From assembly GCA_002269645.1 (NCBI GenBank), contig NIVC01001371.1, positions 238,930 through 302,929 on the forward strand: a DNA stretch of 64,000 nucleotides, given 5' to 3'. Source of the stretch: Macrostomum lignano (Eukaryota). Shown piece after piece: positions 1-64,000 of the stretch. The first letter of the stretch is position 1. Each line of letters opens with the position of its first letter. Below the pieces are notes generated by a model. The model saw nothing but the letters and a program-made list of their open reading frames with translations. It had not been told where the DNA came from and ran no database searches. A program made the position numbers and the translations under genes.

Positions 1-42
1 AGCAATCATGGAACACAGCTACATGTGGAGGGTTCGAACATT

Positions 43-215
43 GCCGCAGTCATTTTGCTGGCAGTCAAATTGCCGCAGTCATTTTGCTGGCAGTCAAATT
101 GCCGCAGTCATTTTGCTGGCAGTCAAATTGTCGGCAGTCATTTTGTCGGCAGTCAAATTGCTCGGCAGTCATTTTGCTGGCAGTCAAATTGCGGCAGTCA
201 AATTGTGGCAGTCAA
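43..215. repeat. Intronic minisatellite, ~29-bp unit gccgcagtcattttgctggcagtcaaatt
   Basis: About 5-6 tandem copies visible, in a Sec24 intron. Confidence 0.9.
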
Positions 216-408
216 TTGTCGTAGACCCCTAAGAGACAGTTGCTACTAAGTTGGTTGCTAAGAGACCGTTGCTACTGGGTCGGTTGCTAAGGAGAGCGTT
301 ACTAGTGGGTTTTGGGTAAGTTGCTAATTCAAGTACAGCAAAAGTTTCATTCGTAGGATTGCAACAAAAAATCAGATTACGGGCGCAGCCCCCCACAAAA
401 AAATTCAC

Positions 409-3400
409 CTCGGCCAAAGCAGCCGCTCTTTCGTCCAGCTGTCCGACACTGGGCCGGAATGCGGGCCACTTGAGCAGCGCCAGGATCAGCAGCGGCAGCA
501 GTCGAATGCCGGGAGGCGACCAGAGGCCACCGGCGCCGCGCTGCCCGGTGGCCCGAGCGTAGGCGGCCAGCGGATCGGCTGCGGCGTTCACCAGCGCGTC
601 GCGAGAGTCCGACAGGCGGCTGGCGCCGGTTATGATGCGCTCTGCGCCGATTTGCGCCAGAAGGCCGATAATCTTTAATGACAAGATTCGATTTTGATAA
701 TTCGGTTAGGTGAATCGGCTGTTAGGATTTGGTGAATGGCTGTTTACAAATTTGGTGAATGGACTGTGTTACGATTTGGTGAATGGCTGTTTACAAATTT
801 GGTGAATGGACTGTGTTACGATTTGGTGAATGGCTGTTTATGATTTGGTGAATGGCTGTTTATGATTTGGTGAATGGCTGTTTATGATTTGTTGAATGGC
901 TGTTTACCATTTGGTGAATGGCTGTTTATGATTTAGTAAATGGCTGTTTACGATTTGGTGAATGGCTGTTTACGATTTGGTGAATGGCTGTTTATGATTT
1001 GGTGAATGGCTATTTATGATTGAGTGAGTGGCTGTTTATGATTTGGTGAATGGCTGTTTACATTTGGTGAATGGCTGTTTACATTTGGTGAATGGCTGTT
1101 TACATTTGGTAAATGGCTGTTTATGATTTGGTGAATGGCTGTTTATGATTTGGTAAATGGCTGTTTATGATTTGGTGAATGGCTGTTTATGATTTGGTAA
1201 ATGGCTGTTTACATTTGGTAAATGGCTGCTTAGGATTTGGTGAATGGCTGTTTATGATTTGGTGAATGGGCTGTTTACATTTGGTGAATGGCTGTTTATG
1301 ATTTGGTGAATGGGCTGTTTACATTTGGTGAATGGCTGTTTATGATTTGGTGAATGGGCTGTTTACATTTGGTAAATGGCTGTTAATGATTTGGTGAATG
1401 GCTATTTATGATTGAGTGAATGGCTGTTTATGATTGAGTGAATGGCTATTTATGATTGAGTGAATGGCTATTTATGATTGAGTGAATGGCTGTTTATGAT
1501 CCAAGTTGCCTGAAAACGGCAGTCACGCTATCACAGCAGCTTTGAACTTAAAAATGTCTCACCGCCCGCTGGTCGGACCCGGCGAACACATCCTCAATCC
1601 GGGTAGCAACCGGTAGTCCCAGCGTGTGCACTCTGATCCTCCGCTCGCCCTTCCGCCCAGTGTACAGCAGAGCGGCCTGGAACACCACCGGCTCGCTGGC
1701 GCCCGCGGTCCCGGCGCCATCGCCGACAGCCAGCTGGATGGCGAATCCGGCGTCCGGACTGGCGCAGGGCAGCGCCGCCAAGTCGGTGGCGCGAACGAAA
1801 CAGGAGCCGTAGAAGGCGGCCACGCTGTAGCCGTTTGAGCAGCGGACCCGGAGCACAGCCTGGAGAAATGGGGCGATTCTGGGGTGGTTCAGGGCGATTC
1901 CTGGGCTGGTTCAGGACGATTCCTGGGCTGGTTCAGGGCGATTCCTAGGCTGGTTCAGGACGATTCCTGGGGTGGTTCAGGGCGATTCCTGGGCTGGTTC
2001 AGGACGATTCCTAGGGTGGTTCAGGGCGATTCCTAGGGTGGTTCAGGGCGATTCCTAGGGTGGTTCAGGGCGATTCCTAGGGTGGTTCAGGGCGATTCCT
2101 AGGGTGGTTCAGGGCGATTCCTAGGGTGGTTCAGGACGATTCCTAGGGTGGTTCAGGGGCGATTCATAGGATGGTTCAAGGGCGATTTTAGGGTGATTCA
2201 GGGCGATTCTTGGCCTCCAAAGCAATTCCTCAAAGCTATAGCAGAGACCTCTAATCCCAGCTTGCGAGTGAGATGCCGGCCAAGATCCGAGGCCAGCCGG
2301 TCCGCATCGTCGGGCAGGTGCGGATAGCGGTGCACCCGGCCGGAGGAGTACACGGCTATGGGCATGACCGAGGCCAGGTCAGTGTGACCGGGCCCGACGC
2401 AGAACAGATCAACAGACAGCTGGGCGCTGCAACAGTCTAACGCCAGGCGCTTGTAATAGTCAGTGGCTGGCTGGCCAGCCAAGTCGTCCGAGTCTGATCC
2501 GGCCGGACCGGACAAGGCGCCGGGTCCGACTGACGGACGGGAGGCCAGAAACAACAGTAGACGGCCGCCGCTGGACTGGGCGAGTCTGAATACGAGTAAA
2601 TTGACCGATGTGTACTACTGGCAGTAGGCGGCGACGAAAAGTAAAAAACTGACAGAGATTGACCTATCAACAAGAGACACAAGCCAGTCTACAGGAGACA
2701 CAATGACCAAGCAGCCAGAGACACAGGCCAATCTACAAGAGACACAAGCCAGTCTACAAGAGACGCAATGACCAAGCAGCCAGAGACACAGAGAGACACA
2801 CAAGAGAGACACAATGACCAAGCAGCCAGAGACACACAGGCCAATCTACAAGAGACACAAGCCAGTCTACAGGAGACACAATGACCAAGCAGCCAGAGAC
2901 ACAGGCCAAGCTACAAGAGACACAAGCCAGTCTACAAGAGACGCAATGACCAAGCAGCCAGACACACAGGCCAATCTACAAGAGACACAAGCCAATCTAC
3001 AAGAGACGCAATGACCAAGCAGCCAGAGACACAGGCCAAGCTACAAGAGACACAAGCCAGTCTACAAGAGACGCAATGACCAAGCAGCCAGACACACAGG
3101 CCAATCTACAAGAGACGCAATGACCAAGCAGCCAGAGACACAGAGAGACACACAAGAGAGACACAATGACCAAGCAGCCAGAGACACAGGCCAAGCTACA
3201 AGAGACACAATGATCAGCAACCAGACCAGAGACACAAGCCAATCTACAAGAGAAACAATGACCAAGCAGCCAGAGACACAAGCCAAGCTACAAGAGACAC
3301 AATGATCAAGCAACCAAAGACACAAGCCAATCTACAAGAGACACAATGACCAAGCAGCTAGAGACACACAGGCCAATCTTTAAGACAGACCTGTGAGCTA

Positions 3401-6143
3401 TGGCCAACGCCGATCCCAGACAGCAGCCGGGCACCGCAGGGAACTCCAATTCGGGCAGCGATTCCAACAATTCAACGATGGCGTCGCGACATTCGGCCAC
3501 GGTTACTAGAAGACCTTCGGGCATTGGTAGGTCCGAATCGCCGTCCAGATCAGGCATGGCCAGCAGGCTGGGACGGGGTCCGTCCAGTTTGTACAGGTGC
3601 AGAACGCCGTTGAAGGTGATGACGGCCAGCTGGGTGCGGGTGTCGCCTGGCAGACGGTCCAGACAGCGAAGCAGAGTCTGACTAACCGCAGTCAGGTAGG
3701 CAGTAGCCGACTTGGCAACGGCCGGGTCTGGCGACAGAACCTGGGACACGTCCAGCGCCAGGATGTAGGTTGCGGGCGGCGGCGGCCGAACAGAATACTC
3801 CTGGGTGGCGATGAATTCCACTGTGCCGTTGCGAATCTCTGGCCGACGGCTCGGGTCGCCGTAGGTCTGCGAGGGCAATAGGTTTCCAGCGGAGCAGTTG
3901 TCTTAAAACTACTCGGGACCAAAATATGAGTTCGTACTGGTCTAGGTGATTCTCTAGAGTGGCTGGGGGTCTGCAAACTTTTTTACCTCAAGGGCCAGAT
4001 AAAGAATTCAGCTCATGGCTGCGGGCTGAGAAGAGGCACAAACATTGAGCGTGCCGGATTGCTATTGTGAAGTTTCAAAGGACCCGAGGGACAGATAAAG
4101 GGATAAAGGCTAGTTTTCTATCCATTCTAAATGTATAATGTGGCATCCCGCCGATCTCTGATTGGTGTAGAACGAGTGACAGAACTTGATATAGGTACAA
4201 TAGAACATTTATATATAAATACCGTATATGCATAAAAGCGTTGATCTTAAAGCATTTAAGCGCGTATTATTTTTTACAAAGGTTTCTGCGAAAGTAAAAG
4301 TCTGCCTTACCTGGGATATGGGATCATAAAGAAACTCTTCTGGCAAATCGTTGTCAAGAAAGCAGAGACTGCAGCGCCACCTCTGTTGGCTGGAGAAGCG
4401 CACGAAAGGATTAATATAGGCCCGGCAATCTCGGCAGCGAACGATGACGTTGGCCTGAATGATTGCCAGGCTGCGCAGATCCTTAAACGGGTGCATTGCC
4501 AGGCCTAACGGTAGGCGAGATCGGCGCAACAACTCGGCAGTGGCCGGCACGGCGTTCATTGTGCAGGACATGACATCCGGATTGCAGTTGGCCTCAGCCG
4601 GGAACGAATGGCCCAACGGCGGCGGAGCGACCGTCTCTATGGGCTCGGAGCCGTGCGTCCGCAGCAGCTGCCGGTCGCGCAGAAGATTCACTGAGTTTTC
4701 GCGATGCTGAGCGCTTGCAGTCGACCACTGCGGCTGCTGAAGCGTCGGCGGCGAAGTCATTTGTCGAGGCATCGGTCCAACGGGCAGCGGCGGCGTCGGC
4801 GCTACGAATGGCATTGGTGCTGGCGGCGCGGGGACAAATGAAGGGGGCGAAGGTGCGGCTGCAGATATTGGATGCATCGGCGGTTCTGGAGGTCCAATAG
4901 GCCGATGGCCAGGTGCCGTTGAGCTCGATGGCATCATAGGAGGTGGCGGAGGTCCAACAGGTTGATGGCCAGGTTGCGGAGGTCCAACAGGTTGATGGCC
5001 AGGTGGCGGAGGTCCAACAGGTTGATGGCCAGGTGGCGGAGGTCCAACAGGTTGATGGCCAGGTGCCGTTGAGCTCGATGGCATCATAGAAGGTGGCAGA
5101 GGTCTAACAGGTTGATGGCTAGGTGCCGTTGAGCTCGATGGCATCATAGGAGGTGGCGGACATCCAACAGGTTGATAGCCAGGTGCCGCTGAGCTCGATG
5201 GCATCATAGAAGGTGGCAGAGGTCTAACAGGTTGATGGCTAGGTGCCGTTGAGCTCGATGGCATCATAGGAGGTGGCGGACATCCAACAGGTTGATAGCC
5301 AGGTGCCGCTGAGCTCGATGGCATCATAGGAGGTGGCGGACATCCAACAGGTTGATAGTCTGGTGCCGTTGAGTTCGATGGCATCATAGAAGGTGGCGGA
5401 CATCCAACAGGTTGATAGCCAGGTGCCGCTGAGCTCGATGGCATCATAGGAGGTGGCGGACATCCAACAGGTTGATAGCCAGGTGCCGCTGAGCTCGATG
5501 GCATCATAGGAGGTGGCGGACATCCAACAGGTTGATAGCCAGGTGCCGTTGAGCTCGATGGCATCATAGGAGGTGGCAGAGGTCCAATAGGTTGATAGCC
5601 AGGTGCTGCTGAGCTTGATGGCATCATTGAGGACTGTGGACCTACATATCGATGGTCAGGTGTTGCTGAGCTACCAATTCTCATCTGGTGTACCTGAGAC
5701 GTCAAGTTTGCAGCTGCTGTCTGAGTTGAAGGCACTTCAAATGGTGAAACTTGAGGTGGTTGTCTCAACTGAGAAGGGTGTGGAGCTGACACTGAGGAAG
5801 ATGTTGATGGACAAGGCATTGAACTTTTTGGCAAATGACTTTGCAAAGGCAATGGAGGTGCAGCCATACCTGCTTGTGCAGATGAGGAATTCAGACCATG
5901 CAAGTTCATCTGATTGGGCTGATTAGACAACATAGACCTCACAGGTGTTGGATGCAATAAAGAGCCATGAGGAAGTTGTAATGGAGGTGTAGAGGCAAAA
6001 ATAGGCCTTGTAGGGTTAGCTGATGTTTGACTTGGCTGAATTTTAGGCATAGTTTCAATAGGCATAAATGATCTAGCTGGCTGAGCTTGAGCAGATGACA
6101 ATTGAAGGCTCCCATTGGGTTTTGTTGGTTGCTTTGGCTGCAT
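409..6143 (-). CDS. SEC24: COPII coat subunit Sec24 (SEC24A/B-like), 3' end outside window; exons 6143-4311, 3866-3391, 2585-2249, 1859-1563, 672-409
   Basis: Zinc finger RCRDCRAYINPF...WRCSLC, trunk domain (YILALDVS, YYKRLALDC), beta-sandwich (EAVLRVRCS, GERRIRVHTL) and helical domain (LSDSRDALVNA, LDER) match Sec24A/B motifs. All four internal introns are GT-AG and splice in frame (phases 0,2,0,0); a fifth donor follows at 408. Confidence 0.95.
712..1500. repeat. Intronic minisatellite, ~22-bp unit atttggtgaatggctgtttatg
   Basis: Roughly 35 tandem copies filling Sec24 intron 673-1562. Confidence 0.95.
1871..2212. repeat. Intronic minisatellite, 22-bp unit gggcgattcctagggtggttca
   Basis: About 15 copies filling Sec24 intron 1860-2248. 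Confidence 0.95.
2667..3380. repeat. Intronic compound minisatellite built from 21-23-bp subunits (acacaggccaagctacaagag / acacaagccagtctacaagag / acgcaatgaccaagcagccagag)
   Basis: Tandem units fill Sec24 intron 2586-3390; the overlapping ORFs are repeat artefacts. Confidence 0.9.
3963..4090. mobile_element. Truncated hAT-family MITE (family shared with 11395, 15089 and 45959)
   Basis: ggggtctgcaaactt terminus plus internal ccggattgctattgtgaagtttcaaaggacccgaggg, shared with the other copies. Confidence 0.75.
4890..5630 (-). repeat. Coding minisatellite in Sec24 exon 1: about eleven 60-bp units (PPPMMPSSSAAPGYQPVGCP) plus three 30-bp units (PPGHQPVGPP)
   Basis: In-frame repeats within the 644-aa ORF 4209-6143. 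Confidence 0.9.
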
Positions 6144-7299
6144 TCCTCTTATATCTATAGTCTAGATTATATGAATAGCTTTCTGAAAAGTGAATTTATG
6201 TTTTTTAATCTAGAGTATAAGTTGTTTCTTTAATCTATGAGATGAACAATTATTATTTCATAATTTAAAACCATTTCTACTTGTGCTGTATAATTTGATA
6301 TATTTGCACTAGCCTAGGCCTAGGTTTCCCTGTTAGAATTTTTGCTCAAAATGCATAGACGAAAATTAGGATTTTAATATTTATAGTCCCTAATTAAAAG
6401 GGGATGGCAATAAACCTATTGGTTATTATAATTTTGAGCTACTTTACTATGTAAGGGCCTATCACACAATGCCATAATTGGTGTAATGTAGACTAAAGTA
6501 CTATAAAACCTTGGTGAAATGCAATATAATAGAAAGGCAATAGACATATAAATGTCAGTTTTTTATCAAACTAAATTGTTTGTATAATGCAACATGCCAT
6601 GCTACAGCCTAGCACCCTAGTGCAATAATCTTTAGCATGATATGACAAGTGACTAATTAAGTATATGAATAATTTATATAATACTAATCAATTAATCTAT
6701 CTATGAAAAAGAGGATATAAAAATTATTTTCAACAAGAGTGATATTCACATTCACTTCAGTTTGTATTACAATTTTTTCTATAAAATATACCATGTTTAT
6801 CATAAAGTAAATTTTTTTGCTTCAAATCTTAGATTAACTTAACCGATCAAATCAAAGGAGTTGTAAGAACCTTTCAGTTGAATAGTTTCGAGGTCCAAAA
6901 GGGTCTGTCAACTTAGGCTCATAAAGTGGAGCCCGACACCCAAGAAACATTATGTACATTGTACACAAATGATACGCCATTCTGCTCACAGTGACACCAG
7001 AAAGCTGGACTTAAGAAAAAAATTACAAAAATTGAACCTGGGATAAAAGAGAACAATCAAGGGGACAATTAGGGACTCCACCTGATAAGCTTAAGACAGT
7101 TTACATGATGATGATAGTAATCATTATTCTTAGAAATTATACTTTTTAAACTAGAAAATATCTTTAGCAGCAACAGGTAAATTAGACTGAAATTATTATT
7201 GACAAAACATTTTTTAAATACCTTAAGATTTTTTCAGATATTATATTTATTGATGGACAAACAAATAAAATTTTTGTTTTAGCCAACAATTTCAATTAT

Positions 7300-7480
7300 A
7301 AAACCGTTGGAAATTTACTACGATTTTTTTGTGAAGGCCTAGTGAAGTGGGCTGATTGGCAAATCCAGGGGCCATAGTCCTCTCAGCTAGGATCGAAATA
7401 AATCGCCGCATTTTTTCTTCTTCTGACGAATTTTGACCTAATTTATACTACTTTTAGTCGCTTTTCGAATGTCGTACTAA
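7300..7480. promoter_or_regulatory. Candidate bidirectional promoter of Sec24 and NF-YB, with reverse CCAAT box (gctgattggc, 7351-7360)
   Basis: About 9 CpG in ~180 bp inside an otherwise CpG-poor region between head-to-head genes; NF-Y consensus CTGATTGGY present. Confidence 0.4.
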
Positions 7481-8050
7481 GGCCAAGGGCCTATACTATA
7501 TTTGTTGCTTATTCTACTATACTAGGTCTAGGTGGGCCTAATTCTAATTGTTTTGCATCATAATCGTTTTGGAATTTTTTTTTAATTTGATTTTTTATGC
7601 ATATTGGCAAGTTATAAAACCTTTATTTAAATATATAGCATTTAGTAAATTAAATTGACAATTTTTTAAACTAGCCTAAGGGTAAGGGTAAAGATTTAAG
7701 TTATTATTAATTAGGACTAATTTAACTAATAAAATTTAGTTAATATTAGTTATTTAGTCAGGTAAATTTAATTGAAAGATTTTAATATTATAATTGAGAC
7801 AAAATTGGCTAGGCCTAGGCCTATAAAAAATTTCTTAATCTCATCAAATAAGATTGCTAAAAATAATATAATATTTTGTCTTTAGTTTTATAATTTAAGG
7901 CTAACTTAATTTAGTTTAGTAACTGCAATTAATTATAATTTAGTTTGGTTTAAGATAGGGTTTAAAAAACTTTTTTATCTATAAGGCAAAATAGAGAACC
8001 AAATATTTGATTGATAATTGTAAGCTAGTGTAAGAAAGAGAAAGAGAAAA

Positions 8051-8761
8051 GGCAATCTTCAAGTTTCGTTCGTTAAATTATTTTTTCAATGATTTCTGAA
8101 CTATCTTGCTCTGAGATGATTATTTTCGAGCTCTCCAGTGTACCCAGCCCTTTTCTAGCTGAGAAAGTAGCAGTTTTGTTAATATTATATATCTAATGTA
8201 CTGTAAAGCCGTTAGTAGGCAAAGGAATGTCTATGGCCCATATTACGATAACGTAATGATGACGTGGCTTTCACTGACATGGCATTTTAGCAAAGAACGT
8301 CTATGGGGAATAAAGATGCTACTGTACGTGTACGCAGCTTTAGGAGTGGCATGGAGTAATATCATAAGCAGTTAATAGACAAGCAGCTAATACACTATAA
8401 GACTGACGGCTACACTTGGGCTTGCACCAACTGCCATGCGCAGGTGTCCATCCAAAAGGGGTCCTTTTTTGAACGGAATCACCTCAAGCTATGTCAGCTA
8501 CTGGACCTCATCTGCCCCTGTTGTACCCCACTGTGTTATTATTTTTGTCTGTTTGTACTCAGTGTTACATGTTAGCTTTGCTTGTTTGCATCTTATATTT
8601 CTGGCTTTATGGTACCTTAGAGGTTAATATTAACAAAGCTGCTACTTTCTCAGCTCGGAAAGAGCTGGGTACACTGGAGAGCTCGAAAATAATCATCTCA
8701 GAGCAAGATAGTTCAGAAATCATTGAAAAAATAATTTAATGAATGAAACTTGAAGATTGCC
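8051..8761 (+). mobile_element. Non-autonomous Merlin/IS1016-like DNA transposon with a transposase zinc-finger remnant
   Basis: ~160-bp TIRs starting GGCAATCTTCAAG; 8-bp flanks agagaaaa/agagaaga; interior translates to DGYTWACTNCHAQVSIQKGSFFERNHLKLCQLLDLI, resembling the Merlin/ISXO2 N-terminal motif. Confidence 0.75.
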
Positions 8762-9766
8762 AGAGAAGAGACATAAGAAATAGGTAAGAAAGGAAAAACA
8801 TAACAATGTAAAAAGTGAGAAGACTAGGGGATAAGAGAAAAAAAGCAAAAAAGGAAAGAAAAGAGAAAAAAGAAAAAAAAGAAAGTGTAGATTAGAAAAC
8901 AAAGAGCTAAGAAGAAAGGCAAATCTTGAATAAGCCTGATTCCCATTGTAACATTTCAAAGGACTTAAAGGCTAGATAGAATGGCTTTGTAAGCTGCATA
9001 TGGCCTATAGGCTAGTCTGCTGACCCTTAGACTTGGTCTATGTTGGCATGGCCTAATGATGATTTCCTATTTAATATTCCTTTAACCTTTAATGTCTTTT
9101 TTGCTTTTTATAATAAGGCTTTCAGTTTTTACATGATAAATTGGTTTCTTTGTCTAATCCTAAAAGAATAAAAAAGAGGATGAAATTACTACAAGAGAAT
9201 ACAATACAATATTTAGGTAGTTAAATAGATATTTAAGGTATTAAATATTTAGATATAAAATATTTAGTAAAATATTTAGGTTTATCAATATAGGTAGGCC
9301 TAATGATATATAGTATATATATTTGGCAAAAATTCAATCAAAATTGGTCAAGAATTGCAATCTCTAGAGCATTATAGACAAGTAAACATACAAACAATAT
9401 TAGAGATTTAGTATAACTTTAGTATAACTTTGTTAGTTATTTTAGAAGTCCCATCATAATACTTCTATTGGTTTATTAGGCACTTGATAAGACAACCTTA
9501 GTCTAAAAGTTATTTCTATTCATGGTTGACAAAGTAACCAGTGTTATATCTTAAATCTTAGGTGAATGTTTTTTATATCACAATTGTGTGTCTCTAGAGT
9601 TGACAATTTATTTCAAAAAAATAAAGAGACAAACCTATGGCTTATGGAATCTATATATGTAATGTTTGTTTTCCATGGATATAATTCTGAGATGTCCTTG
9701 TAACTGTAGTTGGCATAATATCCCACTGCAGCTTGTTGCCATATGCTATACAAACACAAATTTCAG

Positions 9767-10303
9767 GACTCAGACGAGCACTCTGGCTCCGGGTTTGGGG
9801 CAACGCCAGGCGCGACAGCCAACCCTGGAGGAGGCGGTCTGGACGATGGCCGACCAATTGGCCGGTGCTCGCCAATCCGGGACCAGGACCGCTTCCTGCC
9901 CATTGCCAACATATCGAAGATTATGAAGCGAACAATACCGGAGACTGGCAAAATCACTAAAGAGGCGAAAGAGTGCGTGCAAGAGTGTGTGTCCGAGTTT
10001 ATCTCCTTTGTCACGTCCGAAGCGTCCGACAGATGCCAGGAGGAGAAGCGGAAGACAATGAACGGCGAGGACATCCTGACGGCGATGCAGGCTGTCGGCC
10101 TAGACAGTTACATTGAGCCGCTGAAAGTCTACCTGATGAAGTATCGGGAGGCCAATAAATTGGAGGCGGCCAACGAACGGGCCGCCAATCCGCAGGGCGG
10201 CGGCGGCACCGGAGCAGCGGGCGGAGCCAGCGGCGGTGGCGGTGACGACGGCGCTGTGGGTGGAGGCGGAGCCGGCGGCACCGTGTTTGTCTCTTTCAAC
10301 TGA
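9767..10303 (+). CDS. NFYB: Nuclear transcription factor Y subunit beta (histone-fold, CBF-A)
   Basis: [17 protein letters not shown]...[38 protein letters not shown] is the NF-YB core. The exon begins at acceptor tttcag|GAC; the in-frame ATG at 9743 is probably intronic. Confidence 0.95.
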
Positions 10304-10662
10304 CAGATGCAGGCAGCCTTCCTGTTCCCTCCCTTGCTCCTCCTTAATGTTTCTGCCAATTGTCAAAAGCACCTTTATTACAATAAAAATATTACAAAAA
10401 TCGGGTGGGCCGCTCAGCAGATTTGCTTACATGCTACTACTGTCAGTTCAGTAGAAAGCTAAATAGAACCTTATTTAATTTACGAAATACTTCAGCACCG
10501 GAACCTATTTGACCCTATTACCCGCCAGCTGAACCCTGCGACCGCCTTTTGCCACACAAATTTTCTGCCCCGCCGCTAATGTACATGAGATTCAGCCAAT
10601 GTACATTTTACTTAATTGCTACTCAGGCAATAGTAATAGAGAATCTGTTTTTTCCCAAAGGA

Positions 10663-10968
10663 GGGGTTGTAGCTTAGTGGTTAGAGCGTCGGACTCACGA
10701 CTGATAGATAGGTCGGGGGTTCGATTCTTGACCCACTCGGAACAATTTGTGTCCTTGAGCAAGACACTTAACTCTGCATTGCTTCAGTTCACCCAGCTGT
10801 AAAATGGGTGCCAGCATTAGCTGGGGTAATTGAGGCTGTGTGGCGACCCCCCAGTCCTTGGACTGAACAGCCGTACGCAGCCTTCAGATGCGCCGCGCAA
10901 TAGCTGCGGCTGAGCTGTTTATTGCACATCTGCCCATTGGGGCAGGTGTAATCAAATATTATTAATTT
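10663..10968 (+). mobile_element. tRNA-derived CORE-SINE, full length
   Basis: A box tagcttagtgg, B box ggttcgattc, MIR/CORE-like block tgtgtccttgagcaagacacttaac...cagctgtaaaatggg, 3' hairpin acatctgccc-attg-gggcaggtgt, AT-rich tail. Confidence 0.9.
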
Positions 10969-11394
10969 TATTACAATTAATATTTTACCAAGCAAATACG
11001 CCTAAGTGGCCCATCTAGTTATGTGGTGGCTATTTATAGGAAGGATGAAATGATAAATAATATTTCTGGTTAGTAGTATATGAGATGTTTTGCGTAAGAT
11101 TCTTAGGATCTTAACAGAAACCATCCCAGAGTCAGAAGAAAGCATAAATGAAAGGCACTTCTAGGTTTTTGGCTAGCTGGTGATGTACAAAGGAAATTCA
11201 TCAGACTTAAGTGCTTGACATTTTTATAGTTGAATTGAAACTATTTAATTTAATTTGTTTTATAAAATTCTGAGCTGCTACCTGCTAGTGAATTCTAATT
11301 AGTGTTTACCCTGCTACTTCCACTGACTTGCTATGCACACTCATTAGTACATATATACACTCTAATAATCACGCTAAACTCCATTCGTTTAAAT

Positions 11395-11588
11395 TAGAGG
11401 TCGGCAAACTTTTTTACCTCAAGGCCAGAGAGAGGAAAGGAGAAGGAATGGAAGATGAGAGGGGAGAGATAGCATGAGAGAAGAGATAAGAGGAAAGAGA
11501 GAGCTGAGAAGAGACAGAAACCTTGAGCGGGCCGGATCGCTATTGTGAAGTTTCAAAGGACCCGAGGGTCGAAGTTTGCCGACCTGCT
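11395..11588. mobile_element. hAT-family MITE with a GA-rich interior
   Basis: Termini tagaggtcggcaaac ... gtttgccgacctgc; internal family motif shared with 3963 and 45959. Confidence 0.8.
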
Positions 11589-12021
11589 TTAAACTAAAAC
11601 TGTTGTCCTTCATGATAAACCTGAATACGAGAAGCCCCCTGTCCCTCCAGATGTTTTGCATTTCTTGATTACCACCATTATTACTGCCCTAAGCGATTTT
11701 TAAACACAAATAATATAATCCTTTCTCCTTCGTGTTGTTCTTTTGTTTGACTGTAATTTATAGTGTTTGATAGTAAAAATTGTTGTATCTACGTATGATA
11801 TTGATAGCTTATTATATAATTAATTGTTATTTGTCTGTTTGCACCAATAGTTGCACTATAATATGTTATATATAATTTATAATATAATAATTATTCATAT
11901 CAACTTGCGCTCTGGACGAATACTCTTCTAGCGCGCTGTGTACAGTGGCTAAATGTGACGCTTATTATTATTTTATTTGTCTATTTAACAAGAAGTAACA
12001 TTGCTAGCAACAGCAATGTCT

Positions 12022-12272
12022 CATCATTAGCCAGGCTAGCTCTGGTTTAGCCTCAGCCAGCTGGCATCATTAGCCAGGCTAGCTCTGGTTTAGTCTCAGT
12101 CAGCTGGCATCATTAGCCAGGCTAGCTCTGGTTTAGTCTCAGCCAGCTGGCGTCATTAGCCAGGCTGGCTCTGGTTTAGCCTCAGCCAGCTGGCATCATT
12201 AGCCAGGCTGGCTCTGGTAGCCTCAGCCAGCTGGCATTAGCCAGGCTGGCTCTGGTTTAGCCTCAGCCAGCC
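12022..12272. repeat. Minisatellite, 43-bp unit catcattagccaggctagctctggtttagcctcagccagctgg
   Basis: About 6 tandem copies just upstream of the RRM gene. Confidence 0.9.
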
Positions 12273-12331
12273 CCAGTATGTTTGGCATCGAATCGTGACT
12301 ACTCTTTGCCTGCTTGCAGACTCTTTGAGCG

Positions 12332-14909
12332 ATGCCGAACTACTGCCAGTGCCCGCCAGATCATTCCGGCCTCTGGGCCTCCGTGTACGTCGCTGGGGTG
12401 CCATATTCGAAGTCCGCCCGCTCCCGTGTTCAAAATTTTTTCTCGGCCGCCGGCCGAATCATGTCCGTTCGAGTTTGCGCTCCGAGAAAGGATAATTTTG
12501 GGGGGTGAGTGCAACTGTACAACTCGGGCTGGTATGGTAAAATCCTGAAGTTATTCATGAGACTTCTCCGATTAGACACCAGTGAGGATTTCATTTCTTA
12601 GCCATCTGTGTGATTTAATCCCATCATAACCTTGTGGTGTGGCGAATTGATCCCATCATAGCCGTATGTTGTGTGTGGGAATCAAACCATCAATGGTATT
12701 TATGGGAAGTTTATCCCATCAATAACTATTTATGGGGATTTTATCCCATAACCATTAATGAGGATTTTATCCCATCAGAACTAACCATTAATGAGGATTT
12801 TATTCCATCATAACTAACTATTTATAGGGATTTTATCCCATCATAACCATTTATGGAAAGTTTATCTCATCATAACTAACGATTTATGGGGTGGGGATTT
12901 TATCCCATAACCATTTATAGGAAAATTATCCCATCATAACCATTTATGGGAAATTCATCTCATTATCCCATCATAACCATTTATGGAAAATTCATCTCAT
13001 TATCCCATCATAACCATTTATGGGAAATTCATCTCATTATCCCATCATAACCATTTATGGAAAATTCATCTCATTATCCCATCATAACCATTTATGGGAA
13101 ATTCATCTCATTATCCCATCATAACCATTTATGGAAAGTTCATTTCATAACTAACGATTTATGGGGTGGGGATTTTATCCCATAACCATTTATGGGCATT
13201 TTATCCTATAATAACAACATTTATGGGAAGTTTATCCCATCATAAATAACCATATATGGGGAGTGTATCCCATCAAATGAATATTTTCTACTTCCGCTTT
13301 CTTCGCCCTGCCCCTGCATTCTCTCGCGTCGCCACCCTGCACCGCAGGACCGGCTTCGCTTTCGTTGACTTCGCCTGTGCGCACGGCGCCTACGCCGCTG
13401 TGCTGCGATTCAATGGCAGCGAATTCCACGGCTGCCGCCTCTCAGTCCAGCTGGCTGAGAGCGGCCTCCGCAACCAGCTGCAGCCGGCGCCATGGTCTCT
13501 GGCTGGCGGCGCTGTCAATGGGCGCCAGAAGGAGTCCAGCATCTATCTGGTGAATGCCCGCGCCCTGAGTCGACAGCACCTATTTACAGAGGTGCTCAAA
13601 CTGGTTAAGCCGCTGGGCAAGATCGGACAGATTAAGATTAATTGGAATCCTGTCCGAGAGTTGTGGAATGCCTTCGTCTATTCGCCTGGTGAGCGCCGCT
13701 GGTGTTTGATGTTCGATTCTTGAAAATTGAATGTCAAATTCGGGCCATAGACAGATTCCTAGGTCCCAATTTATGCCCGTATTTACTGTTAGAAGGGCCA
13801 TAGGTTTGCTGATTTTTATGCAAACTTATATAATAATAATAATAATTGATTACACCTGCCCCAACAGGAAGATTTGCAACCAACAGCTCAGCCGCAGCTG
13901 TTACGCATCTGAAGGCTGCGTACGGCTGTTCAGTCCAAGGACTGGGGGGTCGCCACACACCCTCAATTATCCCAGCTAATGCTGGAACCAATTTTACAGC
14001 TGGTTGAACTGAAGCAATGCAGAGTTAAGTGTCTTGCTCAAGGACACAAATTGTTTCGGGTGGTTTGAGAATCGAACCCAGACCTTTCAGTTGATATTTT
14101 AGTATCGATACAATATATAAGACAATATACGAGTACTTGGTGTTTTGGAAGTCGCATGCTTTCTGTATCTGTAGCATAAAAGATTTATTGCTTAAATCCA
14201 AAAGTAAGCCGCTTTGAGAATACCTCCTACCCCCAGACAAGTTTAAACAGACTTAACCAGAAAAAAGAGTTTTGTGGATTCCCAGAATCGACTGAGCTAA
14301 GGTTGTCCTTCCCGATCTGCAGATCCCAGCTTCGCCGAGCGCGCCGTCTCCAAGCTGAAGGGCGTCCGAATCTTGGACTCTGAGGTGGAAATTGGCGCCT
14401 TCAGGCAGGCCGAGTCGCGCCCAGTGAAAACCGGTCGCGGCGGCGGCGGCGGAGCTGGCGGAAAGCCCGACGCCATGTCGCAGCCGCTGTGCGAGCTATC
14501 CGAAGCTGAGCTGCTTCATCAGCGCCGGTTGGCAGTTGAGGCTGGCACCGGCTTCGCTGCCGATAATCCGCTCCTGTCGGACAGTCGGGCAAGCCAACGG
14601 CTCAAGCGCGTTGTTGACCGCCTAGCAGAGCTGCTCTGCCTGGTCCCGTTCCAGGCCAGTCGGCTGCTGCTGCTGCCAGACACTGAGCCGCCGCAGCTCA
14701 CTTTGATGAAGGCCTCGAAGTCCAAGACAATGACAACTGGTGCGTCGGCAACTTCAGCGTCAACGGTGCCAAAGTCTAGAGACGCATCATCGGCGATCGA
14801 GGAGACCAGCGAGCTGGAGATCAATTACCGGCTGATGTGCTCTGGGGAGCAGTTTGCTCGCTCATCCGACCTGCTGGCCGCCCAGTGCGCCGCCGAGGAC
14901 TGGCAGTGA
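12332..14909 (+). CDS. Two-RRM RNA-binding protein with an unrecognised C-terminal region (366 aa); exons 12332-12504, 13348-13688, 14323-14909
   Basis: RNP2-like SVYVAGVPY in exon 1 joins RNP1 TGFAFVDF across a phase-2 intron. Second RRM SIYLVN...AFVY joins DPSFAERAVSKLKG across a phase-1 intron. Total 1101 nt in frame. Confidence 0.8.
12615..13255. repeat. Degenerate intronic minisatellite, core atcccatcataaccatttatggg (37-bp unit in the centre)
   Basis: Tandem copies fill intron 1 of the RRM gene. Confidence 0.85.
13846..14095 (-). mobile_element. CORE-SINE copy, 5' end decayed
   Basis: Reverse complement of the 10663 family; in intron 2 of the RRM gene. Confidence 0.9.
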
Positions 14910-15088
14910 AAGTGTTACACTGACCTTGGTAAGAAGTTCCAATTCACTGCTTAGAAGATTCGCAGAGAGAGTAGGCCTTTTGTTGTATAATAACCAATTA
15001 CTTATTTTAAGTAGTATGGTTTTATTAAAATTGCATGCGTTGCATTTTTCCGCTCCCAGTTTTTATTGTCGTTTCTCTACTGCAAAAT

Positions 15089-15145
15089 CAGACCTGCCAA
15101 GCCTCTCTATCCGGTCCTCGGGTCCTTTAAAACTTCACAATAGTT
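15089..15145. mobile_element. hAT MITE fragment
   Basis: ccggtcctcgggtcctttaaaacttcacaatag matches the subterminal unit of the 45959 element. Confidence 0.6.
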
Positions 15146-17302
15146 TAGATTAGCAAACCATAACTTGGCTTGCGAAACCTAAGATCCCTTGCGAGAACAG
15201 GACCTCCATGTTTTAGTAAAAAGTGAAGTTCACCTCCTGTTTAAGTGCAGTTGGAACTTTTATAGTGCTCCCAGTGATAAACTTTAAGCAGGAAAACAGG
15301 AAAGATAGAAAGGTATGGAAATTCTTGCAAACTTCGCCAAAGACATGACACAAGCTGGAATACGATTGTCCTGAGGCTTCACATTGGTACTGCAAAGATC
15401 AGCTTGAATAGTCTGTTTGCGCACGAGACTTTAACGCCCGTTCGTCAGGAAATTTTTTTATTCATTATCTTATTGCATTCGTTTAAAATGATATTATACA
15501 GTGTAAAATTCAGCACCCTCTTGGGGAGAGCATTTAATAATTAATAATCATTATAATCCTCACTGAGCTCTATTCTATCCTCTGTCATCTTCTCTGTCAT
15601 CTATTCCCTCTCCTTTCTGGCAATAATACTAATACTATTGTATATTGTAATTAGTAAATAAAAATCGCATTTAATGTCAAGTTTTCTATTGTTCAAATAA
15701 ATAAGCTCAACGAGCTGCGCGCATTTTCGACAAGCAACTATTAAAATATCATTTATAGCATATCCGATTTGATTTTATTTTGATATACACAAACTTATTT
15801 ATTCACTTCTAATTTGATTGAGAGGTAGATGAAGAGAGCTCTCAAAACTGCGCGAAGTACTTTTGTGTACAGAAGAAAAGAAAGCAGAGTTGTTAGCTTT
15901 TTATGCACACGATCAATTTAAAGTAGAATGGCACTATTCATGGGAGCAAGATAATGATTACAATAGGAGCGAGCCAGGCCTCACTGCGTGGGCCATTGAA
16001 TCATTCTTTTTCGCTTTCGACACTGTGCGACTGACTGGTTCGAAGGTACGCCAGTGCAAACGAAAGATTTATACGAGCGGGGCGCAAGGCAAGCTCAGAG
16101 AAAGGTGGACGAGAATTAACAAGCATTTTTGAGAACTGAAGAATAGCCTGTCTAATGGAGAGCCTGGGCTTAGGGCTCAAATTGTTATTACAAGCAAGTG
16201 TACACATACTTTTGGTGCTGTAATACTTTGAAAACATTCACAAATAGTATCGTACGTGCATAGGCATTGCTGCAGATTAGCAAACAGATTTTTCAACTGT
16301 TTCAAATGAGCAAGGGCATATATGTGACTCAATATAACCAATATAAGAGCCGTACGCTCGTAGCAGGACTCAAAATCAACATGTAAAGCGTTGAACAAAA
16401 GTCAACAAACGACAAGCTTTGAGTATAAAAAAGCCATTAGACTTTATCAACTACGGACAGGTTTCCTTAGATTATACTTACAAAAATTGTTTGTCTTCAT
16501 ATTTATATACATTTTCGTAGCGAAACAAGGATATAAATACGGGTAAAACTTACTGTACACTTGATTTAGTGTGCGAGTTACTTTAAAGTCGACCAGATAT
16601 TTTATTCTGAACTATAGCAAGTTCTCAGGCCATCTTAGCGGGCCCTCAGCATCAGATGAAAGTCAAACCAGGGTTTTAGTCATTGACTGTCCCTGATTTT
16701 GCTTCACACGGAAAGAAAACTGGCATGGCTAACAGTTCATGTGCAGCTATGAGATATAGTTGCTCGTGCGAGAAGATACGTACATGTAATATGGTCTGAG
16801 AAATGCTACATTAGACATATGGAGGGAGACACTTCCACGCAAAATGGACCTCGACTTCTGCTGCTGATCCCAAGGTTTGCTGCTGCAGTCAGGTGAAGGT
16901 CTGCTGTATCCGTGCAAAGTCGCTTTTTGAATTATGCTGGCCCTCAGAACTCTACGGCCCTATACGAGTATAGCAAGTCAGAAAGCTTTTCGTATTGTCT
17001 ATGGCCTAACCCATTCTGTAGGCATTTAACTTTGGATGTCTGTTTCCTGCAACTTTGTAGCTAGTTAGCTAGCCAGCTAGGCCAGATAAATTCTACAACA
17101 CTTTTAATTGGTCGAGCCATTTATTTGGCCCGGTCAGATAAATTAACCATAGACTAAAAGGGGGATAAATTCTGAAAGCTGCTGAGCTTCTAGATGTCTA
17201 AAAATCGATTCGGCCTCCAAATTTCGGGGTCGTGTCCACTTCCATACATCCAAGCGGTGTTTCCAGGCCGGTCAGAGTTGGGGGCAACAGCTTATCCTGG
17301 GG

Positions 17303-18589
17303 TCAAACTCGCCAGTAATCCGGAGCCGGTTGTGGCGGACTCCTACTACCCAGTGTGACATCGGCGTTGTACCGACTGCGCACCGCTGGAGGTCCGGCTG
17401 CGCCGCTACTGAATCCGTTCTGGTAGTGTGGTTGCTGCTGCGGTTGGTACTGCAGATGCCGCGACAGCTTGGGGTGGTGATGGTGGTACATCTTAGTGTC
17501 CGAATAAGTGTATGTGTGCATACTCTTGGCGCCGTTGACAGCGACTGATCTGGACGATTGCGGAGTCGTCGTGTTGACTGTTAGCGCCGATGTCGCGGCC
17601 GAAGCAGATGAGCGTGAGCGCGACACCGAGTGCCGACTCGAGGATTTGATGCCAAACAACCGCCTCAGCGAGAAACGCTTGGATCCGCCGCTTCCTTGCG
17701 CAGGCGCGGACGCGGTTGTTGCCGCGGCTGGCAGCTGCTGACGATGCTGGAGCCCATCGCCGGTGACCAGCGGGCGAGTGTGCACCGCCCGGTGCAGCAC
17801 AGCCGATGGCTGCAGACTGCGGCGCTGGTCGTGGCCTTCATGAGGATGATCGAAGTCAGAAGTTGAACGCGATGGAGGCGGCGGCAGCGGCTGCCCTCTG
17901 CCTGGCCAAGGACCGCGGGGCGCCATGGTGAAAATCACCCGACCGCCGCCCGTATTCAGCTGTGTGGAGCGGAGAGTTGTGACCATCATTTAGTCAGGCT
18001 GGTGTTCCAATCGGCTTCAGCATGATTCAGTTTCTACGAGTATCAGATACATGTACATGTTCTTGAACTTTAGACACTCCTGAAGTCCAGAGCCACCATC
18101 CTGAAGTGTAGGGCTACCCTCTGGAAGTTATATAGAGTCAACCTATGGAAGTGTAGAGCTAACCTCTGGAAGTATAGAGCTACTCTCTGCAAGTGTAGAG
18201 CTACCCTCTGGAAGTGTAGAGCTACCCTCTGGAAGTGTAGAGCTACTCTCTGGAAGTGTAGAGCTACCCTCTGGAAGCGTAGAGCTACCCTCTGGAATCG
18301 TAGAGCTACCCTCTGGAAGAATCTCACTCACCTCAAATTCGCTGTCTGCATCGCCCTGAGCAGCGCTATTGCCGAAGCGCAATCGACCTTCGCAATCTCT
18401 ACGATCGGCGCCGTCAGCCGCCGCCACCGCTGCCTCGTCTTCCTCCGGCAGCAGCCAGTTGCTGCCCCATCCGGCGCCAGCTGCGCGGGCTTTCGGCGCC
18501 GCCAGCGTAACGTCGTCAAATCGACGCTCGTCGGCCGAATTGGTTGGCGGAAACGGCGAGCACCAGCGCCTGTCGTTGGCTGCCGACAT
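17303..18589 (-). CDS. Orphan low-complexity protein (~304 aa); exons 18589-18332 and 17959-17303
   Basis: Two GC-rich ORFs joined in phase 0 by donor GAG|gtgagt and acceptor ctccacacag|CTG; no family recognised. Confidence 0.55.
18075..18320. repeat. Intronic minisatellite, 21-bp unit agagctaccctctggaagtgt
   Basis: About 11 copies inside intron 17960-18331. Confidence 0.9.
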
Positions 18590-19861
18590 TTTCTGAACTT
18601 CTCTCGGCAAACCAGATGCCTTTTGTGAGCTTCACCTTATCCGCTAATAGATTGTGCTTCTTTTATGCTGAAGTCTGTTTTGATTCTCTTAACGCCTCCT
18701 GCTTTTAGCAATGAATAATAAGTTTTCAAACTCTTCTCTTCACTTTTTAATGGCTTCGCTGCATTTTAGCCAAGCCGAAGGCCAAGATCGAATGGGATTG
18801 GCCCAGCCTGACCTCAGTCAGCTATTCTCGAAGCTGAAAAATATTTGTCTCTTACTTTCTGCGAAATCTAAAAAAGCCCCGACAACAGAGTAGAAGTTTC
18901 GCCACAATCAGCTCAGGAAAGAAAAAAATTCGTGGGGTAACTAGTGTCGGTAATCCACCCACCTACCCACCCACCCACCTGCCCTGCTTGACACAGCCTG
19001 CCCGCGGGACAAAAAAACCACAATCCAAGCCGCGCGCACAGAGACCACAGAGAGACAACATCATGGCTTTCTGGAGTAATACACGAGATGGAAAAGCAAA
19101 AGACTGAACAAAATAATACAGGCAACGCCCGCGAGCTGAGCACAAAATTTTGTTAACCAGCATCTCATCTGTGGCTGAGTGCATTGCCCGGCGATTGCAG
19201 AATGAAGTGCAGAGGCAGCCTCAAGTTCTCTCTCTCTCTCTCTCTGTCTCTCTCTGTCTTTAGTTTACCATTTTTTATTCTAGTTTCAAGTTGTCCAATC
19301 CGACATGCCATCTTCGAGTGTAAGCTGCTCAGTGTACTCTGCAACGCCAAGCCACGCTAATTCTCTACTTTGCAATGAACTGAAAAGGGCCGACTCTTGA
19401 GAGCGGGGTTATCATTTCGATTGAAGTTGCCCGGAGTAGAAGTACGAACTCTCGTTCATGGCTCTTGGTGACCTCTGTTTGTATTTTCTTCTGTAGCAGA
19501 GTGAGCTACAGCATAGTGACAGACGCTTTTAAGCAGTTTTTGCTCTATTAGGGGCGTATTGGATTGCCGAAAGTACTGGGTCGCTTTCAAATCAGATGCA
19601 GACAGGTACTCGTATTACTGTACGATAGCTATTGTGCATGCAATTCGATTTTCAATTTTACGCCATCAATTAAAATATTACGCACTTGGTTTGGTAGTAT
19701 CTAAATCAGTAGTAGTTAAAGCGTTTTCACATATTTTTTTCTCGAAGCTACATGTATAAGGCTTCATAATTTGAACTCTTCATTAGCTAAAGTATTAAGC
19801 TTGCTTACAGACGCAAAATGAAGCTTGGTACAATAAATTCATAGAGGATGTCTTGGGAGCT

Positions 19862-20060
19862 GATGTATGTTGTTGTGTGTCTAACTCAGAAACCTCAGTG
19901 TTCAACAATATGTGGTGTATGTTGCTGTGTGTCTAACTCAGCAACCTCAGTGTTCAACAATTATATGTGGTGTATGTTGTTGTGTGTCTAACTCAGCAAC
20001 CTCAGTGTTCAACAATATGTGGTGGTGCATGTTGCTGTGTGTCTAACTCAGCAACCTCAA
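19862..20060. repeat. Minisatellite, ~50-bp unit (tgttgtgtgtctaactcagcaacctcagtgttcaacaat...)
   Basis: Four tandem copies. Confidence 0.85.
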
Positions 20061-21318
20061 ACAGTTCTGAACAATCTATGGTCCTGCGTCTCAGCAAACT
20101 CAAAAGATTTCATAGTGTACTTTTACCAAGCTCAGCAATCGCAAGTAGTTCCCGGTGTAAGTTACAGTAACCAAATTCTGTAAAGCTGACCCCTAAAATC
20201 CAATAACCAAAAGTTGAACAAAAAAACGTATATTTTTAGAAACAGGTTGCGCCATTACTCATGGAACTTGCCTAGCGGGCAGCTTCACAAACTGTGTTCT
20301 CCCAATTTAGAACAGCAATTTTTTGTCAGTTCTAAAAATATTACTGACCGAATAGATAGGTAGCTATATATTTTCTGTAGTGTTTTCTGCAAATTGTATA
20401 TAACCGTTTCATAAATCGACATACTTGACAATCTCCAGGCACCCTAGCTGTACAGTGCATGTACATTGAGCTGCATATCAGAGTCGAGAAGCAAGTTATG
20501 ATAAGTAAATCGAAACAAAATACCAACTAGAGTGTAGCGATCTTTCAATTTTTTAAAAGTACCTGCGCAAGTCGTTATCGCGCTCTGTCTTTTATTCAAT
20601 CTTGCAATGCTTGCAAACTTTGAGAAATACCTGTGTGTACAGCGAACTGTGGAACATTCTTGCAGTAGCTGAAATTGCAACCGCATGTGTCATTACTTTT
20701 ACTCGAAATAAGTAACGTGTTTTTTACGTGTACGAAGCAGTGCTATATGTACATAAACTTATGTACGAGATACATTGTATGCGCTGGCCTTACGAAACTA
20801 TATGCTTATTTACACAAAAATTGAAAGCAGCGATAGCGACTGGACAGCAGTGAGACTTGATTTGGTCCAGGGTGTGGGTACATAAGTTTCAACGAAAATT
20901 TACTAAACAATGGAGCGACACACTAGTATAAAGTATTTACAAACAGTTTTTAATATTAAAATAGAGGGAGAAAAATCCATTAGTGGTCGTTCGATACCAT
21001 ACACAAAATGCATTTCCCTTGAAATCACTTTGAGTATTGGCTTAGAAGTCCAGGAAGACAATATTATACAGTATGTTGGTGCAGGGTAAAAAAGTTACAT
21101 AGCGGCACCTTGTCACAGAAAGCAACGACTATACGAGCGTAGAAGGATCGGCACTGCCTAGCCTTTTGTCTTTTAGCTGTCCTGATCAGCACAAAAACTG
21201 CATACACTGTATAACATAGAAAAACACTGTTTGCGGTTGGCTCAATGCGGCTAGTCAGGTACAGGACATTAAACTAACTAAAAACCTGTCTTGTCAGGCT
21301 GCAGGCGCATCGCCAAAG

Positions 21319-22488
21319 TCAATTCTCATTGTCGGCTGCATCGGGGGCTGCGCCGGACATCCGCCTGAGACTGTTAAAGATTGAGTGGAGCCAGAAGGAC
21401 TCTCGAACGATGGTGAAATCTGCGCTGCTTCGTCGCCTGGCGCTCTGGGTCAGGTTGGTCTGTGGGTGAGGAGAGTCGGGCAAACCTTAAGATATGAGCT
21501 TCCTGGCCAGCTTCATCTATGCTTATTTTTCTTCCTGCCAAACTTATCAATCGGTTCGAAATTCACCTTCTGAATTGGAGTCTTCATCTCGTAGTAGTCG
21601 TCGCCGAACTGCTTGAGCATAGTTCCAATCGATCTGTTATGGTTGAGCATCTCAAGCGTAGGCACGGATTGACTGCGCGGCCGGTGATGCTGATTCCACA
21701 GATTTTCAACCTGGACTGCCAGCGGTCGGTAGCCCCGTCTGATCGCTAGTGGTGGCCTCGACAGCTGCAGAGCCTGCCGCTGCTGCTGCTGCTGCTGTTG
21801 CTGCTGTTGCTGCTGCTGTTGCTGCTGCTGCTCCTCGTTTACTGCACATTTGAAAAAAGTGAGCACTTTTGAAGTTATGACAACACTTACAGTTCGTTTG
21901 ACAAAAGGGGTTGTAGCCTACTAGTTAGAGTGTCAGACTCAAGACTGAAAGGTTGGGGGTTCGATTCTCGACCTTACTCGGAACAATTTGTGTCCTTGAA
22001 CAAGACACTTAACTCTGCATTGCTTCAGCTCACCCAGCTGTAAAATGGGTGCCAGCATTAGCTGGGGTAATTGAGACTGTGTGTGTGGCGACCCCCCCCC
22101 CCCAGTCCTTGGACTGAACAGCCGTACGCAGCCTTCAGATGCGCCGCGCAATAGCTGCGGCTGAGCTGTCGGTTGCACTTCTGGCCCGATTGGGGCAGGA
22201 GTAGACATTCAATTATTACGAGCATTATTATTTTATTACTGACAAAAACTATGTAGCAAATTATGTTACCAGAGCACTGTGTATTGGATTATTCGGTGCA
22301 GCTATTTATATCTTCTAAACAGAATTTCTGTAGCTAAAATCACAGACCAGTAGTTAGGTCAAGCTTCAAAACTATACCTGGCATCGATAGAACTCACCTT
22401 TACTCCGAAGCGTCACCATGCTTTCCAAGTCTGACTCGACGTAAAACCTGGCCGCGTGGGTCTCTGGGTTCTCACTTTTGTCTGTCAT
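21319..22488 (-). CDS. Orphan protein with polyQ17 (168 aa); exons 22488-22398, 21841-21567, 21459-21319
   Basis: Canonical donors (G|gtgagt, AAG|gtgaat) and acceptors (tgtgcag, ctcacccacag) give an open 507-nt frame; mixed CAG/CAA tract. Confidence 0.6.
21907..22212 (+). mobile_element. CORE-SINE copy, full length
   Basis: Near-identical to 10663; in intron 1 of the polyQ gene. Confidence 0.9.
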
Positions 22489-23808
22489 TTTCTCTTGCTC
22501 AATTTTACTCTAAGCTGGATTTTAATGTCACTAAGTGAAATAAAATTTGCAAGCTAATTAGTCGCTAGTTGTTTCAATACAACAGCCGAACTGAGCTCTA
22601 CTATCTCTGCAGATCAGCCAGCTTTATAGTGTTGCAGACTCGAGTCAGATAAATTTGCCACGCATGCACAGGGCCTATTATTGGCACTGACGCACTATTA
22701 ACGCTACTTTGAAACCATGCATGCACCCAGCATGCAACCCCTTTTCTCGGACTCCCTTACCTGCTACTTGAGCCAATGGAGTTGGTCGGGAAAGACAGCA
22801 CGCGAGGGAAACGAAATTTGGCAGTGAATAATAATAGCCTTGCATATTAGCTATATTTATTTTAACACCTTAGTAGAAAACAAATTGTACATTGCATCAT
22901 CTCTTCGGCTAAAATAAACTGCACTGGGTCAATCCGCTTCCTTTTTCCTGTTATCTTATTTGCTCACATGATCTCCCTTTGAGTTTCATGTTCTGAAATC
23001 GGGGCCCTTGTAGTGACATCATTTGCCCACCAAATATCGAACCATTTTAACCAGTTCAAACCAGCTGAGCTGAAAATCGACGTAAGTTATTTGGAGTTAT
23101 TAGTTGAAACATTTTAAACAGGGATGCCAATCAAAAAGGGGAGGCCCCGTACCAGGTCGCTTTTTTGGGAGAGGAATTACATCAGGACCCCCTTACAGAC
23201 AATTTGATCTTATACTTAAAACGGCGTTTCCCTTATTCGACGAGAAACGTCGAATAATCTGCCACGTTCATCTGCCACGGCGATCTGTTCCCCAATACTA
23301 GCCAGGTCCGCAGAGTCCCAGCGGACTGTCCTCCGTTCGATAATTTGGAGCCCTTTTACCCGATCAACGGCTTTGGTTTCAGGTGGTAGTCAAGACTGTC
23401 CTGCTGTACAACTCCGCGGGGCGATACACTTTGACTGACGCATTCAAACAAAGACTCGTAAGACAACGACGAGTGAGTCACCATAGCGCGCTACTCATTC
23501 GCCGCACTGACTTGGCCTAGCTACGACTCCAGTTGGCAGGCCACATCATCCGCGCCAGGTCGTACTGTGACGCTACGGATTCTGGTAGGGGACGCTGGTT
23601 TTCACACCTGCCATTTGTGTCCTTGGAGTTTATAGGAAAGTTTATTGCCCATTAATAAAGACTATAATTCGTCCGACAGTTTCGGTTTAAAAAAAAATTG
23701 AAAAGAACTAAAATGAAATTTATTTTTGAAAATGCTCTGGTTTTTTAGAAAAAGAAAATACTCATTTCCTGTTATTAAGAAATTCAAACACGCAGGATAA
23801 GACGCATT

Positions 23809-25035
23809 TCAGGTGGTGGACAACACTGACATAGGTCGTCGGCTGGATCCTTCTGGAGCGTCCTGCTGAAGTGATGACAAGTCCACAATTCTATACGGGA
23901 TCTTCGCTAACTCCAGCATGGGATCCTTTGGATAGTGCGCAAACTGGGCCGGTGGCGGAATTGGCTGCTCGAAGCCCTCCAGCTTGGTGTAACCTTTCGT
24001 CATGGTTTCGCGCCACTTCCTCCAGGGAACGATGATGTCCTCCGGCTCCTTCTTCAGAATCAGAGGATTGGACTTGTCGGCCGGGTAGAATATCAATGAT
24101 TGGCAGGCGTTGCAGTTAGGCGGTACTAATGCCGATGTCGGTATATCGTCAATCGTTTCGAGCACCGACGGTCGCTCCTCCTGTTTGTCGTCGATGTGGA
24201 TGCAACGACTGCCCAGTGGTTGGCTGCAGTCGAACTTTAAATCGATGTTGTAGCGCCACTGCATAGAGCTGAGAACGTACACTTTGTCCAACTGTGGCCG
24301 GAACTGTGAGTAACGCGTATAGTAGCCGTCCTTGGGATTCTTGTCGCCGCGTTCGATGGCCAGCAGCCAGACCTTGAAGCTCTGACGCCTGGACACCTCG
24401 GTCAGCGGGAAAATTTGACCGCCAGATTCGACTCCCCAGTGCATTGTCGGGTAAAAGTAGTCGGAAAATTTCAGCTCCGTGAACTGACGCTTTGTCACCT
24501 GACCGGCTTTTATGTCGATCATTGACTGTCGATGCGAGTAGAACGGCCACTGAGATCCGTTGCTGTCATTAACCATCGTGTGCAGGCCGGATTTCAATGG
24601 TTGAAACTCCCAGCTGTAGTGACCACCCCTGTCGAATTTGTTCACCAAGGTGATATCGTCACACGCCTGCGCCAAGCCGATGGTCCAGTCGTGTCCTGCG
24701 ATTGCATTGTCGAATGAGATTCCAACGCGACATTTAAAGTGCTCGCCGCGCCACTGCATCAGATGTCGCTTCTCCGATATGCGCGTCAGCTCACCGTCCT
24801 GCGGTCCACAATAGTATGGCTTGACGTAATGGACATTGATGTGCTGGTCTGGCTGGAAGCGGGGCGTCAGACTGGTTGTCCCGGAGTTCGCGTGGCTCTC
24901 ACGCATTTGAAGCACGTCATCGTCTAATTCCTGGTTGTCTAGGACATCTTTGGTGATGCGGCAGTCCTCCTTGTCATCCCATTCCTCAGGAGGCACGTGT
25001 CCGTTGCGATTGTGCAGTTCATTCTCTCCCATCAT
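23809..25035 (-). CDS. FAM78: FAM78 family protein, intronless CDS
   Basis: WTIGLAQAC...SWEF...VNDSNGSQWPFY, SDYFYPTMHWGV, LTEVSRRQSFKVWLLA, PLGSR and IPTSALVPPNCNACQSL parallel the conserved FAM78A/B blocks as I recall them (WVVGWIQAC, SDSDGVNYPWY, NDNFYPSVTWAV, IPPSALVKPNANDAQ). Confidence 0.85.
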   Translation of the reverse strand: MMGENELHNRNGHVPPEEWDDKEDCRITKDVLDNQELDDDVLQMRESHANSGTTSLTPRFQPDQHINVHYVKPYYCGPQDGELTRISEKRHLMQWRGEHFKCRVGISFDNAIAGHDWTIGLAQACDDITLVNKFDRGGHYSWEFQPLKSGLHTMVNDSNGSQWPFYSHRQSMIDIKAGQVTKRQFTELKFSDYFYPTMHWGVESGGQIFPLTEVSRRQSFKVWLLAIERGDKNPKDGYYTRYSQFRPQLDKVYVLSSMQWRYNIDLKFDCSQPLGSRCIHIDDKQEERPSVLETIDDIPTSALVPPNCNACQSLIFYPADKSNPLILKKEPEDIIVPWRKWRETMTKGYTKLEGFEQPIPPPAQFAHYPKDPMLELAKIPYRIVDLSSLQQDAPEGSSRRPMSVLSTT

Positions 25036-25756
25036 CAATGGTTTGGAGCAACGTCAAGTTGGAATAAATTTTCCAGTGTATATATTAACACCACCTCAGA
25101 TTCAATACGGTATTCACCCCAAGAAGAAGATGATAAGATTTGGGAGCTCTATCAGTTTATTTACCTACCATAGACTATGCACTATGCGCTATATGCGCTG
25201 GGCACTGATAAATTTCAACTCAAATTTTCATTCATATAGCGGTTTCAACTTTGAACCAGATGTTTTTTTAGAATCATGCTGATGGTATGATAATGCATCG
25301 GTAATCAGCTTGAATTGTATAACTATTTCTCTTTTTACTAGTAGCTACGAGATACTCGTATATTTCATCTATGTGCAACCCGATGAAATTATACACAGCA
25401 AAATGCTCGTTATGGATTGTACACTTACATTACATTTATTGATCAGGGGGAGTAGAGTAAATGAAACACGGATATTGTGTTTCGGCTACAAATAGTTTCG
25501 CATGCAGTCAAAATAATTTTATAACGTATAAAGACGGTGATGCGCAAACGTGGCGCGCAAACTGGCCAAGTTTGCGATTTGTATATTTGAGCTGGTTCTA
25601 TTTCTATATCGAAGAAAATGCGACGACGTACATAAATTATGGACCGAGTGCAAACCAAAATGTGCATTTATGCTACATATAGGTGAATAAAACTCATTCA
25701 GAGAAAATAAATTATGTTATTGCAAGGCAACTCACCAACTTTACGCTATTATTAAT

Positions 25757-27062
25757 TGTGGGTTGGTCAAAATGTTCTGCAACCCACTCTTCTGTAGCCG
25801 TTTTGGCGTAACCAAATAATCTGAAATGCTTCACACCGAAGGCTTACTTTGCTGTTTACTTGTTTCGTGTAAGGAATTTCGTTCAAATTCATGAATTAGT
25901 TTCAGTTACGACTGGACTCCGACCATATCCTGCTTTCAACTTCTGCATGGAACCTTCAAAAGACAATATTCGCTTGTAATGTTTTTTTGTGCAGTAAATT
26001 TATATGCGCATGCAGCTGGATCGAAGATCTGTGGTTTACTGCAGCTGCACCCGCGTCTTTGGACACCGTTGCGCGCCAAATTTGCCAATTTTCTAACTCG
26101 ATTGTTTGAGCGTCCAAAACGAGAGCCGGTCTCGGTGACGGACATCCGTGACCGACGGGTCAGTGGCCCTCGCAGAAGCCACTGTGCGCAAGGATCGAAG
26201 CGTAAAGCAAAGATTCCTTGCATACGAGCTCGGTACGTGCGAGCTATGGTAGCGCTCACAACATCATGCAAGAGGATGCAGCTTAGCTGCACCAAGACCT
26301 GCACATGTTGGATGGCCGCGCATCTGCTCCCAGCGGAGCAGCGAGCTGAGCCTGTGCCGCGCATCTGCGACTGTGGCTGCAGATGTTCGAACCCCAACGG
26401 CCGCAGAAGGCTGTCTGACGTCGTGACAGGCGACGAATGTAGAACTTCTTCACGATGAAGTGTAAGCAGTCCAACATGGTCTGTCTGATCGAAGATGGGC
26501 CTATAAGGCCTGAGGTCGTGAAGAGCGGTTTCAGAAACAGGAAGAGGATGTTTACAATTTGATTCCCTCAACTCCTAAGTGTGGTGCATCACGGTGGACA
26601 TCCTTCAAGGGCAGCACTGTGACTACCAAGCATTAACCGAAATAATGCTATACATGTATGCTGCCGGTTGTGCTGCAAGAGCGGCGGGTGCTGCTGCACC
26701 ACGACAATTCGGCATTGCACACTGCTACTGCAACTCAGGCATTTCTGGAGCAGCAGGTGGTTCAGCTGCTGCCCCACTCACCTTACTCACCAGAACTCGC
26801 ACTCTGCGACTTCTGGATGCTTTCGAAGCTGCGGTCAGTAATTTCTGGGAGGCCATGACAGGGAGACACCTGGCTCGAACGGTCAAGCAGAACTTAAGAG
26901 GACGCCCACATCAAAAGTACCTCAGTTGCTTCCAGGCGGGATGGATACCAATGCAGCGATGCATGTATATAGAAACTGAGGAGAATTCGGAGGAATTTGT
27001 GCACCACTTTTTTCCTGGACATTTTAATAAAGCCAGTTGCAGAACTTTTTGATCTGCATTCC
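25757..27062 (+). mobile_element. Decayed full-length mariner (DD34D) element, ~1.3 kb
   Basis: TIR cores tcaaaatgttctgcaac (25767) and gttgcagaactttttga (27036). Frameshifted transposase with VTGDE, LLHHDNSALH and HSPYSPELALCDFW motifs. Confidence 0.85.
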
Positions 27063-28378
27063 TCCTACTCGTTAGCTTACTCCATTCGACTTATATGTAC
27101 CTGACTTAGCTGCAGGAGTCCGATGCGCTTGGAATCTCACCCGGCCACTGGTTGATCCTGGTTGATCCAATAGTAGTCGTGAAAAGAGATGCTGGGAGTT
27201 GGTTGGGGGCCAGCTACATGTACATGTATTACCCAACTACATGTAATTACGCGATAGACTGCCAAGAGATGACACACAACCCTATTTGACATTTTCATTT
27301 TAGAGACACCTTATTATTATAACGCACAGGTATGCATTTCGGGATAAGAATTAATACCTAGGGAGAACTAGGGATCTCAACGATATTTAAGTTGTCCTTT
27401 TTAGTGCCCGGATGTGCTGCCGTCAGTTCAACAAACCGCATGTCCTAGGGGTGCTTTGAACACTTTTGGGAACGATCGTATACCCCTTTGGGTGGACTTG
27501 TGTGTCAGCGTGGGAAAAGGTTCTCCAGAACACCTGCACCAAAAAGATGACATAAGTTATTAAAAATTCGAGTGAAAATATATTTATTATGAAACAATTA
27601 ATAAAATTTCACTCGAAAAATTGAAAAACTATTCATATAGCCTGTCTATAGAGTTATAAATCTTTATAGTTCCGGTTTTAATGCAAAAACGATTTGAGAT
27701 CAACTCGTTTAATTTTGGTTGGACAGGTTTTATAAAATTTCTGCGCGGCCGCCGCGGCCTGTACGAGTGACAATAGACGAATGAAGGAATTACAACTTCC
27801 ACGAAAAGTAAAATGGATATTCGAAAAAAATATTGTTAGTCGCTATAATTAGATACTGTCCGCCGTCACTTAGGCCCCTATGTTTTAATAAAGTATTAGA
27901 CCATGGCTGGCTATAGTATAAGGTAAAGCTCACGTCTGTCGTCTAGGCTACCAGTCTAACAGTCTTGGAGTTAGCCCCTAGTTGTGCCCATAGCTAGTAG
28001 GCCCAGAGCCTAGTTATCTTATCAGTATCTTGGTTTGAAGATAAGATTTTAATCTGCATGTTCTTTATATAAACATTGAATCATATAGATAAGATAGGGA
28101 CCATTCTTATTAATTACATAAGAGGCGGCATAGGCCCTAGAAATAGTAAAAGAGATCAAACTTTTGATACATGAGTTTTATTATTAGAGGTCATGCTAAT
28201 AAAATGCTTCGAATTATATTTGTTTATTGATTTAGATTGTATTAGGCCAAGGCTTATAAGTATATATAGGCAGGCCTAGGCCTAACTTATGTCGTTATGA
28301 TATAAGCTAAGTTTTATATCAAATAAAAAATATAGATCAAAATCTAGTCTAGTGTAAGCCTAGGGCTGTTCCATAGTC

Positions 28379-28748
28379 CAGATCATGCTGGGTGCATGCC
28401 CATTCTCTAAAATATGCTGATATTGCGACAATAAATGACCTTTTTTATATTGCATAATAGAACCAACCTTATTAGCAGATAATTTGGTTGATTTTTGTGC
28501 TTTTTTTCCGCAATACTATTTATAACATAAAATTGATACATGCAAAGATTTGTTTAAATGCTTTTTACAAGCTTAAAAACTATAAAGCTAGAAATTTAGG
28601 CCTATGCTTAAAATTAACTTTTTTCTTTTTTTCTACTTCATAATAACTCTTACGCATGATTCTATAAAGTGCATACTAGGTGTGTATGCATACTTTTTTC
28701 TTAGGAATGATGCATGCCCAAATTTTTGGGTGTATACTACATGATCCA
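28379..28748. mobile_element. MITE-like element with CAGATCATG...CATGATC termini (copy 1)
   Basis: Its ends match the ends of 29466-29915 in inverted orientation. Confidence 0.6.
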
Positions 28749-29171
28749 GGGTGTTGGGACTGCTTAGCTAAAGTAAGATAAAAAGGTAGATGTAGGTGGT
28801 AGGCCTATATAGACCCTATCTATTACTATTTAGTATTGCCCCATCTTGATTGAGTTGCTTTATCACCTTAATTTGTGCACTAATCAAAGTCGTTTGCTAT
28901 CTAATAATGTCAATTATAATTTCAAGAAAATTAATATAGGCTCTAGAACTTTTATATAGTGTTTAAATATTCTTATATAAATTTTATTGCTGAAGTTAAA
29001 AGACTTGATACCTATTTTAGATTTATTAGCAATTTCTCTTATAATAGAATAGACTAGAGTAACCAAATTTCTATTTTAGTTTTGTATACATTATATATAT
29101 ATAATATATTATAAAAGGTTTAAGATTGATTTTACTAAATTTGATTATTAACAAAATTATATAAGTACTAC

Positions 29172-29447
29172 CATACATGCGCAACCCCCCTGATTTACAC
29201 TGGCCATGCGACTTACTTTTTGACCAAAAATGCGACTTACCTGTGAAAGAAACCCTAAAGCAAAATAAACGCTTATTTGAATAAACGGCAGGAGTAACTA
29301 TGACTGTCTTATCAGGCCTAAATGCCTCGGCATCTAATTAGTACTACGTCCGTATTCTTTGGGGTGGCATTTTTGCGACTTACCCCTGGTCCACCACAAT
29401 TTACGGTGGCCAGATCGGCCAGGTCAGCCAGCAGTTGCGCATGTATG
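29172..29447. mobile_element. Young hAT-type MITE
   Basis: 14-bp TIR catacatgcgcaac; perfect 8-bp TSD agtactac (29164-29171 / 29448-29455). Confidence 0.85.
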
Positions 29448-29465
29448 AGTACTACTACATTACTT

Positions 29466-29915
29466 TAGATCATAGTATATGCCCAAAAATTTAGGTGTAC
29501 ATTGGTCTTAGACATCAAAAGTTTAGAGTGCATATCTGGCATGCACTCAATGCAATCATGTGAAAAAAGTTTATATTAAGTGAAAAATTTCATAAATTCA
29601 TTTTAAGCATAATTTTAAGCTTTTTGGTTATTTAAACTTATAATAGTGCATTTTAAAAATGTTTTGGCTTATTGATTTTTTACTATAAATGCTATAGCTA
29701 TGAAAGATAAATTATAAACTATAAAAAATTATTAAATATTTAAATTTTAATATATATATTTGTTTTCTTTACATTTAAATTCAACTTTGAATTTTAAAAT
29801 ATTGCAAAGGATCTTTTTCAATTTTAGATGGCATATGCTTAAAACTTTTTTTGATATGCATCACATTTATTTGTAATTTGTAATTTTTGTTTTGGCATAC
29901 ACCTAGCATGATCTG
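29466..29915. mobile_element. MITE-like element with CAGATCATG termini (copy 2, inverted)
   Basis: ggcatacacctagcatgatc is the reverse complement of the copy 1 start, apart from two transitions. Confidence 0.6.
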
Positions 29916-30115
29916 AATTATAGTATTAGTAGTATAGCTAAGTATCTAGCTAAGATTAATATTTTAGTCATTATCTAAAGCTTATATTACCTAGTTTTAT
30001 CTGGAATATAGCTATTTTGTTTATTGTCAGTTTGTAATGTTTGTTTGCTAGTAGATAACTGACAGTTCAATAATAGTGGTGCTTATATTAATAATACCAC
30101 TGGTAGCATTAACTA

Positions 30116-30502
30116 TAGAGGTCGGACGGGATCCCAATCCCGATCCCGAAATCTCGGGATCCCAAGGAAAATTGAATTCCCACGGGACCAGAATCCTGAC
30201 CCTAAAAAACTCAAGATTCAGGAACAGGTCTTTCGATTAATAATTTATAGAGTTAGTGATTACTTGAAGGTATTTTGCTTTAACTTGTACTCGTTATATT
30301 ATTAACTTTGTTGGTTACAAAACTTCATATCAATTTCGTTGTGTTTTACTTCTTGATCTTGACAATCTTTTCTCAATTTTGTTTAACTTTACATGGACAA
30401 TACACTAAAAGACCTGATCCCGATTCCCGAATCCCGATCCCGAGAAAAAAATTATTCCCGATCCCGATCCCGCCCAAAGATTTCAATCCCGTCTGACCTC
30501 TA
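30116..30502. mobile_element. hAT MITE with subterminal ATCCCG repeats
   Basis: TIR tagaggtcggacgggat / atcccgtctgacctcta; perfect 8-bp TSD attaacta. Confidence 0.9.
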
Positions 30503-31014
30503 ATTAACTACTTAATTTGGGAAATTTGCAATAGGCTTTATCCTATTCATTATGAATTTTATAAATAAACTAAATATATATCAAAGTAAATACATAGTAT
30601 ACTAAAACAAAAGTTCTTTTTGTTTTAGTAAATCTTGTGATTAAAAAAATTTTTTTTATATTGTATTGACTATTTGTAGGTTTCTAAAGTATAATCAAGA
30701 CTATAGACTTTATTCATATGGTAGTAAAACTATTATATAAGAAGCTTGTAGCCTAAAGAAAGGTATTATTATTGCATTTAACTATCAAAGTACTTTTCAT
30801 AGTCTATAGTCTTTAAAGTTTATTTTATTTGCACTAGCAAGAAAAAATGGCCTGAGCTCCAACCACAGTATATTTAAGGTACTTTAAAAAAGTAGTTTTA
30901 ACCTTTTTGCAAATATTTAAATAGGTTTCATTTCTCAAGGCCAAATCCTATAAAAACATTTTAGCTGGAGCCTATTAATTTCCCAGTGAATTGGTGCAAA
31001 ACAATACTCATTAG

Positions 31015-31394
31015 TAGAGGTAGGAAAATATCACATTTTTTAGATTTTTGAGACTTAAGATCTATGCTTTTGAGATAATCAAGATTCAATAGAGATTTGA
31101 CATTAAGCCTTATTAGCATCTAGTAAGCCTATTTACACTATTTTATCTATTAGTGCTAATAATGTTATTTGTTGTGTACAATGATAATAATAGAAAGAAA
31201 AACAATTATTATTTAATATTAAGCTTGTTAGTAACTTGATGTATATCCAATATAAATATGATAGTATCATAGTTACCAATTATCACATAGTCATAAATCT
31301 TGACTTTTTTATATCTCAAAAACAAGATCAAGATTCAGAAAAGTGCCAAGATCTTGATGATCAAAATAGAGATTGAGATCTTGTCTAATTGCTA
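31015..31394. mobile_element. Heavily mutated hAT MITE
   Basis: Starts tagaggtagg, ends ...gcta; perfect 8-bp TSD ctcattag; agatc-type subterminal repeats. Confidence 0.6.
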
Positions 31395-31899
31395 CTCATT
31401 AGATAGATCAGATTCTTTTCTTTAAAATGACATCTTATTCGTACAAATTGCTCTTTTAGTTTTGTAGTTATAACATTATTTGTTTAGGCTGGCTTTTTTC
31501 CTAATGCTTGGCAATGAAACTAGATATTTTGATTAAGTTTAGAGCTAATATATCTTGATAAAACAATTATACTAAAAGCATACTTTATGAAAAAAAACTT
31601 AAAGACTTTGAAATACCTTAATAAAAGCAAAATAATTTTAAAAAATTAAATATATTTAATTTTATTCTATTTGATATCTGGTAATAAGTTTATTATTTAT
31701 AGTATAGGTTTTGTAATTTTCTTACCTTAACTAAATTGTTTTTCCCTTTTTGATCTAATTCCCTATTAGAATATTTAACTAAAGGTTAGACAAAAAGAAA
31801 TCATATAATAATTTTTAAGTCAAGATTTATCAAGACAAATGTTTGCATAAAAAATAGAACTTTATAATTATAATATTATAAACATTAATCTTATCTATC

Positions 31900-32175
31900 T
31901 ACTAGTCAGATGTGCAATCAGCAGTTTAGCCATAGCTAATGCATAATATATCTAAAGGCTGCATATGGCTGTTCAGTCCAAGGACGGGGAGGGGGGGTTG
32001 CCACACACTATCAATTACCCCAGCTAATGCTGGAATCCATTTTATAGCTAGGTAAACTGAAGCAATGCAGAGCTAGGTGTTTTGCTCAAGGACACAAATT
32101 GTTCCAGTGGGATCAGAAATCGAACCCTAACCTTCAAGTTGTGAGTCCAATGCTCTAACCAATAGGCTACAATCT
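31900..32175 (-). mobile_element. CORE-SINE copy, strongly C>T/G>A mutated
   Basis: Aligns over its length to the other copies; differences are mostly transitions toward A/T. Confidence 0.9.
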
Positions 32176-33230
32176 ATTTATTTACATTTTAATAACTAAA
32201 AAAATCGCAGCTATGACTACAGAAATCTTTGAGAAAAGCCATAGCCATAACAACAGTTGTTTTCCACAGGCATATTCATAGCTCCTAGTTGCCATAGTCA
32301 TAATTTTAGTGAAATTTAAATTTTATATTTCTATGAGTACAATATTCAATCTATGTACTTGAGAATTTATATTTTGTCTGTAGGTATTTCCTAAGTATTC
32401 TGTTCATATTCTAAACTTCCTACCTTGCTGCTGATTTATTATTTAAGCTATATTTTTAACCTCACTGCTATGCCAATTATGGATTGGTTTAATCCTGTCT
32501 CTTTGTCAACCATTCTCATATGTTTGTTTCTAACACCTGCTACCTTTAATCGTCACTAATTTTGTTGACAACAGTCTTCTCTTTGTAGTCTTCTTTGCGA
32601 GCAATCTTTGCAGATTTTACTGCAACTGACTTCCATAGTTTTTCCATCATTTTCACTTCTCTGCTCCCTTTGTGAACTGCATATCTGGCGATTGCTTCTA
32701 ATCTACCTGTTTTTATTGCCGCGAATACACGCTCGTAGTTCACAGTATCTCCCCCACTATTTATGAATTGCAGCTGTGCATTGCGACCGGGCTCCCCCGC
32801 CGTCCCCCCTGCTCTGTAGCCAGCCAACCTCCGCCAGCTAGTCAGCCTATCACCGCTTAAGAGTCCCCCCAAGGATTCCCCTCAACCCCCTGGGCAATAG
32901 CGAACAACCTCTGGTAATCGAGAGAAGAGTTCAAAGCAGGAGAGACACCGTTGAGTCAAAATACTTTTGAGCAGCATTTTATGGAAGCTGTCAAGTTCGG
33001 TGAGGCTTTTTTATATTTCAATTGTCAATTCCTCTGCGTTAAAAATGTATAAATATTCGCTAGAGGGCTGTGGGCACCCCGGCGCGACATCATTCCACAA
33101 CTCAGCGCTGAGGCCATGCTGCCCATTCCGCCAACTCCCTGAGCATGAGCACATTCAAGCACGCCGATGCTTTACGCAGTACACACGCTTACACAGCGAC
33201 CCTTACTTACTTTTCTAATCTTGAGATGTA

Positions 33231-33458
33231 CACCCTCTGTGCCTTGGGGGTTGGCCCTCGTGGCTGTTGAATCCTCTGGAAAAATTTTGTGCGCGTTTCA
33301 GACGCTTTTATCGCTGAGCTGCTTTGCCCCCTAATTGCAGCATTTTAAGGTTATTGCAGGTTATCTCAACTCAGCGGTAAAGCGTCTGGCTCCTCGACCC
33401 GGGAAATTTATAAATCACGCATGCAAGGACGAGGGCCGACCCCAAGGCGCAGAGGGTG
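33231..33458. mobile_element. TA-flanked palindromic MITE (Tc1/mariner-like)
   Basis: ~30-bp TIR caccctctg(t/c)gccttgggg...ggccctcgt, TA on both sides, and a second internal inverted pair cagacgctttt...gag / ctc...aaagcgtctg. Confidence 0.75.
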
Positions 33459-33559
33459 TACATGTCGGGGGCGCTGTACACCCTGTGTGCATGCTCAGTG
33501 ATCAGCGTGCTGAAAGGGCCTGACATGACTGCTTGTTCTTTAATTAATAATTCAAAAAT

Positions 33560-33840
33560 TGATTACACCTGCCCCGATTGGGCCAGATGTGCAACTAACA
33601 ACTCAAACGCGGCTAGTACCGCGGCTGTTCATTCCAAAGACTTTAAGGTCACCACACCACCACACACCTCAATTACCCCAGCTAATGCTGGCGCCCATTT
33701 TACAGCTGGGTGAACTGAAGCAATGCAGAGTTGAATGTCTTGCTCAAGGACACAAATTGTTTCAGTGGGAATCGGGAATCGAACCCTCGACGTTCAAGTC
33801 GTGAGTCCGACGCTCTAACCACTAGGCCACCACAACCCCC
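33560..33840 (-). mobile_element. CORE-SINE copy (variant middle)
   Basis: Same head, CORE block and 3' hairpin as the family. Confidence 0.9.
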
Positions 33841-34365
33841 TACTAGGCCACAACCCTCCTACTATACCACAGCCCTCCTACTAGGCCACAACCCTCCTAC
33901 TATACCACAGCCCTCCTACTAGGCCACAACCCCCTACTAGGCCACAAACCCCTACTAGGCCACAACCCCCTACTAGGCCACAACCCCCTACTAGGCCACA
34001 ACCCTCCTACTATACCACAGCCCTCCTACTAGGCCACAACCCCCTACTAGGCCACAAACCCCTACTAGGCCACAACCCCCTACTAGGCCACAACCCCCTA
34101 CTAGGCCACAAACCCCTACTAGGCCACAACCCCCTTACTAGGCCACAACCCCCTACTAGGCCACAACCCCCTACTAGGCCACAACCCCCTTACTAGACCA
34201 CAGCCCTCCTACTAGGCCACAACCCTCCTACTATACCACAGCCCTCCTACTAGGCCACAACCCTCCTACTATACCACAGCCCTCCTACTAGGCCACAAAC
34301 CCCTACTAGGCCACAACCCCCTTACTAGGCCACAACCCCCTACTAGGCCACAACTCCCTACTACT
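33826..34365. repeat. Minisatellite, 18-19-bp unit ctactaggccacaacccc, continuous with the SINE 5' end
   Basis: Roughly 25-30 units, ending about 90 bp before the hnRNP K ATG. Confidence 0.95.
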
Positions 34366-34456
34366 CGTACGCCTTGCCCAGGCTAAATACAATAATTGTA
34401 TTAGAAATTTGCCTCCCGTCACCGCAGCGGAACTGAAGCGCGAACAGCCCGACCAC

Positions 34457-37400
34457 ATGGATCACACAAATGAGCCACCAAGCAAACGACAATACGCCGG
34501 AAGCGGAGCGCGCAACGAAATGCGCTTTTTAATCCCGTCTAAGGTAAATCACGTGATCAATACGCACTGATCTATTAGTGTAGAATAATTCATGTGCTCA
34601 CTGTCTCATTCTGATTGCAGATGGCTGGCGTTATCATTGGCAAAGGCGGAGCCAACATCAAGCGTTTACGCGAAGAGGTGAGCACATCGAATACTTTGCC
34701 ATGTATATATTTTTAAATTAATGTTTAGTCAGCAGTTTGCTATTAATATCACGCTTGTTTTATTTTCTATACTTAATAATACTATAGTACCATTATTGTT
34801 TTACTAATTTCGTATTGAAAAGTCTACAAATATGCTAGTCGTACATTGTGCACGAATTCATTTTATAATACTGACAGTAATAGAACTATATTATTAACAG
34901 CTAGATCAAATATCCAAAGTTACCAGTCGAAAACTTACAAAATCCAAAAAGTACGTAGAGAACCCGCTGTACAGATCCCACCCCCACTCTACTCTCTTTT
35001 CCCTTTCCAGTTCTCTGCCAAAGTGTCCGTACCCGATTCCAATGGCCCCGAACGGTACTGATGAAGTCGCTGATAATTTCCCTGTTATTGTTGCGTAATA
35101 TTTGTATGTTTTTCAAACTGACGCGTTCCTGAAAATTTGCTTTTTTAATCTTCCTGATAAGGCTGTTTATTTTCAATCCACATCATTCGTACTTTTTAAT
35201 TGTCTTTTCAATAAAACCATTACTAATCCACAGTGCTTCGGATCTAGATTGGCATTTGACTGTCAGTGTCTCGGATCTAGATTGGCATTTGACTGTCAGT
35301 GTCTCGGATGTAGATTGGCATTTGACTGTCAGTGTCTCGGATCTAGATTGGCATTTGACTGTCAGTGTCTCGGATGTAGATTGGCATTTGACTGTCAGTG
35401 TCTCGGATCTAGATTGGCATTTGACTGTCAGTGTCTCGGATCTAGATTGGCATTTGACTGTCAGTGTCTCGGATCTAGATTGGCATTTGACTGTCAGTGT
35501 CTTGGATGTAGATTGGCATTTGACTGTCAGTGTCTCGGATGTAGATTGGCATTTGACTGTCAGTGTCTCGGATGTAGATTGGTATTTGACTGTCAGTGTC
35601 TCGGATGTAGATTGGCATTTGACTGTCAGTGTCTTGGATGTAGATTGGCATTTGAGTGTCAGTGTCTCGGATCTAGATTGGCATTTGACTGTCAGTGTCT
35701 CTGATTTAGATTGCCATTTGACTGTCAGTGTCTTGGATCTAGATTGGCATTTGACTGTCTGTGTCTCTGATGTAGATTGGCATTTGACTGTCAGTGTCTC
35801 GGATGTAGATTGGCATTTGACTGTCAGTGTCTCGGATGTAGATTGGCATTTGACTGTCAGTGTCTCGGATCTAGATTGGCATTTGACTGTCTGTGTCTCT
35901 GATGTAGATTGGCATTTGACTGTCAGTGTCTCGGATGTAGATTGGCATTTGACTGTCAGTGTCTCGGATGTAGATTGGTATTTGACTGTCAGTGTCTCGG
36001 ATGTAGATTGGCATTTGACTGTCAGTGTCTCGGATGTAGATTGGCATTTGACTGTCAGTGTCTCGGATGTAGATTGGCATTTGACTGTCAGTGTCTCGGA
36101 TGTAGATTGCCATTTGACTGTCAGTGTCTCTGATGTAGATTGGCATTTGACTGTCAGTGTCTCGGATCTAGATTGGCATTTGACTGTCAGTGTCTCGGAT
36201 CTAGATTGGCATTTGACTGTCAGTGTATCTTTAAGAGGAACCTAACATTTAGTATGTAGTAAATAAAAAGCTGCTTGTATGTTACTGTATTGTTGTTAGG
36301 CATGCTTTAAATAACCATTGACACATCTCATTACTAACAGTAATTTAAATGAAATGACAGGTTTCTGATTAGAGTAGAGATTTTGAAACCGCATAAGAAT
36401 TTATGTTGCGTTATTGGTTGAGAGAAAGTTTCTGATGAAATCTTAATGGTCAGTTTTTCATCGGTTTGATTTGTTAATATCTGTTCTTGCTATTCTATTA
36501 ACAGTTGAATTGCAAGGTTCCTCCAACACTCGGAACCTTCGCATTGGCACTAGTTTTTCTGTCAAACAGATGACTTATTTTATTAGAGGATAAAAAGCAT
36601 TCTTACGTCACGTTTCTTATTTCACGTCACGTCATTCTTACCTGCTGCATTTCTAAGCAGCATATGATGCTAGTATGGGTAGAAATACTACTATTTGAGA
36701 TGGTAAATAAGCGATGTTCTACTAGAATTACAGTCGTGTCTGACTCAAGTTAGTTTGTGAACTGATTTGAATAGACTAAATGAGATTATTATCTCTATGT
36801 TCTTCATCCCCCAAGAGTTTAAATATTCCCCAGATTTCACTTTTGCCTATTTTTGTGCAAGATATTTCAGTCTCCAAATTCCACAACCCCAAGTTTCACA
36901 GTCCCAAATTTCACAACTTTAAATGATATTTCTAATTGGGGTTGCAAAAGTTTTGGGGTTTGGGGCAAAGCTAGTTTGAGAATTAAAAAAATTAGGAGTC
37001 TACAAAAGCATCGTCTTATCATACTACTTGTTCAACGACTCGTACTACTTACACTCTGTATAATTTTTTGGAAGTCCAGAAGGTCAAAAAGTTGTCAATG
37101 AAGCGCTAAAACAAACAAATAATTCTGTTCCTCTGATGTATCTTCTGCTTTCGAGTATCTAAGTGCCCGTTTTTTATTATTTAAAAACCCGCCATCCAAC
37201 CGCGCAGAGTTCTGTGCTTGGAGGGCGAGCAGCCGATGCTGGAGTCCCTGCTAGCCGACGTGCTCAACACTATGGTTGTCGAGGGCAACAGCGGCCGCGG
37301 CGACCGGGACGGCCTGGGCACCCAGCAGGGCGCGGTGACCAACACCGGGGATGTGGACCTGCGCCTGCTGGTGCACCAGTCACAGGCCGGCTGCATCATC

Positions 37401-39656
37401 GGCAAAGGCGGCAGCAAGATCAAGGAGCTGCGCGAGGAGTCCAAGCTGCGCGCCTTAAAAGTGTATTCGGTTGCTTGTCCAGTGTCCACCGATCGCGTCA
37501 TTCAGATGATCGGCGCCCCGGCCGAGCTTCTTGGCGCCGTCCGCATGGTGTCCGAGCTGCTGGAATCGGCGCCGCCTAAAGGCCAAATTGCCGGCTACGA
37601 TGCGCGCAATTTCGACGAATTCGGCGCCGAACAGTACGGCGGCTGGCCCGGCTCCGGCCGCTGGGGCGTCGGCCGGCAAGACCACTCCGTGGCCGCCAGC
37701 GCCGTCGGCATGCCCCTGGCCCGCCCGGCTATCCGCCTGGCGGCGCTTTGGCCGCCGCGGCCGCCGCTGCTCACATGCGCGGAGGCGTGGCTCCGCCGCC
37801 GCCGCAGGCTCGCGGACTCGGCCCGCCAGTTGGTGTACCCATGGCCGCTGGCGGCGCCGCCGGCGGGATGCCGTACGGTGCTCCGCGCGCTCCACGCGTG
37901 CCAGCCGGTCCGGAGGTGACCCAGCAGGTGTCAATCCCGGACTCACTGACCGGCTCCATCATGGGCCGGGGCGGCCAGCGCATTAAGCAGATCAGGATGG
38001 AATCTGGCGCCGATATTAAAATTGATCGGGGCGACCCCGGTCAGGATCGCATTATTACTATTAGGGGCACCCAGGAGCAGATACAGAATGCGCAGTACCT
38101 GCTGCAGATGTGGTGAGTATAGTTTGTATATTTGTTTATGTTACACTCGCGATTCCTTCCCAGGTTTTGATCTGCCAGTTGGCCCTCAGTGTGGAAGACC
38201 AGTGATTGTTGCCCAGACATTTTTTTATAACATTATACTTCACAAAGTTTGACACTTTTGGACAACTCTCTCGGTCTTCCGTATTGATTGCCTTCGTTCG
38301 ACATTTTACTCATATTGACTTGTGTGCGCGAGCTCAGTGTCTTTTTATGTGATTCCTCCACCCCACATCTGGGTCATTGTGCATGTGTAGACCGCTCTAC
38401 CCCCACACCTAGTCCATCTCAAGACTGCTCTATCCCACACCTTAGTCCATCTGAAGACCGCTCTATCCCACACCCTAGTCCATCTGTAGACCGCTACCCT
38501 AGTCCATCTGAAGACCGCTACCCTAGTCCATCTGAAGACTGCTCTATCCCACACCCTAGTCCATCTGAAGACCGCTTTATCCCACACCCAGTCCATCTGA
38601 AGACCGCTCTATCCCACACCCTAGTCCATCTGTAGACCGCTCTATCCCACACCATAGTCCATCTGAAGACCGCTCTATCCCACACCCTAGTCCATCTGTA
38701 GACCGCTCTATCCCACACCCAGTCCATCTGAAGACCGCTCTATCCCACACCCTAGTCCATCTGTAGACCGCTCTATCCCACACCCAGTCCATCTGAAGAC
38801 CGCTCTATCCCACACCCTAGTCCATCTGTAGACCGCTCTATCCCACACCATAGTCCATCTGAAGACCGCTCTATCCCACACCCTAGTCCATCTGTAGACC
38901 GCTCTATCCCACACCCAGTCCATCTGAAGACCGCTCTATCCCACACCCTAGTCCATCTGTAGACCGCTCTATCCCACACCATAGTCCATCTGAAGACCGC
39001 TCTATCCCACACCCTAGTCCATCTGTAGACCGCTCTATCCCACACCATAGTCCATCTGAAGACCGCTCTATCCCACACCCTAGTCCATCTGTAGACCGCT
39101 CTATCCCACACCCAGTCCATCTGAAGACCGCTCTATCCCACACCATAGTCCATCTGAAGACCGCTCTATCCCACACCCAGTCCATCTGAAGACCGCTATA
39201 TCCCACACCCTAGTCCATCTGTAGACCGCTCTATCCCACACCCTAGTCCATCTGAAAACCACTCTATCCCACACCCTAGTCCATCTGAAGACTGCTCTAT
39301 CCCACACCCTAGTCCATCTGAAGACTGCTCTATCCCACACCCTAGTCCATCTGAAGACCGCTCTATCCCACACCCAGTCCATCTGAAGACCGCTCTATCC
39401 CACACCCTAGTCCATCTGAAGACCGCTCTATCCCACACCCTAGTCCATCTGAAGACTGCTCTATCCCACACCCTAGTCCATCTGAAGACCGCTCTATCCC
39501 ACACCTTAGTCCATCTGAAGACCGCTCTACCCCACACCCTAGTCCATCTGAAGACTGCTCTATCCCACAGCTTGTTATTTTAGTCAAGCAAATAACCTGA
39601 ACAAAGTTCCCCCTCGTTAACATTTCAGCGTGAAGAAGTACTCAGGACAGTACTAA
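34457..39656 (+). CDS. HNRNPK: Heterogeneous nuclear ribonucleoprotein K (3 KH domains); exons 34457-34543, 34621-34677, 35011-35054, 37208-38112, 39629-39656; one base missing in exon 4
   Basis: KH1 MRFLIPSK|[19 protein letters not shown]2 [27 protein letters not shown]3 VTQQVSIP...[21 protein letters not shown], and C-terminus [13 protein letters not shown] typical of hnRNP K. Exon 4 is 905 nt where its phases require 906. Confidence 0.93.
35236..36230. repeat. Intronic minisatellite, 33-bp unit gattggcatttgactgtcagtgtctcggat(c/g)ta
   Basis: About 30 copies in hnRNP K intron 3. Confidence 0.95.
38375..39570. repeat. Intronic minisatellite, 33/31-bp unit cccacaccctagtccatctg(a/t)agaccgctctat
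   Basis: About 36 copies in hnRNP K intron 4. Confidence 0.95.
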
Positions 39657-40189
39657 TAATAATCGGCGCTAATGAAGAAGAACTATCTAAATTCGCCAGC
39701 AGCTTCGAAAATGCTTAGCAAACGGATTTGAACAGGTTTTTTTGTATTCAAGTTAGACTGGACTGTAATAATTCTAAAATAGCGATCAGTATCAAGTGTT
39801 TCTAGTGCAAACCGCGGGCTTGTTTTGTTATTATTAATAAATATGCCTAAGGCCCTTCACCCCCGGGCTTTAAGGCATGCATTTGTCACCTCTTTTCCCA
39901 TCTATAAATTGGCCTGCTTGTTTTTTATTCTGTTCGCAGGTTGGCTCCGGTGCGACGGTGTGTGTGTTTGAGGGTAAATTAATAATTAATTAGCTAATGA
40001 AAGTAAGTGGATTCGATGCGATGCGGTGAAATTCGGGTCGCTGAATTTAATTGTCCATCTTTGAGAAAAAGGCACAGCTTTTTGTGTTACTGAATCGATC
40101 TCTATTGTGTTGCAGTTTTCTTTCTTTCAACCTGACTAGCTTAGTGCAGTCATTTTGCATAGAACTGAGCCTAGAGCCTCATCCAGTAT

Positions 40190-40740
40190 TACCTTCATCA
40201 GGATAGTGGCGCCTGTAGGTGGCCTTCATCAGGATAGTGGCGCCTGTAGGTGGCCTTTATTAGGATAGTGGCGCCTGTAGGTGGCCTTTATTAGGATAGT
40301 GGCGCCTGTAGGTGGCCTTCATCAGGATAGTGGCGCCTGTAGGTGGCCTTCATCAGGATAGTGGCGCCTGTAGGTGGCCTTCATCAGGATAGTGGCGCCT
40401 GTAGGTGGCCTTTATTAAGATAGTGGCGCCTGTAGGTGGCCTTTATTAGGATAGTGGCGCCTGTAGGTGGCCTTCATCAGGATAGTGGCGCCTGTAGGTG
40501 GCCTTTATCAGGATAGTGGCGCCTGTAGGTGGCCTTCATCAGGATAGTGGTGCCTGTAGATTGCCTTTATCAGTATAGTGGCGCCTGTAGATTGCCTTTA
40601 TCAGTATAGTGGCGTCTCTAGATGACATCTATCAGGATAGTGGCGCTTGTAAGTGACATCTTTCAGGATAGCGGCGCTTGTAAGTGACATCTATCAGGAT
40701 AGTGGCACCTGTAAGTGACGTTTATCAGGATAGTGGGCAG
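40190..40740. repeat. Minisatellite, 31-bp unit atcaggatagtggcgcctgtaggtggccttc
   Basis: About 17 copies, diverging toward the right. Confidence 0.95.
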
Positions 40741-40967
40741 TGGCGCCCGTAAAAAGCATTTATGGGTATTACAAAAACGTAATTTAGCAAGATACTGGCG
40801 CCTATTGAATGGCTTTATCAAGACAATCACCTATAAAATGGCCATCATGTCAATAGTGGCAAGCTAATGCTGTATTAGTGCGCATCAAACAGACAAAAAA
40901 CTTAGTTTCAGTGTCAATGTTAGAATAACAACAGACCCTGGTGTATTTGAATTACTCAACCTTCCAG

Positions 40968-41219
40968 GCCGATCATCAATCAGTCCGGCCGGAGGGCCGC
41001 ATGATCGACCTGGTCGATGCTGATTGGCTGGACGATCGGCTGCCCCGCGAGTCCGTGCCCGTGCTGCCTAGCGAGCTGCCGGATTTGGATCCGGACTCGC
41101 AGGACGAGCAGGAGGCGGCCGACGATAACAAGTGGACAGAGCTGCAGCTGATGCGCATTAGGCGGATTGCCGAGCAGCAGGTTCGCGGCCATACTGCCGG
41201 GCCTGCGCCGCCAAGCTAG
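40968..41219 (+). CDS. ANAPC13: Anaphase-promoting complex subunit 13
   Basis: RPEGRMIDLVDADWLDDRLPRESVPV...ELP...KWTELQL parallels APC13 (RDGRILDLIDDAWREDKLP...KWTDLAL). The exon starts at acceptor ttccag|GCC. Confidence 0.88.
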   Translation, partial: ADHQSVRPEGRMIDLVDADWLDDRLPRESVPVLPSELPDLDPDSQDEQEAADDNKWTELQLMRIRRIAEQQVRGHTAGPAPPS

Positions 41220-41269
41220 AGTCCTTTCGCTTCATTCCGACTCTGTCTAGTGCTTTTGCTAAACTTTAT

Positions 41270-41925
41270 CTCATCAGGCCACTCCCCCCGCTAGCAGTTA
41301 GTGACTGCAATATCATCAGGCCACTTCCCCCGCTAGCAGTTAGTGACTGCAATATCGTCAGGGCCACTCCCCCCCGCTAGCAGTTAGTGACTGCAATATC
41401 GTCAGGGCCACTCCCCCCCGCTAGCAGTTAGTAACTGCAATATCGTCAGGGCCACTCCCCCCCGCTAGCAGTTAGTGACTGCAATATCATCAGGCCACTC
41501 CCCCCGCTAGCAGTTAGTAACTGCAATATCGTCAGGGCCACTCCCCCCCGCTAGCAGTTAGTGACTGCAATATCATCAGGCCACTCCCCCCCGCTAGCAG
41601 TTAGTAACTGCAATATCGTCAGGGCCACTCCCCTCCGCTAGCAGTTAGTGACTGCAATATCATCAGGCCACTCCCTCCGCTAGCAGTTAGTGACTACAAT
41701 ATCGTCAGGGCCACTCCCCCCCGCTAGCAGTTAGTAACTGCAATATCGTCAGGGCCACTCCCCCCCGCTAGCAGTTAGTGACTGCAATATCGTCAGGGCC
41801 ACTCCCCCCCGCTAGCAGTTAGTAACTGCAATATCGTCAGGGCCACTCCCCTCCGCTAGCAGTTAGTGACTGCAATATCATCAGGGTCACTCCTTCCGCT
41901 AGCAGTTAGTGACTGCAATATCATG
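41270..41925. repeat. Minisatellite, 42-44-bp unit atcgtcagggccactccccccgctagcagttagtgactgcaat
   Basis: About 15 copies starting ~50 bp after the APC13 stop; the C run length varies. Confidence 0.95.
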
Positions 41926-42389
41926 AGGGTATGGTGCGAATACACGAATTCTCTGGCCCTGACGCAAACAGTTAAGACCCCAAAACCGAAAGCAATCAAA
42001 GTACGTATTTGATTCCTTGAATTCATTCGTTTTTCTGTATTTTCGTGCTTGTCGCTTATGATGAAATGCTGCCAAATTTAATTACCAAATACAAAATATT
42101 ACTTCTTATGACTTCATAATTTGTAAGTAGACGAGAAGTGGCCGGTTGTAGATTGTTGATGCCGAAGGCTAATAGTTGCCGCGCTGTCGGATAAGTGGCC
42201 GAAATTTGGAAATTGGCCACTTGTCCGAACGCCTGCACGCGTTGGCGTGCAGACGGAAACAACTTGGTATTGTTTGCATTAGGCTGCTTGGGTCGGCTCG
42301 GCAGTCAGTTGTCGTAGACACGGAGAGACCCGATTGGAGGGCCAACAGATTGACTCGTGTTCTAAAATGAATTAAAATGCTTCGATTCC

Positions 42390-42795
42390 CATTGGATTCA
42401 GTATCCTCACCCAAGTCTCACCCACTAGATTCGGTATCCTTACCCAAGTCTCACCCATTGTATTCAGTATCCTTACCCAAGTCTCACCCACTAGATTCGG
42501 TATCCTTACCCAAGTCTCACAAATTGGATTCAGTATCCTTACCCAAATCTTACCCACTAGATTCAGTATCCTTACCCAAATCTTACCCACTAGATTCAGT
42601 ATCCTTACCCAAGTCTCACCCACTAGATTCAGTATCCTTACCCAAATCTTACCTACTAGATTCAGTATCCTTACCCAAGTCTCACCCACTAGATTCAGTA
42701 TCCTTACCCAAATCTCACCCACTAGATTCAGTATCCTTACCCAAGTCTCACCCACTAGATTCAGTATCCTTACCCAAATTTCATCCATTTGATTT
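42390..42795. repeat. Minisatellite, 33-bp unit ttcagtatccttacccaagtctcacccactaga
   Basis: About 12 copies. Confidence 0.95.
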
Positions 42796-43624
42796 AGAAT
42801 ACTATTGAATTCTGACTTTATCAAGTGGCTACTAGCAGTAGGTTATAACGAAATTAACTACGAAAAAATTTTATTGCTTTGAATACTATTATTTCTTTAG
42901 TACTTAAGGTCGGCTGAAAAGCCTGATGTTAGCTTTTTCCTACTCACCCGTAGGAATTGCCGTTCTATCGCCTGCAAAAATAACATTTGTTCACCCATGA
43001 GGTCCTATTCAATTAGGAGTTTTTTATATCTTATGAGGATATGGTGACTGCTTTGAAAACCATTACATAGTCAGCCACCTTTGTTTTTTAAGCTGACAGT
43101 CAGCATTAGCGTGTTTCCTGTATGCTCATCCTGTTTGTATTATTACCGAGGCGAAGGGATCGCAACGGTACTGGATGAAAATCTCTGCTTCTCTCCTTGT
43201 CCGAAGCGCAGGTGCAATTTCGAGCAGGAAAATAAGCCAGTAGGCAATCGACTCTTTCTGGTTTGCTAATCTTGACATCCTCTCTCGGGTGCTTCTTCCT
43301 TTTGCTAATTGGCCCCCTCCTGACCTGCTATTTCAAAAGTTGCTCGCCCTGCAAACGCAAGGGTGAGGTTCTCAGTGCTAGCGGGGCTGAGGAGGAAAAA
43401 CAAGGCGGAGGTGAGCTGATGCGTCCCTATAATTTTAACCAGCTCCGGTTCTCAAGTTTGAAATTATTCTACCCTTTCCTTGTTCTCGAGAAAATTAGTT
43501 CGTCTTCGACACTTGTGTTTTGCGTATGTCAGTCGCTGTCTGAAAGTGTCATAAAAATAAACAAGTTTTAGAGTTGGCTGACTCAAATTCTTGTTAGTAC
43601 CTTCAGGCTATTTTGCGAACTGAT

Positions 43625-43778
43625 TTCTGATTTTACAGCTGAGTGAACTGAAGCAATTCAAAGTTAAGAGGACAAGTGGTTAATTGGCTCAAGGATAAAT
43701 TGTTTCGATTTGAGTCCGGAATCGAACCCCAACCTTTCAGTCGTCAGTCTGACGTTCTAACCACTAGGCTACAACCCC
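43625..43778 (-). mobile_element. CORE-SINE 5' half (3'-truncated)
   Basis: tRNA-like head and part of the CORE block. Confidence 0.8.
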
Positions 43779-45958
43779 ACTAGTACTGGCTAGTATTGAA
43801 AACTAAAAGGGAAAGAAGACTGAAATGAAGCTGAAACAATCTCCTTTTATCTACGAAATCTTGTGGCGCAAGCATCCACTATTAGTTATTAATTATCGCA
43901 TTGGCTTTGATGCATACAGCCGCAGTCATCTATCCATCCCGGCATCCCCCTCTGCTGATGGCTGCACACTGCAGAGCGGCTTCAATCGGCCAACTGTCAG
44001 GGCTTCCTAGGAAAAGAGCAGCCCTTTGCTTTTGCCATTAGCTAATTTCATGCATATCTACTATAAGGATTCTGTGCTGCTGATGACGGCTTTCGCAGTT
44101 TTCTGGTCCAAGTATAGCGCCGAATTTCTATTTGCATTCTTTGCTCGCTCGGGGATTGCAGTCCCGATCCTTGAATTATGGCGGCCCACCCGTTTCGGAC
44201 CCCGACGGATCGAGCTAAATCCAGGCCCGCTGGCGGATTTCGGCGCGTCAGTGCCGTAGCGCCTCACTGACTGCATGGCCAATGAGCTTAGTTGAGCAGC
44301 GGCAGCTCTTGAGCAGCGCTAATCCATTTCGACACTTGACCGAGTTTCCAAACCAAACTAGAGAGAAGCCGCTGAGCTGTTGTCAGCCACTTGTTCGCCG
44401 AATTGCTTCGTGTTTTCTGCGGCCAGCAAAAATCCTATCCCAAATTTATGTTCGGTGATGTCGAGCACCTTCTCGGTCTACTTCAGATCTAACGCTGTTA
44501 TAAAAACTGCATTTCTACTCCAAGTGCCTCTCGGGGGAAGACGGTGATTTGAGAGACTGACCAAGACCCGAAGTGGAAGCTGCTGATGGTCTTAACGAGG
44601 CCTATATGACCGAATTCCCGATTGGTTCAGTGTGGACAAGGGGCAGTCGGCCAAGTGAATCCAATCTTCCTCCATTCTCAGTGTGGATCACTGCTATGGT
44701 CAAGAGTTCGAGACTGCGCGTGCCTTGGATGTGAAGCCACTGGATCTAATCTAGGCCCTCAAGCTCCCAGGCGACTGTAGTATCTTAGGAAAATAACCTG
44801 GCGTCCTTTAGTATCACCACCTAATTTTAAACTAACATTTCGTCATTAAAGGTTCTTCATAACCATACAGTTCCTTGGTATCATTATCGGTTTGTGTCCC
44901 CTTGCCGTCACTTTCTGATTCTTAGATTGCTTTTGGCTTTTCGCTTTGGCTTTGGATTTGGATTTTGGCTTCAAGCAGGGAATCCAACCTTGGGACTTGT
45001 GCGTAGTGCCTGGCGACCCGCAAGGTGCAAAGTATGCACACCGCCTTGCCATGAGAAAGTCGGAGTAGATGTACACATGTGAGCAGAGGCCAATATAGCA
45101 TGAGCATAGCGAATAGTTTCTTCGCTGACTGTCGTCCAAAGTTGCTCGTCATTAATATTGGCGCACTTAACTAACTCAATAGATGCACTTTTTTATTTAC
45201 TTCTGACTTTATCAACTCTATCAATAAACTCGTCTGAAGATCTGAACTGCTCATAACTAACCCCAGAAAAGTGCGAAATGAATAACGAAACAATTAATGG
45301 GCTTCCAAATACAAAACCAGACTAAATGAATAGATTGTCTCGCCGCCTGATTTTTCCGGTATACCGGCCAACCCCTGTGTTCATAAATTTGAATTTAGCG
45401 CCCAGCCATCCGTTGTTGGCATGGTTACGGGTCATGCCTGTCCATTGAAGCGTATAGCCATAGTTGAGAAGTCTCTTTTTACCGGAAATGCTTTATCGCC
45501 CGTTTCATTGGGTGGCCGCTCCCGGGCGCCCGCGGCCGGCCATTCCTGGCCAGATGCAGAGAGCAATAGTATAGGCCGTCGCCATCCATCACAGCTGTCA
45601 CTAAATGCGTCTGCACTGGTCAGGGTCGCCTAAGTCCGAAGCTGGCCTGGCCACCGGGATTGGGCGGGTCGCCAGGAAGCTGCCCGAGTTGGAATGAATG
45701 GCGATGTCACCTATTGCACCCCGGGGCGTCTGGCCGCAATCTGGGTTTTCGGCCGGGGTTGCATGGCGCCGCATTGGAGGGGGGAGCTATAATTGATGCC
45801 AACTCGAGGCCAACCGGTGTGTCCTTTGGTGTATCCTTTTTCAACTGCGTTCTGCCAGCTCGCGTATTCGCTGCGACCGACACTCCGGTCCCTAGTTACA
45901 GCAACAAAAATAAAAGTGCAACAATGGCTACTATTTAATTCCAGTTTTCCATCTAAGC

Positions 45959-46721
45959 CAGGGCTCGGCAAACTCTCCGGCCCGTGAAGCCTCTCAATCC
46001 GGCCCTCGGGTCCTTTGAAACTTCGCAATAGCAATCCGGTGTTAGAGTTTAGGATCTCCGCGTTTTAGGGTCTCCGGCCCGGAGATCACAAACTGAAAAT
46101 TGTGTCATTTTAAGATCGCCCACACGGAGATCGGAAACCAGAGATCCTAAACCAGGACTTTGTTTTTGCGGCTCTGACGGAGAGCTGAAACTGGTTTAGA
46201 GTCTCCTGGGGGGAGATCAGAAACTGGTTTAAGATCTCCGGGTGCGGAGACCTGAAAATGCCCCGGAGACCCTTAAACGGTTTCAGATCTCCTACCCCGG
46301 AGACCCATAACCGTTAAAAGTCTCCAGGGGAGATCCTAAACCGTTTAGGGTCTCCGCCCCGGACACCCTAAACTGACCGGACCCCCGGAGATCCTAAACC
46401 ATAACACCGGCCCTCGGGTCCTTTGAAACTTCGCAATAGCAATCCGGCCCTAGGGTCCTTTGAAAAGGTGTGCCTCTTCTTATCCAGTTCTTTCTCTCTC
46501 TCACCTCTCCTCTCTGCCCGTCTCTCCTCTCCGTCTCTCTCCTCTCTTCGCTCTCTCTCCTCTTCTCTCCCCTCTCTCCTTTCTCTACTCTCCGATTTTC
46601 TATCATCTGACCTCTCATATTTTATCATTTCTACTTTCCTCTCTCATTTCCTTTCCATGGCGCGCAGCCATGAGCTGTGTTTTCTATCTGGCCCTTGAGG
46701 CAAAAAGTTTGCAGACCCCTG
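45959..46721. mobile_element. hAT MITE with CT-rich tract, carrying a nested insertion
   Basis: TIR cagggctcggcaaact / agtttgcagacccctg; perfect 8-bp TSD atctaagc. Confidence 0.9.
46040..46406. mobile_element. Non-autonomous Ginger-like element nested in the hAT MITE
   Basis: TGTTA...TAACA termini, ~20-bp TIR (tgtta..gtttaggatctcc), 4-bp TSD CCGG, many internal ggagatc/ggagacc subrepeats. Confidence 0.7.
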
Positions 46722-48474
46722 ATCTAAGCTGTAACAATCGCCTAGAGAAATACCGAAATTTAGATCCTAGAAATCGTCAGATTTAGTGCAGAAGGATATG
46801 GGATTTCAAAATATAATTAAAGAATTATGAATCTCAGTCTACTTGTAAATATTCCACAGTACAGAGTAAGCTCAGTTTCTGGCAGCTCGCAAGCGAAAGC
46901 ATTTATTCAAAAGCTGAATCGAAGCGTGCAGGTCAGGCTGAGAGAGAAAAAAAGAAATAAATTAATGCTGATGGAATTTTAACGCGAGTTCTCCTATCGC
47001 GCAGCAGACTCCCGAAGAACTGCTGCTGCAGCCAGCCGCTGCACTGGGAGTTCCCGATCCGATCCTCTTCTAGGCCAGCCATAGGATTTGAGCCCCGGCA
47101 ATGCTGCCAGAGTTAATTATACAGGATTAGCCGGGGCCCGGGACCGCACGCGACCGCGCTGCCGCAAAGGCAGCAGAATTGTGCGCCGCGACTCTGATGG
47201 GACCGCTGCGGGCTTTCGCCTGTGGTCGGGCCGATCCTAGGGAAAAATCTCACAGTGCCGCTTCACTCTGCCTCTTCCTCACCCTTTCTCCAGCAGTTTC
47301 ATCTCCCTGGAGACGTCATTTTTGCAGATTTTGTTATTTTCCATTGCATTTGTGTTCGGTGTGCTTAATAAGAGTGGAGAGCTCGCCAGTGGCCGCTGTC
47401 TATAAGGCCGCGTTGGGAAAAGTTGAGGAAAATTTTTTATCAAAGAATTGTTTTGTTGATTAAAACATTTTTTGTCAGAAATGAGCTCTATGAGCCAGGC
47501 GAATACAGACAGACTGGCTCTAGCATTTGTTCCACTTCAGTATACCAGCGCTGAATACTGAATGCATTAAAATCCAACTAAAGTGCTCAGCTGACTGACT
47601 GGCTGACTGACGCTTGAGTCCGAGTTTTTGTCTTAGCCAACTCGGTGCCTGCATAACTGCTAATCCGGTAATCCCCAATGGACAACTGTCTATTAAGTAG
47701 GGAGAGAGGAGAGAGACGGAGACGCGTGCCACACATTAGACTGGCAGGCCAAATCCAATGCATATCAACCATGATTATCCTCGCTGGGAGTTACTATTAT
47801 TATATTATAATTATATCCGTCGCTATTGAATATGATCCGCTAGCTGCAGCACTCGGCCTCTGCTGCGCTATCAGAATCGATTACGGGCAATCTGTCTAAC
47901 TGTCGCGTCATCGCGGCTATTAGCGAGAACGGGCACCAGCAGCCAGTGCAAGCTTGCAGCTAGAGCTGCTGCTAGTATACTATATCACGCATGACATTCG
48001 CGTCAAGCAAAATGATGGCATGTGATTTGTTACAGGCCGTGGAGTCCTGTTCCGCGTCAAGTTAGATTGAGGGCGAGTACGTTATTGCGGATACGAGCTA
48101 CTGGTGTGGGTAACTTGGAAGCGGGCTGGAACCACTCCTAAAACTGGGCAGGAAGTGACTGACTGGCAGCATGGGTGTCTCAACGCGGACGAGTGTGGGA
48201 GTGATTTATTGCTGCAGAGAGTCTCAATGCTACTTAAATTTTCGGGCCAGCAAATGGAGACGTGACTGCGGAACACTTTGCGAAGCATCCGGCCTTGAAG
48301 AAGAAGACCCAGCAGTGAAAACTGCCCTGCCTTCCCTACAGATTGATCAGGCCAAGCCATTTTCATATCGCTCTTTTCATATCCTCTCCAGGCGATTTTA
48401 ATAACTGTGAAAGCCCCTGAACTTTAACTCGTATCAAATGCTTTTCATTTATGCTTTACGAGTTGTAATGTACA

Positions 48475-48980
48475 TTGGGTCAGAGCTGCTCCGAGTGACT
48501 CTGCGGTGGGTACAGTGTGGGTCAGAGCTGCTCCGAGTGACTCTGCGGTGGGTACAGTGTGGGTCAGAGCTGCTCCGAGTGACTCTGCGGTGGGTACAGT
48601 GTGGGTCAGAGCTGCTCCGAGTGACTCTGCGGTGGGTACAGTGTGGGTCAGAGCTGCTCCGAGTGACTCTGCGGTGGGTACAGTGTGGGTCAGAGCTGCT
48701 CCGAGTGACTCTGCGGTGGGTACAGTGTGGGTCAGAGCTGCTCCAAGTGACTCTGCGGTGGGTACAGTGTGGGTCAGAGCTGCTCCGAGTGACCCTGCGG
48801 TGGGTACAGTGTGGGTCAGAGCTGCTCCGAGTGACCCTGCGGTGGGTACAGTGTGGGTCAGAGCTGCTCCGAGTGACCCTGCGGTGGGTACAGTGTGAGT
48901 CAGAGCTGCTCCGAGTGACTCTCTGGTTGGTACAGTGTGGGTCAGAGCTGCTCCGAGTGACTCTGCGGTGGGTACAGTGG
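48475..48980. repeat. Minisatellite, 42-bp unit gggtcagagctgctccgagtgactctgcggtgggtacagtgt
   Basis: About 12 near-perfect copies. Confidence 0.95.
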
Positions 48981-49344
48981 GTGTAGAAGTGCATTCGAAT
49001 AAATTGAAACTATAGGCAGCATTTTCAGTTTCATCCCAACTGCTCGCGACAGAACCGAGTTCCTCTGGCCGGTGATAAAATTCGAAGATAAAGAGGCCTT
49101 CAAGAAGGAGCCTGTGATTTGTGGCTAAAAATACACCGAACTGAAATTGAAACAGCGCTACACCTTCATCGGGCTTTGTGGACCCCCCAATCCCTGATTT
49201 TCTGTGGCGGGCAACAGCTGCAAGATGTCCGGCCATCACCTTGGGACGTGGGTCGTTCCGAATCCTAGAGGGAATATTTCCATTTTCTCTCTTGGCTATT
49301 ATTAGGTAATATTGTGCCTAACCGTTTGGGGTAAGTTTCCCATT

Positions 49345-49865
49345 GCAGATCTGACACAGCTGACCCTGAAATACTGTCTGAGGCATTACAGATCTGACAC
49401 AGCTCACTCCGAAATGCTGTCTGAGGCATTACAGATCTGACACAGCTGACCCTGATCTCCTGTCTGTGACATTGCAGATCTGACACAGTTTACTCTGAAA
49501 TGCTGTCTGTGACATTACAGATCTGACACAGCTGACCCTGATCTCCTGTCTGTGACATTGCAGATCTGACACAGTTTACTCTGAAATGCTGTCTGTGACA
49601 TTACAGATCTGACACAGCTGACCCTGATCTCCTGTCTGTGACATTGCAGATCTGACACAGTTTACTCTGAAATGCTGTCTGTGACATTACAGATCTGACA
49701 CAGCTGACCCTGATCTCCTGTCTGTGACATTACAGATCTGACACAGCTGACCCTGATCTCCTGTCTGTGACATTACAGATCTGACACAGCTGACCCTGAT
49801 CTCCTGTCTGTGACATTACAGATCTGACACAGCTGACCCTGATCTCCTGTCTGAGACATTACATA
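49345..49865. repeat. Minisatellite, 43-bp units of two alternating types
   Basis: Shared cagatctgacacag...ctgtctgtgacatt, with ctgaccctgatctc versus tttactctgaaatg middles. Confidence 0.9.
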
Positions 49866-52605
49866 GCTCACGCAGATGACACCTGAGTTTCATTCACATT
49901 GACAAAAGCGTAAAAGGTGCGCTCACGAGCGTGCATTGAAATGGCACCTTTTCTGTTCCTTTTATCTCTCTCAGTCTGAGCAACCCTATTATAGACGGAA
50001 TGGCGAGTCCCGAGCATTGCTCCGCCACAAATCTATGACTGAATTCGGTGGATCGAGTCTATAAGAGTGAGGGAGATCCGGAACCAAGTGCTTAGGAACA
50101 CGCTTGCACACTCATGCGTGTAATTAGAGTAGGGAGAGAGAGAGAGAAGGGGAGATGCAGTCCGAATAATGCAGCAATGCAGAGCAATGAATTGAGACGA
50201 AGGTGAGACCGAGAGGCTCAACCCCTGGGGCGGGGGGATTCCGTTTCCCCGTGGCCGTCCAGGCCGAGCGGAAGAAACAATTAGCGAGCCCGGGGGCCGA
50301 GAAGAAAGAAAAATTGTGTCGAAACGCGAGCATGAAAAGTGGAAATCTTGCATCTCGATGGAGGCGCAGATTGGTTTAGGTGACTGACTGACGGGCAAGT
50401 AAGCGCAAACTGCGTTCGTGCGCAAGTTTAGAATGCGGCGCAGTCAGTCAGTCAGTCAGTCAGTCAGTAGCGTGTTCCCTGTGGCCTACAGCACACACTG
50501 CGACCGCCACCTCTGCTGGAATGACGGCCGCAGTGAGGGGGTGGGGTCGAAAAGAATGATGGACCTGGAATGGCGCCCTGTCCCCTCTCCCCATTCGCTT
50601 CTCCCTGGCTTTCTGCTGATCCCCCACCCTTCATTCTCTTCTCTCTATATTGCTCTCTGCGGAAGGCTGAACCAGTCAGGGATTGGGCCGCTGAAAAGGG
50701 GGGGGGCGCAGAGGGGAAGCCCCGGCTGGTTGCTGGGGCGGACCGCGGGGTCTCCCCTTCTCCTACCGACCGTTGGGATTAGTACACGCAGAGGGGCGGG
50801 ACTGCGTGCAGCCGTGTGTGTGTGTGACCGCATGTGCAGCTGAGAGAGGTGGATAAAAAGCTGATCCAGTCCTGCCTCGAGGAGCCGCGCCGATCAGACC
50901 CTCCTCTGCAGCTACCCCAAGGCTCCGCCCACAGGTTCTGCGCCCCTGAACGCACGGAGAGGCCGCAGAAACCCCCGTTTCAGCATTCCCGCGTTCTCCT
51001 GTCGGGCCGTCTAGCGCAACACTGCGCGCCAGATTCCAGCGCCTTGGCTATTTTTCTCTCCACCTCTTCTTTTATTCTTATTTCATTCAGGCGCAGCTTT
51101 TTACCGCATCATCCCTCTCTCTCCCCCTCTCTCTTCACTTCTTGAGTGCCGTTCGAGGGGCCGCCGACCTCTGCAAAAATCAGATCCCCGCTTCACCTCG
51201 CCTGTGGTTCTCCGCAGCAGCATCCAAAGAGGCTCTTCACGCCTTGCACACGCGGGCCGCTGGCTAGCTAACAGGCACAGACCTCCGATCTCCGTCCCGC
51301 ATGCCGCTGCTGCACTAAGTGTCCGCTGCCGCTGCGATCCTTGAAGTTGCTGCTGTCTTGAAGAAGACAAGGAGAGAGAGAGAGAACGAGAAAGCAGAGT
51401 AAAAGGAAGCAACATCCGAGTCTGGGCCGCCACCCTGATGAGGCTGCTAGAATGCATTGCTGGTGAGTATAACTGCTCCGCATATTTAATTGCCACGTTT
51501 TTGTGCGCCAAACTTTCCTTCGTGCTCCTAGTTGGGGTTATTCAAGGTCACGGGCTCCGTTCTAGGCGCGCGAATCGGATACTCGCACATCTGAATATGG
51601 GTGTGCAATGCAGCGGATTGACAGAGCAGACAGCGCGGCCCTGCTGGCCACAAAAGGAGATCAATGCATCCAGGGCCCAAATGCTCTCTCTCTCTGTCTG
51701 TCTCTTGCGTCTCAGTGGATTTGATCGCTAAGCTGCAAGTGTTCCTGACGCCGCAGACATCAATTGCGGCCACATTCATCTGAAACTCGTGCTCGAACAT
51801 TCGCCACAGATTTGCGCCCGTGATGTACAACCCACAAGGCGCAGAAAGTGTCAGGAATGTGCATAGGTGACGGATAGACAAGTCGGGGCCGCTGTGCACC
51901 CTCAGGGGTACTTAGGGCTTAGCGGAATTAACATAACTGCTTGCTTCCTCCGACACCGTTGCTGCTCTAGCTGCCCCCTCAGGTTGCTGTCCTTCATTCA
52001 GCAGGATAAAAATAGTAAATAAGAGCTGAGGGTGCGCAGCCAGTTGCCATTAGCTTGGCTGATCGAATATGCAGCCAGATGCATGCGCACCGGGCAGCCG
52101 GCGCACCCGACTGGCCCCCAGGAGGGCCGCAGGGAGCTCAATCAAATAGGCAGGCAGCTGCGTAAAAGCAGAAAGGGGGCGGAGAGGACCGCGAAACCCG
52201 CCCCGCACTTTTTGCTTGCTGCTCAAGCTTTCGCGCCAACCCCCCTCCCTCAAACCCACCGGCGCCGGTTGACTTGCAATTTTCATGCGAAAATTGCCTG
52301 CTTGCCTGCCGGGGCACCCATGGGGCCAGCGGCGGGGCGTTGCTTGTGCTAGTTAGACTGACATACAGGCAGAGAGACAGACAAATAAATGACAGGGGAA
52401 ATTGGAAATAACAGTATGCGGTCAATCAAACAATCAGTATGGGAGCTGATTGTAAAAAAATCGATTTTTGAGCACAGGGTACATGATCAAAAAAATGAGT
52501 TCACTTTCTCTAGTATTATTCAGCAATTCACTTGGCTTTGTCTTCCTCATCTCATGCCATTCAAGTCGACTTAAACACAACCAGAGTCACCGAAACACGG
52601 CATTA

Positions 52606-55600
52606 AGACACGAAACAGACATCAGGCATATCAAAAAGACACGAAACAGACATCAGGCATATCAAAAAGACACGAAACAGACATCAGGCATATCAAAAAG
52701 ACACGAAAACAGACATCAGGCATATCAAAAAGACACGAAAACAGACATCAGGCATATCAAAAAGACACGAAACCAGACATCAGGCATATCATAAAGACAC
52801 GAAACCAGACATCAGGCATATCAAAAAGACACGAAGACAGACATCAGGCATATCAAAAAGACACGAAGACAGACATCAGGCATATCAAAAAGACACGAAG
52901 ACAGACATCAGGCATATCAAAAAGACACGAAAACAGACATCAGGCAGATCTAAAGACACGAAACCAGACATCAGACATATCATAAAGACACGAAACCAGA
53001 CATCAGGCATATCATAAAGACACGAAACCAGACATCAGGCATATCATAAAGACACGAAACCAGACATCAGACAGATCTAAAGACACGAAACCAGACATCA
53101 GACATATCATAAAGACACGAAACCAGACATCAGGCAGATCTAAAGACACGAAACAGACATCAGGCATATCATAAAGACACGAAACCAGACATCAGGCAGA
53201 TCTAAAGACACGAAAACAGACATCAGGCATATCATAAAGACACGAAACCAGACATCATGCATATCATAAAGACACGAAACCAGACATCAGGCATATCATA
53301 AAGACACGAAACCAGACATCAGACATATCATAAAGACACGAAACCAGACATCAGACAGATCTAAAGACACGAAAACAGACATCAGACATATCATAAAGAC
53401 ACGAAACCAGACATCAGGCAGATCTAAAGACACGAAAACAGACATCAGGCATATCATAAAGACACGAAACCAGACATCAGGCATATCATAAAGACACGAA
53501 AACAGACATCAGGCATATCATAAAGACACGAAACCAGACATCAGGCAGATCTAAAGACACGAAACCAGACATCAGGCATATCATAAAGACACGAAACCAG
53601 ACATCAGGCAGATCTAAAGACACGAAAACAGACATCAGGCATATCATAAAGACACGAAACCAGACATCAGGCAGATCTAAAGACACGAAAACAGACATCA
53701 GGCATATCATAAAGACACGAAACCAGACATCAGGCAGATCTAAAGACACGAAACCAGACATCAGCATATCATAAAGACACGAAACCAGACATCAGGCAGA
53801 TCTAAAGACACGAAAACAGACATCAGGCATATCATAAAGACACGAAACCAGACATCAGGCATATCATAAAGACACGAAACCAGACATCAGGCATATCATA
53901 AAGACACGAAACCAGACATCAGGCATATCTAAAGACACGAAACCAGACATCAGGCATATCATAAAGACACGAAACCAGACATCAGGCATATCATAAAGAC
54001 ACGAAACCAGACATCAGGCATATCATAAAGACACGAAACCAGACATCAGGCATATCATAAAGACACGAAACCAGACATCAGGCATATCATAAAGACACGA
54101 AAACAGACATCAGGCATATCATAAAGACACGAAACCAGACATCAGGCATATCATAAAGACACGAAAACAGACATCAGGCATATCATAAAGACACGAAACC
54201 AGACATCAGGCAGATCTAAAGACACGAAAACAGACATCAGGCATATCATAAAGACACGAAACCAGACATCAGGCAGATCTAAAGACACGAAACCAGACAT
54301 CAGGCATATCATAAAGACACGAAACCAGACATCAGGCAGATCTAAAGACACGAAAACAGACATCAGGCATATCATAAAGACACGAAACCAGACATCAGGC
54401 AGATCTAAAGACACGAAAACAGACATCAGGCATATCATAAAGACACGAAACCAGACATCAGGCAGATCTAAAGACACGAAACCAGACATCAGCATATCAT
54501 AAAGACACGAAACCAGACATCAGGCAGATCTAAAGACACGAAAAACAGACATCAGGCATATCATAAAGACACGAAACCAGACATCAGGCATATCATAAAG
54601 ACACGAAACCAGACATCAGGCATATCATAAAGACACGAAACCAGACATCAGGCATATCATAAAGACACGAAACCAGACATCAGGCATATCATAAAGACAC
54701 GAAACCAGACATCAGGCATATCATAAAGACACGAAACCAGACATCAGGCAGATCTAAAGACACGAAACCAGACATCAGGCATATCATAAAGACACGAAAC
54801 CAGACATCAGGCATATCATAAAGACACGAAACCAGACATCAGGCATATCATAAAGACACGAAACCAGACATCAGGCAGATCTAAAGACACGAAAACAGAC
54901 ATCAGGCATATCATAAAGACACGAAACCAGACATCAGGCAGATCTAAAGACACGAAACCAGACATCAGGCATATCATAAAGACACGAAACCAGACATCAG
55001 GCATATCATAAAGACACGAAAACAGACATCAGGCATATCATAAAGACACGAAACCAGACATCAGGCAGATCTAAAGACACGAAAACAGACATCAGGCATA
55101 TCATAAAGACACGAAAACAGACATCAGGCAGATCTAAAGACACGAAACCAGACATCAGGCATATCATAAAGACACGAAACCAGACATCAGGCATATCATA
55201 AAGACACGAAACCAGACATCAGGCATATCATAAAGACACGAAACCAGACATCAGGCATATCATAAAGACACGAAACCAGACATCAGGCAGATCTAAAGAC
55301 ACGAAACCAGACATCAGGCATATCATAAAGACACGAAACCAGACATCAGGCAGATCTAAAGACACGAAACCAGACATCAGGCATATCATAAAGACACGAA
55401 ACCAGACATCAGGCAGATCTAAAGACACGAAACCAGACATCAGCATATCATAAAGACACGAAACCAGACATCAGGCAGATCTAAAGACACGAAACCAGAC
55501 ATCAGGCATATCATAAAGACACGAAACCAGACATCAGGCAGATCTAAAGACACGAAACCAGACATCAGGCATATCATAAAGACACGAAACCAGACATCAG

Positions 55601-58600
55601 GCATATCATAAAGACACGAAACCAGACATCAGGCATATCATAAAGACACGAAACCAGACATCAGGCATATCATAAAGACACGAAACCAGACATCAGGCAT
55701 ATCATAAAGACACGAAACCAGACATCAGGCATATCATAAAGACACGAAACCAGACATCAGGCATATCATAAAGACACGAAACCAGACATCAGGCATATCA
55801 TAAAGACACGAAACCAGACATCAGGCATCATAAAGACACGAAACCAGACATCAGGCATATCATAAAGACACGAAACCAGACATCAGGCATATCATAAAGA
55901 CACGAAACCAGACATCAGGCATATCATAAAGACACGAAACCAGACATCAGGCATATCATAAAGACACGAAACCAGACATCAGGCATATCAAAAGACACGA
56001 AACCAGACATCAGGCATATCATAAAGACACGAAACCAGACATCAGGCATATCTAAAGACACGAAACCAGACATCAGGCATATCATAAAGACACGAAACCA
56101 GACATCAGGCATATCATAAAGACACGAAACCAGACATCAGGCATATCATAAAGACACGAAACCAGACATCAGGCATATCATAAAGACACGAAACCAGACA
56201 TCAGGCAGATCTAAAGACACGAAACCAGACATCAGGCATATCATAAAGACACGAAACCAGACATCAGGCATATCATAAAGACACGAAACCAGACATCAGG
56301 CATATCATAAAGACACGAAACCAGACATCAGGCAGATCATAAAGACACGAAACCAGACATCAGGCATATCATAAAGACACGAAACCAGACATCAGGCAGA
56401 TCTAAAGACACGAAACCAGACATCAGGCATATCATAAAGACACGAAACCAGACATCAGGCAGATCTAAAGACACGAAACCAGACATCAGGCATATCATAA
56501 AGACACGAAACCAGACATCAGGCATATCATAAAGACACGAAACCAGACATCAGGCATATCATAAAGACACGAAACCAGACATCAGGCATATCATAAAGAC
56601 ACGAAACCAGACATCAGGCATATCATAAAGACACGAAACCAGACATCAGGCATATCATAAAGACACGAAACCAGACATCAGGCATATCTAAAGACACGAA
56701 ACAGACATCAGGCATATCATAAAGACACGAAACCAGACATCAGGCAGATCTAAAGACACGAAACCAGACATCAGGCATATCATAAAGACACGAAACCAGA
56801 CATCAGGCAGATCTAAAGACACGAAACCAGACATCAGGCATATCATAAAGACACGAAACCAGACATCAGGCATATCATAAAGACACGAAACCAGACATCA
56901 GGCATATCATAAAGACACGAAACCAGACATCAGGCATATCATAAAGACACGAAACCAGACATCAGGCATATCATAAAGACACGAAACCAGACATCAGGCA
57001 GATCTAAAGACACGAAACAGACATCAGGCATATCATAAAGACACGAAACCAGACATCAGGCATATCATAAAGACACGAAACCAGACATCAGGCAGATCTA
57101 AAGACACGAAACCAGACATCAGGCATATCATAAAGACACGAAACCAGACATCAGGCAGATCTAAAGACACGAAACCAGACATCAGGCATATCATAAAGAC
57201 ACGAAACCAGACATCAGGCAGATCTAAAGACACGAAACCAGACATCAGGCATATCATAAAGACACGAAACCAGACATCAGGCAGATCTAAAGACACGAAA
57301 CCAGACATCAGGCATATCATAAAGACACGAAACCAGACATCAGGCATATCATAAAGACACGAAACCAGACATCAGGCATATCATAAAGACACGAAACCAG
57401 ACATCAGGCAGATCTAAAGACACGAAACCAGACATCAGGCATATCATAAAGACACGAAACCAGACATCAGGCATATCATAAAGACACGAAACCAGACATC
57501 AGGCATATCATAAAGACACGAAACCAGACATCAGGCAGATCTAAAGACACGAAACCAGACATCAGGCATATCATAAAGACACGAAACCAGACATCAGGCA
57601 GATCTAAAGACACGAAACCAGACATCAGGCATATCATAAAGACACGAAACCAGACATCAGGCATATCTAAAGACACGAAACCAGACATCAGGCATATCAT
57701 AAAGACACGAAACCAGACATCAGGCATATCATAAAGACACGAAACCAGACATCAGGCATATCATAAAGACACGAAACCAGACATCAGGCATATCATAAAG
57801 ACACGAAACCAGACATCAGGCATATCATAAAGACACGAAACCAGACATCAGGCATATCATAAAGACACGAAACCAGACATCAGGCATATCATAAAGACAC
57901 GAAACCAGACATCAGGCATATCATAAAGACACGAAACCAGACATCAGGCATATCATAAAGACACGAAACCAGACATCAGGCATATCATAAAGACACGAAA
58001 CCAGACATCAGGCATATCATAAAGACACGAAACCAGACATCAGGCATATCATAAAGACACGAAACCAGACATCAGGCAGATCAAAGACACGAAACCAGAC
58101 ATCAGGCATATCATAAAGACACGAAACCAGACATCAGGCAGATCTAAAGACACGAAACCAGACATCAGGCATATCATAAAGACACGAAACCAGACATCAG
58201 GCATATCATAAAGACACGAAACCAGACATCAGCATATCATAAAGACACGAAACCAGACATCAGGCAGATCTAAAGACACGAAACCAGACATCAGGCATAT
58301 CATAAAGACACGAAACCAGACATCAGGCATATCATAAAGACACGAAACCAGACATCAGGCATATCATAAAGACACGAAACCAGACATCAGGCATATCATA
58401 AAGACACGAAACCAGACATCAGGCATATCATAAAGACACGAAACCAGACATCAGGCAGATCTAAAGACACGAAACCAGACATCAGGCATATCATAAAGAC
58501 ACGAAACCAGACATCAGGCATATCATAAAGACACGAAACCAGACATCAGGCATATCATAAAGACACGAAACCAGACATCAGGCATATCATAAAGACACGA

Positions 58601-61600
58601 AACCAGACATCAGGCATATCATAAAGACACGAAACCAGACATCAGGCAGATCATAAAGACACGAAACCAGACATCAGGCATATCATAAAGACACGAAACC
58701 AGACATCAGGCATATCATAAAGACACGAAACCAGACATCAGGCATATCATAAAGACACGAAACCAGACATCAGGCATATCATAAAGACACGAAACCAGAC
58801 ATCAGGCATATCATAAAGACACGAAACCAGACATCAGGCATATCATAAAGACACGAAACCAGACATCAGGCATATCATAAAGACACGAAACCAGACATCA
58901 GGCATATCATAAAGACACGAAACCAGACATCAGGCATATCATAAAGACACGAAACCAGACATCAGGCATATCATAAAGACACGAAACCAGACATCAGGCA
59001 TATCATAAAGACACGAAACCAGACATCAGGCAGATCTAAAGACACGAAACAGACATCAGGCATATCATAAAGACACGAAACCAGACATCAGGCATATCAT
59101 AAAGACACGAAACCAGACATCAGGCATATCATAAAGACACGAAACCAGACATCAGGCATATCATAAAGACACGAAACCAGACATCAGGCATATCATAAAG
59201 ACACGAAACCAGACATCAGGCATATCATAAAGACACGAAACCAGACATCAGGCATATCATAAAGACACGAAACCAGACATCAGGCATATCATAAAGACAC
59301 GAAACCAGACATCAGGCAGATCTAAAGACACGAAACCAGACATCAGGCATATCATAAAGACACGAAACCAGACATCAGGCAGATCTAAAGACACGAAACC
59401 AGACATCAGGCATATCATAAAGACACGAAACCAGACATCAGGCAGATCTAAAGACACGAAACCAGACATCAGGCATATCATAAAGACACGAAACCAGACA
59501 TCAGGCAGATCTAAAGACACGAAACCAGACATCAGGCATATCATAAAGACACGAAACCAGACATCAGGCAGATCTAAAGACACGAAACCAGACATCAGGC
59601 ATATCATAAAGACACGAAACCAGACATCAGGCATATCATAAAGACACGAAACCAGACATCAGGCATATCATAAAGACACGAAACCAGACATCAGGCATAT
59701 CATAAAGACACGAAACCAGACATCAGGCATATCATAAAGACACGAAACCAGACATCAGGCATATCATAAAGACACGAAACCAGACATCAGGCATATCATA
59801 AAGACACGAAACCAGACATCAGGCAGATCATAAAGACACGAAACCAGACATCAGGCATATCATAAAGACACGAAACCAGACATCAGGCATATCATAAAGA
59901 CACGAAACCAGACATCAGGCATATCATAAAGACACGAAACCAGACATCAGGCATATCTAAAGACACGAAACAGACATCAGGCATATCATAAAGACACGAA
60001 ACCAGACATCAGGCAGATCTAAAGACACGAAACCAGACATCAGGCATATCATAAAGACACGAAACCAGACATCAGGCATATCATAAAGACACGAAACCAG
60101 ACATCAGGCATATCATAAAGACACGAAACCAGACATCAGGCATATCATAAAGACACGAAACCAGACATCAGGCATATCATAAAGACACGAAACCAGACAT
60201 CAGGCATATCATAAAGACACGAAACCAGACATCAGGCATATCATAAAGACACGAAACCAGACATCAGGCATATCATAAAGACACGAAAACCAGACATCAG
60301 GCATATCATAAAGACACGAAACCAGACATCAGGCATATCATAAAGACACGAAACCAGACATCAGGCATATCATAAAGACACGAAACCAGACATCAGGCAT
60401 ATCATAAAGACACGAAACCAGACATCAGGCATATCATAAAGACACGAAACCAGACATCAGGCATATCATAAAGACACGAAACCAGACATCAGGCATATCA
60501 TAAAGACACGAAACCAGACATCAGGCATATCATAAAGACACGAAACCAGACATCAGGCAGATCATAAAGACACGAAACCAGACATCAGGCATATCATAAA
60601 GACACGAAACCAGACATCAGGCATATCATAAAGACACGAAACCAGACATCAGGCATATCATAAAGACACGAAACCAGACATCAGGCATATCATAAAGACA
60701 CGAAACCAGACATCAGGCATATCATAAAGACACGAAACCAGACATCAGGCATATCATAAAGACACGAAACCAGACATCAGGCAGATCTAAAGACACGAAA
60801 CCAGACATCAGGCATATCATAAAGACACGAAACCAGACATCAGGCAGATCTAAAGACACGAAACCAGACATCAGGCATATCATAAAGACACGAAACCAGA
60901 CATCAGGCAGATCTAAAGACACGAAACCAGACATCAGGCATATCATAAAGACACGAAACCAGACATCAGGCAGATCTAAAGACACGAAACAGACATCAGG
61001 CATATCATAAAGACACGAAACCAGACATCAGGCATATCATAAAGACACGAAACCAGACATCAGGCATATCATAAAGACACGAAACCAGACATCAGGCATA
61101 TCATAAAGACACGAAACCAGACATCAGGCATATCATAAAGACACGAAACCAGACATCAGGCATATCATAAAGACACGAAACCAGACATCAGGCATATCAT
61201 AAAGACACGAAACCAGACATCAGGCATATCATAAAGACACGAAACCAGACATCAGGCATATCATAAAGACACGAAACCAGACATCAGGCAGATCTAAAGA
61301 CACGAAACCAGACATCAGGCATATCATAAAGACACGAAACCAGACATCAGGCATATCATAAAGACACGAAACCAGACATCAGGCATATCATAAAGACACG
61401 AAACCAGACATCAGGCATATCATAAAGACACGAAACCAGACATCAGGCATATCAAAAGACACGAACCAGACATCAGGCATATCATAAAGACACGAAACCA
61501 GACATCAGGCATATCAAAAGACACGAAACCAGACATCAGGCATATCATAAAGACACGAAACCAGACATCAGGCAGATCTAAAGACACGAAACCAGACATC

Positions 61601-64000
61601 AGGCATATCATAAAGACACGAAACCAGACATCAGGCATATCATAAAGACACGAAACCAGACATCAGGCATATCATAAAGACACGAAACCAGACATCAGGC
61701 ATATCATAAAGACACGAAACCAGACATCAGGCATATCATAAAGACACGAAACCAGACATCAGGCAGATCTAAAGACACGAAACCAGACATCAGGCATATC
61801 ATAAAGACACGAAACCAGACATCAGGCATATCATAAAGACACGAAACCAGACATCAGGCATATCATAAAGACACGAAACCAGACATCAGGCATATCTAAA
61901 GACACGAAACAGACATCAGGCATATCATAAAGACACGAAACCAGACATCAGGCAGATCTAAAGACACGAAACCAGACATCAGGCATATCATAAAGACACG
62001 AAACCAGACATCAGGCAGATCATAAAGACACGAAACAGACATCAGGCAGATATCATAAAGAGACACGAAACCAGACATCAGGCAGATCTAAAGACACGAA
62101 AACAGACATCAGGCATATCATAAAGACACGAAACCAGACATCAGCATATCATAAAGACACGAAACCAGACATCAGGCATATCATAAAGACACGAAACCAG
62201 ACATCAGGCAGATCTAAAGACACGAAACCAGACATCAGCATATCATAAAGACACGAAACAGACATCAGGCATATCATAAAGACACGAAACCAGACATCAG
62301 GCAGATCTAAAGACACGAAACCAGACATCAGACATATCATAAAGACACGAAACCAGACATCAGGCAGATCTAAAGACACGAAACAGACATCAGGCATATC
62401 ATAAAGACACGAAACCAGACATCAGGCATAGATCTAAAGACACGAAACCAGACATCAGCATATCATAAAGACACGAAACCAGACATCAGGCAGATCTAAA
62501 GACACGAAAACAGACATCAGGCATATCATAAAGACACGAAACCAGACATCAGGCATATCATAAAGACACGAAACCAGACATCAGCATATCATAAAGACAC
62601 GAAACAGACATCAGGCATATCATAAAGACACGAAACCAGACATCAGGCAGATCTAAAGACACGAAAACAGACATCAGGCATATCATAAAGACACGAAACC
62701 AGACATCAGGATATCATAAAGACACGAAACCAGACATCAGCATATCATAAAGACACGAAACCAGACATCAGGCAGATCTAAAGACACGAAAACAGACATC
62801 AGGCATATCATAAAGACACGAAACCAGACATCAGGCATATCATAAAGACACGAAACCAGACATCAGGCATATCATAAAGACACGAAACCAGACATCAGGC
62901 ATATCATAAAGACACGAAACCAGACATCAGGCATATCATAAAGACACGAAAACAGACATCAGGCAGATCTAAAGACACGAAACCCGACATCAGGCATATC
63001 ATAAAGACACGAAACCAGACATCAGGCATATCATAAAGACACGAAACCAGACATCAGGCATATCATAAAGACACGAAACCAGACATCAGGCATATCATAA
63101 AGACACGAAACCAGACATCAGCATATCTAAAGACACGAAACCAGACATCAGGCATATCATAAAGACACGAAACCAGACATCAGGCATATCTAAAGACACG
63201 AAACAGACATCAGGCATATCATAAAGACACGAAACCAGACATCAGGCATATCATAAAGACACGAAACCAGACATCAGGCATATCATAAAGACACGAAACC
63301 AGACATCAGGCAGCATATCATAAAGACACGAAACCAGACATCAGGCATATCATAAAGACACGAAACCAGACATCAGGCATATCAAAGACACGAAACCAGA
63401 CATCAGGCATATCATAAAGACACGAAACCAGACATCAGGCATATCATAAAGACACGAAACCAGACATCAGGCATATCATAAAGACACGAAACCAGACATC
63501 AGGCATATCATAAAGACACGAAACCAGACATCAGGCATATCATAAAGACACGAAACCAGACATCAGGCATATCATAAAGACACGAAACCAGACATCAGGC
63601 ATATCATAAAGACACGAAACCAGACATCAGGCATATCATAAAGACACGAAACAGACATCAGGCATATCATAAAGACACGAAACCAGACATCAGGCATATC
63701 ATAAAGACACGAAACCAGACATCAGGCATATCATAAAGACACGAAACCAGACATCAGGCATATCATAAAGACACGAAACCAGACATCAGGCATATCATAA
63801 AGACACGAAACCAGACATCAGGCATATCATAAAGACACGAAACCAGACATCAGGCATATCTAAAGACACGAAACAGACATCAGGCAGATCTAAAGACACG
63901 AAACCAGACATCAGGCATATCATAAAGACACGAAAACCAGACATCAGGCAGATCATAAAGACACGAAACCAGACATCAGGCATATCATAAAGACACGAAA
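52606..64000. repeat. Satellite array >11.3 kb: 32-bp unit A (aaagacacgaaaccagacatcaggcatatcat) and 31-bp unit B (aaagacacgaaaccagacatcaggcagatct)
   Basis: Continuous tandem copies to the window end; AB dimers (63 bp) produce the repeated 21-aa ORFs. Confidence 0.98.

What the first reader, a model, noticed from the sequence alone, without database searches (positions are those of the whole stretch)
27920..32540. Hypermutated domain 2: 4.6 kb of strand-symmetric C>T/G>A erosion between divergent FAM78 and hnRNP K
Seen: CpG nearly absent except in young insertions; strong TA, tag and cta excess. It begins just after a CpG-rich patch (gcgcggccgccgcggcc near 27745) and a donor-like aag|gtaaag at ~27922, and ends abruptly near 32540. 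Inference: same architecture as domain 1, a protected promoter followed by an eroded first intron or outron. If general, this is a promoter-proximal RIP-like or non-CG-methylation mutagenesis system that I do not know to be described in animals.
Basis: partly seen in the sequence, partly recalled or inferred. Interest (0 to 1): 0.8.

Follow-up and report, generated by a model that had tools for sequence, protein, structure and literature searches.

The report
Old AT-rich CpG-poor flank of hnRNP K
This 4.7 kb AT-rich, CpG-poor stretch upstream of the flatworm Macrostomum lignano's hnRNP K gene is real, but it looks like old unconstrained DNA worn down by the genome's ordinary C-to-T mutation bias plus local CpG decay, not a RIP-like hypermutation system.

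Summary
The window is Macrostomum lignano contig NIVC01001371.1. From about 27,940 to 32,700, GC is 0.25-0.31 against about 0.47 around it. CpG o/e is 0.18 once two young MITEs are removed, TpA o/e is about 1.05, TAG/CTA are in excess, and there is no strand skew.

Direction can be polarised with an old SINE copy inside the domain. It has 40 GC>AT against 10 AT>GC changes, with C>T equal to G>A. SINE copies and tandem arrays outside the domain show the same AT bias. They predict an equilibrium GC of 0.19-0.34, which is the domain's own GC. So no special mutator is needed for the base composition.

The RIP substrate index is unchanged (1.22). There are no strand-coherent runs, and no reproducible non-CG context appears.

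What is domain-specific is CpG hypermutability: odds ratio 7-9 inside against about 1.4 outside, in two data sets. This points to local germline CpG methylation; M. lignano keeps DNMT1 and DNMT3.

Four of 12 gene 5' flanks sampled (Sec24, NF-YB, hnRNP K and one other) carry such a domain, each running up to the first coding exon.

A GGCCTA/TAGGCCTA excess is unexplained.

Verdict: ordinary decay plus a probable methylation footprint, of modest interest.

The parts
27940..32700 (.). AT-rich, CpG-depleted domain ('domain 2'). It is non-coding, old and present in all three paralogous contigs.
   Evidence: GC 0.25-0.31. CpG o/e is 0.18 in old sequence and GpC o/e 1.94. No ORF exceeds 62 aa. It has the highest paralog divergence in the aligned 21 kb.
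27600..27930 (.). AT-rich but CpG-replete patch at the left edge. It contains GCGCGGCCGCCGCGGCC (27,744-27,760) and the donor-like AAG|GTAAAG (about 27,920). It is either a candidate unmethylated promoter or simply younger DNA.
   Evidence: 16 CpGs in 300 bp against 9.2 expected. Paralog divergence is about 4.4%, so it is not visibly constrained.
28510..29698 (.). Old foldback-like element. The inverted arms 28,510-28,746 and 29,468-29,698 are 68% alike.
29164..29447 (.). Young CpG-rich MITE with perfect 14-nt TIRs CATACATGCGCAAC (29,172-29,185 and 29,434-29,447).
   Evidence: Absent from both paralogous contigs. TIRs found. It holds 12 of the domain's 42 CpGs.
30108..30502 (.). Young CpG-rich MITE with (GATCCC/GGGATC)-rich inverted ends.
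   Evidence: Absent from both paralogous contigs. It holds 17 of the domain's 42 CpGs. Sequence.
31849..32190 (-). Old copy of a tRNA-derived SINE, shared by all three paralogs. It serves as the internal 'clock' that polarises the erosion.
   Evidence: 77% identical to the consensus. S>W 40, W>S 10. CpG sites hit 14/24 against non-CpG 20/121.
28277..28284 (.). TAGGCCTA palindrome. Further sites are at 28,597-28,604 and 28,800-28,807. The same motif occurs in domain 1 at 6,315, 7,810, 7,816 and 9,295.
   Evidence: All 7 window matches lie in the two AT-rich domains. Expectation is 0.16 from within-domain dinucleotide shuffles.
32700..32980 (+). GC- and CpG-replete stretch just upstream of the hnRNP K start codon. 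It is a putative core promoter, 5' UTR or trans-splice acceptor region; a candidate acceptor TTGCAG lies at 32,771-32,776.
   Evidence: The acceptor motif [T/C]TNCAG comes from PMC8629364. Paralog divergence here is only about 0.8%. Whether it functions this way is inferred, not shown.
32981..32999 (+). First coding exon of hnRNP K (ATG GAA GCT GTC AAG TTC G), followed by the donor G|GTGAGG.
   Evidence: The gene model starts at this position in all three contigs. Sequence. KH exons at 37,218-38,116.
26570..27010 (+). Decayed mariner-type transposase remnant (HDN...PYSP(E/D)LA.CDFW...). It is GC-rich and retains its CpGs, although it lies only 1 kb from the domain.
   Evidence: Translation. 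CpG o/e 0.84. Identification rests on the motif as I know it; there was no database hit.
23809..25038 (-).
   Evidence: A 408-aa product is on record in three M. lignano contigs. No Pfam hit.

Best explanation
Domain 2 is the oldest unconstrained non-coding DNA in the 8 kb gap between the divergent FAM78-like and hnRNP K genes of Macrostomum lignano. It runs up to the promoter and first-exon region of hnRNP K.

Its composition comes from two ordinary processes.
1. The genome-wide, strand-symmetric, AT-biased point-mutation spectrum, dominated by C>T/G>A. This drives any DNA not refreshed by repeat insertions, and not held by selection or biased conversion, toward about 20-30% GC.
2. A CpG-specific decay confined to this domain. 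The most likely cause is that its CpGs are, or were, methylated by DNMT1/DNMT3 in the germline, while the flanking repeats and exons are not.

The surrounding GC-rich sequence is exons, tandem arrays and younger transposon copies that still carry their original composition.

Shown: the direction and symmetry of the changes; the same bias outside the domain; the domain-restricted CpG effect; and the youth of the CpG-rich inserts.

Inferred: methylation as the cause of CpG loss, and that the domain is a transcribed outron or 5' intron or upstream spacer of a broadly expressed gene.
For: 1. Direction. The SINE copy in the domain differs from the family consensus by S>W 40 against W>S 10 (u=0.276, v=0.064, predicted GC*=0.19). 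C>T is 18 and G>A is 18.

2. The same bias outside.
- Three young SINE copies in GC-rich surroundings: S>W 27, W>S 6, GC*=0.20.
- Seven outside copies pooled: 73 against 35, GC*=0.34. The S>W:W>S ratio does not differ from the domain copy (p=0.13).
- Rare variants in 15 tandem arrays: 36 against 12, GC*=0.22.
- The domain's GC (0.26-0.30) equals these equilibria. The genome is 45.9% GC and its CDS 58.7% (PMC6739440).

3. The CpG effect is restricted to the domain.
- SINE: 14/24 CpG sites against 20/121 non-CpG sites hit inside (OR 7.1, p=5e-5). Outside: 10/142 against 39/763 (OR 1.4, n.s.). Heterogeneity p=0.009.
- Paralog differences: 6/12 against 95/919 inside (OR 8.7, p=8e-4). Outside: 29/1421 against 88/5539 (OR 1.3). 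Heterogeneity p=0.002.
- DNMT1 and DNMT3 are retained, and low-level 5mC is reported in M. lignano (PMC11292947, PMC9246332, PMC10658182).

4. Age and neutrality.
- The domain and its SINE are shared by three contigs that are 4-8% diverged here.
- There are no ORFs and no Rfam or tRNA hits.
- The CpG-rich inserts are lineage-specific.

5. Only a modest recent rate excess. Paralog divergence is 5.2% in the domain against 3.3% in the adjacent intergenic DNA, and A<>T transversions are raised to a similar degree.
Against: 1. Methylation was not measured. The published M. lignano bisulfite study could not be read here.

2. If the promoters of Sec24, NF-YB and hnRNP K lie inside such domains, methylation of active promoters would be unusual for an invertebrate.

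3. 'Old versus young' is inferred from one SINE copy. The mariner remnant 1 kb away is GC-rich and CpG-replete, but its age could not be measured.

4. S<>W differences between paralogs are about 2x more numerous in the domain than a uniform regime predicts relative to the left flank (141 against 66, expected ratio about 1.07). Some regional rate or fixation difference therefore exists.

5. C's after G are 2-3x less variable than other C's inside the domain (5.4% against 11.9%, p=0.005). GGCCTA/TAGGCCTA is far above dinucleotide expectation. Simple drift does not predict either.

6. The sample is small: eight SINE copies, two deep paralog lineages (so paralog differences cannot be polarised) and 12 gene flanks.
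Confidence: 0.6

Rival explanations
1. Fixation-bias contrast. The domain simply shows the raw mutation bias because it is a recombination and conversion cold spot. The surrounding genes and repeats are kept GC- and CpG-rich by GC-biased gene conversion, and by selection on codon usage in exons. No methylation difference is needed, because gBGC also opposes CpG>TpG fixation outside the domain.
For: - CDS is 58.7% GC against a genome average of 45.9%.
- The three contigs show a mosaic of converted tracts; L002 switches partner at about 30.75-31.5 kb. Conversion is therefore active at this locus.
- Two mid-aged SINE copies in GC-rich surroundings have u about equal to v (GC* 0.37-0.38).
- S<>W differences are 2x over-represented in the domain relative to the left flank.
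Against: - The young SINE copies and the tandem-array variants outside the domain already show a 3-4:1 AT bias. Any gBGC outside is therefore weak.
- An OR of about 1.3-1.4 for CpG outside against 7-9 inside is a CpG-specific contrast. A general S>W fixation bias does not predict that.
Confidence: 0.15
2. Targeted cytosine deamination or mutagenesis of promoter-proximal DNA: RIP-like, AID/APOBEC-like, or driven by non-CG methylation.
For: - 34 of the 59 scored differences in the domain's SINE copy are C>T/G>A. The share of S>W transitions among all changes is higher than in outside copies (OR 2.9-3.5, p=0.005-0.0002).
- TpA/ApT is 1.05.
- TpC is the most-hit 5' context in the SINE (9/24).
- GpC cytosines are spared.
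- Domains recur next to 5' ends.
Against: - The S>W:W>S ratio is the same outside the domain.
- Once CpG sites are removed, the transition excess is not significant (20:6 against 39:24).
- The RIP substrate index is 1.22 against 1.27-1.31 outside, and the composite index is negative.
- Seven other SINE copies are not hypermutated, and unique DNA is affected. The process is therefore not repeat-triggered.
- C>T and G>A alternate: 26 runs against 19 expected.
- The 3' context ranks CpA about equal to CpC and above CpT in the SINE, but CpA equal to CpT and above CpC in the paralog data. The TpC preference is absent in the paralog data.
- The recent rate excess is at most about 2-fold.
Confidence: 0.07
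3. A functional AT-rich regulatory or outron region, whose composition and GGCCTA/TAGGCCTA motifs are maintained by selection. Examples would be nucleosome exclusion or binding sites for a housekeeping-promoter factor.
For: - TAGGCCTA occurs 7 times in the window and once in L005. Every occurrence lies in an AT-rich domain next to a 5' end. Expectation is 0.16.
- The same architecture recurs at Sec24/NF-YB, hnRNP K and an L005 gene.
- NF-YB's exon is in frame with the ATG that the M. lignano spliced leader donates (PMC8629364). These are therefore outron-type upstream regions.
Against: - The domain is the fastest-diverging part of the locus between paralogs.
- One of the three TAGGCCTA sites is not exactly matched in contig L003.
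- The palindrome is fully explained by an independent one-sided GGCC+TA preference (15/27 and 11/27 give 6.1 expected, 7 observed). It shows no dimer-site signature.
- The domain tolerates SINE and MITE insertions.
Confidence: 0.1

Closest known systems
CpG depletion of germline-methylated domains in 'mosaic' invertebrate genomes (for example Ciona, oyster, annelids; reviewed in PMC9246332 and PMC11292947)
   Same: Kilobase-scale domains with CpG o/e well below 1 lie next to domains with CpG o/e about 1. CpG>TpG/CpA transitions are specifically elevated. DNMT1 and DNMT3 are present in the species.
   Different: In those animals the depleted domains are the bodies, exons included, of broadly expressed genes. 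Here the depleted zone lies upstream of the first coding exon, and the hnRNP K and NF-YB exons keep CpG o/e about 0.9-1.1. The domain is also far more AT-rich than methylation alone would make it. Methylation at this locus has not been measured.
Decay of neutral DNA to the AT-rich mutational equilibrium (universal GC>AT mutation bias; the Fryxell-Zuckerkandl idea that AT-rich DNA deaminates faster)
   Same: S>W exceeds W>S 2-4 fold both inside and outside the domain. The domain's GC equals the predicted equilibrium. Surviving G/C are clustered (GpC, GGCC), as expected if stacked G/C neighbours protect cytosine. The last point rests on established knowledge plus inference.
   Different: The scale is very fine: sharp edges within 100-300 bp, in a genome averaging 46% GC. 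The edges coincide with repeat insertions and exons rather than with isochore-like gradients.
Fungal repeat-induced point mutation (RIP)
   Same: AT-rich tracts rich in TpA, made by C>T/G>A transitions on both strands. TpA/ApT exceeds 0.89.
   Different: There is no CpA/TpG depletion, no dependence on duplication and no strand-coherent runs. Transversions and AT>GC changes are present in normal proportion. RIP is known only in fungi (PMC12543289, listed).

Membership tests
RIP (repeat-induced point mutation) | Depletion of the CpA/TpG substrate: (CpA+TpG)/(ApC+GpT) <= about 1.03 and a positive composite index | tested here: not met
   The index is 1.22 (1.24 for the old core), against 1.27-1.31 elsewhere. 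The composite index is -0.17.
RIP (repeat-induced point mutation) | Acts on duplicated sequence, so that the copies of a repeat family are mutated | tested here: not met
   Only the copy inside the domain is heavily changed (u=0.28). Seven other copies have u=0.03-0.15. The rest of the domain has no similarity to anything else in about 107 kb sampled.
RIP (repeat-induced point mutation) | Almost exclusively C>T/G>A changes, in strand-coherent stretches | tested here: not met
   34 of 59 scored differences are C>T/G>A. The remaining 25 are other classes. There are 26 runs against 19 expected for the C>T/G>A order.
Methylation-driven CpG decay (mosaic invertebrate methylome footprint) | CpG o/e far below 1 inside the domain and near 1 in the flanks | tested here: met
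   0.18 in old domain sequence, against 0.84-1.09 in 25-27.9 kb and 1.11 in the hnRNP K exons.
Methylation-driven CpG decay (mosaic invertebrate methylome footprint) | CpG transitions elevated over other C>T changes, specifically in the domain | tested here: met
   OR 7.1 and 8.7 inside, against 1.4 and 1.3 outside. Heterogeneity p=0.009 and 0.002.
Methylation-driven CpG decay (mosaic invertebrate methylome footprint) | DNMT1/DNMT3 present, and 5mC actually on these CpGs in the germline | not testable with these tools
   The presence of DNMT1/3 and low 5mC in M. lignano comes only from the literature. No methylation data are available here.
Methylation-driven CpG decay (mosaic invertebrate methylome footprint) | The domain coincides with the transcribed body of a broadly expressed gene | tested here: inconclusive
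   The domain lies upstream of the first annotated coding exon (32,981). Whether it is a transcribed outron or 5' intron is unknown. The downstream exons are not CpG-depleted.
Neutral decay to AT-rich mutational equilibrium | The same S>W bias outside the domain, and domain GC equal to the predicted equilibrium | tested here: met
   GC* is 0.19 inside. Outside it is 0.20 (young SINEs), 0.34 (all SINEs) and 0.22 (tandem arrays). Domain GC is 0.26-0.30.
Neutral decay to AT-rich mutational equilibrium | No sign of constraint | tested here: met
   No ORF exceeds 62 aa. No RNA family or tRNA was found. Paralog divergence is 4.4-10% per 500 bp, the highest in the aligned region.
AID/APOBEC-type editing | A fixed 5' context (TpC, CpC or WRC) and strand-coordinated clusters | tested here: not met
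   The TpC excess appears in the SINE only (9/24). It is absent in the paralog data (T 10.5%, A 11.7%, C 14.5%). There is no clustering by strand.
Non-CG (CHG/CHH) methylation mutagenesis | A reproducible 3' context preference among non-CpG C>T changes | tested here: not met
   SINE: CpA 27%, CpC 25%, CpT 7.5%. Paralogs: CpA 11.2%, CpC 5.6%, CpT 11.2%.

The most novel reading that the evidence does not exclude
In M. lignano the sparse 5mC is aimed at multi-kilobase outron or upstream domains of trans-spliced housekeeping genes (Sec24, NF-YB, hnRNP K), rather than at gene bodies as in other invertebrates. These domains start at an unmethylated CpG-replete promoter patch. They suffer CpG loss, an about 2-fold raised non-CpG C>T rate that spares GpC, and accumulation of GGCCTA. 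This would be a promoter-proximal methylation and erosion domain of a kind not described in animals.
Probability: 0.2. Interest if true: 0.6.

Novelty: new member of a known kind. Interest (0 to 1): 0.3.

Why it matters
If the ordinary reading is right, the result is mainly a caution. In a repeat-rich, GC-rich genome such as M. lignano's, the few stretches of old unique DNA look 'hypermutated' only because everything around them is young or selected.

The part worth following up is the domain-restricted CpG hypermutability. The genomic pattern of DNA methylation is said to be unknown for any free-living flatworm (PMC9246332). These sequence footprints predict where it lies: in AT-rich zones just upstream of the first coding exon of conserved, probably trans-spliced genes. 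Existing bisulfite or nanopore data can test this directly. Such data would also tell whether outrons are treated as 'gene body' by the methylation machinery.

Tried and rejected
1. Polarising paralog differences. The three contigs contain only two deep lineages, with L002 a recombinant. The 'GC>AT = AT>GC' result and the GC* values are therefore artefacts of majority polarisation and were not used.

2. First SINE tally. It included misaligned 3' ends of the L004 and L005 copies. It was redone with pairwise alignments. The earlier impression that L004 and L005 copies show 3x CpG hypermutability disappeared.

3. Sampling more M. lignano loci.
- A protein search with the mariner remnant found nothing.
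- The KH3 search returned only hnRNP K orthologues of other animals.
- Three guesses at the annotated NF-YB product were not on record.
- Generality therefore rests on about 107 kb (the window, L004 and L005).

4. Domain as a dispersed repeat or satellite. There is no similarity to the rest of the window, L004 or L005, apart from the SINE.

5. Hidden gene or RNA in the domain. There are none. The minus-strand ORF 32,546-32,872 at the right edge has no Pfam or PDB relative and is probably a chance ORF.

6. TAGGCCTA as a described motif. The literature search gave only irrelevant primer hits.

7. Wasik et al. 2015, the M. lignano bisulfite data, is not held in the library.

8. Transcription-associated strand asymmetry. 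No skew and no skew reversal was found across the domain.

Full report
**Source and locus.** The ORF at 23,809-25,038 (-) is 100% identical to a protein carried by three contigs of assembly GCA_002269645.1, Macrostomum lignano Mlig_3_7. Window 13,809-35,035 is the exact reverse complement of NIVC01001371.1:252,738-273,964. Two other contigs, L002 (NIVC01001503.1) and L003 (NIVC01002907.1), carry paralogous or homeologous copies of the locus.
- The KH exons at 37,218-38,116 match hnRNP K KH3 structures at E=1e-23.
- The annotated gene starts at ATG 32,981, followed by the donor G|GTGAGG.
- 'FAM78' could not be verified: there is no Pfam hit, and the only relatives found are unnamed M. lignano proteins.
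- No gene is called between 25,038 and 32,981.

- GC is 0.25-0.31 across 28-32 kb, against 0.51-0.53 on either side.
- For 27,920-32,540, CpG o/e is 0.41, TpA o/e 1.03 and GpC o/e 1.55. Without the young inserts these become GC 0.26, CpG 0.18 and GpC 1.94. Elsewhere CpG o/e is 0.73-0.87 and TpA o/e 0.82-0.85.
- TAG and CTA are at 1.44x and 1.35x expectation.
- Skews are near zero.
- 29 of the 42 CpGs sit in two MITEs, 29,164-29,447 and 30,108-30,502. Both are missing from both paralogous contigs, so they are recent insertions.
- The left CpG edge is sharp at about 27,940. The right edge is a ramp ending near 32,700.

**Direction of change.** A tRNA-derived SINE has eight copies in the 107 kb available. 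The copy at 31,849-32,190 lies inside the domain and is shared by all three contigs.
- Against the family consensus it shows S>W 40 (34 transitions) and W>S 10, giving u=0.276, v=0.064 and an equilibrium GC of 0.19.
- C>T is 18 and G>A is 18. They alternate rather than cluster: 26 runs against 19 expected.
- The erosion is therefore real, strand-symmetric and gradual.

**Is the process peculiar to the domain?** Mostly not.
- Three young SINE copies in GC-rich surroundings show S>W 27 against W>S 6, GC*=0.20.
- All seven outside copies pooled show 73 against 35, GC*=0.34. This ratio does not differ significantly from the domain copy (p=0.13).
- Rare variants in 15 tandem arrays show 36 against 12, GC*=0.22.
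- The domain's GC of 0.26-0.30 is thus what any M. lignano DNA should reach if left alone. The genome average of 45.9% and CDS of 58.7% (PMC6739440) reflect exons and abundant young repeats. Most GC-rich sequence in the window is tandem arrays, SINEs, a mariner remnant and exons.
- Between the two deep paralog lineages the domain differs by 5.2%, against 3.3% for the adjacent intergenic DNA. A<>T transversions are raised to a similar degree. S<>W differences are about 2x more numerous than a uniform regime predicts. That is a modest excess, not hypermutation.
- Paralog differences cannot be polarised, because only two deep lineages exist.

**What is peculiar to the domain: CpG.**
- In the domain's SINE, 14 of 24 CpG positions are hit against 20 of 121 other G/C positions (OR 7.1, p=5e-5). 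In outside copies the figures are 10/142 against 39/763 (OR 1.4, n.s.). Heterogeneity p=0.009.
- Among paralog differences, 6 of 12 CpG sites vary in the domain against 95 of 919 other C sites (OR 8.7). Outside it is 29/1421 against 88/5539 (OR 1.3). Heterogeneity p=0.002.
- M. lignano retains DNMT1 and DNMT3 and has low-level 5mC, whose genomic pattern is unknown (PMC11292947, PMC9246332, PMC10658182).
- Local germline CpG methylation is the simplest cause. It is inferred, not measured.

- The RIP substrate index is 1.22, against 1.27-1.31 outside, and the composite index is negative.
- Other SINE copies are not mutated, and unique DNA is affected.
- Changes are not strand-coherent.
- Non-CpG context is inconsistent between data sets. 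In the SINE, CpA is 27%, CpC 25% and CpT 7.5%. In the paralogs, CpA is 11.2%, CpC 5.6% and CpT 11.2%. The TpC excess appears only in the SINE.
- RIP-like, APOBEC-like and non-CG-methylation readings therefore fail their defining tests.

**Architecture and generality (small sample).**
- Domain 1 (6,144-9,737) has the same composition. It fills the whole gap between the Sec24-like start codon (6,143, minus strand) and an NF-YB exon.
- That NF-YB exon begins at TTTCAG|GACTCAG. Its frame continues from the ATG that ends the M. lignano spliced leader (SL sequence and acceptor motif from PMC8629364).
- In L005, a CpG-free AT-rich zone (about 200-1,600) abuts a TTTCAG acceptor 40 nt before a start codon.
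- Of 12 gene 5' flanks, four (Sec24, NF-YB, hnRNP K and the L005 591-aa gene) have GC 0.25-0.33 and CpG o/e 0-0.5. The other eight have GC 0.41-0.54 and CpG o/e mostly 0.7-1.1; the exception, the L005 FAM78-like gene's flank, has CpG o/e 0.40-0.48.
- In each case the CpG-free zone runs 1.4-4.8 kb upstream from the first coding exon. It ends at AT-rich but CpG-replete DNA: 27,600-27,930, 7,300-7,500 and L005 1,800-2,900.
- This fits 'unmethylated promoter, then methylated outron or intron'. It fits equally well 'older DNA bounded by younger insertions'. No TSS could be tested.

**Residual oddities.**
- Inside the domain, cytosines after G vary half as often as others (5.4% against 11.9%, p=0.005; SINE 4/37 against 22/91). 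This matches the GpC excess.
- GGCC is 27 observed against 11 expected, AGGCCT 11 against 1.7, and TAGGCCTA 7 against 0.16, under within-domain dinucleotide shuffles.
- All window TAGGCCTA sites, and the one in L005, lie in AT-rich domains.
- The palindrome is explained by an independent one-sided GGCC+TA preference: 6.1 expected, 7 observed.
- One possibility is that this is the most mutation-resistant G/C cluster. Another is that it is a motif with a function. This is open.

**Verdict.** The best account is old neutral DNA at the genome's AT-rich mutational equilibrium, with an added CpG decay confined to the domain that probably marks germline methylation. Interest is modest. The testable lead is the predicted location of flatworm 5mC.

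Noticed in passing
window 52,601-64,000: A 32-bp satellite (consensus CATAAAGACACGAAACCAGACATCAGGCATAT), about 359 copies, 96% matches, with strong A>T skew (AT skew +0.59). It runs to the end of the window.
   Followed up: partly
window 709-1,500; 1,871-2,209; 2,661-3,379; 5,031-5,627; 12,022-12,271; 12,925-13,148; 18,082-18,319; 33,830-34,363; 35,231-36,226; 38,382-39,569; 40,192-40,736; 41,277-41,929; 42,388-42,777; 48,476-48,979; 49,341-49,886: An unusually dense set of minisatellite arrays with periods of 18-65 bp. Several lie inside introns of hnRNP K, and one (5,031-5,627) lies inside the Pro-rich coding exon of the Sec24-like gene.
   Followed up: partly
window 10,660-10,986(-), 13,822-14,091(+), 21,895-22,228(-), 31,849-32,172(+ as aligned), 33,539-33,833(+), 43,630-43,784(+); L004 16,316-16,574; L005 13,785-14,047: A tRNA-derived SINE family of about 330 bp, at roughly one copy per 13-15 kb. 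Copies range from 77% to 95% identity to the consensus.
   Followed up: yes
window 9,713-9,760: The NF-YB histone-fold exon starts at TTTCAG|GACTCAG. It has no in-frame genomic ATG downstream of the acceptor before the conserved domain. The frame continues from the ATG that ends the M. lignano spliced leader, so the start codon is probably SL-donated.
   Followed up: partly
window 8,051-8,761: A MITE or foldback element with 137-nt terminal inverted repeats (96% complementary) inserted in domain 1. It keeps its CpGs, unlike the surrounding DNA.
   Followed up: no
window 5,900-6,143: The 5' end of the Sec24-like coding exon has no CpG at all in about 250 bp at GC 0.42-0.44 (about 8 expected). 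The CpG-free zone of domain 1 therefore extends into coding sequence.
   Followed up: no
window 13,809-35,035 against L002 and L003: The three paralogous contigs are a mosaic. L003 is the outlier over most of 25.7-32 kb, but the window copy is the outlier at 30.75-31.5 kb, where L002 and L003 are 99.8% alike. Coding regions are 0-0.2% diverged. This suggests ongoing gene conversion or recombination between the copies.
   Followed up: partly
window 26,570-27,010: A mariner-type transposase C-terminal remnant with stops. It is GC-rich and CpG-replete, only 1 kb from the eroded domain. Its age could not be determined.
   Followed up: partly
window 32,546-32,872 (-): A 108-aa ORF ending exactly at the right edge of the AT-rich sequence, antisense to the hnRNP K promoter region. 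It has no Pfam or PDB relatives and is probably a chance ORF.
   Followed up: partly
window 29,623-29,838: A 216-bp, very AT-rich segment (down to 9% GC) present only in the window copy and absent from both paralogs. It is either an insertion here or a shared deletion there.
   Followed up: no
window 3,980-4,096; 11,428-11,576; 45,997-46,706: A second short interspersed repeat family, with the core CCGGATYGCTATTGTGAAGTTTCAAAGGACCCGAGGG, present in both orientations.
   Followed up: no
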